Shown here: positions 1 to 32,000 of the stretch, piece after piece | Numbering within the stretch: the first letter of the stretch is position 1 | Layout of the letters: each line of letters starts with the position of its first letter | Assembly (NCBI RefSeq): GCF_000022265.1 | Contig: NC_011979.1 | Location: forward strand, 2,370,001 to 2,402,000 | Length of the DNA: 32,000 nucleotides | Source of the DNA: Geotalea daltonii FRC-32 | Lineage (GTDB): Bacteria > Desulfobacterota > Desulfuromonadia > Geobacterales > Geobacteraceae | Direction of reading: 5' to 3' | Made by a program: the position numbers and the translations under genes | Notes under the pieces: generated by a model | Databases searched by the model: none | Told to the model about the DNA's origin: nothing | The model's input: the letters and a program-made list of their open reading frames with translations, nothing else

Positions 1-126
1 AACATTGAACTCATCGCTGATAGTACCTTCTGCTGTGACCGGAGTCTCGATTCCGCCAGGTTTCGTCGCGAGTTTAATTATACACCGCCATCCTGGCCTG
101 CAATGATTGAGGGGTTGAATCGATGA
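1..126 (+). CDS. 3' end of a sugar-nucleotide SDR epimerase/reductase (RmlD/FnlB/WbjC-like tail); 5' part lies outside the window
   Basis: Frame 1 is open from base 1 to TGA 124-126 (...CDRSLDSARFRREFNYTPPSWPAMIEGLNR*). The 'LDxxRF...PPSW' tail is typical of RmlD-type reductase C-termini. The stop overlaps the next start (ATGA at 123-126). Confidence 0.5.
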   Translation, partial: NIELIADSTFCCDRSLDSARFRREFNYTPPSWPAMIEGLNR

Positions 127-1250
127 CCATGAAAGTAATGACCATTGTCGGGACCAGACCAGAGATAATCAAGTTGAGCAGAGTCATTGCCGAGCTTGAC
201 CGGCATGTGCAGCATATACTTGTACACTCCGGCCAGAATTATGACTACGAGTTGAATGGTATATTTTTCAATGAGCTTGGAATCAGAAAACCTGACTATT
301 TTCTAGAAGCAGTGGGCCCAACGGTGGCCCACACTATCGGCAACGTTATTGCAAAGGCCGATGAGGTGCTAGAGAAGGAACAACCGGCGGCCCTGCTGTT
401 GCTGGGGGATACCAATAGCTGCTTGGCGGCGATTGCTGCGAAACGGCGGAAGATTCCTATTTTTCATATGGAAGCTGGCAATCGCTGCTTCGATCTGCGC
501 GTTCCCGAGGAAATCAACCGCAAAATAGTAGATCACATAAGCGACATCAACATGACCTACACGGAACATGCTCGCCGATATCTGATGGCAGAGGGGCTGC
601 GTCCTGAAACGGTATTAAAGACAGGTTCCCCTATGAAGGAGGTTCTTGCACATCACCGAGGGCAGATAGACAGCTCCGATGTGCTTAAACGGCTTGAGCT
701 GCAGAAAATGGGATATTTTCTAGTAAGCGCCCACCGTGAAGAAAATGTGGACAGTGAGGCAAATTTCGCTAATCTGCTTGAATCTCTTTCTGCCATTGCA
801 GAGACGTATGATAAGCCGGTCATTGTGTCCACCCATCCGCGTACCAGAAAAAGGCTTGAAGAAAAAGGCACTGCCACTCTTGATAACCGTATTAAGTTCC
901 TTAAGCCCTTAGGTTTTCCGGATTATGTAAAACTGCAGATGAACGCTGCCTGTGTTATTTCAGACAGTGGCACAATTACGGAGGAATCGTCCATCCTTGG
1001 CTTCCCAGCAGTTACAATTCGCCAGGCCCATGAGCGGCCGGAAGGGATGGACGAGGGAACCTTGATAATGTGCGGTCTTGAATCAGAGGCGGTGCTGAAA
1101 GCAATTGAAGTAGTAATGTGTCAGGTTTCAGACTCCAGTCCTTTTAGAATTGTAGAAGATTATGATGTTGATAATGTCTCTCTTAAAGTGCTACGGGTTA
1201 TCCTCAGCTATACCGATTATGTAAACCGAAATGTCTGGAAGAAATGTTAA
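123..1250 (+). CDS. wecB: Non-hydrolysing UDP-N-acetylglucosamine 2-epimerase family protein (FnlC/WbjD/Cap5G-like subgroup)
   Basis: 375-aa ORF. Family hallmarks are present: MTIVGTRPEIIKLSRV, SGQNYDYELNGIFF, HMEAGNRCFD and SDSGTITEES. ATGA overlap with the upstream ORF. Confidence 0.85.
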   Translation: MTMKVMTIVGTRPEIIKLSRVIAELDRHVQHILVHSGQNYDYELNGIFFNELGIRKPDYFLEAVGPTVAHTIGNVIAKADEVLEKEQPAALLLLGDTNSCLAAIAAKRRKIPIFHMEAGNRCFDLRVPEEINRKIVDHISDINMTYTEHARRYLMAEGLRPETVLKTGSPMKEVLAHHRGQIDSSDVLKRLELQKMGYFLVSAHREENVDSEANFANLLESLSAIAETYDKPVIVSTHPRTRKRLEEKGTATLDNRIKFLKPLGFPDYVKLQMNAACVISDSGTITEESSILGFPAVTIRQAHERPEGMDEGTLIMCGLESEAVLKAIEVVMCQVSDSSPFRIVEDYDVDNVSLKVLRVILSYTDYVNRNVWKKC

Positions 1251-1265
1251 GAGTGGCTGAGAATC

Positions 1266-2456
1266 ATGCGTATTGCCTTAATCACTGATGCTTTTCCGCC
1301 GCTCCGATCATCAGGGGCCGTTCAGTTGCGGGACTTATCCTTGGAGTTTGCCAAGCAGGGGCATGAGATCACAACGCTGGTAGCGGCCCCTGAACTGGAA
1401 GAGGATTGGCGTATTGAGACATGGAATGATGTTCGCATCGCCCGCTTGAAATCTCCCAAGACCAAGGACATAGGCTACGTACGGCGTACGATCGGAGAGT
1501 TCCGCATGCCGTTCTCGATGCTGCACAACTTTCGTAAGTGTCCACTGGCGAATGAACATTGGGATGGTGTTGTTTGGTATTCCCCTACAATTTTCTTGGG
1601 ACCCTTTGCAAACGCACTGAAGCAATTAAGTAAATGCAGAAGTTATCTCATCATCCGCGATATTTTTCCTGAGTGGGCAGTCGATATGGGCCTTATGGGC
1701 AGAGGGCTGCCCTATAGGTTCTTCAAATTGATTGCGAACTACCAGTACTCTATTGCTGATGTCATAGGGGCACAGACCTTTGGAAATCTGACCTATTTTA
1801 CTGACTGGGCTTCTCGGCCTGGCCGCCGTGTTGAGGTTTTGCAAAACTGGCTGAGCGATGTGCCTAATTCGGGATGCAGCATCAGGATTTGTGACACCTC
1901 GTTGGCCGGTCGAAAGATTTTTGTCTATGCTGGCAATATGGGCGTGGCGCAAGGCATGGGGATTTTGCTGAACCTTGCTGAAAGTTTAGTGAGTAGAAAA
2001 GACATCGGTTTTCTCTTTGTTGGGCGTGGTAGTGATGCTCAACGGTTGCGCCGTGATGCTTTAACACGTGGGTTAGATAACGTGGTTTTTTTTGACGAGA
2101 TTGACCCCGATGAGATTACTGGTCTGTACGCTCAATGCCATGTGGGGATGGTTGCATTGGACCCTCGCCATAAGACCCACAATATACCAGGCAAATTTGT
2201 ATCTTATATGCAATCCGGTCTGCCGGTGCTCGCCAGAATAAATCCAGGCAATGATTTGTGTCTTTTGATAGAGAAAGAGCATGTCGGCCGCGTTTGTACC
2301 GCCACATCAGTTGATTCGCTCGGATCAATGGCACAGGCTTTGGTTACCGACATTGCCAAAGATGATGGTTTTAAGAACCGCTGCAAAGCCTTGGCCGCAA
2401 GATTGTTTTCTCCAGAGATTGCAGTCAGGCAGATTGTCGAGGCGCTGCGAGCATGA
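1266..2456 (+). CDS. GT-B fold glycosyltransferase, family 4 (WbuB/WbjE-like by sequence feel and context)
   Basis: 396-aa ORF. N-terminus is MRIALITDAFPPLRSSGAVQLRDLSLEFAKQGHEIT. The C-terminal half has GNMGVAQGM...NIPGKFVSYMQSGLPVLA. It sits between an fnlC-like and a wbuC-like gene. Confidence 0.75.
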   Translation: MRIALITDAFPPLRSSGAVQLRDLSLEFAKQGHEITTLVAAPELEEDWRIETWNDVRIARLKSPKTKDIGYVRRTIGEFRMPFSMLHNFRKCPLANEHWDGVVWYSPTIFLGPFANALKQLSKCRSYLIIRDIFPEWAVDMGLMGRGLPYRFFKLIANYQYSIADVIGAQTFGNLTYFTDWASRPGRRVEVLQNWLSDVPNSGCSIRICDTSLAGRKIFVYAGNMGVAQGMGILLNLAESLVSRKDIGFLFVGRGSDAQRLRRDALTRGLDNVVFFDEIDPDEITGLYAQCHVGMVALDPRHKTHNIPGKFVSYMQSGLPVLARINPGNDLCLLIEKEHVGRVCTATSVDSLGSMAQALVTDIAKDDGFKNRCKALAARLFSPEIAVRQIVEALRA

Positions 2457-2950
2457 CAGTCACACGATTTTCACATGAATATCTTGGAATTACGATCGAC
2501 AAAGCAAAACACTCACCACGTTTGAGGCATCACTGTAATATTCATCAGAGCTATGACGACCCTTGCCAGCGTTTATTCAATGCGATCGGCATGGGCAGTT
2601 ATATTCGACCCCATCGGCACTCATGGGACCCTAAAGCTGAATGCCTTGTGGCAGTTCTTGGGCTATTTGCATTAGTGACGTTTGACGACGATGGGTCTGT
2701 TTACGAAGTTGTTCGCTTTGGCACGGAAAAATATGGACAAGCTGAAGACCTGAGCGTTGGAGTCGAATTGCCTTCTGGAACTTGGCACACAGTCATTGCC
2801 TTGGTGCCGGATTCGGTGTTACTTGAGTTGAAAGCTGGACCATTTGATGCTAAGGCGGCAAAGGAGCCTGCTCTGTGGGCACCTATGGAGGGTTCGCCTG
2901 AAGCTAGTTTCTATCTACATTATCTCTTTCGTTTAGTCCATAGTTCTTGA
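2453..2950 (+). CDS. wbuC: WbuC-family cupin-fold protein
   Basis: 165 aa. KAKHSPRLRHHCNIHQSYDDPCQRLFNAIGMGSYIRPHRH...ECLVAVLGLFALVTFDDDGSV matches the WbuC cupin signature. ATGA overlap with the preceding glycosyltransferase (2453-2456). Confidence 0.75.
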   Translation: MTVTRFSHEYLGITIDKAKHSPRLRHHCNIHQSYDDPCQRLFNAIGMGSYIRPHRHSWDPKAECLVAVLGLFALVTFDDDGSVYEVVRFGTEKYGQAEDLSVGVELPSGTWHTVIALVPDSVLLELKAGPFDAKAAKEPALWAPMEGSPEASFYLHYLFRLVHSS

Positions 2951-2960
2951 CGGGGAACAC

Positions 2961-4631
2961 ATGCCGTTGACCACTTATTTTTACATATTTATCTCCGCTC
3001 TGATGACTTCCGTTATTCTTATCCCCCCCATCTCTCGCCTTGCTATCCGGGTTGGTGGCATAGATAAACCTGATGAACGCAAGGTGCATTGCGATGAGAC
3101 TCCCCGTCTTGGTGGAATTGCTATTTTCAGTGCATTTCTATTTTCAACACTGTTCTTCTGCGATATTGATCGGCAAATAAAAGGGTTCCTTTCCGGAGCC
3201 GTGATAATTTTCCTTACTGGTTTGGCCGATGACCTGACAAATCTTTCTCCAAAGCAAAAATTCCTTGGTGAAATCATTGCGGCAGCAGTGGCTGTTATTG
3301 TTGGCGGGCTTGAACTTTCTTCCTTGGGAAACCCTTTTGGCCTGGGACAAATAACTCTGGGGCCACTCGCCATTCCGTTTACTATCTTTGCTGTGGTTGG
3401 GGTCACTAATGCAGTCAATCTTCTTGACGGACTAGATGGTTTGGCTGCCGGCGGGACTGCCATTGCTTGTCTGGCGTTTGGTACCCTTGCCTATCAGACT
3501 GGCAATCATTCTTTGCTTGCGCTGGATGCCGCCCTCCTTGCGGCTATTGTGGGTTTTCTCCGCTACAACACCTACCCGGCTACAATTTTCATGGGGGATT
3601 CAGGAAGTCTCTTCCTTGGTTACTGCATGGGAATTTTTTCAGTTATGCTTGTTACGACCGCTGCTGCTGAAATTTCAGTATTTGTACCGCTTGTTGTCCT
3701 CGCAGTTCCTATTATCGACACATTGGTTGTGATGTCCAACAGGCTGTTTAAGGGCAAGAAGATTTTTTCACCTGACAAGTCGCATATCCATCACAGGCTG
3801 CTTGATCTGGGCATTGGGCATAAATATTGTGTCATTCTGGTATATGGCATTAGCTATTTTCTAAGCCTGTTTGCTGTAGTTTGTTATAGATTCCCAGAAT
3901 ATGTTCTTGTCACTGTTTTGATTGTTGGAGCGACTTTTTTTTATATTGTGGTGAATCTTATCTGTCGCAAAAAAATAGCCGAACGCATTGAATTGAAAAG
4001 CAACCAGCCCATTAGGGAAACACGGACCTATCGGCGGATGGTTGAGTTTTCGCAACGCTTATTGGTATTGTTAAAATATTTGCTCTTGACGATTCTAATC
4101 CTTGCTCTGTTTACACCCTCCGGCAATAATCCGAAGGTTATTTTCACGGCAAGTTTATTACTGCTGCTGTTTGCTATCCTTTTGTTGCTCATGAAGGATA
4201 AGGAGGACATGTTCCTCCATTTCGCTCTCTATTTGAATGGGGCATTTGTTATCTTCATCATGGAAAATCTCGGCAGAGAGACGACCCTGCTTGGTATTCC
4301 ATTGCTTACCATTTCCAATCATCTTTTCTTTTCTCTACTGGCTGTTGAGGGAGCCAAGATCTTCCTGCGGAAGCGGACAGATTATCTTATCAGCAACCCA
4401 TTCGAATATCTGATTCTCCTCATAGTTATTGCTGTTCCACTTTTGCCGACCGATTTCACCAGTCGGTATCACCTGCTTACCGTTGCTGCAAAGTCGGTTA
4501 TTATGTTTGTCGCCTACAGGCTGGTTCTCCTGCGTCAGGTCAGCAAGAACAAGAAAATTGTCTTTGCCACATTCATTGCCTTAATCATCTTTATTGCAAA
4601 ATATCTCATGTCTAATGATTTTCAATTGTGA
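2961..4631 (+). CDS. Polyprenyl-phosphate HexNAc-1-phosphate transferase (MraY/WecA/WbpL family) with about 220 aa of extra C-terminal polytopic membrane domain
   Basis: 556 aa. Motifs LTGLADDLTNLSPKQKF, NAVNLLDGLDGLAAG, FMGDSGSLFLGY and SHIHHRLLDLG lie in the first ~330 aa. The remainder consists of hydrophobic helices. Confidence 0.8.
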   Translation: MPLTTYFYIFISALMTSVILIPPISRLAIRVGGIDKPDERKVHCDETPRLGGIAIFSAFLFSTLFFCDIDRQIKGFLSGAVIIFLTGLADDLTNLSPKQKFLGEIIAAAVAVIVGGLELSSLGNPFGLGQITLGPLAIPFTIFAVVGVTNAVNLLDGLDGLAAGGTAIACLAFGTLAYQTGNHSLLALDAALLAAIVGFLRYNTYPATIFMGDSGSLFLGYCMGIFSVMLVTTAAAEISVFVPLVVLAVPIIDTLVVMSNRLFKGKKIFSPDKSHIHHRLLDLGIGHKYCVILVYGISYFLSLFAVVCYRFPEYVLVTVLIVGATFFYIVVNLICRKKIAERIELKSNQPIRETRTYRRMVEFSQRLLVLLKYLLLTILILALFTPSGNNPKVIFTASLLLLLFAILLLLMKDKEDMFLHFALYLNGAFVIFIMENLGRETTLLGIPLLTISNHLFFSLLAVEGAKIFLRKRTDYLISNPFEYLILLIVIAVPLLPTDFTSRYHLLTVAAKSVIMFVAYRLVLLRQVSKNKKIVFATFIALIIFIAKYLMSNDFQL

Positions 4632-4698
4632 ATGGAATCGGCTATATCAAAAGCTGACATCAAAAATGCTGATTCGGTGATGAAGATCGCAGGTGTTC

Positions 4699-6372
4699 AT
4701 GTCTGGTAAATTTTATTTTTGCAATCTCTGGTTGTTCTGCGCCCTGATATCAGCAGGTTATTGTCTGGTCGGCACTGCACCTAGTGCCTGGGCTCTTTCA
4801 TCTTCCAATATCCCCCTCGATAGCCCCATCTATTCCTACCTGGAAAAGCTTGGTGGTCTTGGTTTGATAAAAAGCGATGTAAAAGGCATCAGGCCTTTTT
4901 CCAAGGCTGAAGCTGCAAGGCTCGTGCTCGAAGCGGAAGGGAACCTTACTGCCGCCGACGTAGGCCAACAGCCTTTTGCAAATGAACTGATCGCCCGCAT
5001 TCATGATCTGATCCCCCGTGAGATATCGCTGCGTAAAAATCCTGATCAAAAGCCGCCGGTTCTCGACCACAATCTGATCTCCTCCCTGCGTTTCCGCTAT
5101 GTCTACCTGGATGGTACATCGCGCAACTATGAGCGTCCAGTCCATGATCCCGGCGATGACGGTGTCTTCGGCCTTGGCTCAGGGTTGCGACCGATAAATC
5201 CTTACCCATCGCCTGCCCAGCAGCGTGGGGCCGAGGGGACGCCGCTTCTTGAAAACAACAACGGCGTTATTTACCGTGACGGCAGCAATGGCGAGCTTCG
5301 TTGGGCGGCGGAGGCCTATCTGAGTGATAAGGTGACCGGTCTCATTGAACCGTCCATTCTCATCGGGGATGATAATCGGATCAGGATGAATCGCGGTTAC
5401 GTCAAGCTTGGAGGCGGCGGCATCGAGCTTGAGTTTGGCAAGGACGAGAACTGGCTTGGCCAAGGCTATCGCGGCAATATTACCCTTACCAGTAATGCCG
5501 AAAACTTTACCCTTGTAAAACTGTCAAGCCCGGAGCCGGTGCGTGTCGGGTGGCTTTCGTGGCTAGGTGATCTTAAGTATGCCCTTATCGCGTCACGGTT
5601 CGACAAGACCAATACCGGCGGAGTAGAGCGTCAGCCATGGTTTTACGCACTGAAGCTGGTATCGAAGCCGACCGACAATCTGGAGATTGGTTTCAACCTG
5701 GGCCGGCAAGTTGGGGGGCCTGGCGTTAAGAGCGGCACCGGCGATACTTTACGTGGGTTGATCGGTGGCACCAGTGCCGACAATTCCAATGGAATGGCTG
5801 GCTTCGAACTTCGCTATCGCATGCCATGGCTGCGCAACACGGAACTATACGGGGAGTTTTCAGGCGAGGATACCGCTTCATTCTGGCCTATAGTTGAGAG
5901 CTATGTGGCCGGCTTTTATATCCCCCGCCTGACGGGTGACGGCAGGAATGATTTCCGCTTCGAGTTTTTCCAGGGCAACCAGATCCTCTATACCAACGGC
6001 ACCTTTCCGGAGGGGTATCTTTACAAAGGGCTGCCCATCGGACATTCCCAAGGCGGGGCCGTTCAGGACTTCTTTGCCCGCTATAGTCATTGGTTTTCCG
6101 TACGCAACAACCTTGCCCTCGAATACATCTTCACCCAACGGGGCAACCTGGGGCGGGTGAAGGTGGACAGTTCCGGTAACTTTGATGCCAACGGGACCCT
6201 GCAGGCGGTGGAACGGAAGCACGCAGGAAGAATCCACTGGCGGTTGCCCATCTACGGCGATATGGATGCCGAGCTGACCTATGGGTATGAGCGGATCAGC
6301 AACTTTGACCTTGTCCCAGGGGCAGGCAGGAAGAATCAGCTCTTTGTTGCGGAAATAACCTATCGATATTGA
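4699..6372 (+). CDS. Capsule-assembly Wzi-family outer-membrane protein
   Basis: The ORF track starts at GTG 4693; ATG 4699 gives MSGKFYFCNLWLFCALISAGYCLVGTAPSAWA, a signal peptide. LDSPIYSYLEKLGGLGLIKSDVKGIRPFSKAEAARLVLEAE is the Wzi N-terminal signature. The body is Gly/aromatic-rich with alternating beta-barrel-like character and ends ...EITYRY. Confidence 0.7.
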   Translation: MSGKFYFCNLWLFCALISAGYCLVGTAPSAWALSSSNIPLDSPIYSYLEKLGGLGLIKSDVKGIRPFSKAEAARLVLEAEGNLTAADVGQQPFANELIARIHDLIPREISLRKNPDQKPPVLDHNLISSLRFRYVYLDGTSRNYERPVHDPGDDGVFGLGSGLRPINPYPSPAQQRGAEGTPLLENNNGVIYRDGSNGELRWAAEAYLSDKVTGLIEPSILIGDDNRIRMNRGYVKLGGGGIELEFGKDENWLGQGYRGNITLTSNAENFTLVKLSSPEPVRVGWLSWLGDLKYALIASRFDKTNTGGVERQPWFYALKLVSKPTDNLEIGFNLGRQVGGPGVKSGTGDTLRGLIGGTSADNSNGMAGFELRYRMPWLRNTELYGEFSGEDTASFWPIVESYVAGFYIPRLTGDGRNDFRFEFFQGNQILYTNGTFPEGYLYKGLPIGHSQGGAVQDFFARYSHWFSVRNNLALEYIFTQRGNLGRVKVDSSGNFDANGTLQAVERKHAGRIHWRLPIYGDMDAELTYGYERISNFDLVPGAGRKNQLFVAEITYRY

Positions 6373-6378
6373 ATGGGC

Positions 6379-6485
6379 AGTGATTGGTGACAGGGTGAAG
6401 AGTCAAGAGTGAACAGTGAACAGTGAACAGTGAACAGTTTTTTAACCTCGAACCTCGAACCTCGAACATAGAACATAGAACTGAG
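6379..6485 (+). repeat. Heptamer-periodic intergenic array A: AGTGATT GGTGACA GGGTGAAG AGTCAAG (AGTGAAC)x4 / T6 / (AACCTCG)x3 (AACATAG)x2 AACTGAG
   Basis: Read directly. AGTGAAC occurs at 6408, 6415, 6422 and 6429. T6 is at 6438-6443. AACCTCG occurs at 6444, 6451 and 6458. AACATAG occurs at 6465 and 6472. Confidence 0.9.
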
Positions 6486-6526
6486 AAGGATGAGAAGTGA
6501 TTCCTCAGCAATGGAACCCATATTTT

Positions 6527-6563
6527 GCTTGCAAATCGAAACCCTGGGTTGTAATCTGCAAGC
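6527..6563 (+). promoter_or_regulatory. Imperfect 10-bp inverted repeat (GCTTGCAAAT ... ATCTGCAAGC) abutting the ATG of the AAA ATPase gene; possible operator or translation-occluding hairpin
   Basis: 6527-6536 pairs with 6554-6563 at 9 of 10 positions around a 17-nt loop. The right arm ends one base before ATG 6564. No obvious Shine-Dalgarno sequence. Confidence 0.3.
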
Positions 6564-7715
6564 ATGATTGAGCGATTTAAATATGCGGCGGTGATGAAGT
6601 CGGTGCAAACGTTTCCGGTCACCGCGCTTTTGGGGCCGCGCCAGGTAGGCAAAACCACGCTTGCCAAGCAGTTGGCCGGGCAGTATGGTGGCTCCACCAT
6701 CTATCTCGATCTGGAACTCCCTTCCGATCTTAACAAACTGCAATCACCGGAATTATACCTGCGGGAACATAGCGATGCACTGATCATTATTGACGAGATC
6801 CAGCGTAAACCGGAGCTCTTTGCCCTACTGAGGGCATTGGTTGATCAGGAACGACGTCCTGGACGTTTTATGATTCTCGGATCAGCCTCACCTGATCTCA
6901 TGCGTCATGCGTCGGAAAGCCTTGCCGGACGTGTTGTCTATCATGAGTTACCACCCCTTTGTCTCACAGAAACCGGTTCCGACAGTATCCGTAAACTATG
7001 GTTGCGTGGTGGCTATCCCAACAGCTTCCTTGCCGGATCTGATGCTGAAAGCCACCAATGGCGGCAAGCCTTTATTGCCACATATCTGGAGCGGGACATT
7101 CCCCAGCTTGGCGTACGTATTCCTGCAGCACAACTGGGCCGTTTCTGGACAATGTTGGCGCACCTGAATGGGCAACTCTGGAATGCCAGCCACATCGCTG
7201 CCGGCATGGGGCTCTCATCGACGACTATGCGGCATTACCTCGATGTTCTTGAGGATACGTTCATTATCCGGCAACTGAAACCGTGGTTCGCAAATACCGG
7301 TAAACGTCTGACCAAGGCACCGAAAATATATTTGCGAGACACAGGATTGCTCCATAGCTTACTGCAACTGGGTACTGAGGATCTCTTGATGAGCCATCCT
7401 GGTGTTGGCAGCTCGTGGGAGGGATTCGTGATCGAGCAGATACTGGCTACGCTCCCTGATGGCTATCAGTCTTTTTTCTATCGCACAAACGCTGGTGCAG
7501 AAATAGACATGATTCTCGCCGATGGGAAGAAAAAGATCGCAGTCGAGGTAAAATATTCCGCCACCCCTAAAGTGTCAAAGGGCTTTTGGTTTGCTTTCAA
7601 AGATCTAGGCTGTCACAAGGGGTATGTAGTATATCCGGGCAGAGACCGCTATCCGATCGGGGAGGGTGTCGAAGCATTGCCGGCTGTGGAACTTTCTGAA
7701 ATTGTCAATCAGTGA
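6564..7715 (+). CDS. AAA+ ATP-binding protein, AAA_14 + DUF4143 architecture
   Basis: 383 aa. Walker A is LLGPRQVGKTTLAKQL and Walker B is ALIIIDEIQ. The DUF4143-type C-terminal half has FWTMLAHLNGQLWNASHIAAGMGLSSTTMRHYLDVLEDTFIIRQLKPWFANTGKRLTKAPKIYLRDTGLLHSLL. Confidence 0.8.
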   Translation: MIERFKYAAVMKSVQTFPVTALLGPRQVGKTTLAKQLAGQYGGSTIYLDLELPSDLNKLQSPELYLREHSDALIIIDEIQRKPELFALLRALVDQERRPGRFMILGSASPDLMRHASESLAGRVVYHELPPLCLTETGSDSIRKLWLRGGYPNSFLAGSDAESHQWRQAFIATYLERDIPQLGVRIPAAQLGRFWTMLAHLNGQLWNASHIAAGMGLSSTTMRHYLDVLEDTFIIRQLKPWFANTGKRLTKAPKIYLRDTGLLHSLLQLGTEDLLMSHPGVGSSWEGFVIEQILATLPDGYQSFFYRTNAGAEIDMILADGKKKIAVEVKYSATPKVSKGFWFAFKDLGCHKGYVVYPGRDRYPIGEGVEALPAVELSEIVNQ

Positions 7716-7841
7716 TTGGTGATTGGTGATTGGTGATTGGTGATTGGTGAGGATAACCTTAAAAGCCTTAACCACGAATAACTCGAATGAACACGAATAA
7801 AGACAAGAGAAAGTGACAATAACTTCGAACGTAGAACTGTT
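7711..7841 (+). repeat. Heptamer-periodic array B: AGTGATT (GGTGATT)x4 GGTGAGG, then a degenerate A-rich spacer with CACGAATAA x2, then AACTTCG AACGTAG AACTGTT
   Basis: Read directly. The left arm is 7711-7752, and the stop codon of the upstream gene (7713-7715) lies inside its first unit. CACGAATAA is at 7773-7781 and 7792-7800. The right arm is 7821-7841. Confidence 0.9.
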
Positions 7842-7855
7842 TCACAGGAGACAAA

Positions 7856-8734
7856 ATGATCAAAAGCATGACCGGCTACGGCAAAGCCGAGGCAGATTCA
7901 CAAACTGGCAAACTGACGGTGGAGATACGGTCGGTCAATCATCGCTATGGCGAGATTTTCGTCAAGCTGCCCCGGCTGTACATGCCCTTCGAGAATGAGG
8001 TGAAAAAGGCGGTTGGCCAAAAGCTGAAGCGGGGTAAGATAGAAGTCTTCATTCAGCGTGAGGAGACTGCTGCCGGCGGTGCCATGCCCGTTGTAAATCT
8101 GGAGCTGGCCAAGGGGTACTATCAGGCTTTTTCCAGTATCAGGGATGCCATCGGCTTGAAGGAAGAGGTGCCGCTCTCTCTAATTACCGGCCAGAGAGAT
8201 GTAATTGGCGCGGGTGAAATTGCTGCTGTTCCTGAGTCTGTCCCGACCGAGCTTCTTGCCGCTGTCGAGTCTGCTGCAAATAATCTGGATGCAATGCGCA
8301 GCCGGGAAGGTGAGGCCCTGCTGGATGATCTGCAAAAAAGGCGGGCTTTCCTTTCTGTTCTTATTGCGCGCATTGCCGGGCGTGCGCCGCAGGTGGTTGC
8401 CGATTATGCCGTCAGGCTCAAAGAGCGTGTGGCCCAGCTTTCCGGTGACAGTACCGTGACCGAGGAGCGTCTGGCCCAGGAAATAGCAATCATGGCCGAC
8501 CGTTGCGATATTACCGAAGAATTGGTTCGCTTCAACAGCCATCTGCAGCAATTTGACGAAACCATTGTCCTCACGGAACCGGTCGGTCGCAAGCTGGACT
8601 TTCTCCTGCAGGAGATCAACCGGGAGGTGAACACCATCGGTTCAAAGGCCAACGATGGGGAAATCGCGGCCTGTGTGGTCGAACTCAAGGCTGAACTTGA
8701 AAAGATCCGCGAACAGGTGCAAAATGTCGAGTGA
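7856..8734 (+). CDS. yicC: YicC-family stress-induced protein
   Basis: 292 aa. The MIKSMTGYGKAE start, SVNHRY, and C-terminal LLQEINREVNTIGSKAND are YicC/TIGR00255 hallmarks. AGGAG is at 7846-7850. Confidence 0.9.
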   Translation: MIKSMTGYGKAEADSQTGKLTVEIRSVNHRYGEIFVKLPRLYMPFENEVKKAVGQKLKRGKIEVFIQREETAAGGAMPVVNLELAKGYYQAFSSIRDAIGLKEEVPLSLITGQRDVIGAGEIAAVPESVPTELLAAVESAANNLDAMRSREGEALLDDLQKRRAFLSVLIARIAGRAPQVVADYAVRLKERVAQLSGDSTVTEERLAQEIAIMADRCDITEELVRFNSHLQQFDETIVLTEPVGRKLDFLLQEINREVNTIGSKANDGEIAACVVELKAELEKIREQVQNVE

Positions 8735-8758
8735 GACGGTGAATGGTGAGGGGTGAGG
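8731..8758 (+). repeat. Heptamer array C (left-type units only): GTGAGAC GGTGAAT GGTGAGG GGTGAGG
   Basis: Read directly. It overlaps the yicC stop (8732-8734) and runs into the purine-rich stretch before the gmk ATG at 8772. Confidence 0.8.
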
Positions 8759-8771
8759 GAAGGAAACGACA

Positions 8772-9380
8772 ATGAAACGTGAAGGTATTTTGTTTGTTAT
8801 TTCGGCTCCTTCGGGGGCGGGGAAGACCACGCTGTGCAAGGAAGTAATTGACATTTTCCCGAACTTGCGGCATTCTGTCAGCTACACTACGCGTTCTGCG
8901 AGGCCCGGCGAGGTACATGGCCGGGATTATTTTTTTATATCCCTTGATGAATTCAAACGCATGGTGGCAGCGGATGAATTTGCCGAATGGGCCGAGGTTC
9001 ATGGCAATTTTTACGGTACTGCCCTCAAAACCCTTGAAGAATATAAGACCAAGGGGATAGATGTCATACTGGATATCGACTGCCAGGGTGCGCATCAGCT
9101 GAAAAAAAGATATAATGGAGCCGTATACCTGTTTGTACTGCCCCCCAGCTACCAGGAGCTGCGCCGCCGTCTTGACTGCCGCAGTTCCGATGCCCCCGAG
9201 GTCATTGATCGCCGTATCGAGGCTGCTGCAGGCGAAATTAAAGAATCGCGCTGGTATGATTACATCATCATCAATGATGTTTTTCCCAAGGCGGTAGAAG
9301 AGTTGAAGTCAGTGCTGATTGCCGAGCAATGCAAGACAAATCGCGTACTGACAGGGGTATCTGAGTTGTTTGAGATATAG
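8772..9380 (+). CDS. gmk: Guanylate kinase
   Basis: 202 aa. P-loop is ISAPSGAGKTTL. Also present: SVSYTTRSARPGEVHGRDYFF and EWAEVHGNFYGT. Confidence 0.95.
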   Translation: MKREGILFVISAPSGAGKTTLCKEVIDIFPNLRHSVSYTTRSARPGEVHGRDYFFISLDEFKRMVAADEFAEWAEVHGNFYGTALKTLEEYKTKGIDVILDIDCQGAHQLKKRYNGAVYLFVLPPSYQELRRRLDCRSSDAPEVIDRRIEAAAGEIKESRWYDYIIINDVFPKAVEELKSVLIAEQCKTNRVLTGVSELFEI

Positions 9381-9384
9381 AGGC

Positions 9385-9458
9385 GGGGATTGGTGATTGG
9401 TGAGGTTTTAACCTCGAACTTCGAATTTTGAACATAGAACATAGAACATAGAACGGTT
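9385..9458 (+). repeat. Heptamer array D: GGGGATT GGTGATT GGTGAGG / T4 / AACCTCG AACTTCG AATTTTG (AACATAG)x3 AACGGTT
   Basis: Read directly. It fills almost the whole gmk-rpoZ gap. AGGAG at 9464-9468 follows. Confidence 0.9.
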
Positions 9459-9474
9459 TTTAAAGGAGCATATA

Positions 9475-9684
9475 ATGGCACGAGTTACCGTTGAGGATTG
9501 TCTGGAAAAGGTCGATAATCGCTTCCTGTTGGTGATGCTGGCGTCGAAAAGGGTGAAGCAGCTTTTCAAGGGTGCAAAGCCCCTCATAGACAACCGGGCC
9601 GCCAACAAGAACGTGGTCGTATCTCTTCGCGAAATTGCCGCCGGCAAAGTGAATTTCGAGATTAGCAGCCGCAAAAGCCGCTAA
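9475..9684 (+). CDS. rpoZ: DNA-directed RNA polymerase subunit omega
   Basis: 69 aa. [30 protein letters not shown] is the canonical RpoZ N-terminus. Confidence 0.95.
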
Positions 9685-9697
9685 TCTCAAGGCTGTC

Positions 9698-9731
9698 AAA
9701 GGGGGGAACATTGCGCTTCCGCCCTTTTTTT
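9698..9731 (+). terminator. Putative intrinsic terminator after rpoZ
   Basis: GGGGGGAA (9701-9708) pairs with TTCCGCCC (9717-9724) with one mismatch. A T7 run follows at 9725-9731. Confidence 0.55.
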
Positions 9732-9744
9732 GTCTTCAAAATGC

Positions 9745-9800
9745 GGTGAGGAGCGAAGAGTGAGGAGAAACAGCTTTACCCCTCACACCTTACGCCTCAC
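9745..9800 (+). repeat. Heptamer array E, self-complementary variant: GGTGAGG AGCGAAG AGTGAGG ... CCCCTCAC ACCTTAC GCCTCAC
   Basis: The reverse complement of 9779-9800 (GTGAGGCGTAAGGTGTGAGGGG) aligns unit-by-unit with 9746-9767. This predicts an imperfect hairpin about 20 nt upstream of the relA ATG. Confidence 0.8.
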
Positions 9801-9819
9801 TGGGGGTTGCTGACTTTCA

Positions 9820-11970
9820 ATGATCAGGCTGAACGACATACTGGAAAAGGTTTCTTCCTATAATCCTTCCTGTGACCTGGAACTGGTAAGAAAGGCATAT
9901 GTTTTCTGTGCCAAGGTTCACCAGGGACAGACCAGGCTTTCGGGTGAGCCTTATCTTGTGCACCCCATGGAGGTGGCGGGGGTACTGGCTGAGCTGAAGC
10001 TTGATGTACCGACGGTCGTCACGGGTCTTCTCCATGATACGGTCGAGGATACCCTGACAACCCTTGAAGAACTGGAGGAAATGTTCGGCCCTGAAGTCGC
10101 CCGACTGGTTGACGGTGTTACGAAGATCGGCAAGATTCATTTCAAGACCAAGGAGGAGAGCCAGGCGGAAAACTTCCGCAAGATGCTTCTCGCCATGGCC
10201 AACGATATCCGTGTCATCCTGGTCAAGCTGGCCGACCGCTTGCACAATATGCGGACTCTTCAGTACCAGCCGGAACCGAAACAGCGGAGCATCGCCAAGG
10301 AAACGCTGGATATCTACGCGCCCATAGCCAATAGGCTCGGTATATCCTGGGTGAAAAGCGAGCTGGAGGACCTTTCTTTCCGCTACCTGGACCCGCAGAT
10401 CTATTACGATCTTGCATCCAAGGTGACCAAGAAGAAGAAAGAGCGCGAGACCTACGTGGATGAGGTGATGCAGATCATCAAGGCCAAGCTCGTGGATCAC
10501 GGCATAAAGGGAGAGGTGTCCGGCAGGAGCAAACACCTGTACTCCATCTACCGGAAGATGCAGAGCCGCAGTGTGGATATAGACGAGATTTACGACCTTA
10601 TCGCCATCCGCGTCATGGTCGAGGATATCAGGGAATGCTATGAAGTCCTCGGCATCATTCATTCCACCTGGAAGCCTATTCCTGGTCGCTTTAAAGATTA
10701 CATCGCCATGCCGAAGGGGAACATGTACCAATCCCTGCATACAACGGTGATAGGCCCCTATGGCGAGAGGATGGAGGTGCAGATCCGCACTTCGGAGATG
10801 CATCGGGTGGCAGAAGCGGGCATCGCTGCCCACTGGAAATACAAGGAAGGCAAAGGTTATGATGAAAAAGAGGTAAAGCGCTTCACTTGGTTGCGCCAGT
10901 TGCTGGAATGGCAGCAAGAGCTGGATGATTCACGGGAATTCATGGACACCGTGAAGGTCGAACTCTTTCCGGAGGAGGTCTATGTCTTCACGCCCAAGGG
11001 GGATGTGAAAGGCTATCCCAAGGGATCGACGCCAATAGACTTTGCCTATAGCGTCCATACGGACGTCGGCCATCGCTGTGTGGGCGCCAAGGTAAACGGC
11101 AAGCTCGTGCCGTTGAAATATGAGCTGAAGAATGGCGATATAGTTGAGGTCATCACTTCACCCCACCATACCCCCAGTAAGGACTGGCTGAAAATAGTGA
11201 GGAGCTCCCGGGCAAGGAACAAGATCCGTGCCTGGATCAAGACCGAAGAGCGGTTGCGCAGCATAACCCTTGGCCGGGAAATCTGTGAAAAGGAGTTCCG
11301 CCGCTATTCCCAGAACTTTTCAAAAGTGCAGAAAACAGGCGAGCTGAAACGGGTGGTTGGCGAATTCGGTTTCGTCGGCGAAGACGACCTGATGGCAGCG
11401 GTTGGCTATGGCAAGCTGTCATGCCAGCAGATCCTGGGCAAGCTTTTCCCGGCCGAGAAATTCGAAGAGGCCCAGGACCGCAAGGAAACCCGCGTCGGCA
11501 AGGTTATCCAGAAACTCAAGGGTAAATCTTCCAGTGCCATACAGATCAGCGGTGTGGACGATGTCCTGGTTCGTTTCGGCAAGTGCTGTAATCCTTTGCC
11601 CGGCGACGACATCGTTGGCTTCATTACCAGGGGGCGCGGAGTCACGGTGCATACCGCCGACTGTCCCTTTGCCCTGGATAGCGATCCGCAGCGACGTATC
11701 GACGTGGCTTGGAACAAGGGTAAAAAAACGGCCCTGCCGGTCAAGATGCGGATCGCCTGTCACGACGAAAAAGGAATTCTGGCCAATATCACCACCGCCA
11801 TCACCAACTGCGAAGCAAACATCGTTAGTGCATCCATCCAGAGCACCGTCGACAAGAGGGGCATCAATACGTTCGAAGTGGATGTAACCGATCTGGATCA
11901 CCTGAACAGGGTCTTCAACAGCGTCATGAAGGTGAAGGGCGTGATCAAGGTGGACCGGCTCAAGTCTTAG
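9820..11970 (+). CDS. relA: Bifunctional (p)ppGpp synthetase/hydrolase (RelA/SpoT homologue, Rel type)
   Basis: 716 aa. The HD hydrolase motif is intact (HPMEVAGVLAEL...LLHDTVEDT). The synthetase region has RSKHLYSIYRKM and DLIAIRV. TGS (VFTPKGD) and C-terminal ACT-like regions are present. Confidence 0.95.
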   Translation: MIRLNDILEKVSSYNPSCDLELVRKAYVFCAKVHQGQTRLSGEPYLVHPMEVAGVLAELKLDVPTVVTGLLHDTVEDTLTTLEELEEMFGPEVARLVDGVTKIGKIHFKTKEESQAENFRKMLLAMANDIRVILVKLADRLHNMRTLQYQPEPKQRSIAKETLDIYAPIANRLGISWVKSELEDLSFRYLDPQIYYDLASKVTKKKKERETYVDEVMQIIKAKLVDHGIKGEVSGRSKHLYSIYRKMQSRSVDIDEIYDLIAIRVMVEDIRECYEVLGIIHSTWKPIPGRFKDYIAMPKGNMYQSLHTTVIGPYGERMEVQIRTSEMHRVAEAGIAAHWKYKEGKGYDEKEVKRFTWLRQLLEWQQELDDSREFMDTVKVELFPEEVYVFTPKGDVKGYPKGSTPIDFAYSVHTDVGHRCVGAKVNGKLVPLKYELKNGDIVEVITSPHHTPSKDWLKIVRSSRARNKIRAWIKTEERLRSITLGREICEKEFRRYSQNFSKVQKTGELKRVVGEFGFVGEDDLMAAVGYGKLSCQQILGKLFPAEKFEEAQDRKETRVGKVIQKLKGKSSSAIQISGVDDVLVRFGKCCNPLPGDDIVGFITRGRGVTVHTADCPFALDSDPQRRIDVAWNKGKKTALPVKMRIACHDEKGILANITTAITNCEANIVSASIQSTVDKRGINTFEVDVTDLDHLNRVFNSVMKVKGVIKVDRLKS

Positions 11971-11974
11971 AGAC

Positions 11975-12053
11975 GGTGATTGGTGATTGGTGATTGGTGA
12001 GGAGCTGTGCCGCTTTTTAACATCGAACCTTGAACTTCGAACGTAGAACTGTC
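11975..12053 (+). repeat. Heptamer array F: (GGTGATT)x3 GGTGAGG / AGCTGTGCCGCTTTTT / AACATCG AACCTTG AACTTCG AACGTAG AACTGTC
   Basis: Read directly. It starts 4 nt after the relA stop and ends 15 nt before the ridA ATG. Confidence 0.9.
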
Positions 12054-12068
12054 TGTATGGGGGAATTT

Positions 12069-12455
12069 ATGAAAAAACAAATAATCGCTACGGAAAAGGC
12101 GCCAAAAGCCATTGGACCATATTCCCAAGGGGTGAAAGCGGGTGGCTTTATCTTTTTTTCCGGGCAGATCCCACTTGATCCTGTGACGGGAGAGATACGA
12201 GGCGCCACTTGTGCCGAGCAGGCGGAGCAGGTCATGGAAAACATCGGCGCCATGTTGGCAGCGGTCGGTGTCGATTTTACCGCCGTGGTGAAAACAACCA
12301 TCTTCCTTACGGACTTGGCAGATTTTGCGGCAGTCAATGAGATTTACGGCAGGAGATTCCCAGTGGACCCGCCGGCTCGTTCCACTGTGGAGGTGAAGGG
12401 GCTGCCCCGGGGGGTAAAGGTTGAGATCGAGGTTATAGCTTTCGGTGATTGGTGA
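12069..12455 (+). CDS. ridA: RidA-family reactive-intermediate deaminase (YjgF/TdcF)
   Basis: The ORF track starts at 12030. ATG 12069 with GGGGGA upstream gives MKKQIIATEKAPKAIGPYSQGV..., the typical RidA start. The last four codons and the stop (GGT GAT TGG TGA) are made of GGTGATT repeat units. Confidence 0.9.
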   Translation: MKKQIIATEKAPKAIGPYSQGVKAGGFIFFSGQIPLDPVTGEIRGATCAEQAEQVMENIGAMLAAVGVDFTAVVKTTIFLTDLADFAAVNEIYGRRFPVDPPARSTVEVKGLPRGVKVEIEVIAFGDW

Positions 12456-12526
12456 TTGGTGATTGGTGATTGGTGATTGGTGATTGGTGATTGGTGATTG
12501 GTGATTGGTGGCGGTGACGGGTGACG
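12444..12526 (+). repeat. Heptamer array G, left arm: (GGTGATT)x9 GGTGGC (GGTGACG)x2
   Basis: Nine perfect tandem GGTGATT units span 12444-12506. It is the longest array in the window and overlaps the ridA 3' end. Confidence 0.95.
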
Positions 12527-12540
12527 AGGTCCGGTGTCTT

Positions 12541-12598
12541 TTGTCACAAGTCACGTGTCACTTGTCACTGCTTTAATGTCACTTGTCACCGCTTTAAA
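12541..12598 (+). repeat. Array G, inner module: (NNGTCAC)x6 including a 21-nt direct repeat TGTCACTTGTCAC[T/C]GCTTTAA x2; complementary to the GGTGAC units at 12513-12526
   Basis: GTCAC occurs at 12543, 12550, 12557, 12564, 12578 and 12585. The 21-mers at 12556-12576 and 12577-12597 differ at one base. Confidence 0.9.
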
Positions 12599-12604
12599 CC
12601 TACG

Positions 12605-12637
12605 AAAAAAAGCCGCCAACGAATACTCGCGGCGGCT
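12605..12637 (-). terminator. Intrinsic terminator of rpmB
   Basis: The minus strand reads AGCCGCCGCGAGTATTCGTTGGCGGCTTTTTTT. This is a GCCGCC/GGCGGC stem followed by T7. Confidence 0.75.
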
Positions 12638-12651
12638 TAGCTTAAGATTGT

Positions 12652-12679
12652 AACCTCGAACCTAGAACTTAGAACAGTT
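12652..12679 (+). repeat. Array G, right arm: AACCTCG AACCTAG AACTTAG AACAGTT
   Basis: Read directly. It lies between the rpmB stop codon (12681-12683) and the rpmB terminator. Confidence 0.85.
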
Positions 12680-12680
12680 T

Positions 12681-12872
12681 TTAGAGCGCCTTCGTTACAT
12701 GGCCTGAGCGGATGCAGCGGGTGCAGACCTTGATGCTGCGAACGGTTCCGTTTTTAACGGCTTTTATCTTCTGCAGGTTGGGGTACCAGGTTCTGCTGGT
12801 TTTGTTATTGGCGTGGCTGACGTTGTTACCGAAGCTCGGACCTTTACCGCATATTTCACATACTTTGGACAT
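12681..12872 (-). CDS. rpmB: 50S ribosomal protein L28
   Basis: [34 protein letters not shown]... (63 aa) from ATG 12872, with GGAGGG 7 nt upstream. The longer 84-aa ORF start at 12935 was rejected. Confidence 0.95.
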
Positions 12873-12906
12873 ATCTCTGTACCCTCCGAATTTACTGAAG
12901 CTGTTA

Positions 12907-12935
12907 TTTATAGCAAAAACCCTATGGTGATGCAA
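12907..12935 (-). promoter_or_regulatory. Candidate sigma70-type promoter for rpmB (TTGCAT-17 nt-TATAAA on the minus strand)
   Basis: The reverse complement of 12907-12935 reads TTGCAT CACCATAGGGTTTTTGC TATAAA. This is about 35 nt upstream of the rpmB ATG. Confidence 0.4.
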
Positions 12936-12967
12936 GTTAAATTTTTGCGCAGTTACTTTAAAGGATT

Positions 12968-13570
12968 ATGAAAATGGCCTTTTTGCGTGGCATATTCTCT
13001 TTATTTGTCATAGTTCTGCTGGTAATTGTCGTGCTATTTGTTGATTTTACCTATAAAACTTTTTCCCAACGGCAGCGGGATCTGAACTGTGATGCCATCG
13101 TCGTTCTTGCCGGGGGAAGGGGACGTATCGAAGAAGGCAGCCGCTTATATCGGGAAAACCATGCCCGCTGGCTTTTTCTGATCGGTGTCGATCCTTCGGT
13201 GCGCAAAAGCGATCTTTTCCGGGAGCGGAAGGGGGAGCGAAGCGGAGAAGGGGTTTATCTGGAGAAAGTATCCCGCAACACCCTAGAAAATGCACTCTAT
13301 GCCAGGGAAATGATAGTAGGGCGCAATATCGATTCCATAGAACTCATCACATCGCGCTATCACATGAAGCGGGCCACTCTCATTTTCCGCCACGTCCTGC
13401 CGAAAGACATCGCCATCTATCCCCATCCGGTGGATACGAAAAACCTGAAGGAGGAATGGTGGAATCACAGCGGCAGTTTCCGGCTGCTCTTCAGCGAGTT
13501 CTACAAGTATTGTCTTTTTAGGGTTTTCTTCCTCTTTGCCCCAACCGAGCTGCAGTCTGCTGTGAAATAG
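12968..13570 (+). CDS. YdcF/ElyC-family (DUF218) membrane-anchored protein
   Basis: 200 aa. It has an N-terminal TM helix, then AIVVLAGGRGRIEEGSRLY and SRNTLENALYAREM...ITSRYHMKRA, which are DUF218 motifs. Confidence 0.8.
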   Translation: MKMAFLRGIFSLFVIVLLVIVVLFVDFTYKTFSQRQRDLNCDAIVVLAGGRGRIEEGSRLYRENHARWLFLIGVDPSVRKSDLFRERKGERSGEGVYLEKVSRNTLENALYAREMIVGRNIDSIELITSRYHMKRATLIFRHVLPKDIAIYPHPVDTKNLKEEWWNHSGSFRLLFSEFYKYCLFRVFFLFAPTELQSAVK

Positions 13571-13604
13571 GGCCCCGACTATGGGATTGTTCCCTAAGTT
13601 TACC

Positions 13605-15134
13605 CTATTCTGCTTTTTCTTCTATCCTGGGGAATAATGCTTCGGCTTTGGTAACCTGTGTTCCCGATTCCAGTCCGCCCCACCGCAGGCCATTTTCATT
13701 CGGTGCATCGGTAACGCCCAGGTAGGAGAGGGCTTTGACCGCTGTCTGGGGCATGAATGCGGAGACAAGTTGATAGACGATGCGCTGGGACTCCAGCAGG
13801 CAATACATGACCGTTGCAAGCCTTTCCTTCTGGACCGGATCCTTGGCCAGGGTCCATGGGGCGGTCTCGTCGATATACTTGTTACCGGCTGAGACCACTT
13901 CCCATATGGCTTGCAATGCCTTGCTGAAAGCCAGTTCTTCCAGATGCATATCCACCTGTCGCACCATTTCCCTTGTTTTTTCCTGGTACGCCAGATCCAT
14001 ATCGGTGAGATCGGCCGGTGCCTGTACGGTTCCGCCGAAATACTTGTTGAGCATGGCCGTAGAGCGATTGAGCAGATTGCCAAGATCGTTGGCCAGGTCG
14101 GAATTGATGCGGTGCACCAGTGCCGAATGGGAGAAGTCGCCGTCCAGGCCGAAGGGAACCTCGCGCAGCAGGAAGTATCTGACGGCATCCACTCCGTACT
14201 TTTCCACGAGCATGTTGGGCTCAACCACATTTTGCAGGCTTTTGCTCATCTTCTGCCCTTCGATGGTCCACCAGCCATGGGCGAAGACCTTTTTCGGCAG
14301 AGGAAGTCCGGCCGCCATGAGAAATGTGGGCCAGTAGACAGCATGGAAGCGAAGGATGTCCTTGCCGATCAGATGGGCATCCACCGGCCAGAATTTATCG
14401 AAGTTGCCCGATTCTTCAGGATAACCCAATGCAGTGATGTAGTTGGCCAAGGCATCGAACCAGACGTAGATGATGTGCTTGTCGTTGCCGGGGACGGGAA
14501 TGCCCCAGCTGAAGGTGGTGCGGGAGACGGAAAGATCTCTCAACCCTTCCTTGACGAAGGAGATGATCTCGTTACGCCGCGATTTGGGCTGGATAAAATC
14601 GGGATTGGCTTCTATGTGGGCCAGGAGCTGCTCCTGGTATTTGCTCATCCTGAAGAAGTAGGATTCTTCCTTGAGCTTCTCCGTGGGGCGGTTGCAATCG
14701 GGGCATTTGTAGTCGATAAGCTGGGTCTCGGTCCAGAATGTCTCACACGGCGTGCAGTACCAGTCTTCGTACTCCCCCAGGTAAATGTCTCCCTTTTCCA
14801 TGACATCTTTGAATATCTTCGAAACCCCTTTTTTATGGCGCTCCTGGGTGGTGCGGATGAAGTCGGTGTATGAGATATCCAGCTTTTCCCATAGCGCCTG
14901 AAAGCGCTTCATAACCCGGTCTGCCAGTTCCTGTGGCGTCTCGCCTGCTGCGTTGGCCGCCTTTTCCACCTTTTGGCCATGTTCATCGGTGCCGGTGAGG
15001 AAGAAGACCTCATAGCCCTTCAGGCGCCTGTAGCGAGCCAGGACATCCGCTGCCAGTGTCGTATAGGCGTGCCCGATGTGGGGAACGTCATTAACATAGT
15101 AAATGGGCGTTGTAACATAAAAGGCGCGGCTCAT
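13605..15134 (-). CDS. metG: Methionine--tRNA ligase (short form without C-terminal tRNA-binding domain)
   Basis: 509 aa. HIGH motif is DVPHIGHAY and KMSKS is GQKMSKSLQN. The zinc knuckle is CTPCETFW...CPDCNRP. Confidence 0.95.
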   Translation of the reverse strand: MSRAFYVTTPIYYVNDVPHIGHAYTTLAADVLARYRRLKGYEVFFLTGTDEHGQKVEKAANAAGETPQELADRVMKRFQALWEKLDISYTDFIRTTQERHKKGVSKIFKDVMEKGDIYLGEYEDWYCTPCETFWTETQLIDYKCPDCNRPTEKLKEESYFFRMSKYQEQLLAHIEANPDFIQPKSRRNEIISFVKEGLRDLSVSRTTFSWGIPVPGNDKHIIYVWFDALANYITALGYPEESGNFDKFWPVDAHLIGKDILRFHAVYWPTFLMAAGLPLPKKVFAHGWWTIEGQKMSKSLQNVVEPNMLVEKYGVDAVRYFLLREVPFGLDGDFSHSALVHRINSDLANDLGNLLNRSTAMLNKYFGGTVQAPADLTDMDLAYQEKTREMVRQVDMHLEELAFSKALQAIWEVVSAGNKYIDETAPWTLAKDPVQKERLATVMYCLLESQRIVYQLVSAFMPQTAVKALSYLGVTDAPNENGLRWGGLESGTQVTKAEALFPRIEEKAE

Positions 15135-16081
15135 TGTCTCTCCTTCTTGGGCTTATCGGTATTTCTGGTCCGGCGGTCCTTGCGGCTTTTGTTTCCTTGG
15201 CTTCCGGTGGACGCAGGCCTTGCATCCGCCTTTACCTGCTCTTCCGCTTCCGGTTTCTGCGGCTTCTTCTGCCGGTCCGATATGTGCTCCGGTTTTATGT
15301 CATCCCCTTTGATGGTTACCAGTCCGTCGCTTTCCGACTTCACCGTAACCGTACCCTGCAGCACATTCAATTTTACCACTTCTCCTTCCACTGAACCGCA
15401 CTTGATCTGCTTGCCACACTTGGGCAGGCATTTTCTCAGGGAACAGTAGGTGTCGAATTCGTATGAGAGACAACAGAGAAGCCTTCCGCACTGGCCGGAG
15501 ATCTTGGTGGGATTAAGGGCCAGGTTCTGCTCCTTGGCCATTTTTACCGATACCGGCTCGAATTCACGAAGGTATGAAGAACAGCAGAGCTCTCTGCCGC
15601 AGATGCCTATTCCCCCCACCATTTTCGATTCATCGCGCACCCCGATCTGGCGCATTTCAATGCGGGTGTGAAAAGCATGGGCAAGATCCTTCACCAGTTC
15701 CCGGAAATCTACCCTGCCGTCGGCTGTGAAATAGAAGATGGCCTTGCTGCCGTCGAAGAGATATTCGACGCGCACCAGCTTCATTTCCATGCCGCGTTCC
15801 TTGATCTTTTCCAGACAGAAGCGGTGGGCTTCCTTTTCCTTGGCTGCATTTGTCGCTATTGTAGCCAGATCGGCCGCGTCGGCTTTCCTGAGGATGTTTT
15901 TCAGCCCTTCATGCAGGTGTTCTTCAGGAAATTCACGGGGGGCAACAACCACCGAGCCGATGCTTTTGCCCCGTTCCGTTTCGACTATTACCTTGTCGCC
16001 GGCTTTCAGTTCAATGTTGTTGGCATTGAAGTCGTAAAGCTTGCCGGCGGGGTTGAACTGTATTTTCACAATCTTGATCAA
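15131..16081 (-). CDS. PSP1-domain protein (YaaT/RicT-like) with a Lys/Arg-rich C-terminal tail
   Basis: 316 aa. RQIGVRDESKMVGGIGICGRELCCSSYLREFEPVSVKMAKEQNLALNPTKISGQCGRLLCCLSYE is the PSP1 cysteine signature. The stop overlaps the metG start by 4 nt. Confidence 0.85.
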   Translation of the reverse strand: MIKIVKIQFNPAGKLYDFNANNIELKAGDKVIVETERGKSIGSVVVAPREFPEEHLHEGLKNILRKADAADLATIATNAAKEKEAHRFCLEKIKERGMEMKLVRVEYLFDGSKAIFYFTADGRVDFRELVKDLAHAFHTRIEMRQIGVRDESKMVGGIGICGRELCCSSYLREFEPVSVKMAKEQNLALNPTKISGQCGRLLCCLSYEFDTYCSLRKCLPKCGKQIKCGSVEGEVVKLNVLQGTVTVKSESDGLVTIKGDDIKPEHISDRQKKPQKPEAEEQVKADARPASTGSQGNKSRKDRRTRNTDKPKKERQ

Positions 16082-16136
16082 TATATTTCCTCCGGGGGTG
16101 TATGCCCCCTTTCAGTTGATTTGTGTCTACCTGATA

Positions 16137-17099
16137 TTAGCGCTCTGCCAGCCTCATGAACAGAACTTCCAGGGCCAGACGCGTATTGACGTTGCGCAGC
16201 AAGGCAGTTCTTGTTGAAGCAACGTGCTCGATTTTTTCCATGATCCTGGCCCTGGAAAGCGTTCTTCCCTGTTCTTCCAGAAGCGGTAAAAGATCGGTGT
16301 TGATCATATCCGTATCGCCTGCGCTATGCAGAAGCATGTCTCGCAGGAATGACATCAGCACTTCAAGGACTGCGACGGCTTTTTCTTTCTCCGCTGCAAG
16401 CTCTTCGGCAGCAAGGAAAAGTGGGGCGATATCTGTCAGGGATAGCCCGAAGAGCCTGGTCAGGAGCTGCTTTCTTTCCGAAAGAATTTCGCCTTTACTT
16501 ATCTCCAAGGCATTGTTGATGCTGCCCCCGGCCAACGATGCAGAAAGATGTGCCGACTCGTTTTCGACACCTTTACTGATCAGGTATGACGTTATCGTCT
16601 CCTCCGGAAGTCCGTGAAAAACAAGCCGCTGGCAGCGGGACAGTATGGTCGGCAGCACTACGGACGGCTGGGATGTTACCAGGATGATCAGGGCATTGCC
16701 TGACGGTTCCTCCAAGGTCTTGAGCAGGGCGTTGCCTGCCGCCTGATTGAGACGCTCTGCCCCGTCGATGATGCACGCTTTCTTCGGTGCTTCAAAGGGC
16801 CGGTATGCAAGCTCTTTCTGCAGGCTTCTGATTTGGTCGATCTTGATGAAGGCCCCATCCGGCTCGATCAGGTGCATATCCGGGTGTTGCATCGAACTAA
16901 TTTTCCGACAGGAGGGGCAATGGCCGCAGCCGTCGCCCTTGCCGCAGAAAACGGCTTCTATGAGGGCAAGGGCGGTTGTCTTTTTTCCGCATCCTTCCAC
17001 ACCTTCGAAAAGATAAGCATGGGCAAGCCTGCCAGCTGCCAGGGAACGTTTGAGAACACTGATCGGGGTGTCCTGACCCAGGATATCGGCAAAAGACAT
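16137..17099 (-). CDS. holB: DNA polymerase III subunit delta'
   Basis: 320 aa. RLAHAYLFEGVEGCGKKTTALAL, the zinc module CGHCPSCRK, and SRCQRL are present. It starts 3 nt after the tmk stop. Confidence 0.9.
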   Translation of the reverse strand: MSFADILGQDTPISVLKRSLAAGRLAHAYLFEGVEGCGKKTTALALIEAVFCGKGDGCGHCPSCRKISSMQHPDMHLIEPDGAFIKIDQIRSLQKELAYRPFEAPKKACIIDGAERLNQAAGNALLKTLEEPSGNALIILVTSQPSVVLPTILSRCQRLVFHGLPEETITSYLISKGVENESAHLSASLAGGSINNALEISKGEILSERKQLLTRLFGLSLTDIAPLFLAAEELAAEKEKAVAVLEVLMSFLRDMLLHSAGDTDMINTDLLPLLEEQGRTLSRARIMEKIEHVASTRTALLRNVNTRLALEVLFMRLAER

Positions 17100-17102
17100 T
17101 TG

Positions 17103-17747
17103 CTAGTTCCCGTTTAGCCTGCCGATAACGGCAGTGGTGACGGCAACTCGTGTTTCATCAACATTGGTGCCGCCGTCAACGATGAGAAAACGTCCCTTTT
17201 CGTTCTCGGCCAGTTTCAGGTATCCATTCCGCACCTTTTGGTGGAATAGTGTTGATTCCAGTTCAAAACGTTCTTCGCGGGCGCCTGCAGAGATGCCATT
17301 GATTCTGGCCAGGGCACGTTTCAGCCCCACTTCAACCGGGCAGTCCAGCAGTATGGTCAACTGGGGCTTGAGTCCGGATGTGGCCAGCTGGTTCAGATAC
17401 CCTATTGAGTCAAGATCGAGTCCTCGGCCGTATCCCTGATAGGCAACGGTGGCATCGGTGAACCTGTCGCAGAGGACGATGCAATCGTCGGCCAGTGCCG
17501 GCTTGATGACCTCTTCCACATGTTGGGCACGGGCAGCCGCGTAAAGCAGGAGCTCGGCTGAGGGTGTCATGGCACTGTTTGCAGCATCAAGGAGAATGGC
17601 CCTGATCTGATCGGCGATGGGGCAGCCGCCGGGTTCCCGTGTCAGAAGGACTTTGAAGCCCTTTTCTGCCAGGTGCTGTTCAAGAAGTTTGATCTGGGTG
17701 GTCTTGCCGCACCCTTCAATGCCTTCAAATGTGATAAAACAGCCCAT
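17103..17747 (-). CDS. tmk: dTMP (thymidylate) kinase
   Basis: 214 aa. FITFEGIEGCGKTTQ P-loop, TREPGG, and DRFTDATVAYQGYGRG are present. Confidence 0.95.
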   Translation of the reverse strand: MGCFITFEGIEGCGKTTQIKLLEQHLAEKGFKVLLTREPGGCPIADQIRAILLDAANSAMTPSAELLLYAAARAQHVEEVIKPALADDCIVLCDRFTDATVAYQGYGRGLDLDSIGYLNQLATSGLKPQLTILLDCPVEVGLKRALARINGISAGAREERFELESTLFHQKVRNGYLKLAENEKGRFLIVDGGTNVDETRVAVTTAVIGRLNGN

Positions 17748-17837
17748 GACAAGCGCTCCATATGGTCAAAAATCGTTAAATTATATGGGACGAGGTGGAA
17801 TTAATCAAGACAAAATCACGTTAAAATGGCATATCTA

Positions 17838-17866
17838 TTGAAAGAGAAAGGTCATTTGTTTATAGT
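17838..17866 (+). promoter_or_regulatory. Candidate sigma70-type promoter for rnc (TTGAAA-17 nt-TATAGT)
   Basis: TTGAAA is at 17838-17843 and TATAGT at 17861-17866. They lie in the AT-rich divergent tmk/rnc gap, about 40 nt upstream of ATG 17906. Confidence 0.4.
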
Positions 17867-17905
17867 GAACTTTCCTTTTTAATTCTTGTGAAACTGAAGG
17901 TAAAT

Positions 17906-18622
17906 ATGTCTGAAGAAACATTCAAGTCAATTGCCGCTCTTGAAAAGCTCATCAATTATGATTTTACTGATAAATCCCTGCTAGTCGAGGCCTTGACCCA
18001 TCCATCCTTTGTCAACGAAAGCGGCGGCAAAGTGAGACAGGATAATCAGCGTCTTGAATTTTTAGGTGATGCAGTAGTCGGTCTGGTCCTGAGCCACGAT
18101 CTTTTCAGCCGCTTTCCGGACAGCAGGGAAGGGGAGTTGACTAAACTGAGGGCTTCACTTGTTGACGAAGCCTCTTTGGCCATACTTGCCAGGGCAATCG
18201 ATTTGGGTGCCCATTTAAAACTTGGTCGCGGCGAAGAGAGAAGTGGCGGACGCACTAAACCGTCTCTTTTGGCCGATGCCTATGAAGCTCTCTTGGCGGC
18301 AGTCTATCTTGATGGCGGCATCGAGCCAGCGGCGGCAATAATTAAAAGCCATTTTGCCTCCTTTATGGAAAAGAGGAATATAAGAACGTCGGGCAGGGAT
18401 TTCAAGACGGAATTCCAGGAACTGGCCCATCGGTTGCGAAGTCTTGCTCCCCGTTATTTATTGCAGGGAGTATCCGGACCCGACCATCAACGGATTTTTT
18501 CGGTAGCGGTTTTTATCGGCGAAGAATTCATGGGAGAGGGGTTAGCGAAGAGCAAGAAGGAGGCTGAACAAGCCGCTGCAGAGCAAGGAATTGCCTTTCT
18601 GAAAAAAAGCTCGCGACCTTAA
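17906..18622 (+). CDS. rnc: Ribonuclease III
   Basis: MSEETFKSIAALEKLINYDF... The RNase III signature is NQRLEFLGDAV. A dsRBD lies at the C-terminus (KSKKEAEQAAAEQ). ATG 17906 is preferred over the GTG 17888 of the ORF track. Confidence 0.9.
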   Translation: MSEETFKSIAALEKLINYDFTDKSLLVEALTHPSFVNESGGKVRQDNQRLEFLGDAVVGLVLSHDLFSRFPDSREGELTKLRASLVDEASLAILARAIDLGAHLKLGRGEERSGGRTKPSLLADAYEALLAAVYLDGGIEPAAAIIKSHFASFMEKRNIRTSGRDFKTEFQELAHRLRSLAPRYLLQGVSGPDHQRIFSVAVFIGEEFMGEGLAKSKKEAEQAAAEQGIAFLKKSSRP

Positions 18623-19699
18623 ATGACTGTAACCGTACCTTTTTTCATTTCCCACCTTGGCTGCCCCCATCAATGTGTTTTCTGCAATCAGATGGAAATT
18701 GCCGGAACGAAAGGCCAAATGCCCGGCCAAACGGAGATTTTGACCAAGGTTGCCGCTTACAGACGTTCAGGTGGATGTCGTCCTGTGCAGGTTGCATACT
18801 TTGGCGGGACATTTACCGCCTTGCCCCGTGCTGACCAGGAAAGGCTTCTTCAGCCCCTTCAGCCGCTTTTAGTCTCCGGAGAGGTTGAATCCATACGCAT
18901 ATCGACGCGACCGGACTGCGTGGATGTGGAAACTGCCCAATTTCTTCGCGGGATGGGGGTCCGGGTCGTGGAGCTGGGAATCCAGTCCATGGCGGATGAG
19001 GTTCTGGAGATGTCCGGCCGAGGCCATGCCGCTGCCCATGTGGAGCGGGCGGCCAGTGTTCTGCGACAAGCAGGCCTTCTATGGGGAGCCCAGCTGATGC
19101 CGGGGCTTCCTGGGGATTCACCGGCAAAGGCCATGGCTTCCCTGGAACGGGTGATCGCTTTGGAGCCATCCTGTCTCCGTATCTATCCGACTCTCGTCAT
19201 CAAAGATACTCCTTTGGCGTCCCTGTTTGAACAGGGGCTTTACGAGCCGCTGACCATGGAGACTGGGATCTGTCTCTGCATGGCAATGCTCCACCGTGCC
19301 TCGCAGGCCCGTCTGCCGGTAATTCGCATGGGGCTGCAGCCTACTGTGGAGCTTGATGCAGCGGGCACCGTACTTGCCGGCCCCTATCACCCGGCATTTC
19401 GTTGCCTGGTCGAGTCAGAGCTTTGTTTCCGGCTTCTTTCCGGGCTGGTGAAAGGTTTCGGAGTTGGTACTCCTGTGCGGATAGCCTGTGCATCAGGCCG
19501 GATATCCAACGTTATCGGCCATAAAAGGTCGAATGTGGAACGCTTGGAGCAAAAGCACGGGATCAAGGTATTGTCAATCCAGGGCGAACCCGCTCTTTCT
19601 GTATTCGAAGTTATTGTCGAGGCCGACGGGAAGAAGCTGCGGGGGCATCTGCTTGATGATCTGGATCCAGGGCAATTTCTTCCTTTCATTAGGTCCTGA
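18623..19699 (+). CDS. Radical SAM protein, ELP3-like/COG1243-type core
   Basis: 358 aa. FFISHLGCPHQCVFCNQ carries the CxxxCxxC cluster. The ATG directly abuts the rnc stop (TAAATG). Confidence 0.75.
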   Translation: MTVTVPFFISHLGCPHQCVFCNQMEIAGTKGQMPGQTEILTKVAAYRRSGGCRPVQVAYFGGTFTALPRADQERLLQPLQPLLVSGEVESIRISTRPDCVDVETAQFLRGMGVRVVELGIQSMADEVLEMSGRGHAAAHVERAASVLRQAGLLWGAQLMPGLPGDSPAKAMASLERVIALEPSCLRIYPTLVIKDTPLASLFEQGLYEPLTMETGICLCMAMLHRASQARLPVIRMGLQPTVELDAAGTVLAGPYHPAFRCLVESELCFRLLSGLVKGFGVGTPVRIACASGRISNVIGHKRSNVERLEQKHGIKVLSIQGEPALSVFEVIVEADGKKLRGHLLDDLDPGQFLPFIRS

Positions 19700-19756
19700 A
19701 ATCCCGTATATCCATATAGGTAAAAAAATCTTCAAAAGGGCGCCCAGGAGGTCCGT

Positions 19757-20650
19757 TTGACCGAACAGCAGTTCCATTCAGGCTTCGTATCCATTATCGG
19801 CAGGCCAAATGTGGGAAAATCAACGCTTCTCAACAAAATTCTCGGTGACAAGATCGTCATAACCTCCGATAAGCCGCAGACAACGAGGAATCGAATCCAG
19901 GGCATTCACAACTTGCCCGGTTGCCAGATAGTGTTCATCGATACTCCTGGCATCCATCGGGCCAAGTCCAGGCTGAACAAATACATGGTTGATGTGGCCC
20001 TTTCCTCCATCAAGGAGGTGGATGTGATCCTTTTCCTGGTGGAGGCGGACACAAAACCGGCCAACCAGGAGGAGACGATCCTTGGTGCGTTGGCCAGCGC
20101 CGAAGCTCCTGTCGTTCTTGTCATCAACAAGGTTGACCTGGTGGCCAAGGAGTCCCTGCTGGAGAAGATGGCAGCCTATTCAGGCCTCTACCCGTTTCGT
20201 GAGGTGATCCCAGTCTCAGCCCTGACTGGAGACAACACAGGCCGGCTGGTTCAGGTCGTTCGCGATCTGCTTCCGGAGGGGCCGCCTTATTTTCCCGATG
20301 ACATACTGACCGATGTTCCGGAGCGTTTTGTCGTGGCGGAAATAGTCAGGGAGAAGGTTTTCCGTCTGACCCACGATGAGGTTCCCTATTCGGTGGCGGT
20401 GGTTGTGGAGAGCTTCAAGGAGCGTGATGACGGTCTGATATTGATTTCTGCAGTCATCAACGTCGAGAGGGACTCGCAAAAGGGCATCATCATTGGCAGG
20501 AAGGGCGAAATGTTGAAGAAGATCGGCATGCAGGCCCGACGGGAGATAGAGGAACTGCTCGACACCAGGATATTTCTGGAGCTGTTCGTCAGGGTAAGCC
20601 GGGAATGGAGCGAAAACAAGCAGATGCTGAAGGAGTTTGGTTACGAATGA
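19757..20650 (+). CDS. era: GTPase Era
   Basis: 297 aa. G1 is [12 protein letters not shown], followed by DTPG and NKVD. A KH domain lies at the C-terminus. The TTG start is 6 nt after AGGAGG (19745-19750). Confidence 0.93.
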
Positions 20651-21972
20651 AACCTTTGATAGCTATAGTAGGACGGCCCAATGTGGGTAAATCGACCCTC
20701 TTCAACCGTCTTGTCGGGCGCCGCAAGGCGATGGTCGACGACATGCCGGGAGTTACCCGTGACCGAAATTATGCAGACGTAAACCGGTTTGATGTGCCGT
20801 TCATTCTCATCGATACCGGTGGTTTCGAGCCGGAAACCAGCGACAGGCTGTTGCAGCAGATGCGCGAACAGTCGCAGTTGGCCATGGACGAGGCTGATCT
20901 GATCCTTTTTGTCATGGATGGCAGGGACGGCTTGACGCCGGCCGATGTGGAAGTAGTCGAAATGCTTCGCCGCGTCAACAAGCCGGTTTTCTACGTCGTC
21001 AACAAGATCGACGGCGACCGTCAGGAAAATGCGGCGGGAGATTTCTACAGCCTGGGCATCGAGCAGATATTTACCATATCCGCTGAGCATAATCGTGGCG
21101 TCAATGATCTGATGGAAGAAGTGATTGCTGCCCTGCCTAACAAAACTGCCCCGGCAGTCGACGAGGAGGTGACCAGGATCGCCGTCATCGGTCGGCCGAA
21201 TGTGGGGAAATCCACATTGGTCAACCGCCTGCTGGGGGTCGAGCGGGTGGTGGCAAATCCAACCCCGGGCACCACCAGGGATTCCATCGACACCTACTTC
21301 AACTGCAACAAAAAACGCTATCTGTTGATAGACACAGCAGGTATTAGACGCAAGGGGAAAACCACCGAAAAGATAGAGAAATACAGCGTGGTCGACTCCT
21401 TGCGCAGCATAGAGCGGGCGGACGTGGTCTTGATCGTCATAGATGCCGAGGAAGGGGTTACCGAGCAGGACACGAAGATCGCCGGCTATGCCTTTGAAGC
21501 AGGACGAGGCTGCATCTTCGTCGTCAATAAATGGGATGCCATCTCCAAAGACAATGCCTCCATGGGTATATTTGTCGAAAAAATACGCATGGAATTCAAG
21601 TACCTCCCCTTTGCCCCCATTGTTTTTGTTTCGGCAAAAACCGGACAGCGGCTGGGCAAGATCATGACAGAAGTGGATTCGGTCATGGAGCAGTTTGCCA
21701 AACGTATCAGCACTTCCGACCTGAACAGAGTGTTCAGCAAGGCCGTTGAGGAACACCATGCGCCGCTGTATCAGGGGCGCCGGGTGAAATTCTATTTTGC
21801 CACCCAGGTGGGAACCAAGCCTCCTTCCATTGTCATTTTTACCAATCGCCCCGATGGTGTGCACTTTTCCTATGAGCGATACATTATAAACCGGTTCAGG
21901 GACGCCTTCGGTTTTACCGGCACCCCGATGCGCCTGCTTTTCAAGGGGAGGGAAGGGCGGAAAAGGGGGTAA
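20647..21972 (+). CDS. der: Ribosome-biogenesis GTPase Der (EngA), double G-domain
   Basis: [22 protein letters not shown] plus a second P-loop at [21 protein letters not shown] 20647 overlaps the era stop (ATGA). The upstream extension to 20605 was rejected. Confidence 0.95.
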
Positions 21973-21979
21973 ATCGTGC

Positions 21980-22009
21980 TTTACTTTAGATACATGTATG
22001 GTTTAATAT
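21980..22009 (+). promoter_or_regulatory. Weak candidate sigma70-type promoter for the che-like operon (TTTACT-18 nt-TAATAT)
   Basis: TTTACT is at 21980-21985 and TAATAT at 22004-22009. They lie in the 77-nt AT-rich gap after der. Confidence 0.25.
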
Positions 22010-22049
22010 GAACCCCTGTTACTGAACCCCATAACTGAGTTATATTTCT

Positions 22050-23768
22050 ATGAGTCTTGTCGGAAACTTGGAAGATCTCGGTCTTGGCGAGATACTGCAG
22101 ATAGTCAGCCTGAGTCGGAAGTCCGGAGTTCTCGCTCTTCACAGTCGAGGGAGAGAGGCAAGGATCATTTTCCGTAGCGGACAGGTTATCCGTGCAAACT
22201 CAAGTTCAAATCAGCAAAATCTTGGCGAGGTATTGATCCAGAAGGGGATCATCGATCTCGCTATCCTAAAGCAGGCCCTCAATATCCAGAAGGATGAGGG
22301 GGGGGGCGAGCTTCTCGGAACAATCCTGGTCAAACAATTCAATGTCAATCCGGATGCCATCGAAGATGTGGTCCGTGAACAAATTGAGTCCGTCATCTAC
22401 TCTCTCTTTGCCTGGGCGGAAGGTAACTTTGATTTTGAGCTTCAGGACACTGCTGAAGCCGTCGATAAAACAAAGATGGATCCCTTGCAGTTTATGCTGG
22501 AACAGGGGCTGAATCCACAGTTTCTTGCAATGGAAGGATCCAGGATCATCGATGAAAAACGGCATCGTGGGGAATCACTGGATGATCATGTGGCTGAAGA
22601 GGCCTCGGTCCATGTCGAAGATAATGTGGATATGGCTTTCGATCTCCTGCATTCGCCTGGGCAAGAGCCGGAACAGGCCTCTGTGCCGGAACCTTCGCCC
22701 GGTCTGTCTACTCAGGTTAAAAAGCGGCTGGTCTTGATCGTCGACGATGACGGGGATACACGGAATGCCATATCTTCCATCCTCGAAAGCGATGGTTATG
22801 AGGTTTTCTCCTGTGAAAAGAGCGAGGATGCGCTGATAAAACTTGACAGCTTCTGCCGGGAGGGTCGGGATCCTGCTGTTGTTGTTGACCTGATCATGCC
22901 CAGAATGGACGGTTCCGGCATCCTCGGGGGGCTTGAGCTTCTTGAGTTGATCGGCAACAATTTCGCTTCGCTTCCAGTGCTGGTATTGACTGACTATCAT
23001 AACAGCGATGCGGAGCGAAAGGTTAAGGGGATGGGTTTTCCCGTGATGCTGAAGCCCAGAAAGACCGAGATCGGCGATGCTGCCATGGTTCAGTCCTTCG
23101 GTGACACGTTCCTTTGCGAGCTGATGAGGGTTGAATCCTGTGGAGGTCAAGCCGTTCCCGCAGACAAGATCAATATCGGCGATGAACTGCGGCTCGAGAT
23201 GGGGGATGACACCCCGGTTCGGACACAGCCGGTTGAACAGAGCACGGGTATAACTTTACTGAGGGGCATGCTGGATGAACTCAATAACCCATCACTTGGG
23301 GGGGGGATAATCTTGCTGGTGCTCCGTTTTGCCTCGGAATTCATGAACCGCGCCGTCATACTTATCGTCAAAAAAGACGAGATTGCCGGACTCGGGCAAT
23401 TCGGCATAAGCGACAGCGAAGGAAATGCCGATGCGAAAATAAGGAACATGCGTATTCCCAGAGGGGAATATTCGCTGTTCAGTGAAGTTATCGATGGGCA
23501 GTTGCCGGTAAAGGTTCAGCCTGACTCGGGAAAATGGACCAGATATTTTGTCGGGCAGTTGGGGGGAGGGGTGCCGACGGAATTCTTCATGGGTCCTATA
23601 GTCAGTGAAGGTAAAGTGGTAGCCGTTCTCTATGGTGACAATATCCCTGATGCCAAGCCGATAGGGGATACGGATTCTCTGGAAATCTTCCTTTCCCAGG
23701 CAGGTCTGGCGATGGAAAAGGCCCTTTTGCAGCGCAGATTAAAGGATAAAAGCCGGGAGGAGCTGTGA
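22050..23768 (+). CDS. DUF4388 (PATAN-like) - receiver (REC) - GAF-like C-terminal domain protein
   Basis: 572 aa. The N-terminus GNLEDLGLGEILQIVSLSRKSGVLAL is the DUF4388 signature. The REC domain spans about aa 224-340 with a complete active site: IVDDDGD, VVVDLIMP, LVLTDY, MLKP. The C-terminal ~170 aa (ILLVLRFASEFMNRAVILIVKKDE...VAVLYGDN) looks GAF-like. Confidence 0.8.
   Translation: MSLVGNLEDLGLGEILQIVSLSRKSGVLALHSRGREARIIFRSGQVIRANSSSNQQNLGEVLIQKGIIDLAILKQALNIQKDEGGGELLGTILVKQFNVNPDAIEDVVREQIESVIYSLFAWAEGNFDFELQDTAEAVDKTKMDPLQFMLEQGLNPQFLAMEGSRIIDEKRHRGESLDDHVAEEASVHVEDNVDMAFDLLHSPGQEPEQASVPEPSPGLSTQVKKRLVLIVDDDGDTRNAISSILESDGYEVFSCEKSEDALIKLDSFCREGRDPAVVVDLIMPRMDGSGILGGLELLELIGNNFASLPVLVLTDYHNSDAERKVKGMGFPVMLKPRKTEIGDAAMVQSFGDTFLCELMRVESCGGQAVPADKINIGDELRLEMGDDTPVRTQPVEQSTGITLLRGMLDELNNPSLGGGIILLVLRFASEFMNRAVILIVKKDEIAGLGQFGISDSEGNADAKIRNMRIPRGEYSLFSEVIDGQLPVKVQPDSGKWTRYFVGQLGGGVPTEFFMGPIVSEGKVVAVLYGDNIPDAKPIGDTDSLEIFLSQAGLAMEKALLQRRLKDKSREEL
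22298..22306 (+). repeat. G9 homopolymer tract inside the DUF4388-REC gene (codons E83-G86)
   Basis: Nine consecutive G read directly (gat gaG GGG GGG GGc gag). Confidence 0.95.
23298..23306 (+). repeat. Second G9 homopolymer tract in the same gene (codons G417-G419)
   Basis: Nine consecutive G read directly (ctt GGG GGG GGG ata). A further G6-A-G4 lies at 23561-23571. Confidence 0.95.
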
Positions 23769-24130
23769 AAAAGATATTGATAGCAGAAGACTCTAATACC
23801 ATGCGCTCATTGCTGATCTCAACAATAGACTCCATGGACAGATACGAAATCGTCGAAGCAGCCAGCGGGTTCGAGGCTCTTCGTCTGTTGCCCCGCGAAC
23901 AGGTTCACCTCATCATCACCGATATAAACATGCCTGATATAAATGGTCTTGAATTGATAAGCTATGTGAGAAACAACCCCAACTATCAAGATATCCCTCT
24001 TTTCATCATATCGACGGAAAGCAGTGACAAGGATCTTGAGAAGGGACTCGCCCTTGGTGCCAATGAATACCTGGTAAAACCCTTCGATCCTGTCAAGCTG
24101 CAGGAACTCATTGGCAGATATCTTGGGTAA
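23765..24130 (+). CDS. cheY: CheY-like single-domain response regulator
   Basis: 121 aa. IAEDS, IITDINMP, FIISTES and YLVKPF are present. The GTG start overlaps the upstream stop (GTGA). Confidence 0.85.
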   Translation: MKKILIAEDSNTMRSLLISTIDSMDRYEIVEAASGFEALRLLPREQVHLIITDINMPDINGLELISYVRNNPNYQDIPLFIISTESSDKDLEKGLALGANEYLVKPFDPVKLQELIGRYLG

Positions 24131-24173
24131 TTTTCGGTTAGGCAGGGAGTCAAAATCAATAGGGTGAGAGTTT

Positions 24174-26219
24174 ATGGCCGCAGATACTAGTATAGACAAA
24201 GCTGCCAAGGATTTTCTTGCAGAAGCAGAAGAAATTATCGACCAGTTAAGCCTTGATCTGGTCTCTCTCAGCGACTGCGCTGACAGTGGCGACTTCAATC
24301 CGGACGTGGTCAATTCCATCTTCCGCGGCGCCCATTCACTTAAAGGGCTTGCCGGCATGTTCGGCTTTACCGACATCGCAGACCTTTCCCACAACATGGA
24401 GAACCTCCTTGACTCCCTTCGACTCGGGAAAATCCCCTTGAACCAGAATACCATCAGCGTTCTTTTCGATTCCATGGAAATCCTGGGTTCGCTGGTGAGA
24501 GGTGCGGGTTCTGCCGATTCAGGGAAAACGGACATATCTCAGACCATATCCCGTATCAATGCCTGTGTCGCTTTGGTGCAGAAAGATGAGGGTGCATCTC
24601 CTCTGACCAGACTGGGACTTTCAGAGCGAGTACTCAGCTCCCTTACCGAATATGAAGAACATCGTCTGCTGGAGAATGTGAAAAAGAACAAGAATATCTT
24701 CTCCATCCAGGCGTCCTTCAGTCTCTCCACATTTGATCAGGATCTGGGAGAACTTACCGAAATCCTCAAGGGTGCCGGAGAAGTGATCAGCACCCTGCCA
24801 AGCGCCGGTGGTGGTCTTGATTCCTCCATAAACTTCGAGATCCTCTTCGGATCGGAAAAGGGTACTGCAGAAATAAGCCTGCTTATCGACCGGGACAATA
24901 TCACCGTAAATCAATTGGGGGGTAAGCAGCCTGCGGTTACAGCAGCAAAAGCAAAAGCAGAAGTAGTAGAAGAAGCTGAAGCCGAAAAAGAGTCATCTGT
25001 CCTGCCTCAGGAAGCTTCTTTGACTGCTAAGAGTATGAGTCGTACCGTCAGGGTGGATATCAGCAAACTTGATGAATTGATGAACATCGTGGGGGAGCTG
25101 GTGCTTTCCCACTCCACGATCAGTCAGATAGCTGACCGCATGCGACTGGAAGGCTATTCGGCCCCCGCCATAAATCTGACCAAGGCTGCCAAGGGATTGG
25201 AGAGAAAACTGACCGAACTGCAGAAGGGTGTCATGGAAATCCGCATGATTCCTGTGGGTCAGCTTTTTGAGAAGATGGCACGCATTGTGCGGAAAATTTC
25301 CCGTGAACAGGGCAAAAAGGTGGAACTGAGGTTGTTCGGCGCCGATACGGAGCTGGATAAACTTATCATAGAAGACATTTCCGACCCGATGATGCACATT
25401 ATCCGCAATGCCATCGACCACGGTATTGAGACCCCAGGTGAACGGGTCAGGGCAGGGAAGGACGAAAAAGGTATCATCAAGCTTTCCTCCTACCAGAAAG
25501 GGAACCATGTCGTTATCGAGGTTGAGGACGATGGTGGCGGGATAGATGTCGATAAAGTAAGGCGTAAGGCTTTCGACAAGGGGTTGATACCGAGCATGGA
25601 GTCGGTCCATGACAGAGAGGCGCTGGATCTGATATTCCTTCCCGGCTTCTCCACAAGTGACGAGGTGAGTGAGATTTCAGGGCGCGGCGTCGGCATGGAT
25701 GTGGTCAGGACCAACATCGCCGCCCTGTCCGGCATGGTGGATGTTGAAAGCGTTCCCGGCAAAGGTAGCAGTATCATCATAACCCTGCCCATCACACTTG
25801 CCATTATCAAGGCACTCATAATCTCTTCCGTCGGCCGAATCTATGCTCTTCCCATTACATCAGTCCTGGAAACCATAATGGTGGAAAGGAAGGATGTGCG
25901 TACTGTGGAAAAGAAGGAAGTTATCCAGTTGCGGGAAACAACCCTGCCCCTGCTTCGTCTGGGCAGGTTCTTCGAAACCCAGTCACAAATCGACCAAGGG
26001 GAAAATTTTTATGTGGTGGTGGTCGGCGCCGCCGAGAAGCGACTGGGTATAGTGGTCGATGATCTGATGGGGCAGCAGGATATAGTCATTAAGTCTATCG
26101 GTGAAACATTTAAAAATTTCAAGGGTATTTCCGGTGCTGCCGACCTTGGGGACCAGCGAACCATCCTGGTACTTGATGTGGGCGGTATAATCAACGAGGC
26201 GGTCAGGAGCGGGGCTTAA
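24174..26219 (+). CDS. cheA: Chemotaxis histidine kinase CheA
   Basis: 681 aa. Hpt is FRGAHSLKGLAGMFGF. The dimerisation region is RTVRVDISKLDELMNIVGELV. N box is HIIRNAIDHGIE, G1 is DDGGGID, G2 is GRGVGMDVV. A CheW-like P5 domain lies at the C-terminus. Confidence 0.93.
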   Translation: MAADTSIDKAAKDFLAEAEEIIDQLSLDLVSLSDCADSGDFNPDVVNSIFRGAHSLKGLAGMFGFTDIADLSHNMENLLDSLRLGKIPLNQNTISVLFDSMEILGSLVRGAGSADSGKTDISQTISRINACVALVQKDEGASPLTRLGLSERVLSSLTEYEEHRLLENVKKNKNIFSIQASFSLSTFDQDLGELTEILKGAGEVISTLPSAGGGLDSSINFEILFGSEKGTAEISLLIDRDNITVNQLGGKQPAVTAAKAKAEVVEEAEAEKESSVLPQEASLTAKSMSRTVRVDISKLDELMNIVGELVLSHSTISQIADRMRLEGYSAPAINLTKAAKGLERKLTELQKGVMEIRMIPVGQLFEKMARIVRKISREQGKKVELRLFGADTELDKLIIEDISDPMMHIIRNAIDHGIETPGERVRAGKDEKGIIKLSSYQKGNHVVIEVEDDGGGIDVDKVRRKAFDKGLIPSMESVHDREALDLIFLPGFSTSDEVSEISGRGVGMDVVRTNIAALSGMVDVESVPGKGSSIIITLPITLAIIKALIISSVGRIYALPITSVLETIMVERKDVRTVEKKEVIQLRETTLPLLRLGRFFETQSQIDQGENFYVVVVGAAEKRLGIVVDDLMGQQDIVIKSIGETFKNFKGISGAADLGDQRTILVLDVGGIINEAVRSGA

Positions 26220-27019
26220 TGTACAAGACATTTTACGGATTCCGTGAAAAGCCTTTCAGCAAAACACCTGATCCACGTTTTCTTTACATGAGTGTTGGTC
26301 ATCGTGAGGCGCTGGCCCGGCTCCAATATGTTCTTGAAGAGCGTGAGATTGCCATTCTGACCGGAGAGATCGGGTGTGGGAAAACCACCATTTCCCGTGC
26401 CCTCATGGACGCAATGGGGGATGTATACCACTTCTGCTTCATTTTTAATCCAAGGTTGGCTGCTATTGAATTTTTGCGGGTCATTGCAGCGAACCTGGGT
26501 GTGGAGAAACCCTCTACGGCCAAAGATTTTCTTCTGGGGGAAATCACCCAGGCACTTTACGATCTCCACGAGAACGGTCGCTGCCTGGTTGTCGTTGTCG
26601 ATGAGGCACAACTGATCCCTGATAGGGAAATTTTCGACGAGATACGGCTTTTGACCAATTTCCAATTGGATGACCAGAATCTTCTCAGCATTATCATCAT
26701 GGGACAGCCGGAGCTCCGCAGGATTGTCTCGGCGCCGCTTTTTGAACCATTTCGGCAGCGGGTTGCCATGACCTACCATCTGCTGCCTTTGACCCTGGAG
26801 GAAACCCAGGAATATCTCGATTTCAGAATGACGGTGGCTGGCGGATGCGCCGGGCTTTTCGCTCCGGATGCGGTACAGCGGATTTATGAGCTGACAGGTG
26901 GCGTACCAAGAAAAATAAATACGTTGGCAACTAACGCCCTTCTTACCGGTTTCGCCAAGGATCTGGCATGGATCGATGCATCTGTCATCGAAGATATAAA
27001 GAATGAAATAATCATCTGA
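26219..27019 (+). CDS. ExeA/GspA/MshM-type AAA ATPase
   Basis: 266 aa. YKTFYGFREKPFSKTPDPRFLYMSVGHREALARLQY is the ExeA-type N-terminus. Walker A is GEIGCGKTT and Walker B is LVVVVDEAQ. The ATG shares one base with the cheA stop (TAATG). Confidence 0.8.
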   Translation: MYKTFYGFREKPFSKTPDPRFLYMSVGHREALARLQYVLEEREIAILTGEIGCGKTTISRALMDAMGDVYHFCFIFNPRLAAIEFLRVIAANLGVEKPSTAKDFLLGEITQALYDLHENGRCLVVVVDEAQLIPDREIFDEIRLLTNFQLDDQNLLSIIIMGQPELRRIVSAPLFEPFRQRVAMTYHLLPLTLEETQEYLDFRMTVAGGCAGLFAPDAVQRIYELTGGVPRKINTLATNALLTGFAKDLAWIDASVIEDIKNEIII

Positions 27020-27034
27020 TCAGCAGGGCCAACT

Positions 27035-27967
27035 ATGAACTTAGCCGATATAAGAAAAAAAGCGCAGCAGGAAAAGGAAGCCCTACAGGCGGCATTGGCC
27101 GAATTGACACATGAAACTGCTGATTCCTTTGATGGGGAAGATGATTATCCTGAAGCATACAATGACCCGCTTTATGATGCCGAAGCATCCTTTGAAGACG
27201 GTGAGTCTTTTGAGACTGACGGGCCTATTGCCGCAGAAGACCAAGTTTCAGGCAAAGGCGACTGGTCTGCTGTAATGGACGCAGGCCCCCTTTCTCCTGA
27301 GGATATCTTTCCTGAGCAGATGGAAGTGGTGCTTGACGCTCGGGGCATTTCGGGTCAGGACATGTCGCCACCTTCGCCACAGGTGCCGAAAACTGTCTCG
27401 GCGCCGGTTGTAGAAGAAAAGACGGCCTCTTCCGGCTTCGATCCCATAAGGGTCATGCTTGAAGGACGTGCCAGCGCCGGCCAGGATGAGGATGCATTTA
27501 TCGGCCCCGCAACAAATCTGGAGATCGATGCCGCAAATTCCCAGGAGTTGCTGTGTTTCAGAGTCGCTTCCGAGGAGTATGCACTGAACATCATGGAAAT
27601 CAAGGAGATCATCAAGCCGCGCGAGGTCACCGAAGTTCCGCGTGTACCAGCTTTCGTCTCGGGGGTGCTTTCCCTGCGGGGAATCATTATCCCCATTTTT
27701 GATATGAACGCCAGGTTGGGCCTTTCCAGAGATGGTTCTACCGGAAAGGAGCGGATAATTGTCGTCAAAAACGGCGATGATGGCTTTTGCGGGATACTTG
27801 TAGATGAGGTCGTTCAGGTCGTACGTATAGAAGACAGGTTGCTGGAGCCTCCACCAACGGTTCTTGACGGGATAGATCGTGATTTCGTCAGCGGTATAGG
27901 TCGTTATCATGGCAGAATGCTGATTTTGCTCAACATGGACAAGATTCTGGATATTACCCTTTACTGA
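27035..27967 (+). CDS. CheW-domain protein with a ~170-aa acidic, low-complexity N-terminal extension
   Basis: 310 aa. The CheW core is LLCFRVASEEYALNIMEIKEIIKPREVTEVPRVPAFVSGVLSLRGIIIPIFDMNARLG. The N-terminus is rich in D/E/P/A. Confidence 0.85.
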   Translation: MNLADIRKKAQQEKEALQAALAELTHETADSFDGEDDYPEAYNDPLYDAEASFEDGESFETDGPIAAEDQVSGKGDWSAVMDAGPLSPEDIFPEQMEVVLDARGISGQDMSPPSPQVPKTVSAPVVEEKTASSGFDPIRVMLEGRASAGQDEDAFIGPATNLEIDAANSQELLCFRVASEEYALNIMEIKEIIKPREVTEVPRVPAFVSGVLSLRGIIIPIFDMNARLGLSRDGSTGKERIIVVKNGDDGFCGILVDEVVQVVRIEDRLLEPPPTVLDGIDRDFVSGIGRYHGRMLILLNMDKILDITLY

Positions 27968-27983
27968 CAGACGGGGGAAGAAC

Positions 27984-28358
27984 ATGCACAGTAAAAAGAT
28001 TCTTATTGTTGAAGACGAAGAGAGTCTGCTGAAATTGGAGAGCATCCTTCTTTCATCCAAAGGCTATTCAGTCGTCGGTGTAATGGACGGTAAAGCAGCT
28101 CTTGAAGAAGTTAAGGCCAATCGCCCGGATCTGGTGGTGCTGGATGTCATGCTCCCGGAAATGGACGGTTTCGAAGTCTGCCGGCATATCAAGGAAAACC
28201 CTGAAACCAGCAGCATCCCAGTCGTCATGCTCACAGCGAAGAAAAGCAATAATGACGTGGAGCGGGGAAAACAGGCAGGAGCTGAAGCATATATAACCAA
28301 ACCCTTCAAGTCGGCAAAAGTCATAGAGGTAATCGAAGGCCTCATCAGCGGCCATTAA
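27984..28358 (+). CDS. Single-domain response regulator (CheY-like)
   Basis: 124 aa. IVEDEES, VVLDVMLP, VMLTAKK and YITKPF are present. Confidence 0.85.
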   Translation: MHSKKILIVEDEESLLKLESILLSSKGYSVVGVMDGKAALEEVKANRPDLVVLDVMLPEMDGFEVCRHIKENPETSSIPVVMLTAKKSNNDVERGKQAGAEAYITKPFKSAKVIEVIEGLISGH

Positions 28359-28403
28359 CGCCTCGTACGACTCAAAACCAACTGGATTGAAGAAGGAACA
28401 GCG

Positions 28404-28886
28404 ATGCACTCCGATAATAGTGATATTCAAGTCGCCTGCTTTACCCTTGATGACAACATTTACGCAGTGGATATCATGCGTATCAGAGAAATCATCAAAC
28501 CTCAGAAGCTGACCAGCCTGCCCAAGGCACCCCCCTATGTGGAAGGAGTCATAAATCTGCGTGGTTCCGTTATTCCGGTCATCGACCTGCGTAAAAGGTT
28601 CGATCTGCCGGTCCGCGAAATCGACAGCGCGGTAAGGCTGCTGATTGTGAGAGTGGCAAAGCAACTACTTGGATTTGTCGTTGATAATGTTACCGAAGTC
28701 ATCACCGTGCCTGCCAGAGATATAAAACCGCCGCCACAGATAGCAGGAGGGATTGGTGCCCAGTACCTCCTTGGAGTCTGCCTGTTCCAGGAGGCACTGA
28801 TCATGCTGTTGAACATCGACACAATATTTACTGACAGAGAGGCTTCCGAACTAGGGCTGATTGGCTCTATGCATGGTGAAGGTTGA
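28404..28886 (+). CDS. cheW: Chemotaxis coupling protein CheW
   Basis: 160 aa. VACFTLDDNIYAVDIMRIREIIKPQKLTSLPKAPPYVEGVINLRGSVIPVIDLRKRF. Confidence 0.9.
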   Translation: MHSDNSDIQVACFTLDDNIYAVDIMRIREIIKPQKLTSLPKAPPYVEGVINLRGSVIPVIDLRKRFDLPVREIDSAVRLLIVRVAKQLLGFVVDNVTEVITVPARDIKPPPQIAGGIGAQYLLGVCLFQEALIMLLNIDTIFTDREASELGLIGSMHGEG

Positions 28887-28912
28887 GATTTACCGGTGAG
28901 GGAAAGGCTGAC

Positions 28913-29884
28913 ATGCTTATCATTTGTCCCAGTTGCAAGACAAAATTCAGTTTCGACGACTCGAAGATAGGCCCACAAGGAATAAAGCTTAGATGCAGCA
29001 AGTGCCGGACGATCTTCAGTGTGACCAGGAAGCTCGAGACTCCAGTGCCTGCTCCAGTTCCTCCAGCGCCACCAGTGGCGGCGACTCCGGCTGCCCGAAA
29101 TATAAAGGTCATCATTGCGAACGAAAGCGCCTCTTTCTGTGGGGCAGTGGCAAAAATTCTGGAACCTGAGCCGTTTACGGTCTTAACCTTCAATGACGGC
29201 AAGGAAGCTTTCGAGGCTGTGCAGCGTGTGCGCCCCGATGTGATATTGCTGGATGTGGCGCTTCCCTCCATGTACGGATTCGAGGTGTGTGAGAGGATCA
29301 GAAAGGATCCTGCTCTTTCTGCAGTGAAAATCATTCTTATTGCCGCTATTTACGATAAAACACGCTATAAACGGTCACCGATTTCCCTGTATGGTGCAGA
29401 TGATTACATCGAGAAGCATCATATACCCGATTCTCTTGTTTCCATGATCTACCGCTATGTGACGGATCAAAAGCCTTTGGAAAAACCTAGAGGAGATGAA
29501 TCCGCCACCGTCAGCGAAAGCATGGTTACGCCGCAGCATTTGGACCAGAAGGAAATAAATGCACAGCTGGATGCACGCAGGCAAATGCAGGCTGCTGAAG
29601 AACAGGAGACTGTGCCACCTGCTGCCGCAATATCTTCAGAAGCCCATGAGAAGGCCAAGCGACTGGCCCGGATAATTGTCTCCGACATCATTCTCTATAA
29701 TCAGACAAAGGTAGAAGAAGGGGTCAAAAACGGCTCCTTTTACTCCTTGTTGGAAGATGACATCCGTGAAGGACGGGCCCTTTATGAGCGTCGGGTCCCT
29801 GAGGAGATCAGGAAAAATACTTCATTCCTTGACACCGCCTTTGAGGAACTGATTGCAAAGAAGAAGCAGGAACTGAAACTGTGA
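28913..29884 (+). CDS. MJ0042-type zinc-ribbon protein fused to a partly degenerate receiver-like domain and a helical C-terminal module
   Basis: MLIICPSCKTKFSFDDSKIGPQGIKLRCSKCRTIFSV is a CxxC...CxxC ribbon, followed by a Pro/Ala linker. The REC-like region is IKVIIANES...VILLDVALP...IILIAAIY...YIEKHH. ATG 28913 follows GAGGGAAAGG. A TTG at 28883 is an alternative start. Confidence 0.7.
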   Translation: MLIICPSCKTKFSFDDSKIGPQGIKLRCSKCRTIFSVTRKLETPVPAPVPPAPPVAATPAARNIKVIIANESASFCGAVAKILEPEPFTVLTFNDGKEAFEAVQRVRPDVILLDVALPSMYGFEVCERIRKDPALSAVKIILIAAIYDKTRYKRSPISLYGADDYIEKHHIPDSLVSMIYRYVTDQKPLEKPRGDESATVSESMVTPQHLDQKEINAQLDARRQMQAAEEQETVPPAAAISSEAHEKAKRLARIIVSDIILYNQTKVEEGVKNGSFYSLLEDDIREGRALYERRVPEEIRKNTSFLDTAFEELIAKKKQELKL

Positions 29885-29903
29885 AGCATGCTTTATCGTC
29901 ACA

Positions 29904-31928
29904 ATGGAGAGCGTAGTGGATAGACTGCAGATTCTGATCGAGGCGCTTTGTTCGGCCGACGAAGAGAAAAGGAGGCTGGCAGTGGTCGGATTGAGGGATT
30001 ATCCCCTCGATCAGACACTGGATAGCCTTTTTCTGGCCCTGGGGGATACCAGCTGGCGGGTCCGCAAAGAGGCTGTTGACATAATTGTGATGGCCGCAGA
30101 AGGAGAAAGCGCCGGCAATCTTCAGGAAGAACTCGTCAACATGCTCAGGTCCCAGGATAATGCCGGGTTACGCAATTCAGCCGTGGAATCACTGGAAAAA
30201 CTGGGGAAAAAGGCTTCCAAGGTCCTGTGTCTTCATATTGCCGACGAAGACCATGATGTGCGTAAATTCATCATCGACATTATGGGCAATATCGGTGATC
30301 CTGCTTTCGTCCCTGCACTGATCAATGCTTTGGACGATCCGGATGCCAATGCCCGTGCTGCCGCTGCCGAAAATCTTGGGAAAATTCAGGATGCGCGCGC
30401 CTTGCCTGAGCTTCTTGAGGCTTTGGCAAAGAGTGATGTGTTGCTCAAATACACGATTCTCGAAGCTGTGGGCAAGATCGGGCAGTCGGTTCCTGTGTCT
30501 GCCATTGCTCCTCTTGCCAACGACAACCTCCTCAAAAAAGCCGTCTATGACTGTCTTGGTGCGATAGGCGATCTCGATGCAATTCCGCTGTTGGTTGAAG
30601 GATTGAAGGACAGGCAGAAAAAGGCCCGCGAAGCTGCCGCAACTGGTCTTGTCGCCCTGAGGAAGCGCCTCTCTTCTTCGTCGGGTGCAGAGATAATGGA
30701 TAATAAACTGGAGCAGCTGAAGGGGACATCCCATGTGGATGATCTGATCGACTCCTTCAATAATGCTGAAAACAGCTTGAAAGAGGCTTTTGCCATTCTT
30801 CTCGGTGTCATCGGCGATGCAAGAGCGGCCAAACCTCTTCTTTTAGGCTGCAATGATGACAGGCTCAGAAGGCTGTGTTTGCAAGCATTGAGAAAGATTG
30901 GGAACGCAGCAGCAGCTTCGCTGCTTGAAGTTTTCCCCTCTGCAGAAGACGATCAGCGTTGTTTCATCGTCTATCTCTGTGGTGAACTCGGCTGCAAGGA
31001 ATCGGTATCGCTTCTGACGGAAGGGATGCTGGACCTGAATCCTCAGCTGCGGCTTGCTTCGGTCAAAGCTGCCGGAAAGACCGGTCTCACTGTTTTTGTT
31101 AATGAGGTGGCCCATCTTCTTGAAGATAACGAAAAGGAAGTCAGAAACGGGGCCATAGAAGCTCTCTACAGGCTAGCCGAAACAGACAGATTCTCAGTGG
31201 CAAGGATTGCCGGCAAGCTGGCTTCTTCGGACCTGGCTGAAAAGAGACGCAATGCGGCCGTGCTCTGCACAGCCCTGGCTGATACGGAGAGGCTTTCGCT
31301 TCTGGTTAAGGATGAGGATGCAACGGTGCGGAAGGCTGCAGTAAGTTCACTGGCCAGCCTTAAATCAGTTGCCAGTGCCGGTCATCTGGTCATGGCTCTG
31401 GTCGATGAGGATCCGGATGTCCGTATCGCTGCAGCTGGAGCTTTGGGGGATGTGGGAAGTGAGGAAGTCGTCGGGCCACTGCTGCTGGCTTTGCAGGATG
31501 ACGACCCCTGGGTTCAGTGTGCGGTGTTGAAAAGCCTGGGCAACCTGAAAAACGAGGCAGCGTTGCCTGCCATAGTCCAGCTGTTCGAACGCGCCGATGG
31601 GCTTGTGCTTATAACTGCACTGGATGCTGTAGCAAAGATCGGAGGGGAGGCGGCAAGGGCACTTGTTGAGAAAGCGCTGGACAATTCCGATGAAGAGGTG
31701 GTTAAGGCTGCAATCGACATATTAACCCAGGAAAACGACGCATGGGTGCATACGCACCGCGATAAACTTTTAAACCACCCCCACTGGGATGTGAGAAGCA
31801 CCTTCATAAAAGCCATGGTTTCACGGTTGGGAGAAAAGTCGTTTCCTTATCTGCGACAGGCTCTTCAAACCGAAACCGATGAATTGGTCAAGGGGCAGAT
31901 CATCGAGTTGATGGATCGGGTTCTTTAA
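29904..31928 (+). CDS. HEAT-repeat (PBS-lyase HEAT-like) protein
   Basis: 674 aa of recurring ~31-aa units. Examples are DEDHDVRKFIIDIMGNIGDPAFVPALINALDD, PDANARAAAAENLGKIQDARALPELLEAL, DEDPDVRIAAAGALGDVGSEEVVGPLLLALQDDD and PWVQCAVLKSLGNLKNEAALPAI. Confidence 0.85.
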   Translation: MESVVDRLQILIEALCSADEEKRRLAVVGLRDYPLDQTLDSLFLALGDTSWRVRKEAVDIIVMAAEGESAGNLQEELVNMLRSQDNAGLRNSAVESLEKLGKKASKVLCLHIADEDHDVRKFIIDIMGNIGDPAFVPALINALDDPDANARAAAAENLGKIQDARALPELLEALAKSDVLLKYTILEAVGKIGQSVPVSAIAPLANDNLLKKAVYDCLGAIGDLDAIPLLVEGLKDRQKKAREAAATGLVALRKRLSSSSGAEIMDNKLEQLKGTSHVDDLIDSFNNAENSLKEAFAILLGVIGDARAAKPLLLGCNDDRLRRLCLQALRKIGNAAAASLLEVFPSAEDDQRCFIVYLCGELGCKESVSLLTEGMLDLNPQLRLASVKAAGKTGLTVFVNEVAHLLEDNEKEVRNGAIEALYRLAETDRFSVARIAGKLASSDLAEKRRNAAVLCTALADTERLSLLVKDEDATVRKAAVSSLASLKSVASAGHLVMALVDEDPDVRIAAAGALGDVGSEEVVGPLLLALQDDDPWVQCAVLKSLGNLKNEAALPAIVQLFERADGLVLITALDAVAKIGGEAARALVEKALDNSDEEVVKAAIDILTQENDAWVHTHRDKLLNHPHWDVRSTFIKAMVSRLGEKSFPYLRQALQTETDELVKGQIIELMDRVL

Positions 31929-32000
31929 TGTTCTACTCAGACCCTGAAGTACAAATGACCGATGAAGAGTTCCGCCTGATACGGGACCTTATCTATACCC
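31928..32000 (+). CDS. cheR: 5' end of a CheR-type MCP methyltransferase (truncated by the window edge)
   Basis: MFYSDPEVQMTDEEFRLIRDLIYT... The 'EFxxxRxLIY' motif is the usual CheR N-terminal helix. The ATG shares one base with the HEAT-protein stop (TAATG). ATG 31955 is an in-frame alternative. Confidence 0.55.
   Translation, partial: MFYSDPEVQMTDEEFRLIRDLIYT

Follow-up and report, generated by a model that had tools for sequence, protein, structure and literature searches.

Tandem heptanucleotide arrays in the gaps of the yicC-gmk-rpoZ-relA-ridA operon read as two separate gene-boundary modules

Seven consecutive intergenic gaps (A–G) in the window, meaning the whole stretch of 32,000 nucleotides analysed here, carry tandem arrays of 7-nt units. 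These arrays are real sequence features, chance being excluded, and they are of a kind already catalogued in Geobacteraceae rather than a new element type. An earlier note took them for one bipartite unit, but a division into separate modules, up to two per gap, is the better reading. Module 1 is a G/T-rich array with a (N)GTGA(NN) core, located at or a few bases past the upstream stop codon. Module 2 is poor in G, has the core AAC(N)T(N)G and ends 10–25 nt before the next start codon. Our tentative explanation, to which we give a probability of about 45%, is that the arrays are lineage-specific, slippage-driven heptanucleotide microsatellites that persist where the operon mRNA can tolerate them.

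Direct comparison with the sequence recovered every heptamer unit of the earlier note at its coordinates, as well as the AACNGT(T/C) endings of the right-type runs (6444–6485, 7821–7841, 9410–9458, 12,019–12,053 and 12,652–12,679). The strict 7-nt period was borne out by a scan of periods 5–9 over the whole window, which yielded six period-7 segments, none of them outside 6.3–12.7 kb, and a sole segment of another period (period 6, 24,940–24,972); the remaining gaps of the window were array-free, as claimed. With one mismatch at most, GGTGATTGGTGA had 21 matches, exclusively on the + strand (0.19 expected from shuffles), and AACNTNGAACNTNGAAC had 15 (0.03 expected). All the arrays matching these two query patterns sit on one strand, and the GGTGATT runs are made of 100% perfect copies. 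The left units had been called C-free, which does not hold for all of them, as AGTGAAC contains a C. An assembly artefact is excluded: contig L122, which comes from a different sample, matches 7724–12,471 at 100% identity, arrays C to F included, and the arrays are also carried by strain L121.

All modules described below are on the + strand unless otherwise indicated. In gap A, the after-stop module (6379–6437) begins 7 nt past the wzi stop codon (6370–6372) and is composed of AGTGATT, GGTGACA, degenerate units and four copies of AGTGAAC (6408–6435). A T6 junction (6438–6443) and the G-poor module follow (together 6438–6485), the latter with AACCTCG three times, AACATAG twice and AACTGAG. In gap B, the after-stop module (7711–7752) starts with an AGTGATT unit which contains the TGA stop (7713–7715) of the AAA_14/DUF4143 gene, and continues with four GGTGATT units (to 7745) and a GGTGAGG cap at 7746. 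A core without periodicity, about 70 nt long (7753–7820), separates it from the before-start module (7821–7841; AACTTCG, AACGTAG, AACTGTT), which stops 14 nt short of the yicC ATG (7856). Gap C, bounded by the yicC stop (8732–8734) and the gmk ATG (8772), possesses only an after-stop module (8738–8758; GGTGAAT and two GGTGAGG), which corrects the bipartite layout described earlier. In gap D, the after-stop module (9385–9405; GGGGATT, GGTGATT, GGTGAGG) begins 4 nt past the gmk stop (9378–9380). The TTTT junction and before-start module (9406–9458; AACCTCG, AACTTCG, AATTTTG, three AACATAG, AACGGTT) stop 16 nt short of the rpoZ ATG (9475), and at the junction GAGGTT and AACCTC are predicted to be able to form a hairpin of about 5 bp. 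In gap F, three GGTGATT and a GGTGAGG cap (11,975–12,002) begin 4 nt past the relA stop (11,968–11,970). The before-start module (12,019–12,053; AACATCG, AACCTTG, AACTTCG, AACGTAG, AACTGTC), with T5 directly 5' of it (12,014–12,018), stops 15 nt short of the ridA ATG (12,069).

Gaps E and G are organized differently. Gap E holds a 7-periodic hairpin (9745–9800; GGTGAGG, AGCGAAG, AGTGAGG, a loop, then CCCTCAC, ACCTTAC, GCCTCAC), with a terminator-like hairpin 3' of rpoZ on one side and the relA ATG (9820) on the other. Gap G opens with nine GGTGATT (12,444–12,506), the first of which provide the stop codon of ridA (12,453–12,455) and the three codons before it (G-D-W). The array reaches into the end of ridA, the C-terminus of RidA being ...FGDW* in the window versus ...IAYAG* in Geotalea sp. 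SG265 (L123). The G/T-rich array itself supplies the upstream stop codon in two cases. The core of gap G (12,507–12,600) is a second 7-periodic hairpin in which GGTGGCG, GTGACGG and GTGACGA units are opposite (N)TGTCAC units, with many G-U pairs and a 21-nt direct repeat (12,556–12,597). It is followed by a terminator-like bidirectional hairpin on both strands (12,605–12,638; A7, GCCGCC ... GGCGGC), which on the - strand is followed by U7 and is predicted to serve rpmB. The last array (12,652–12,679), AACCTCG, AACCTAG, AACTTAG, AACAGTT on the + strand, had been taken for the right arm of array G. Read on the - strand (AACTGTT, CTAAGTT, CTAGGTT, CGAGGTT) it begins 1 nt past the stop of the convergent rpmB (12,681–12,683), and it is therefore better read as the after-stop array of that gene.

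The arms had been described as non-complementary. This is correct for gaps A, B, D and F, where the folding energy was no better than that of shuffles, and incorrect for gap E and the gap G core, which are complementary hairpins (z = -2.1 and -3.5, respectively); the hybrid gaps appeared unstructured against shuffles (z = +2.2, +0.8, +1.4, +0.5 and -0.8). The exclusion of REP hairpins and of CRISPR in the earlier note is upheld. Relatives have complementary arms, with predicted hairpins that fold better as sense-strand RNA. In the hairpin-type gaps of the lineage, the sense strand is predicted to fold 3–19 kcal/mol better than the antisense strand (-44.5 versus -30.3 kcal/mol in the gap G core), with a total of 48 G-U pairs versus 24. 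No sigma-70-like promoter match was found inside any gap.

The orthologous-gap comparison that the earlier note had called for showed differences among relatives in unit type, copy number and presence. In L121, a 98%-identical strain, unit numbers differ in both arms and the changes are of whole 7-nt units: gap B has two GTGATT-type units, versus five in the window, and one extra unit in the before-start module, and gap D has three GGTGATT. The arrays thus expand and contract in 7-nt steps, as is shown by these strains, and their rapid turnover between relatives is likewise shown. The orthologous gaps of L123, L124, L128, L251 and L252 contain other heptamer units. Gap C of L123 has a complementary second arm of the CCTCACT type; in the relA-ridA gap the right arm is conserved, an orthologous AAC-type arm being present in L123 and L128, and the left arm varies. 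No arrays were seen in the orthologous gaps of L125, nor in the two gaps available (17–19 nt) from L250, the closest relative (Gmk 95% identical). The more distant L128 has an additional array between PSP1 and holB. With the two available gaps of L250 array-free and this extra array in L128, there is no evidence for the suggested tie to stringent-response genes. Arrays within one genome were more alike than orthologous arrays of different genomes. Small ORFs lying by the arrays in L121 and L123 correspond to a weak Phd/YefM and YafQ/RelE toxin-antitoxin pair.

The polarity of the modules also holds in other sampled bacterial loci. With crude ORF calls and loci ascertained via the two query patterns, GGTGATT arrays lay at a median of 18 nt past a same-strand stop and 88–105 nt from the right-hand neighbour, AACNTNG arrays lay at a median of 20–26 nt from the right-hand gene and 69–80 nt from the left one, and the G/T-rich arm of inverted pairs was 5' of the A/C-rich arm in 68 cases versus 3. 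Other heptamer arrays at the fetched loci had more G than C after stops (28 versus 7) and more C than G before starts (13 versus 2). The single bipartite unit is not borne out by these loci: 95 of 128 and 113 of 151 arrays of the two types were without a complementary partner array within 200 nt, and each arm is tied to its own gene boundary.

This solitary occurrence also speaks against the idea that the arrays are copies of a small MITE-like or REP-like mobile element inserted in one orientation between genes, which we regard as extremely improbable. Such an element would fit the layout common to gaps A, D and F, in which (G)TTTT(T)AAC joins the left run to the right run and the right run closes with GAACNGT(T/C), the location of all arrays on one strand, and the mobile cargo of the same gaps (the DUF4143 ATPase gene and a toxin-antitoxin cassette between duplicated cores of about 70 nt). 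However, there was no conserved non-repeat body, terminal inverted repeat or target duplication, copy numbers and units vary from gap to gap, the hybrid pattern had zero matches in viral contigs, and strains differ by whole 7-nt units, as slippage predicts.

It is also very unlikely that the after-stop arrays are positively selected elements which retain ribosomes at termination and hand them over a long spacer to the following cistron. Here GGUGAUU would pair with the 3' tail of the 16S rRNA (GAUCACC), and GUGA would provide overlapping GUG start and UGA stop codons. Against a 16S tail that was assumed and not taken from this genome, GGUGAUU scored -10.6 kcal/mol, which placed it first of 20 permutations with the same composition and within the top 4.5% of all 2340 heptamer classes, and GGUGAGG was in the top 0.4%; in gaps B, C and G, the upstream stop codon is part of a GUGA. 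But AGUGAAC and AGUGAAG bind this assumed tail weakly, and 33 other after-stop heptamer units were not enriched for such pairing (median percentile 0.47). Chains of mini-ORFs begin in five gaps, with none beginning in gap E, and their reach towards the next start codon did not exceed that seen after shuffling (equalled in 49 to 476 of 500 shuffles). The same arrays are present in Bacteroidota, which make little use of Shine-Dalgarno pairing.

We propose instead that the arrays arose by replication slippage in the transcribed intergenic spacers of the yicC-gmk-rpoZ-relA-ridA operon, their fixed polarity being a putative filter imposed by the operon mRNA. G/T-rich, stop-containing sequence would be tolerated right after a stop codon, and the stretch just 5' of a start codon would admit sequence that is G-poor and therefore has no Shine-Dalgarno-like or start-like motifs. 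The ancestral state may have been a complementary pair of arms forming an intercistronic stem-loop in the sense-strand RNA, of which relatives, as well as gaps E and G, would provide the surviving examples. Young and perfect (GGTGATT)n runs would, in this lineage, have overwritten the 5' arm, so that gaps A, B, D and F would now be unstructured spacers folding no better than shuffles. Any present effect would be modulatory (spacing, coupling or stability between cistrons) and not essential. Several observations speak against this slippage-and-filter explanation. The opening energy of the ribosome-binding site was lower than in shuffles in gaps B and E only, and not in gaps C, D and F. The excess of stop triplets in after-stop arrays was slight (65%, versus 53% of before-start arrays). 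The clustering in one operon is not accounted for, and the same GTGA/TCAC and GTTC/GAAC cores recur across phyla.

Conservation is uneven in the unit logos, with AAC and GTGA almost invariant and the free positions being 4 and 6 in the right arm and 1, 6 and 7 in the left arm. Pure slippage and drift do not predict this, and it fits recognition by a factor. The arrays could then be binding sites for a sequence-specific protein in a 7-nt or 7-bp register, each arm having a conserved 4-nt core, exact spacing and free linker positions, but we consider this unlikely. The protein might bind RNA, recognizing the operon transcript through cold-shock or S1-type OB folds or as a HutP-like ring reading UAG-N4, or it might bind duplex DNA (a ribbon-helix-helix protein such as omega/ParB of pSM19035). 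HutP reads UAG-N4 repeats, and three AACAUAG amount to (UAG-N4)3. The greater resemblance of units within a genome would fit co-evolution with the factor. In pSM19035, the parS/operator heptads 5'-WATCACW-3' occur as 7–10 contiguous units bound by omega (PMC9499535). They share with the window the contiguous 7-bp units and the ATCAC/GTGAT core; AGTGATT is literally an omega heptad, and GGTGATT (reverse complement AATCACC) is one W position off. They differ in overlapping promoters, in mixed orientations and in adjoining the omega gene on a Firmicute plasmid. The window arrays are within an operon, in one orientation relative to the genes (a constraint not required of a duplex-DNA operator), and no ribbon-helix-helix gene was found nearby. 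No protein emerged as a candidate; the small ORFs adjoining arrays in L121 and L123 do not encode ribbon-helix-helix proteins. Predicted promoters do not coincide with the arrays, the sense-specific G-U pairing speaks against a palindrome at the DNA level, the two available gaps of L250 lack arrays, and the phyla in which (GGTGATT)n was found are many and unlikely to have one small regulator in common.

Intergenic heptamers of other bacteria provide further comparisons. The Xanthomonas GGGAATC and Nostoc GGGGA(T/C)T repeats form G-quadruplexes in vitro, are transcribed, occur as inverted pairs and differ in length between close strains, with no function found (Rehm et al. 2015, PMC4692102). 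We give almost no credence to the window arrays acting via G-quadruplexes as proposed for these repeats. The G-rich strand follows the same position rule, within 50 bp past stop codons (PMC4692102), and GGGGATT, one base off GGTGATT, is present once in the window (9385), but GGTGATT has GG tracts only, and ViennaRNA with its G-quadruplex option predicted none for (GGUGAUU)9 while predicting them for (GGGAAUC)4 and (GGGGAUU)4. TAACTGA direct repeats of marine Beggiatoaceae, cyanobacteria and Bacteroidetes (MacGregor 2015, PMC4679880) are likewise G-poor heptamers in sense orientation a few nucleotides 5' of start codons, also of essential genes. This is the placement of the right arms of the window (e.g., ...GAACTGA at 6479); the unit differs, and in the window a normal Shine-Dalgarno sequence comes after the array. 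Seven is the commonest unit length of long prokaryotic simple sequence repeats (Mrazek et al. 2007), and STRR heptamers occur in heterocystous cyanobacteria (Mazel et al. 1990), both as cited in PMC4679880/PMC4692102. These are also intergenic with slippage-driven variation but represent a general class and not a specific family, with no gene-boundary grammar described in those citing accounts. At cyanobacterial loci, (GGTGATT)n adjoins other heptamer arrays, G/T-rich first and A/C-rich second.

Other counterparts are in Geobacter. In G. metallireducens, class 3 of the paired tandem-repeat "global regulator binding sites", (MTYCTGA)5 on opposite strands, was proposed as putative IHF or HU binding sites (Aklujkar et al. 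2009, PMC2700814). These pairs of opposite heptanucleotide arrays at variable distance resemble gaps E and G and the L128 arrays, with another consensus unit; in gaps A, B, D and F, the two unit types brought together are not complementary. The mention in the earlier note of heptanucleotide intergenic repeats in Geobacter was correct: the families [AACGTTG]n AAC, [CAATTGA]n CAA and [GGGGCTR]n are annotated in G. bemidjiensis (Aklujkar et al. 2010, PMC2996986, Table S6). The window organism belongs to a Geotalea-like lineage, the GGTGATT/GGTGAGG family is absent from that list (PMC2996986), and the window units are AACCTCG, AACTTCG and AACATAG, not AACGTTG, so that they are not self-complementary. 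The G. bemidjiensis repeats nevertheless belong to the same family Geobacteraceae and consist of strict 7-nt tandem intergenic units, nearly always between same-direction genes and often with several arrays per gap. All 22 gaps with [AACGTTG]n AAC are annotated "3' of gene X / 5' of gene Y" (PMC2996986, Table S6), and the AAC-N-T-N-G unit with a terminal AAC is that of the right arms in the window.

The region carries wzi, an AAA_14/DUF4143 ATPase gene, yicC, gmk, rpoZ, relA/spoT and ridA, followed by the convergent rpmB, and the seven gaps between these genes are designated A to G. The earlier note had reported 7-nt-periodic arrays in each of them, a left arm being the 5′ array and a right arm the 3′ array of a gap. 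The observation is correct and was well described, and all the units named were present at their coordinates (for GGTGATT, positions 7718, 9392, 11975 and 12444). TRF detected period-7 arrays of 2–9.6 copies and 77–100% identity in gaps A–D, F and G, the GGTGATT runs being 100% perfect, and the 7-nt periodicity of gap E was read directly from the sequence. In a scan of periods 5 to 9, six period-7 segments were found, all between 6.3 and 12.7 kb of the window, and the sole other signal was one period-6 segment at 24940–24972. The sequence GGTGATTGGTGA occurred 21 times with at most one mismatch, on the + strand every time, compared to 0.19 matches expected from shuffles, and AACNTNGAACNTNGAAC occurred 15 times compared to 0.03 expected. 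Tandem 7-nt copies beyond chance, which define a heptanucleotide simple-sequence repeat, are thus present. The remaining gaps of the window (61, 97, 55, 140 and 77 nt, and others) contained no similar arrays, in agreement with the note. Its statement that the left units were all free of C was wrong, as AGTGAAC contains one. Gap C possesses a left arm and no right arm.

The alternative of an assembly artefact was ruled out by an independent short-read contig from another sample, which was 100% identical to the window over positions 7724–12471, arrays C to F included. Both ends of this contig (window positions 7724 and 12471) lie inside GGTGATT arrays, so that it confirms the sequence and offers no comparison of copy numbers. 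Copy numbers in short-read MAGs need caution, because GGTGATT-type repeats break assemblies. In L121, a strain 98% identical to the window, the arrays were also present, with other copy numbers. The left arm of gap B had five GTGATT-type units in the window versus two in L121, and its right arm two AACNTNG units versus three; in gap D, the left arm had one GGTGATT versus three, and the right arm three AACATAG versus at least six. Every copy-number change between the two corresponded to whole 7-nt units. In gap A, the wzi regions were not homologous and no clean insertion or deletion boundary was visible. The GGTGATT runs, being perfect, look young, and the AAC arms, which are degenerate, look older or else constrained.

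The orthologous gaps were read from relatives in stretches no longer than about 20 kb, and their content varied considerably. Geotalea sp. SG265 (Gmk 93% identical) showed the two-part grammar of the window with some different units (AGTGAAG, AGTGAGG). Two relatives with 90% Gmk identity (L124 and L251) had 7-periodic arrays in some gaps and none in others. At 81% identity, L252 showed GTGA-core units in the yicC–gmk and gmk–rpoZ gaps, and at 80%, L128 had arrays in every gap, with complementary arms. No arrays were found in L125 (79%), nor in the closest relative, L250 (95%), whose 1.6-kb contig covers only the yicC–gmk and gmk–rpoZ gaps, of 19 and 17 nt. In L128, the yicC–gmk gap reads (NGTGAGG)4 ... 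(CCCTCAC)4 and the relA–ridA gap (GTTCTAT)n ... (AACATAG)n, both complementary. A further L128 array, (GGTTCTA)3 GGTTTT (AACATTG)(AACGTTG)2, lies at 17297–17362 of that sequence between PSP1 and holB, outside the operon, which indicates that the arrays are not confined to the yicC–ridA operon. The gap contents of the relatives indicate that the arrays are dispensable and turn over fast. The link to the stringent-response genes as such, suggested by the position of the arrays in the window, was not borne out, given their absence from the L250 and L125 gaps seen and the extra array between PSP1 and holB.

The description of a single bipartite element must be replaced by one of two separate modules, a GTGA-core module after stop codons and an AAC-core module before start codons, as most of the arrays sampled elsewhere had no array complementary to them within 200 nt (95 of 128 arrays of one type and 113 of 151 of the other, among the matches listed). 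Two arm families exist, one with a GTGA core and a complementary TCAC partner, the other with a GTTC core and a complementary GAAC partner. Gaps A, B, D and F combine a GTGA-type 5′ arm with a GAAC-type 3′ arm, and the two do not pair. The non-complementarity claimed for the arms therefore stands for these four gaps, and fails for gap E and the core of gap G, which are complementary hairpins. Compared to dinucleotide shuffles, the folding z-scores were +2.2, +0.8, +0.5 and −0.8 in gaps A, B, D and F, +1.4 in the left-only gap C, and −2.1 and −3.5 in gaps E and G. RNA pairing of the arms, even with G–U pairs allowed, was thus ruled out for gaps A, B, C, D and F, whose folding energies do not beat those of shuffles. 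In gap D, the cap GGTGAGG plus TT exactly complements the first right unit (GAGGTT/AACCTC), which we infer to be the tip of an older hairpin. In the relA–ridA gap, a GAAC arm precedes ridA in L128, in SG265 and in the window, and the 5′ part is different in each.

In the hairpin-type gaps of the lineage (the core of window gap G, four SG265 gaps and L251), the sense RNA folded 3–19 kcal/mol better than the antisense RNA, with a total of 48 G–U pairs in sense versus 24 in antisense. In L128, both strands folded about equally. No sigma-70-like promoter matches were found inside the gaps. Taken together, the sense-biased predicted folding and the lack of promoter matches favour a role, or at least a filtering, of the elements on the operon transcript, and argue against DNA palindromes or operators. 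We propose as the most likely account, with a probability of about 0.45, that slippage would generate the arrays, that the operon mRNA would filter the sequence tolerated beside stop and start codons, and that older intercistronic hairpins would, in this lineage, have had their 5′ arm overwritten by a young (GGTGATT)n run.

Arrays of the same kind occur in many bacteria. At least 120 loci with (GGTGATT)3 were found in species-representative genomes, the hosts among the matches listed being cyanobacteria, Bacteroidota, Xanthomonadales-type Gammaproteobacteria, Planctomycetota, Verrucomicrobiota, Acidobacteriota and others, and (AACNTNG)3AAC was found in at least 120 metagenome contigs. In viral contigs, (GGTGATT)3 was present at 12 loci and the hybrid pattern gave no match. 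One metagenome contig (Ga0209719_1008652) contained 16 AACNTNG matches, many apparently inside long open reading frames, and in that contig the pattern may represent a translated repeat. With crude ORF calls, and at loci ascertained via the two query patterns, GGTGATT arrays lay a median of 18 nt past a same-strand stop codon (34 of 55 within 30 nt) with right-hand neighbours 88–105 nt off; AACNTNG arrays lay 20–26 nt from the right-hand gene and 69–80 nt from the left-hand gene; in complementary pairs, the G/T-rich arm came first (5′) 68 times and the A/C-rich arm 3 times; and among the other heptamer arrays of these loci, those up to 42 nt past a stop had more G than C on the sense strand of the gene (28 versus 7), and those up to 42 nt ahead of a start had more C than G (13 versus 2). 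The window conforms to the anchoring, arm order and composition regularities alike. In its gap G, the right arm adjoins the rpmB stop codon, and on the − strand it forms a G/T-rich array from 1 nt after the stop. In the inverted heptamer-array pairs counted at the sampled loci (L001–L120 and L130–L249, from many phyla), each arm abuts the nearer gene boundary.

The units are not uniformly conserved. In the right-arm logo, AAC hardly varies, T5 and G7 are intermediate, and positions 4 and 6 are free; in the left-arm logo, GTGA is conserved and positions 1, 6 and 7 are free. Recognition of the arrays by a protein in 7-nt register, which we consider unlikely, stays a live rival of slippage with transcript filtering because of these uneven logos and of the recurrence of the same cores across phyla. 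A still less probable reading, which we regard as a long shot, is that there are two boundary-specific classes, ‘after-stop’ (G/U-rich, with GUGA or GUUC cores) and ‘before-start’ (G-poor, with GAAC or UCAC cores), which would be read in 7-nt register on the sense mRNA by a conserved component. For GGUGAUU, this component would be the 16S 3′ tail; the other candidate would be an OB-fold RNA-binding protein. Copy-number slippage would then set the coupling strength of neighbouring cistrons. If this reading were true, the 68:3 arm order and the sense-specific G–U pairing would be the footprint of the mechanism.

Several specific mechanisms were tried. For a role of the arrays in keeping the ribosome-binding site open, the result was mixed, the opening energy being below that of shuffles only in gaps B (3%) and E (1%), and not in F (17%), D (79%) or C (97%). 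A ‘ribosome relay’ through mini-ORFs with GUGA start/stop overlaps was discarded, the chains reaching the next start no better than in shuffled gaps. GGUGAUU is predicted to pair with an assumed 16S 3′ tail at −10.6 kcal/mol, the best among its 20 permutations; as a general after-stop property this failed, holding for GGUGAUU and GGUGAGG and not for 33 other units. A G-quadruplex, which takes at least four tracts of at least three G, is not predicted, as the arrays have GG tracts only and none appeared in the minimum-free-energy structure of (GGUGAUU)9 when the G-quadruplex folding option was used, with which the controls GGGAAUC and GGGGAUU do form it. No binding protein, of ribbon-helix-helix or other type, was found to be coded beside the arrays, the small ORFs of the relatives being a weak Phd/YefM plus YafQ pair. 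A HutP-type site consists of two sets of three UAG triplets with a 4-nt spacing. In the window, one full set of three AACATAG was present in gap D (9431–9451), gap A had just two, and no second set was found at about 20 nt.

The repeats also reach into genes. In gap G, the GGTGATT array at 12444–12455 codes the last three RidA residues (GDW) and the stop codon, the C-terminus reading ...IAFGDW* in the window versus ...IAYAG* in SG265; the end of ridA has been rewritten by an intergenic repeat. The ATPase gene has its stop codon within the first array unit of gap B. Other short repeats are found in the array gaps: three CACGAATAA-like 9-mers at 7773–7800, and a 21-nt (3 × 7) direct repeat TGTCACTTGTCACCGCTTTAA, present twice at 12556–12597. 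The wzi–yicC gap is a cargo insertion site (window 6564–7715; L121 8420–8952; SG265 8377–8906), occupied by the DUF4143 ATPase gene in the window and L121 and by a weak Phd/YefM plus YafQ/RelE-like toxin–antitoxin pair in L121 and SG265. In L121, copies of a core of about 70 nt (GGATAACCTTAAAAGCC...AAAGACA) lie on both sides of the cassette; the window has one copy of this core, at 7751–7817. A 25-codon upstream ORF (6490–6567) has its ATG at 6490, behind a GAAGGA, and its TGA stop overlaps the ATG of the ATPase gene (ATGA, 6564–6567). It may encode a coupling leader peptide, and L121 conserves the 3′ part of its sequence. Directly 3′ of rpoZ, a terminator-like hairpin (GGGGGGAA...TTCCGCCC) followed by T7 occupies 9701–9731; it is conserved in SG265, L124, L125 and L128, and may serve as an rpoZ–relA attenuator.

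Of the long simple repeats of bacteria, those with heptanucleotide units are among the most common. Reports of them date back to 1990 for cyanobacteria, with Xanthomonas, Beggiatoaceae and Geobacter following later. The present locus is a compact natural test bed, with arrays in seven consecutive gaps of one essential operon, hairpin-forming and non-pairing versions side by side, and close relatives for contrast, L250 without arrays in its two available gaps and L121 with other copy numbers. The regularities shared across phyla (G/T-rich at the stop, G-poor at the start, fixed arm order) lead to concrete experimental predictions. If the arrays were only tolerated slippage products, their value would lie in annotation and assembly, as they break contigs and rewrite last codons.

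The exclusion of REP and CRISPR elements in the earlier note was well founded. REP/BIME elements are imperfect palindromes of 20–40 nt forming one hairpin, unlike these tandem arrays, which in gaps A, B, C, D and F fold like shuffles, and CRISPRs have repeats of 23–55 nt with unique spacers, whereas the period here is 7 nt without spacers. Rfam gave no match at gathering score over the whole window, and within 6300–12800 only sub-threshold matches (at most 27 bits versus gathering scores of 58–72), which are noise at E ≤ 1. A literature search for the literal sequence GGTGATTGGTGATT found no paper. The ribbon-helix-helix protein omega of pSM19035 reads contiguous 7-bp WATCACW units (PMC9499535). 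Compared to omega/ParB operators, of at least four contiguous WATCACW, the AGTGATT units of the window (6379, 7711) are exact and GGTGATT is off at one W (PMC9499535). These operators overlap promoters and come with a cognate ribbon-helix-helix gene, neither of which was found here in the gaps or among the small ORFs close to the arrays of relatives. The paired tandem heptanucleotide sites of G. metallireducens have a different consensus (PMC2700814). No unit of the window fits their class 3 (five MTYCTGA units, paired on opposite strands), and inverted pairs of that kind exist in the window only in gap E and the gap G core. Rehm et al. described GGGAATC and GGGGATT repeats with stop-proximal placement and inverted pairs, both as found here, and found no function (PMC4692102). 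MacGregor reported TAACTGA repeats just 5′ of start codons and proposed binding by S1, Csp or CsrA (PMC4679880). The survey of Mrazek found 7 nt to be the most abundant repeat-unit category in most repeat-rich genomes and suggested polymerase slippage (cited in PMC4679880). The closest likeness is in Geobacter itself, and the suggestion in the note that such intergenic repeats had been annotated there was right. Table S6 of the G. bemidjiensis genome paper lists 56 arrays of [CAATTGA]n CAA, 45 arrays of [AACGTTG]n AAC in 22 gaps, all 22 annotated “3′ of X / 5′ of Y”, and also [GGGGCTR]n; their significance, in the words of that paper, “remains to be elucidated” (PMC2996986). By this consensus, the window right arms (6444, 7821, 9410 and 12019) match the [AACGTTG]n AAC type, with AAC-N-T-N-G units, a closing AAC and same-direction genes (PMC2996986). 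The arrays belong to a known kind, that of intergenic heptanucleotide repeats, with annotated examples in Geobacteraceae.

Follow-up and report, generated by a model that had tools for sequence, protein, structure and literature searches.

A Geotalea daltonii copy of the receptor-less beta-group (Esn) chemosensory operon and its putative non-flagellar outputs

What does a chemosensory operon control when it holds no receptor gene and carries a stand-alone ATPase, a HEAT-repeat protein and a zinc-ribbon protein among its che genes? The question is raised by the window analysed here, a stretch of 32,000 nucleotides from Geotalea daltonii FRC-32 (the g4 ATPase is 100% identical to the FRC-32 protein), in which ten genes on the + strand (g1 to g10, Table 1) run tightly packed from position 22050 to the window edge at 32000. 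The preliminary description of this DNA had presented them as one operon with overlapping junctions, and the ORF layout and Pfam matches bear out both the overlaps and the stated domains: the largest intergenic gap is 45 nt, g1 and g2 overlap by 4 nt (GTGA at 23765), and TAATG overlaps link g3 to g4, where the ATPase start overlaps the cheA stop (26217), and g9 to g10 (31926). The ATG at 28913 used for g8 is the start called on a contig with identical proteins; an alternative TTG lies at 28883.

Table 1. Predicted features of the chemosensory operon (positions are those of the window)
Feature	Position	Strand	Evidence
sigma-70-like promoter, predicted, der-g1 spacer	21979..22009	+	CTTTACTT, conservation across species
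g1, PATAN-REC, GSU2224 orthologue	22050..23768	+	Pfam, synteny
g2, single-domain CheY-like receiver, GSU2223 position	23765..24130	+	Pfam REC 1e-26
g3, CheA, GSU2222/EsnC orthologue	24174..26219	+	Pfam, NCBIfam, synteny with G. sulfurreducens
g4, stand-alone ExeA-family AAA+ ATPase, GSU2221 orthologue	26219..27019	+	AAA_22 3.3e-20
g5, long CheW, GSU2220/EsnB orthologue	27035..27967	+	CheW 1.7e-36, residues 171-306
g6, single-domain receiver, variable component	27984..28358	+	REC 2.7e-31
g7, canonical CheW	28404..28886	+	CheW 1.6e-38
g8, Zn-ribbon/REC/RomX-like, GSU2217 position	28913..29884	+	Zn_ribbon_4 8.1e-16, REC 1.6e-17
g9, HEAT-repeat (PBS-lyase-type), 674 aa, GSU2216 position	29904..31928	+	HEAT_2 4.8e-72, 7 stretches
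g10, cheR, first 24 codons (window end cuts gene)	31928..32000	+	translation MFYSDPEVQMTDEEFRLIRDLIYT

Although g10 is represented by 24 codons, it can be identified as cheR because, on a contig that encodes an identical HEAT protein, the next genes are those for CheR (291 aa), CheB (353 aa) and one more protein, and because its N-terminus is near-identical to that of G. sulfurreducens CheR. The full unit comprises 13 genes, with CheR, CheB, a GAF protein and a second CheY beyond the window. Downstream extension, suggested earlier as a check, located cheB directly after cheR on the identical-protein contig, and the same CheR-CheB-GAF-REC series is found in G. sulfurreducens; the reported absence of CheB is therefore true of the window itself and not of the operon. 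As for an MCP, none is encoded in the window, and in the Desulfuromonadia loci examined the operon was free of receptor genes. In the der-g1 spacer we observed a putative promoter with a -35 element TTTACT (21980-21985), an 18-nt spacer and a -10 element TAATAT (22004-22009). The sequence CTTTACTT followed by a TAT..T-type -10 element is present in 52 out of 69 der-g1 spacers from other species, and the octamer is found just 69 times when both strands of 3.1 Mb of locus sequence are counted. A consensus promoter scan missed this motif because its threshold was set at 9/12 matches. We concluded that the operon is a 13-gene unit with its own predicted promoter.

The cluster itself is not a discovery: the operon is the G. 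daltonii FRC-32 copy of a known beta-group che operon. The delta-proteobacterial "beta group" was described as having no mcp genes and an unknown function, and Geobacter sp. FRC-32 was listed among the genomes with such a cluster (Tran et al., 2008, PMC2577667). The features of the group are found here, i.e., clustered cheA, cheW, cheR and cheB without mcp, and synteny and orthology with the ATPase gene between cheA and the long cheW. The G. sulfurreducens counterpart, che cluster 5 (GSU2224-GSU2212), contains those components of the Esn "electrode sensing network" (Chan et al., 2017) that are encoded within the operon; its locus tags agree with PMC5585712 and PMC8242959. The two G. sulfurreducens loci (L081/L082) read rnc, radical-SAM, era, der, PatA_N-REC, REC, CheA, ATPase, CheW, and continue with REC, CheW, Zn-ribbon-REC, HEAT, CheR, CheB, GAF and REC. 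Both clusters thus have the same 13-gene content and order downstream of rnc, radical-SAM, era and der, the same promoter motif and no mcp gene; the species differ and the structure does not. In G. sulfurreducens the cluster is followed by a c7-type multihaem cytochrome; the corresponding position in G. daltonii falls outside the window. A syntenic cluster beside der/era in G. sulfurreducens had been mentioned in the preliminary description, and it does lie there, directly downstream of era and der. The further statement that it is deltaproteobacteria-specific with unknown function stands as the classing of Tran et al. (2008) but not as a present description, since Nitrospirota have the system and electrode phenotypes have been published.

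More than 70 loci of other species share this gene order, and so the arrangement is not due to chance. The der gene is directly upstream in 64 out of 68 loci. The co-occurrence analysis that had been proposed ties the ATPase (74/74 loci) and the HEAT protein (71/74) firmly to the cluster and the Zn-ribbon gene less so (34/74). An MCP-like ORF was detected in one of 83 loci (L001-L083), and in that locus (L079) it is located far upstream of the operon. Outside Desulfuromonadia, locus L083, which has g8, follows a riboflavin operon and nusB, and L084 lies beside trpA and trpB. The operon is also carried by Nitrospirota (Thermodesulfovibrionales), with ATPases 46-50% identical, in the order PatA_N, REC, CheA, ATPase, CheW, CheW, HEAT, CheR, CheB, and with the terminal GAF and REC genes in one locus. 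These versions differ in a shorter PATAN protein with no REC match, in the lack of the Zn-ribbon/REC/RomX gene, in genomic context, and in one or two MCP genes inside the operon; the MCP domains are Mcp40H-20_sensor, HAMP, MCPsignal and phosphonate-binding, and a periplasmic binding protein is encoded as well in one locus. The Nitrospirota loci indicate that the system is wider than the delta-proteobacteria.

CheA (g3) contains Hpt, H-kinase_dim, HATPase_c and CheW domains (P1, P3, P4 and P5), with no fused receiver in the Pfam scan, and scores 383-417 bits against the NCBIfam CheA models. Key residues of the two simple receivers are ED/D/S/K in g2 and ED/D/T/K in g6, the latter being present in 46 of 74 loci. 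The long CheW (g5, 74/74 loci) has an acidic, low-complexity N-terminal extension of 170 aa without a Pfam match, and the second CheW (g7) is found in 71/74 loci.

The g1 protein, present in 64 out of 68 loci, combines a DUF4388/PatA_N domain (1.4e-29) with a canonical receiver (DD/D/T/K). Its PATAN domain bears an alpha-helical T2SSE_N/MshEN-like insertion, and residues 52-111 match PilF (6f8l; E 1.6e-6 for the protein, 8.9e-9 for the profile). The motif-I arginine of this insertion is missing in all 54 orthologues, and in this genome the motif-II arginine is missing too, which makes g1 a poor candidate for a c-di-GMP receptor. The "GAF-like" label given earlier to its C-terminus is a weak assignment: GAF_2 falls below threshold in the window protein (E 0.013), and 16 of 36 orthologues score E <= 0.01 (best 4.2e-5). 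In cyanobacterial PatA-type regulators the PATAN domain binds PilB and PilC, and the Synechocystis domain binds PilB1 and PilC (bioRxiv 10.1101/2021.06.11.447907). By analogy from cyanobacteria only, we infer that g1 may act at the type IV pilus motor.

The g8 protein consists of an MJ0042-type zinc ribbon, a divergent receiver, a disordered linker and a RomX-like three-helix domain (residues ~245-323); in the AF2 model the domains have pLDDT 83-94 and the RomX-like part is helical (pLDDT 83-93). The C-terminal domain matches residues 4-83 of RomX (8zna_A) with ~45% identity over 80 residues (E 3.5e-14 alone, 5.5e-21 as a profile), and at the sequence level it is a true RomX homologue. The helix-1 residues R11, R14 and D19 of RomX, reported as MglA-GTP contacts, align to R250, R253 and D258 of g8. 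R253 and D258 are invariant among 29 and among 40 orthologues, and R250 does not vary within Geobacteraceae and is R, K or Q outside that family. In helix 3 the Leu-Arg of RomX aligns to Ala-Lys, and the alignment ends before RomX Trp87; the RomR-type interface also lies outside the match. The receiver has N-E, D, A and K at the positions of D12/D13, D57, T87 and K109. It had been called a pseudo-REC, which fits the degenerate positions (D12 = N, T87 = A) and not the retained Asp57 equivalent and Lys109. Its phosphorylation is doubtful, because D12 and T87 are missing and the Asp57 equivalent is replaced by N or S in 3 of 29 orthologues.

The potential partner of such a domain is well conserved. 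G. sulfurreducens encodes an MglA (GSU0099) that shares 82% identity with M. xanthus MglA, together with its partner MglB (GSU0098), and MglA and MglB were among the best-conserved proteins in a six-genome Geobacter comparison that included FRC-32. The RomX structure preprint had already shown a Zn-finger/REC/RomX-like protein from Desulfuromonas as a Foldseek hit, our literature search found no paper naming both RomX and Geobacter, and the GEF role of RomR/RomX is disputed (PMC13408092). We tentatively propose, as a possibility that falls well short of probable, that g8 is a chemosensory adaptor that binds MglA-GTP, through which the Esn/beta-group pathway would exert direct control over the MglA/MglB polarity switch. 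If so, the switch may govern how type IV pili or nanowire machinery are positioned at the poles of a metal reducer that does not glide, g8 would be a one-protein counterpart of the Myxococcus Frz-RomR/RomX link, and the pilus motor would be the parallel target of the PATAN-REC protein. Such coupling would explain why esn mutants fail to colonise electrodes. About half of the loci are without g8, and therefore the RomX branch cannot be the core output.

The g4 ATPase is a stand-alone protein of 266 aa encoded between cheA and cheW and is 70% identical to the G. sulfurreducens protein; the Walker A (GxxGxGKT) and Walker B (DE) motifs are invariant among orthologues. Its AF2 model (pLDDT 92) has MuB, Cdc6/Orc1 and TnsC as best PDB matches, and on this model the fold can be confidently predicted to be AAA+ of the initiator/loader type. 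It shares the AAA_22 core with the ExeA/GspA/MshM and PEP-CTERM ATPases (TIGR03015) and aligns to that model end to end, with a score of 233.1 bits against the curated cutoff of 324.5. Those relatives are mostly 500-800 aa long, and g4 lacks their C-terminal extension. ExeA-type ATPases are marked by secretin, pseudopilin or polysaccharide-export partners and often by a C-terminal peptidoglycan-binding extension, and g4 does not show this combination; no ExeB/GspB or secretin genes were found near it. A 44%-identical relative adjoins pseudopilin and Wza/Wzc/Wzy polysaccharide-export genes.

Published phenotypes point to a surface function. In G. sulfurreducens the class-40H GAF-MCP EsnA (GSU1704) associates with EsnB and EsnC in two-hybrid assays, deletion of esnA, esnB or esnC causes a severe electrode growth defect with Fe(III) oxide reduction intact, and Tn-Seq insertions in GSU2221 (the ATPase) are deleterious on electrodes (PMC5585712). 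A GSU2224 insertion gives an aggregation/biofilm phenotype (PMC8242959). The receptor is encoded elsewhere, as is EsnA in G. sulfurreducens, and inside the operon in Nitrospirota; that of G. daltonii lies outside the window. The non-flagellar surface output suggested in the preliminary description is supported by these electrode and biofilm data, the Desulfuromonas distribution given below, and the PATAN and RomX-like domains. A direct link of the operon to pili or secretion is something that we infer. Our overall reading, which we hold to be probable with moderate confidence, is that of a non-flagellar beta-group/Esn pathway acting on type IV pili, polarity and matrix. Orphan 40H receptors, two CheWs and CheA would form arrays, CheR and CheB would provide adaptation, and CheA would phosphorylate several receivers. 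The PATAN-REC protein would work at the type IV pilus motor as cyanobacterial PatA-type regulators do, and g8, where present, would couple the pathway to MglA-GTP, the polarity GTPase highly conserved in Geobacter. The HEAT protein may, on the model of Cpc7 in M. xanthus Che7, serve as a scaffold or partner under CheY control, the MuB/Cdc6-like ATPase may be an ATP-dependent assembly or adaptor switch for the complex, and an orphan GGDEF receiver (EsnD in G. sulfurreducens) would add a c-di-GMP branch. The net output would be the pilus, polarity and matrix behaviour required for surface colonisation.

The orphan diguanylate cyclase EsnD is the published output candidate (PMC5585712), and it is conceivable, if not the account we expect to prevail, that the output is second messenger and gene expression, with CheA acting through an EsnD-type GGDEF receiver and c-di-GMP on matrix/biofilm genes. 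The ATPase, HEAT, PATAN-REC and g8 proteins would then only build, position or adapt the array, leaving pili and MglA untouched. The esnD deletion indeed has the same electrode-growth phenotype as esnA, esnB and esnC deletions, for which a c-di-GMP-reinforcing loop was proposed (PMC5585712), and Tran et al. cite unpublished data in which knocking out cluster 5 affected how extracellular matrix material is expressed (PMC2577667); GAF domains in EsnA and one operon protein, and the role of MuB/Cdc6-like ATPases as assembly switches, would also fit. However, the RomX-like domain keeps the MglA-GTP contact residues, two of them invariant across orthologues, PATAN has proved to be an output domain in every case studied, and the arginines missing from the g1 insertion argue against c-di-GMP binding there.

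An ordinary flagellar chemotaxis operon with hitch-hiking genes is very unlikely and already largely refuted. The CheA, CheW, CheY, CheR and CheB set is full and CheA matches generic CheA models, but no locus has flagellar genes within 10 kb, no sigma-28 site was predicted for the cluster by Tran et al., the accessory genes are retained in 71-74 of 74 loci across two phyla, and the published phenotypes concern electrode growth, not swimming (PMC5585712). All five Desulfuromonas strains compared have the beta-group cluster and only two were described as flagellum-harbouring (PMC8235581). The hallmarks of the F class, namely linkage to or regulation with flagellar genes and restriction to flagellated hosts, are not seen. 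It is still harder to believe that the operon is tied to the upstream GTPases Era/Der, for example with the RomX-like domain binding one of them and sensing linked to ribosome biogenesis. RomX is a partner of a small GTPase and der is the usual upstream neighbour, yet a conserved putative promoter lies between der and g1, many der-adjacent loci are without g8, and the contexts outside Desulfuromonadia (riboflavin operon/nusB in L083, trpA/trpB in L084) are different.

The new elements in this work are the predicted promoter, the occurrence of the system in Nitrospirota together with in-operon MCPs, the RomX homology of g8 and the MuB/Cdc6/TnsC-like ATPase fold. The output of a widespread Geobacter system needed for electrode colonisation is relevant to bioelectrochemical systems and bioremediation, for which the RomX homologue (MglA), the PATAN regulator (pilus motor) and the MuB/Cdc6-like ATPase are putative output candidates; the Nitrospirota receptors offer a route to identifying the sensed signal.

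Among known systems, the cyanobacterial Tax/Pix (Tfp-type) clusters likewise place a PATAN-REC protein and a plain CheY next to CheA/CheW, and the alpha-clip insertion of their PATAN domain resembles the N-termini of T2SS/T4P ATPases, to which it is related, as in g1. In contrast to Tax/Pix, the present operon encodes a non-hybrid CheA and no photoreceptor MCP, its g1 protein carries a GAF-like domain in addition, and CheR, CheB, ATPase and HEAT genes are additional. Of the Tfp-class features, the pairing of a PatA-type PATAN-REC (g1) with CheY (g2) is present, whereas a hybrid CheA-REC, an in-cluster MCP and pil linkage are absent, with no pil genes in the window or flanks. A cluster of M. 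xanthus was also placed in the beta group by Tran et al. (2008, PMC2577667); our genome scan returned Desulfuromonadia only. M. xanthus Che7 is associated with the HEAT-repeat protein Cpc7, comparable to g9, which is retained in the Nitrospirota versions. Che8 has no MCP, two CheW, two CheY, CheB, CheR and two unassigned genes, and resembles the present operon in layout, being likewise receptor-less and bounded by a CheY on either side; to judge by the locus tags, CheA8 (MXAN_4758) adjoins CheW8b (MXAN_4757), and the ATPase is apparently absent there. The M. xanthus Frz-RomR/RomX-MglA module also sets a chemosensory system alongside a receiver and a RomX domain; in comparison, g8 lacks RomR-C and has a degenerate REC, it fuses REC and RomX in one protein with an N-terminal zinc ribbon, and its gene is located inside the che operon.

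ORF calling placed ten plus-strand ORFs (g1 to g10) between position 22050 and the end of the window (see table). We showed that this operon is the Geotalea daltonii orthologue of a 13-gene, receptor-less chemosensory operon with its own predicted promoter; the counterpart is the Esn operon of Geobacter sulfurreducens (GSU2224-GSU2212, the beta group or che cluster 5). The tight packing claimed in the preliminary description was borne out by the ORF calls and a junction check: ORFs overlap in GTGA at 23765 and in TAATG at 26217 and 31926, and gaps stay within 45 nt throughout. Pfam returned the domain content it had listed for g1 to g9. The genes rnc, a radical-SAM gene, era and der are the 5' neighbours. 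Long opposite-strand ORFs over the che genes were regarded as spurious because all plus-strand ORFs match families strongly, and Rfam and tRNA scans of the window found no RNA gene. The absence of CheB holds within the window but not beyond it: on a public contig with an identical HEAT protein, this gene is followed by CheR (291 aa), CheB (353 aa) and one more gene. The observation in the preliminary description is confirmed, and its interpretation, a Che-like pathway with a surface, pilus or secretion output, is supported.

Positions, strand and domain content of the ten che operon genes in the window
Gene	Position	Strand	Content
g1	22050-23768	+	Pfam DUF4388/PatA_N and REC
g2	23765-24130	+	Pfam REC
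g3 (CheA)	24174-26219	+	Pfam Hpt, dimerisation, HATPase_c and CheW domains
g4 (ATPase)	26219-27019	+	Pfam AAA_22
g5 (CheW)	27035-27967	+	Pfam CheW after a 170-residue extension
g6	27984-28358	+	Pfam REC
g7	28404-28886	+	Pfam CheW
g8	28913-29884 (alternative TTG start 28883)	+	Pfam Zn_ribbon_4 and REC
g9	29904-31928	+	HEAT-repeat protein, 674 residues (Pfam)
g10 (cheR start)	31928 onwards	+	24 codons within the window

At its start the window carries polysaccharide genes (123-6372; UDP-GlcNAc 2-epimerase, GT1 glycosyltransferase, DUF6016 protein, GT4 WecA-like transferase and Wzi capsule assembly protein) where the GC content falls to 0.45 over 3-5 kb. A stand-alone AAA_14/DUF4143 ATPase (6564-7715) lies between the capsule genes and yicC; such ATPases are frequently tied to mobile elements or defence.

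A genome scan with the ATPase alignment gave 80 best loci, all from Desulfuromonadia, at 52-83% identity. Locus ORFs were assigned by phmmer comparison with the proteins of the window and with the downstream genes of G. sulfurreducens, and presence was counted in the 74 loci spanning cheA to cheR. The accessory genes do recur in orthologous operons: the ATPase (g4), together with the long CheW (g5), was found in 74 out of 74 loci and the HEAT protein (g9), together with the second CheW (g7), in 71, while the g6 receiver is present in 46 and g8 in 34. The gene der lies upstream in 64 out of 68 loci. Terminal GAF and REC genes are present in all 34 loci with g8; among 34 loci without it, the GAF gene is missing in 29 and one or both terminal genes are retained in 5. 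The rule is therefore one-way: g8 implies the GAF-REC pair, and the pair does not imply g8. As for the missing receptor, 82 of the 83 loci L001-L083 lack an MCP-like ORF, and the single one found is located far 5' of the operon. In the G. sulfurreducens locus L081:16388-17328 (AP028967), ORF calling split cheB into a REC of 167 aa and a methylesterase of 162 aa; the locus of another strain (L082:16388-17503) has an intact cheB (371 aa) and is about 175 bp longer. A cheB lesion specific to the first strain is possible.

The 77-nt spacer between der and g1 contains CTTTACTT at 21979 and TAATAT at 22004-22009 (plus strand). In other species, 52 out of 69 der-g1 spacers carry CTTTACTT with a -10 of the TATGAT, TATATT or TAATAT type at equal distance, a conserved layout of CTTTACTT-N(about 15)-TAT..T (window 21979-22009) that resembles a sigma-70-type promoter whose extended -35 region is unusually invariant. 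It came to light through cross-species comparison only; the promoter/terminator consensus scan found no sigma-70 site 5' of g1 and no convincing internal terminators. Across both strands of the 3.1 Mb of locus sequence, the octamer was found only 69 times. The conserved motif and the rarity of the octamer argue for an independent transcription unit beginning at g1, and the adjacency of der would thus be lineage synteny, not co-transcription. The sole further CTTTACTT in the window (16493, plus strand, within minus-strand holB) is probably a chance occurrence.

The C-terminus of g8 is, by sequence, a RomX homologue. A profile of g8 orthologues matched the Myxococcus xanthus RomX crystal structure (8zna_A) with an E-value of 5.5e-21, and the C-terminal 83 residues of the window protein alone matched RomX residues 4-83 (E 3.5e-14, about 45% identity). 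In RomX, R11, R14 and D19 of helix 1 are reported to contact MglA-GTP and helix 3 to bind the RomR receiver (bioRxiv 10.1101/2024.02.20.581209). These three residues align to g8 R250, R253 and D258, the last two being invariant in each of the two orthologue sets. A Desulfuromonas Zn-finger/REC/RomX-like protein was already a structural match in the same preprint, in whose accessible portion we found no discussion of its gene context; our literature search found no paper naming RomX together with Geobacter. AF2 modelled the g8 receiver and C-terminal helices with confidence, though not their placement relative to one another (pTM 0.46). Foldseek with the whole model returned receiver domains only, with no RomX match, so the RomX assignment rests on sequence. 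G. sulfurreducens has an MglB partner and an MglA that shares 82% identity with its M. xanthus counterpart (PMC3000849); MglA (GSU0099) and MglB (GSU0098) are among the best conserved proteins in a six-genome Geobacter comparison including FRC-32 (PMC2825233), and Geobacter and Pelobacter also have RomR homologues (PMC3441718). Since g8 is missing in half of the loci, the RomX link would be at most an accessory branch.

When the four receivers were aligned to E. coli CheY, g1 showed the canonical DD/D/T/K residues and g2 and g6 showed ED/D/(S or T)/K. The g8 receiver reads N-E/D/A/K. It had been described as a zinc ribbon plus pseudo-receiver; the zinc ribbon and the degeneracy stand, yet the Asp is not lost, and the Asp57 equivalent is substituted in 3 out of 29 g8 orthologues. 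The unusual motif YKRxPxSLYGADDYIEKHH is invariant across these 29. A GAF-like C-terminus had also been proposed for g1. It is weakly supported by sub-threshold matches to GAF_2 (E 0.013 for the window protein; E at or below 0.01 in 16 out of 36 orthologues, best 4.2e-5), but a PDB profile search with g1 gave no GAF match within the top 60, and BLASTP detected no similarity to the operon's own GAF protein.

Within the PATAN match of g1, residues 52-111 (window 22203-22382) resemble the repeats at the N-terminus of PilF, a pilus ATPase, and form an alpha-helical insertion of two tandem MshEN/T2SSE_N-like 24-mers, scoring marginally under the NF053729 cutoff. This insertion is the previously described PATAN alpha-clip, and MglA and MglB homologues are frequently encoded near PATAN proteins (bioRxiv 10.1101/2021.06.11.447907). 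A role for g1 as c-di-GMP receptor was demoted: Asn or Ser replaces the motif-I Arg in 54 out of 54 orthologues, and the motif-II Arg, retained in 38 out of 54, is Leu in this genome, where c-di-GMP binding by the insertion is judged doubtful from these residues. Outside Desulfuromonadia, two PATAN proteins (L083:5680-7455, 591 aa; L084:2976-4094, 372 aa) lack a Pfam REC, so g1 may have gained its receiver and GAF-like part as lineage-specific additions.

The AF2 model of the g4 ATPase (pLDDT 92) has MuB, archaeal Cdc6/Orc1 and TnsC as best solved matches, which are ATP-dependent assembly or recruitment switches, and its Walker motifs are invariant. The best-scoring 50%-cluster representative for the ATPase (P0121, 674 aa) has two matching stretches, the best at residues 358-622, and may be a duplication or fusion. 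A stand-alone ATPase 44% identical to g4 (L085:7742-20795) has pseudopilin-like genes (N_methyl, PilX_N) on one side; on the other are genes for HD and TPR proteins and for polysaccharide export (Wza/Wzc/Wzy type). Candidatus Desantisbacteria proteins fall within the 90%-identity cluster of this ATPase. By this context, the nearest non-Che relatives do sit in surface-structure loci.

ATPase relatives at 41-50% identity were again found within the same che module. An unclassified 'Deltaproteobacteria bacterium' has PatA_N, REC, CheA, ATPase, CheW, Zn-ribbon-REC, HEAT, CheR, CheB, GAF and REC, flanked by a riboflavin operon with nusB on one side and leuS on the other. A Thermodesulfovibrionales contig, assigned through the 90%-identity cluster that its ATPase shares with a protein named as Thermodesulfovibrionales, has the order PatA_N, REC, CheA, ATPase, CheW, MCP, periplasmic binding protein, second MCP, CheW, HEAT, CheR, CheB; its first MCP (949 aa) carries Mcp40H-20_sensor, HAMP, MCPsignal and phosphonate-binding domains. 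A Nitrospirota MAG shows the same order with one MCP and terminal GAF and REC, and the taxon-named matches within the top 120 relatives of the Thermodesulfovibrionales ATPase are all Nitrospirota. The cluster is thus not confined to the deltaproteobacteria, and the lack of a receptor in the operon does not extend to Nitrospirota. In a Nitrospirota genome (GCA_016195565.1, L087:489-7608), about 7 kb of RHS-repeat/YD-shell and small unknown genes split the PATAN gene from the other che genes, which looks like a toxin cassette inserted into the operon.

In G. sulfurreducens, the kinase (GSU2222, CheA/EsnC) and the long CheW (GSU2220, CheW/EsnB) have been shown to be needed for electrode colonisation, and both associate with the orphan GAF-MCP GSU1704 (EsnA) in a two-hybrid assay; the ATPase (GSU2221) is implicated by Tn-Seq. 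Tn-Seq fitness on electrodes was -2.4 for GSU2220, -2.1 for GSU2221, -2.8 for GSU2222 and -2.4 for GSU1704, and clean deletions of esnA, esnB, esnC and esnD (diguanylate cyclase) gave abnormal electrode growth with normal Fe(III) oxide reduction (PMC5585712). A Tn5 insertion in the response regulator GSU2224 turned up in a screen for mutants that tolerate oxygen and show enhanced aggregation and biofilm formation (PMC8242959), and unpublished results cited in PMC2577667 indicate that cluster 5 knockouts alter extracellular matrix material expression. Beta-group clusters occur in 5 out of 5 Desulfuromonas genomes compared, while a flagellum was described for 2 strains only (PMC8235581).

We propose that orphan 40H receptors, two CheWs and CheA would form the sensing complex, adapted by CheR and CheB, with the CheA signal feeding several receivers. 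The pathway may connect through the PATAN-REC protein (g1) with the type IV pilus motor and, where it is present, through the REC-RomX protein (g8) with MglA-GTP. The HEAT protein (g9) could be a CheY-dependent partner, by analogy with Cpc7 in M. xanthus Che7, the ATPase (g4) could act as an assembly switch, and an orphan GGDEF receiver may contribute a c-di-GMP branch. In the main rival explanation, c-di-GMP and gene expression are the whole output and the accessory proteins merely serve the array. The esnD phenotype speaks for this explanation and the doubtful c-di-GMP binding of g1 against it; we regard it as less likely. For the branched pathway proposed here, the RomX homologue within the Esn operon provides a specific hypothesis for the output, a predicted link to MglA-GTP.

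The cluster of this window is already in the literature, since Tran et al. (2008; PMC2577667), who named it the beta group, included FRC-32; a 2021 review of Geobacter chemotaxis makes no mention of it. The additions here are the full gene list, the conserved promoter motif, the Nitrospirota distribution with in-operon receptors, the g8 to GAF-REC rule, the ATPase fold and the placing of a RomX homologue in the Esn operon. The syntenic cluster beside der/era that had been suggested for G. sulfurreducens is indeed there. The g4 ATPase matches a G. daltonii FRC-32 protein at 100% identity and is 70% identical to P0087, a member of a G. sulfurreducens cluster including AAR35597, and the P0087 loci read rnc, radical-SAM, era, der, PatA_N-REC (561 aa), REC, CheA, ATPase, CheW (252 aa), REC, CheW, Zn-ribbon-REC, HEAT, CheR, CheB, GAF protein (274 aa) and REC, after which comes a c7-type multihaem cytochrome gene. 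This order agrees with the published GSU locus tags, in which GSU2224 is flanked by GSU2225 (EngA/Der) and GSU2223 (CheY) (PMC8242959).
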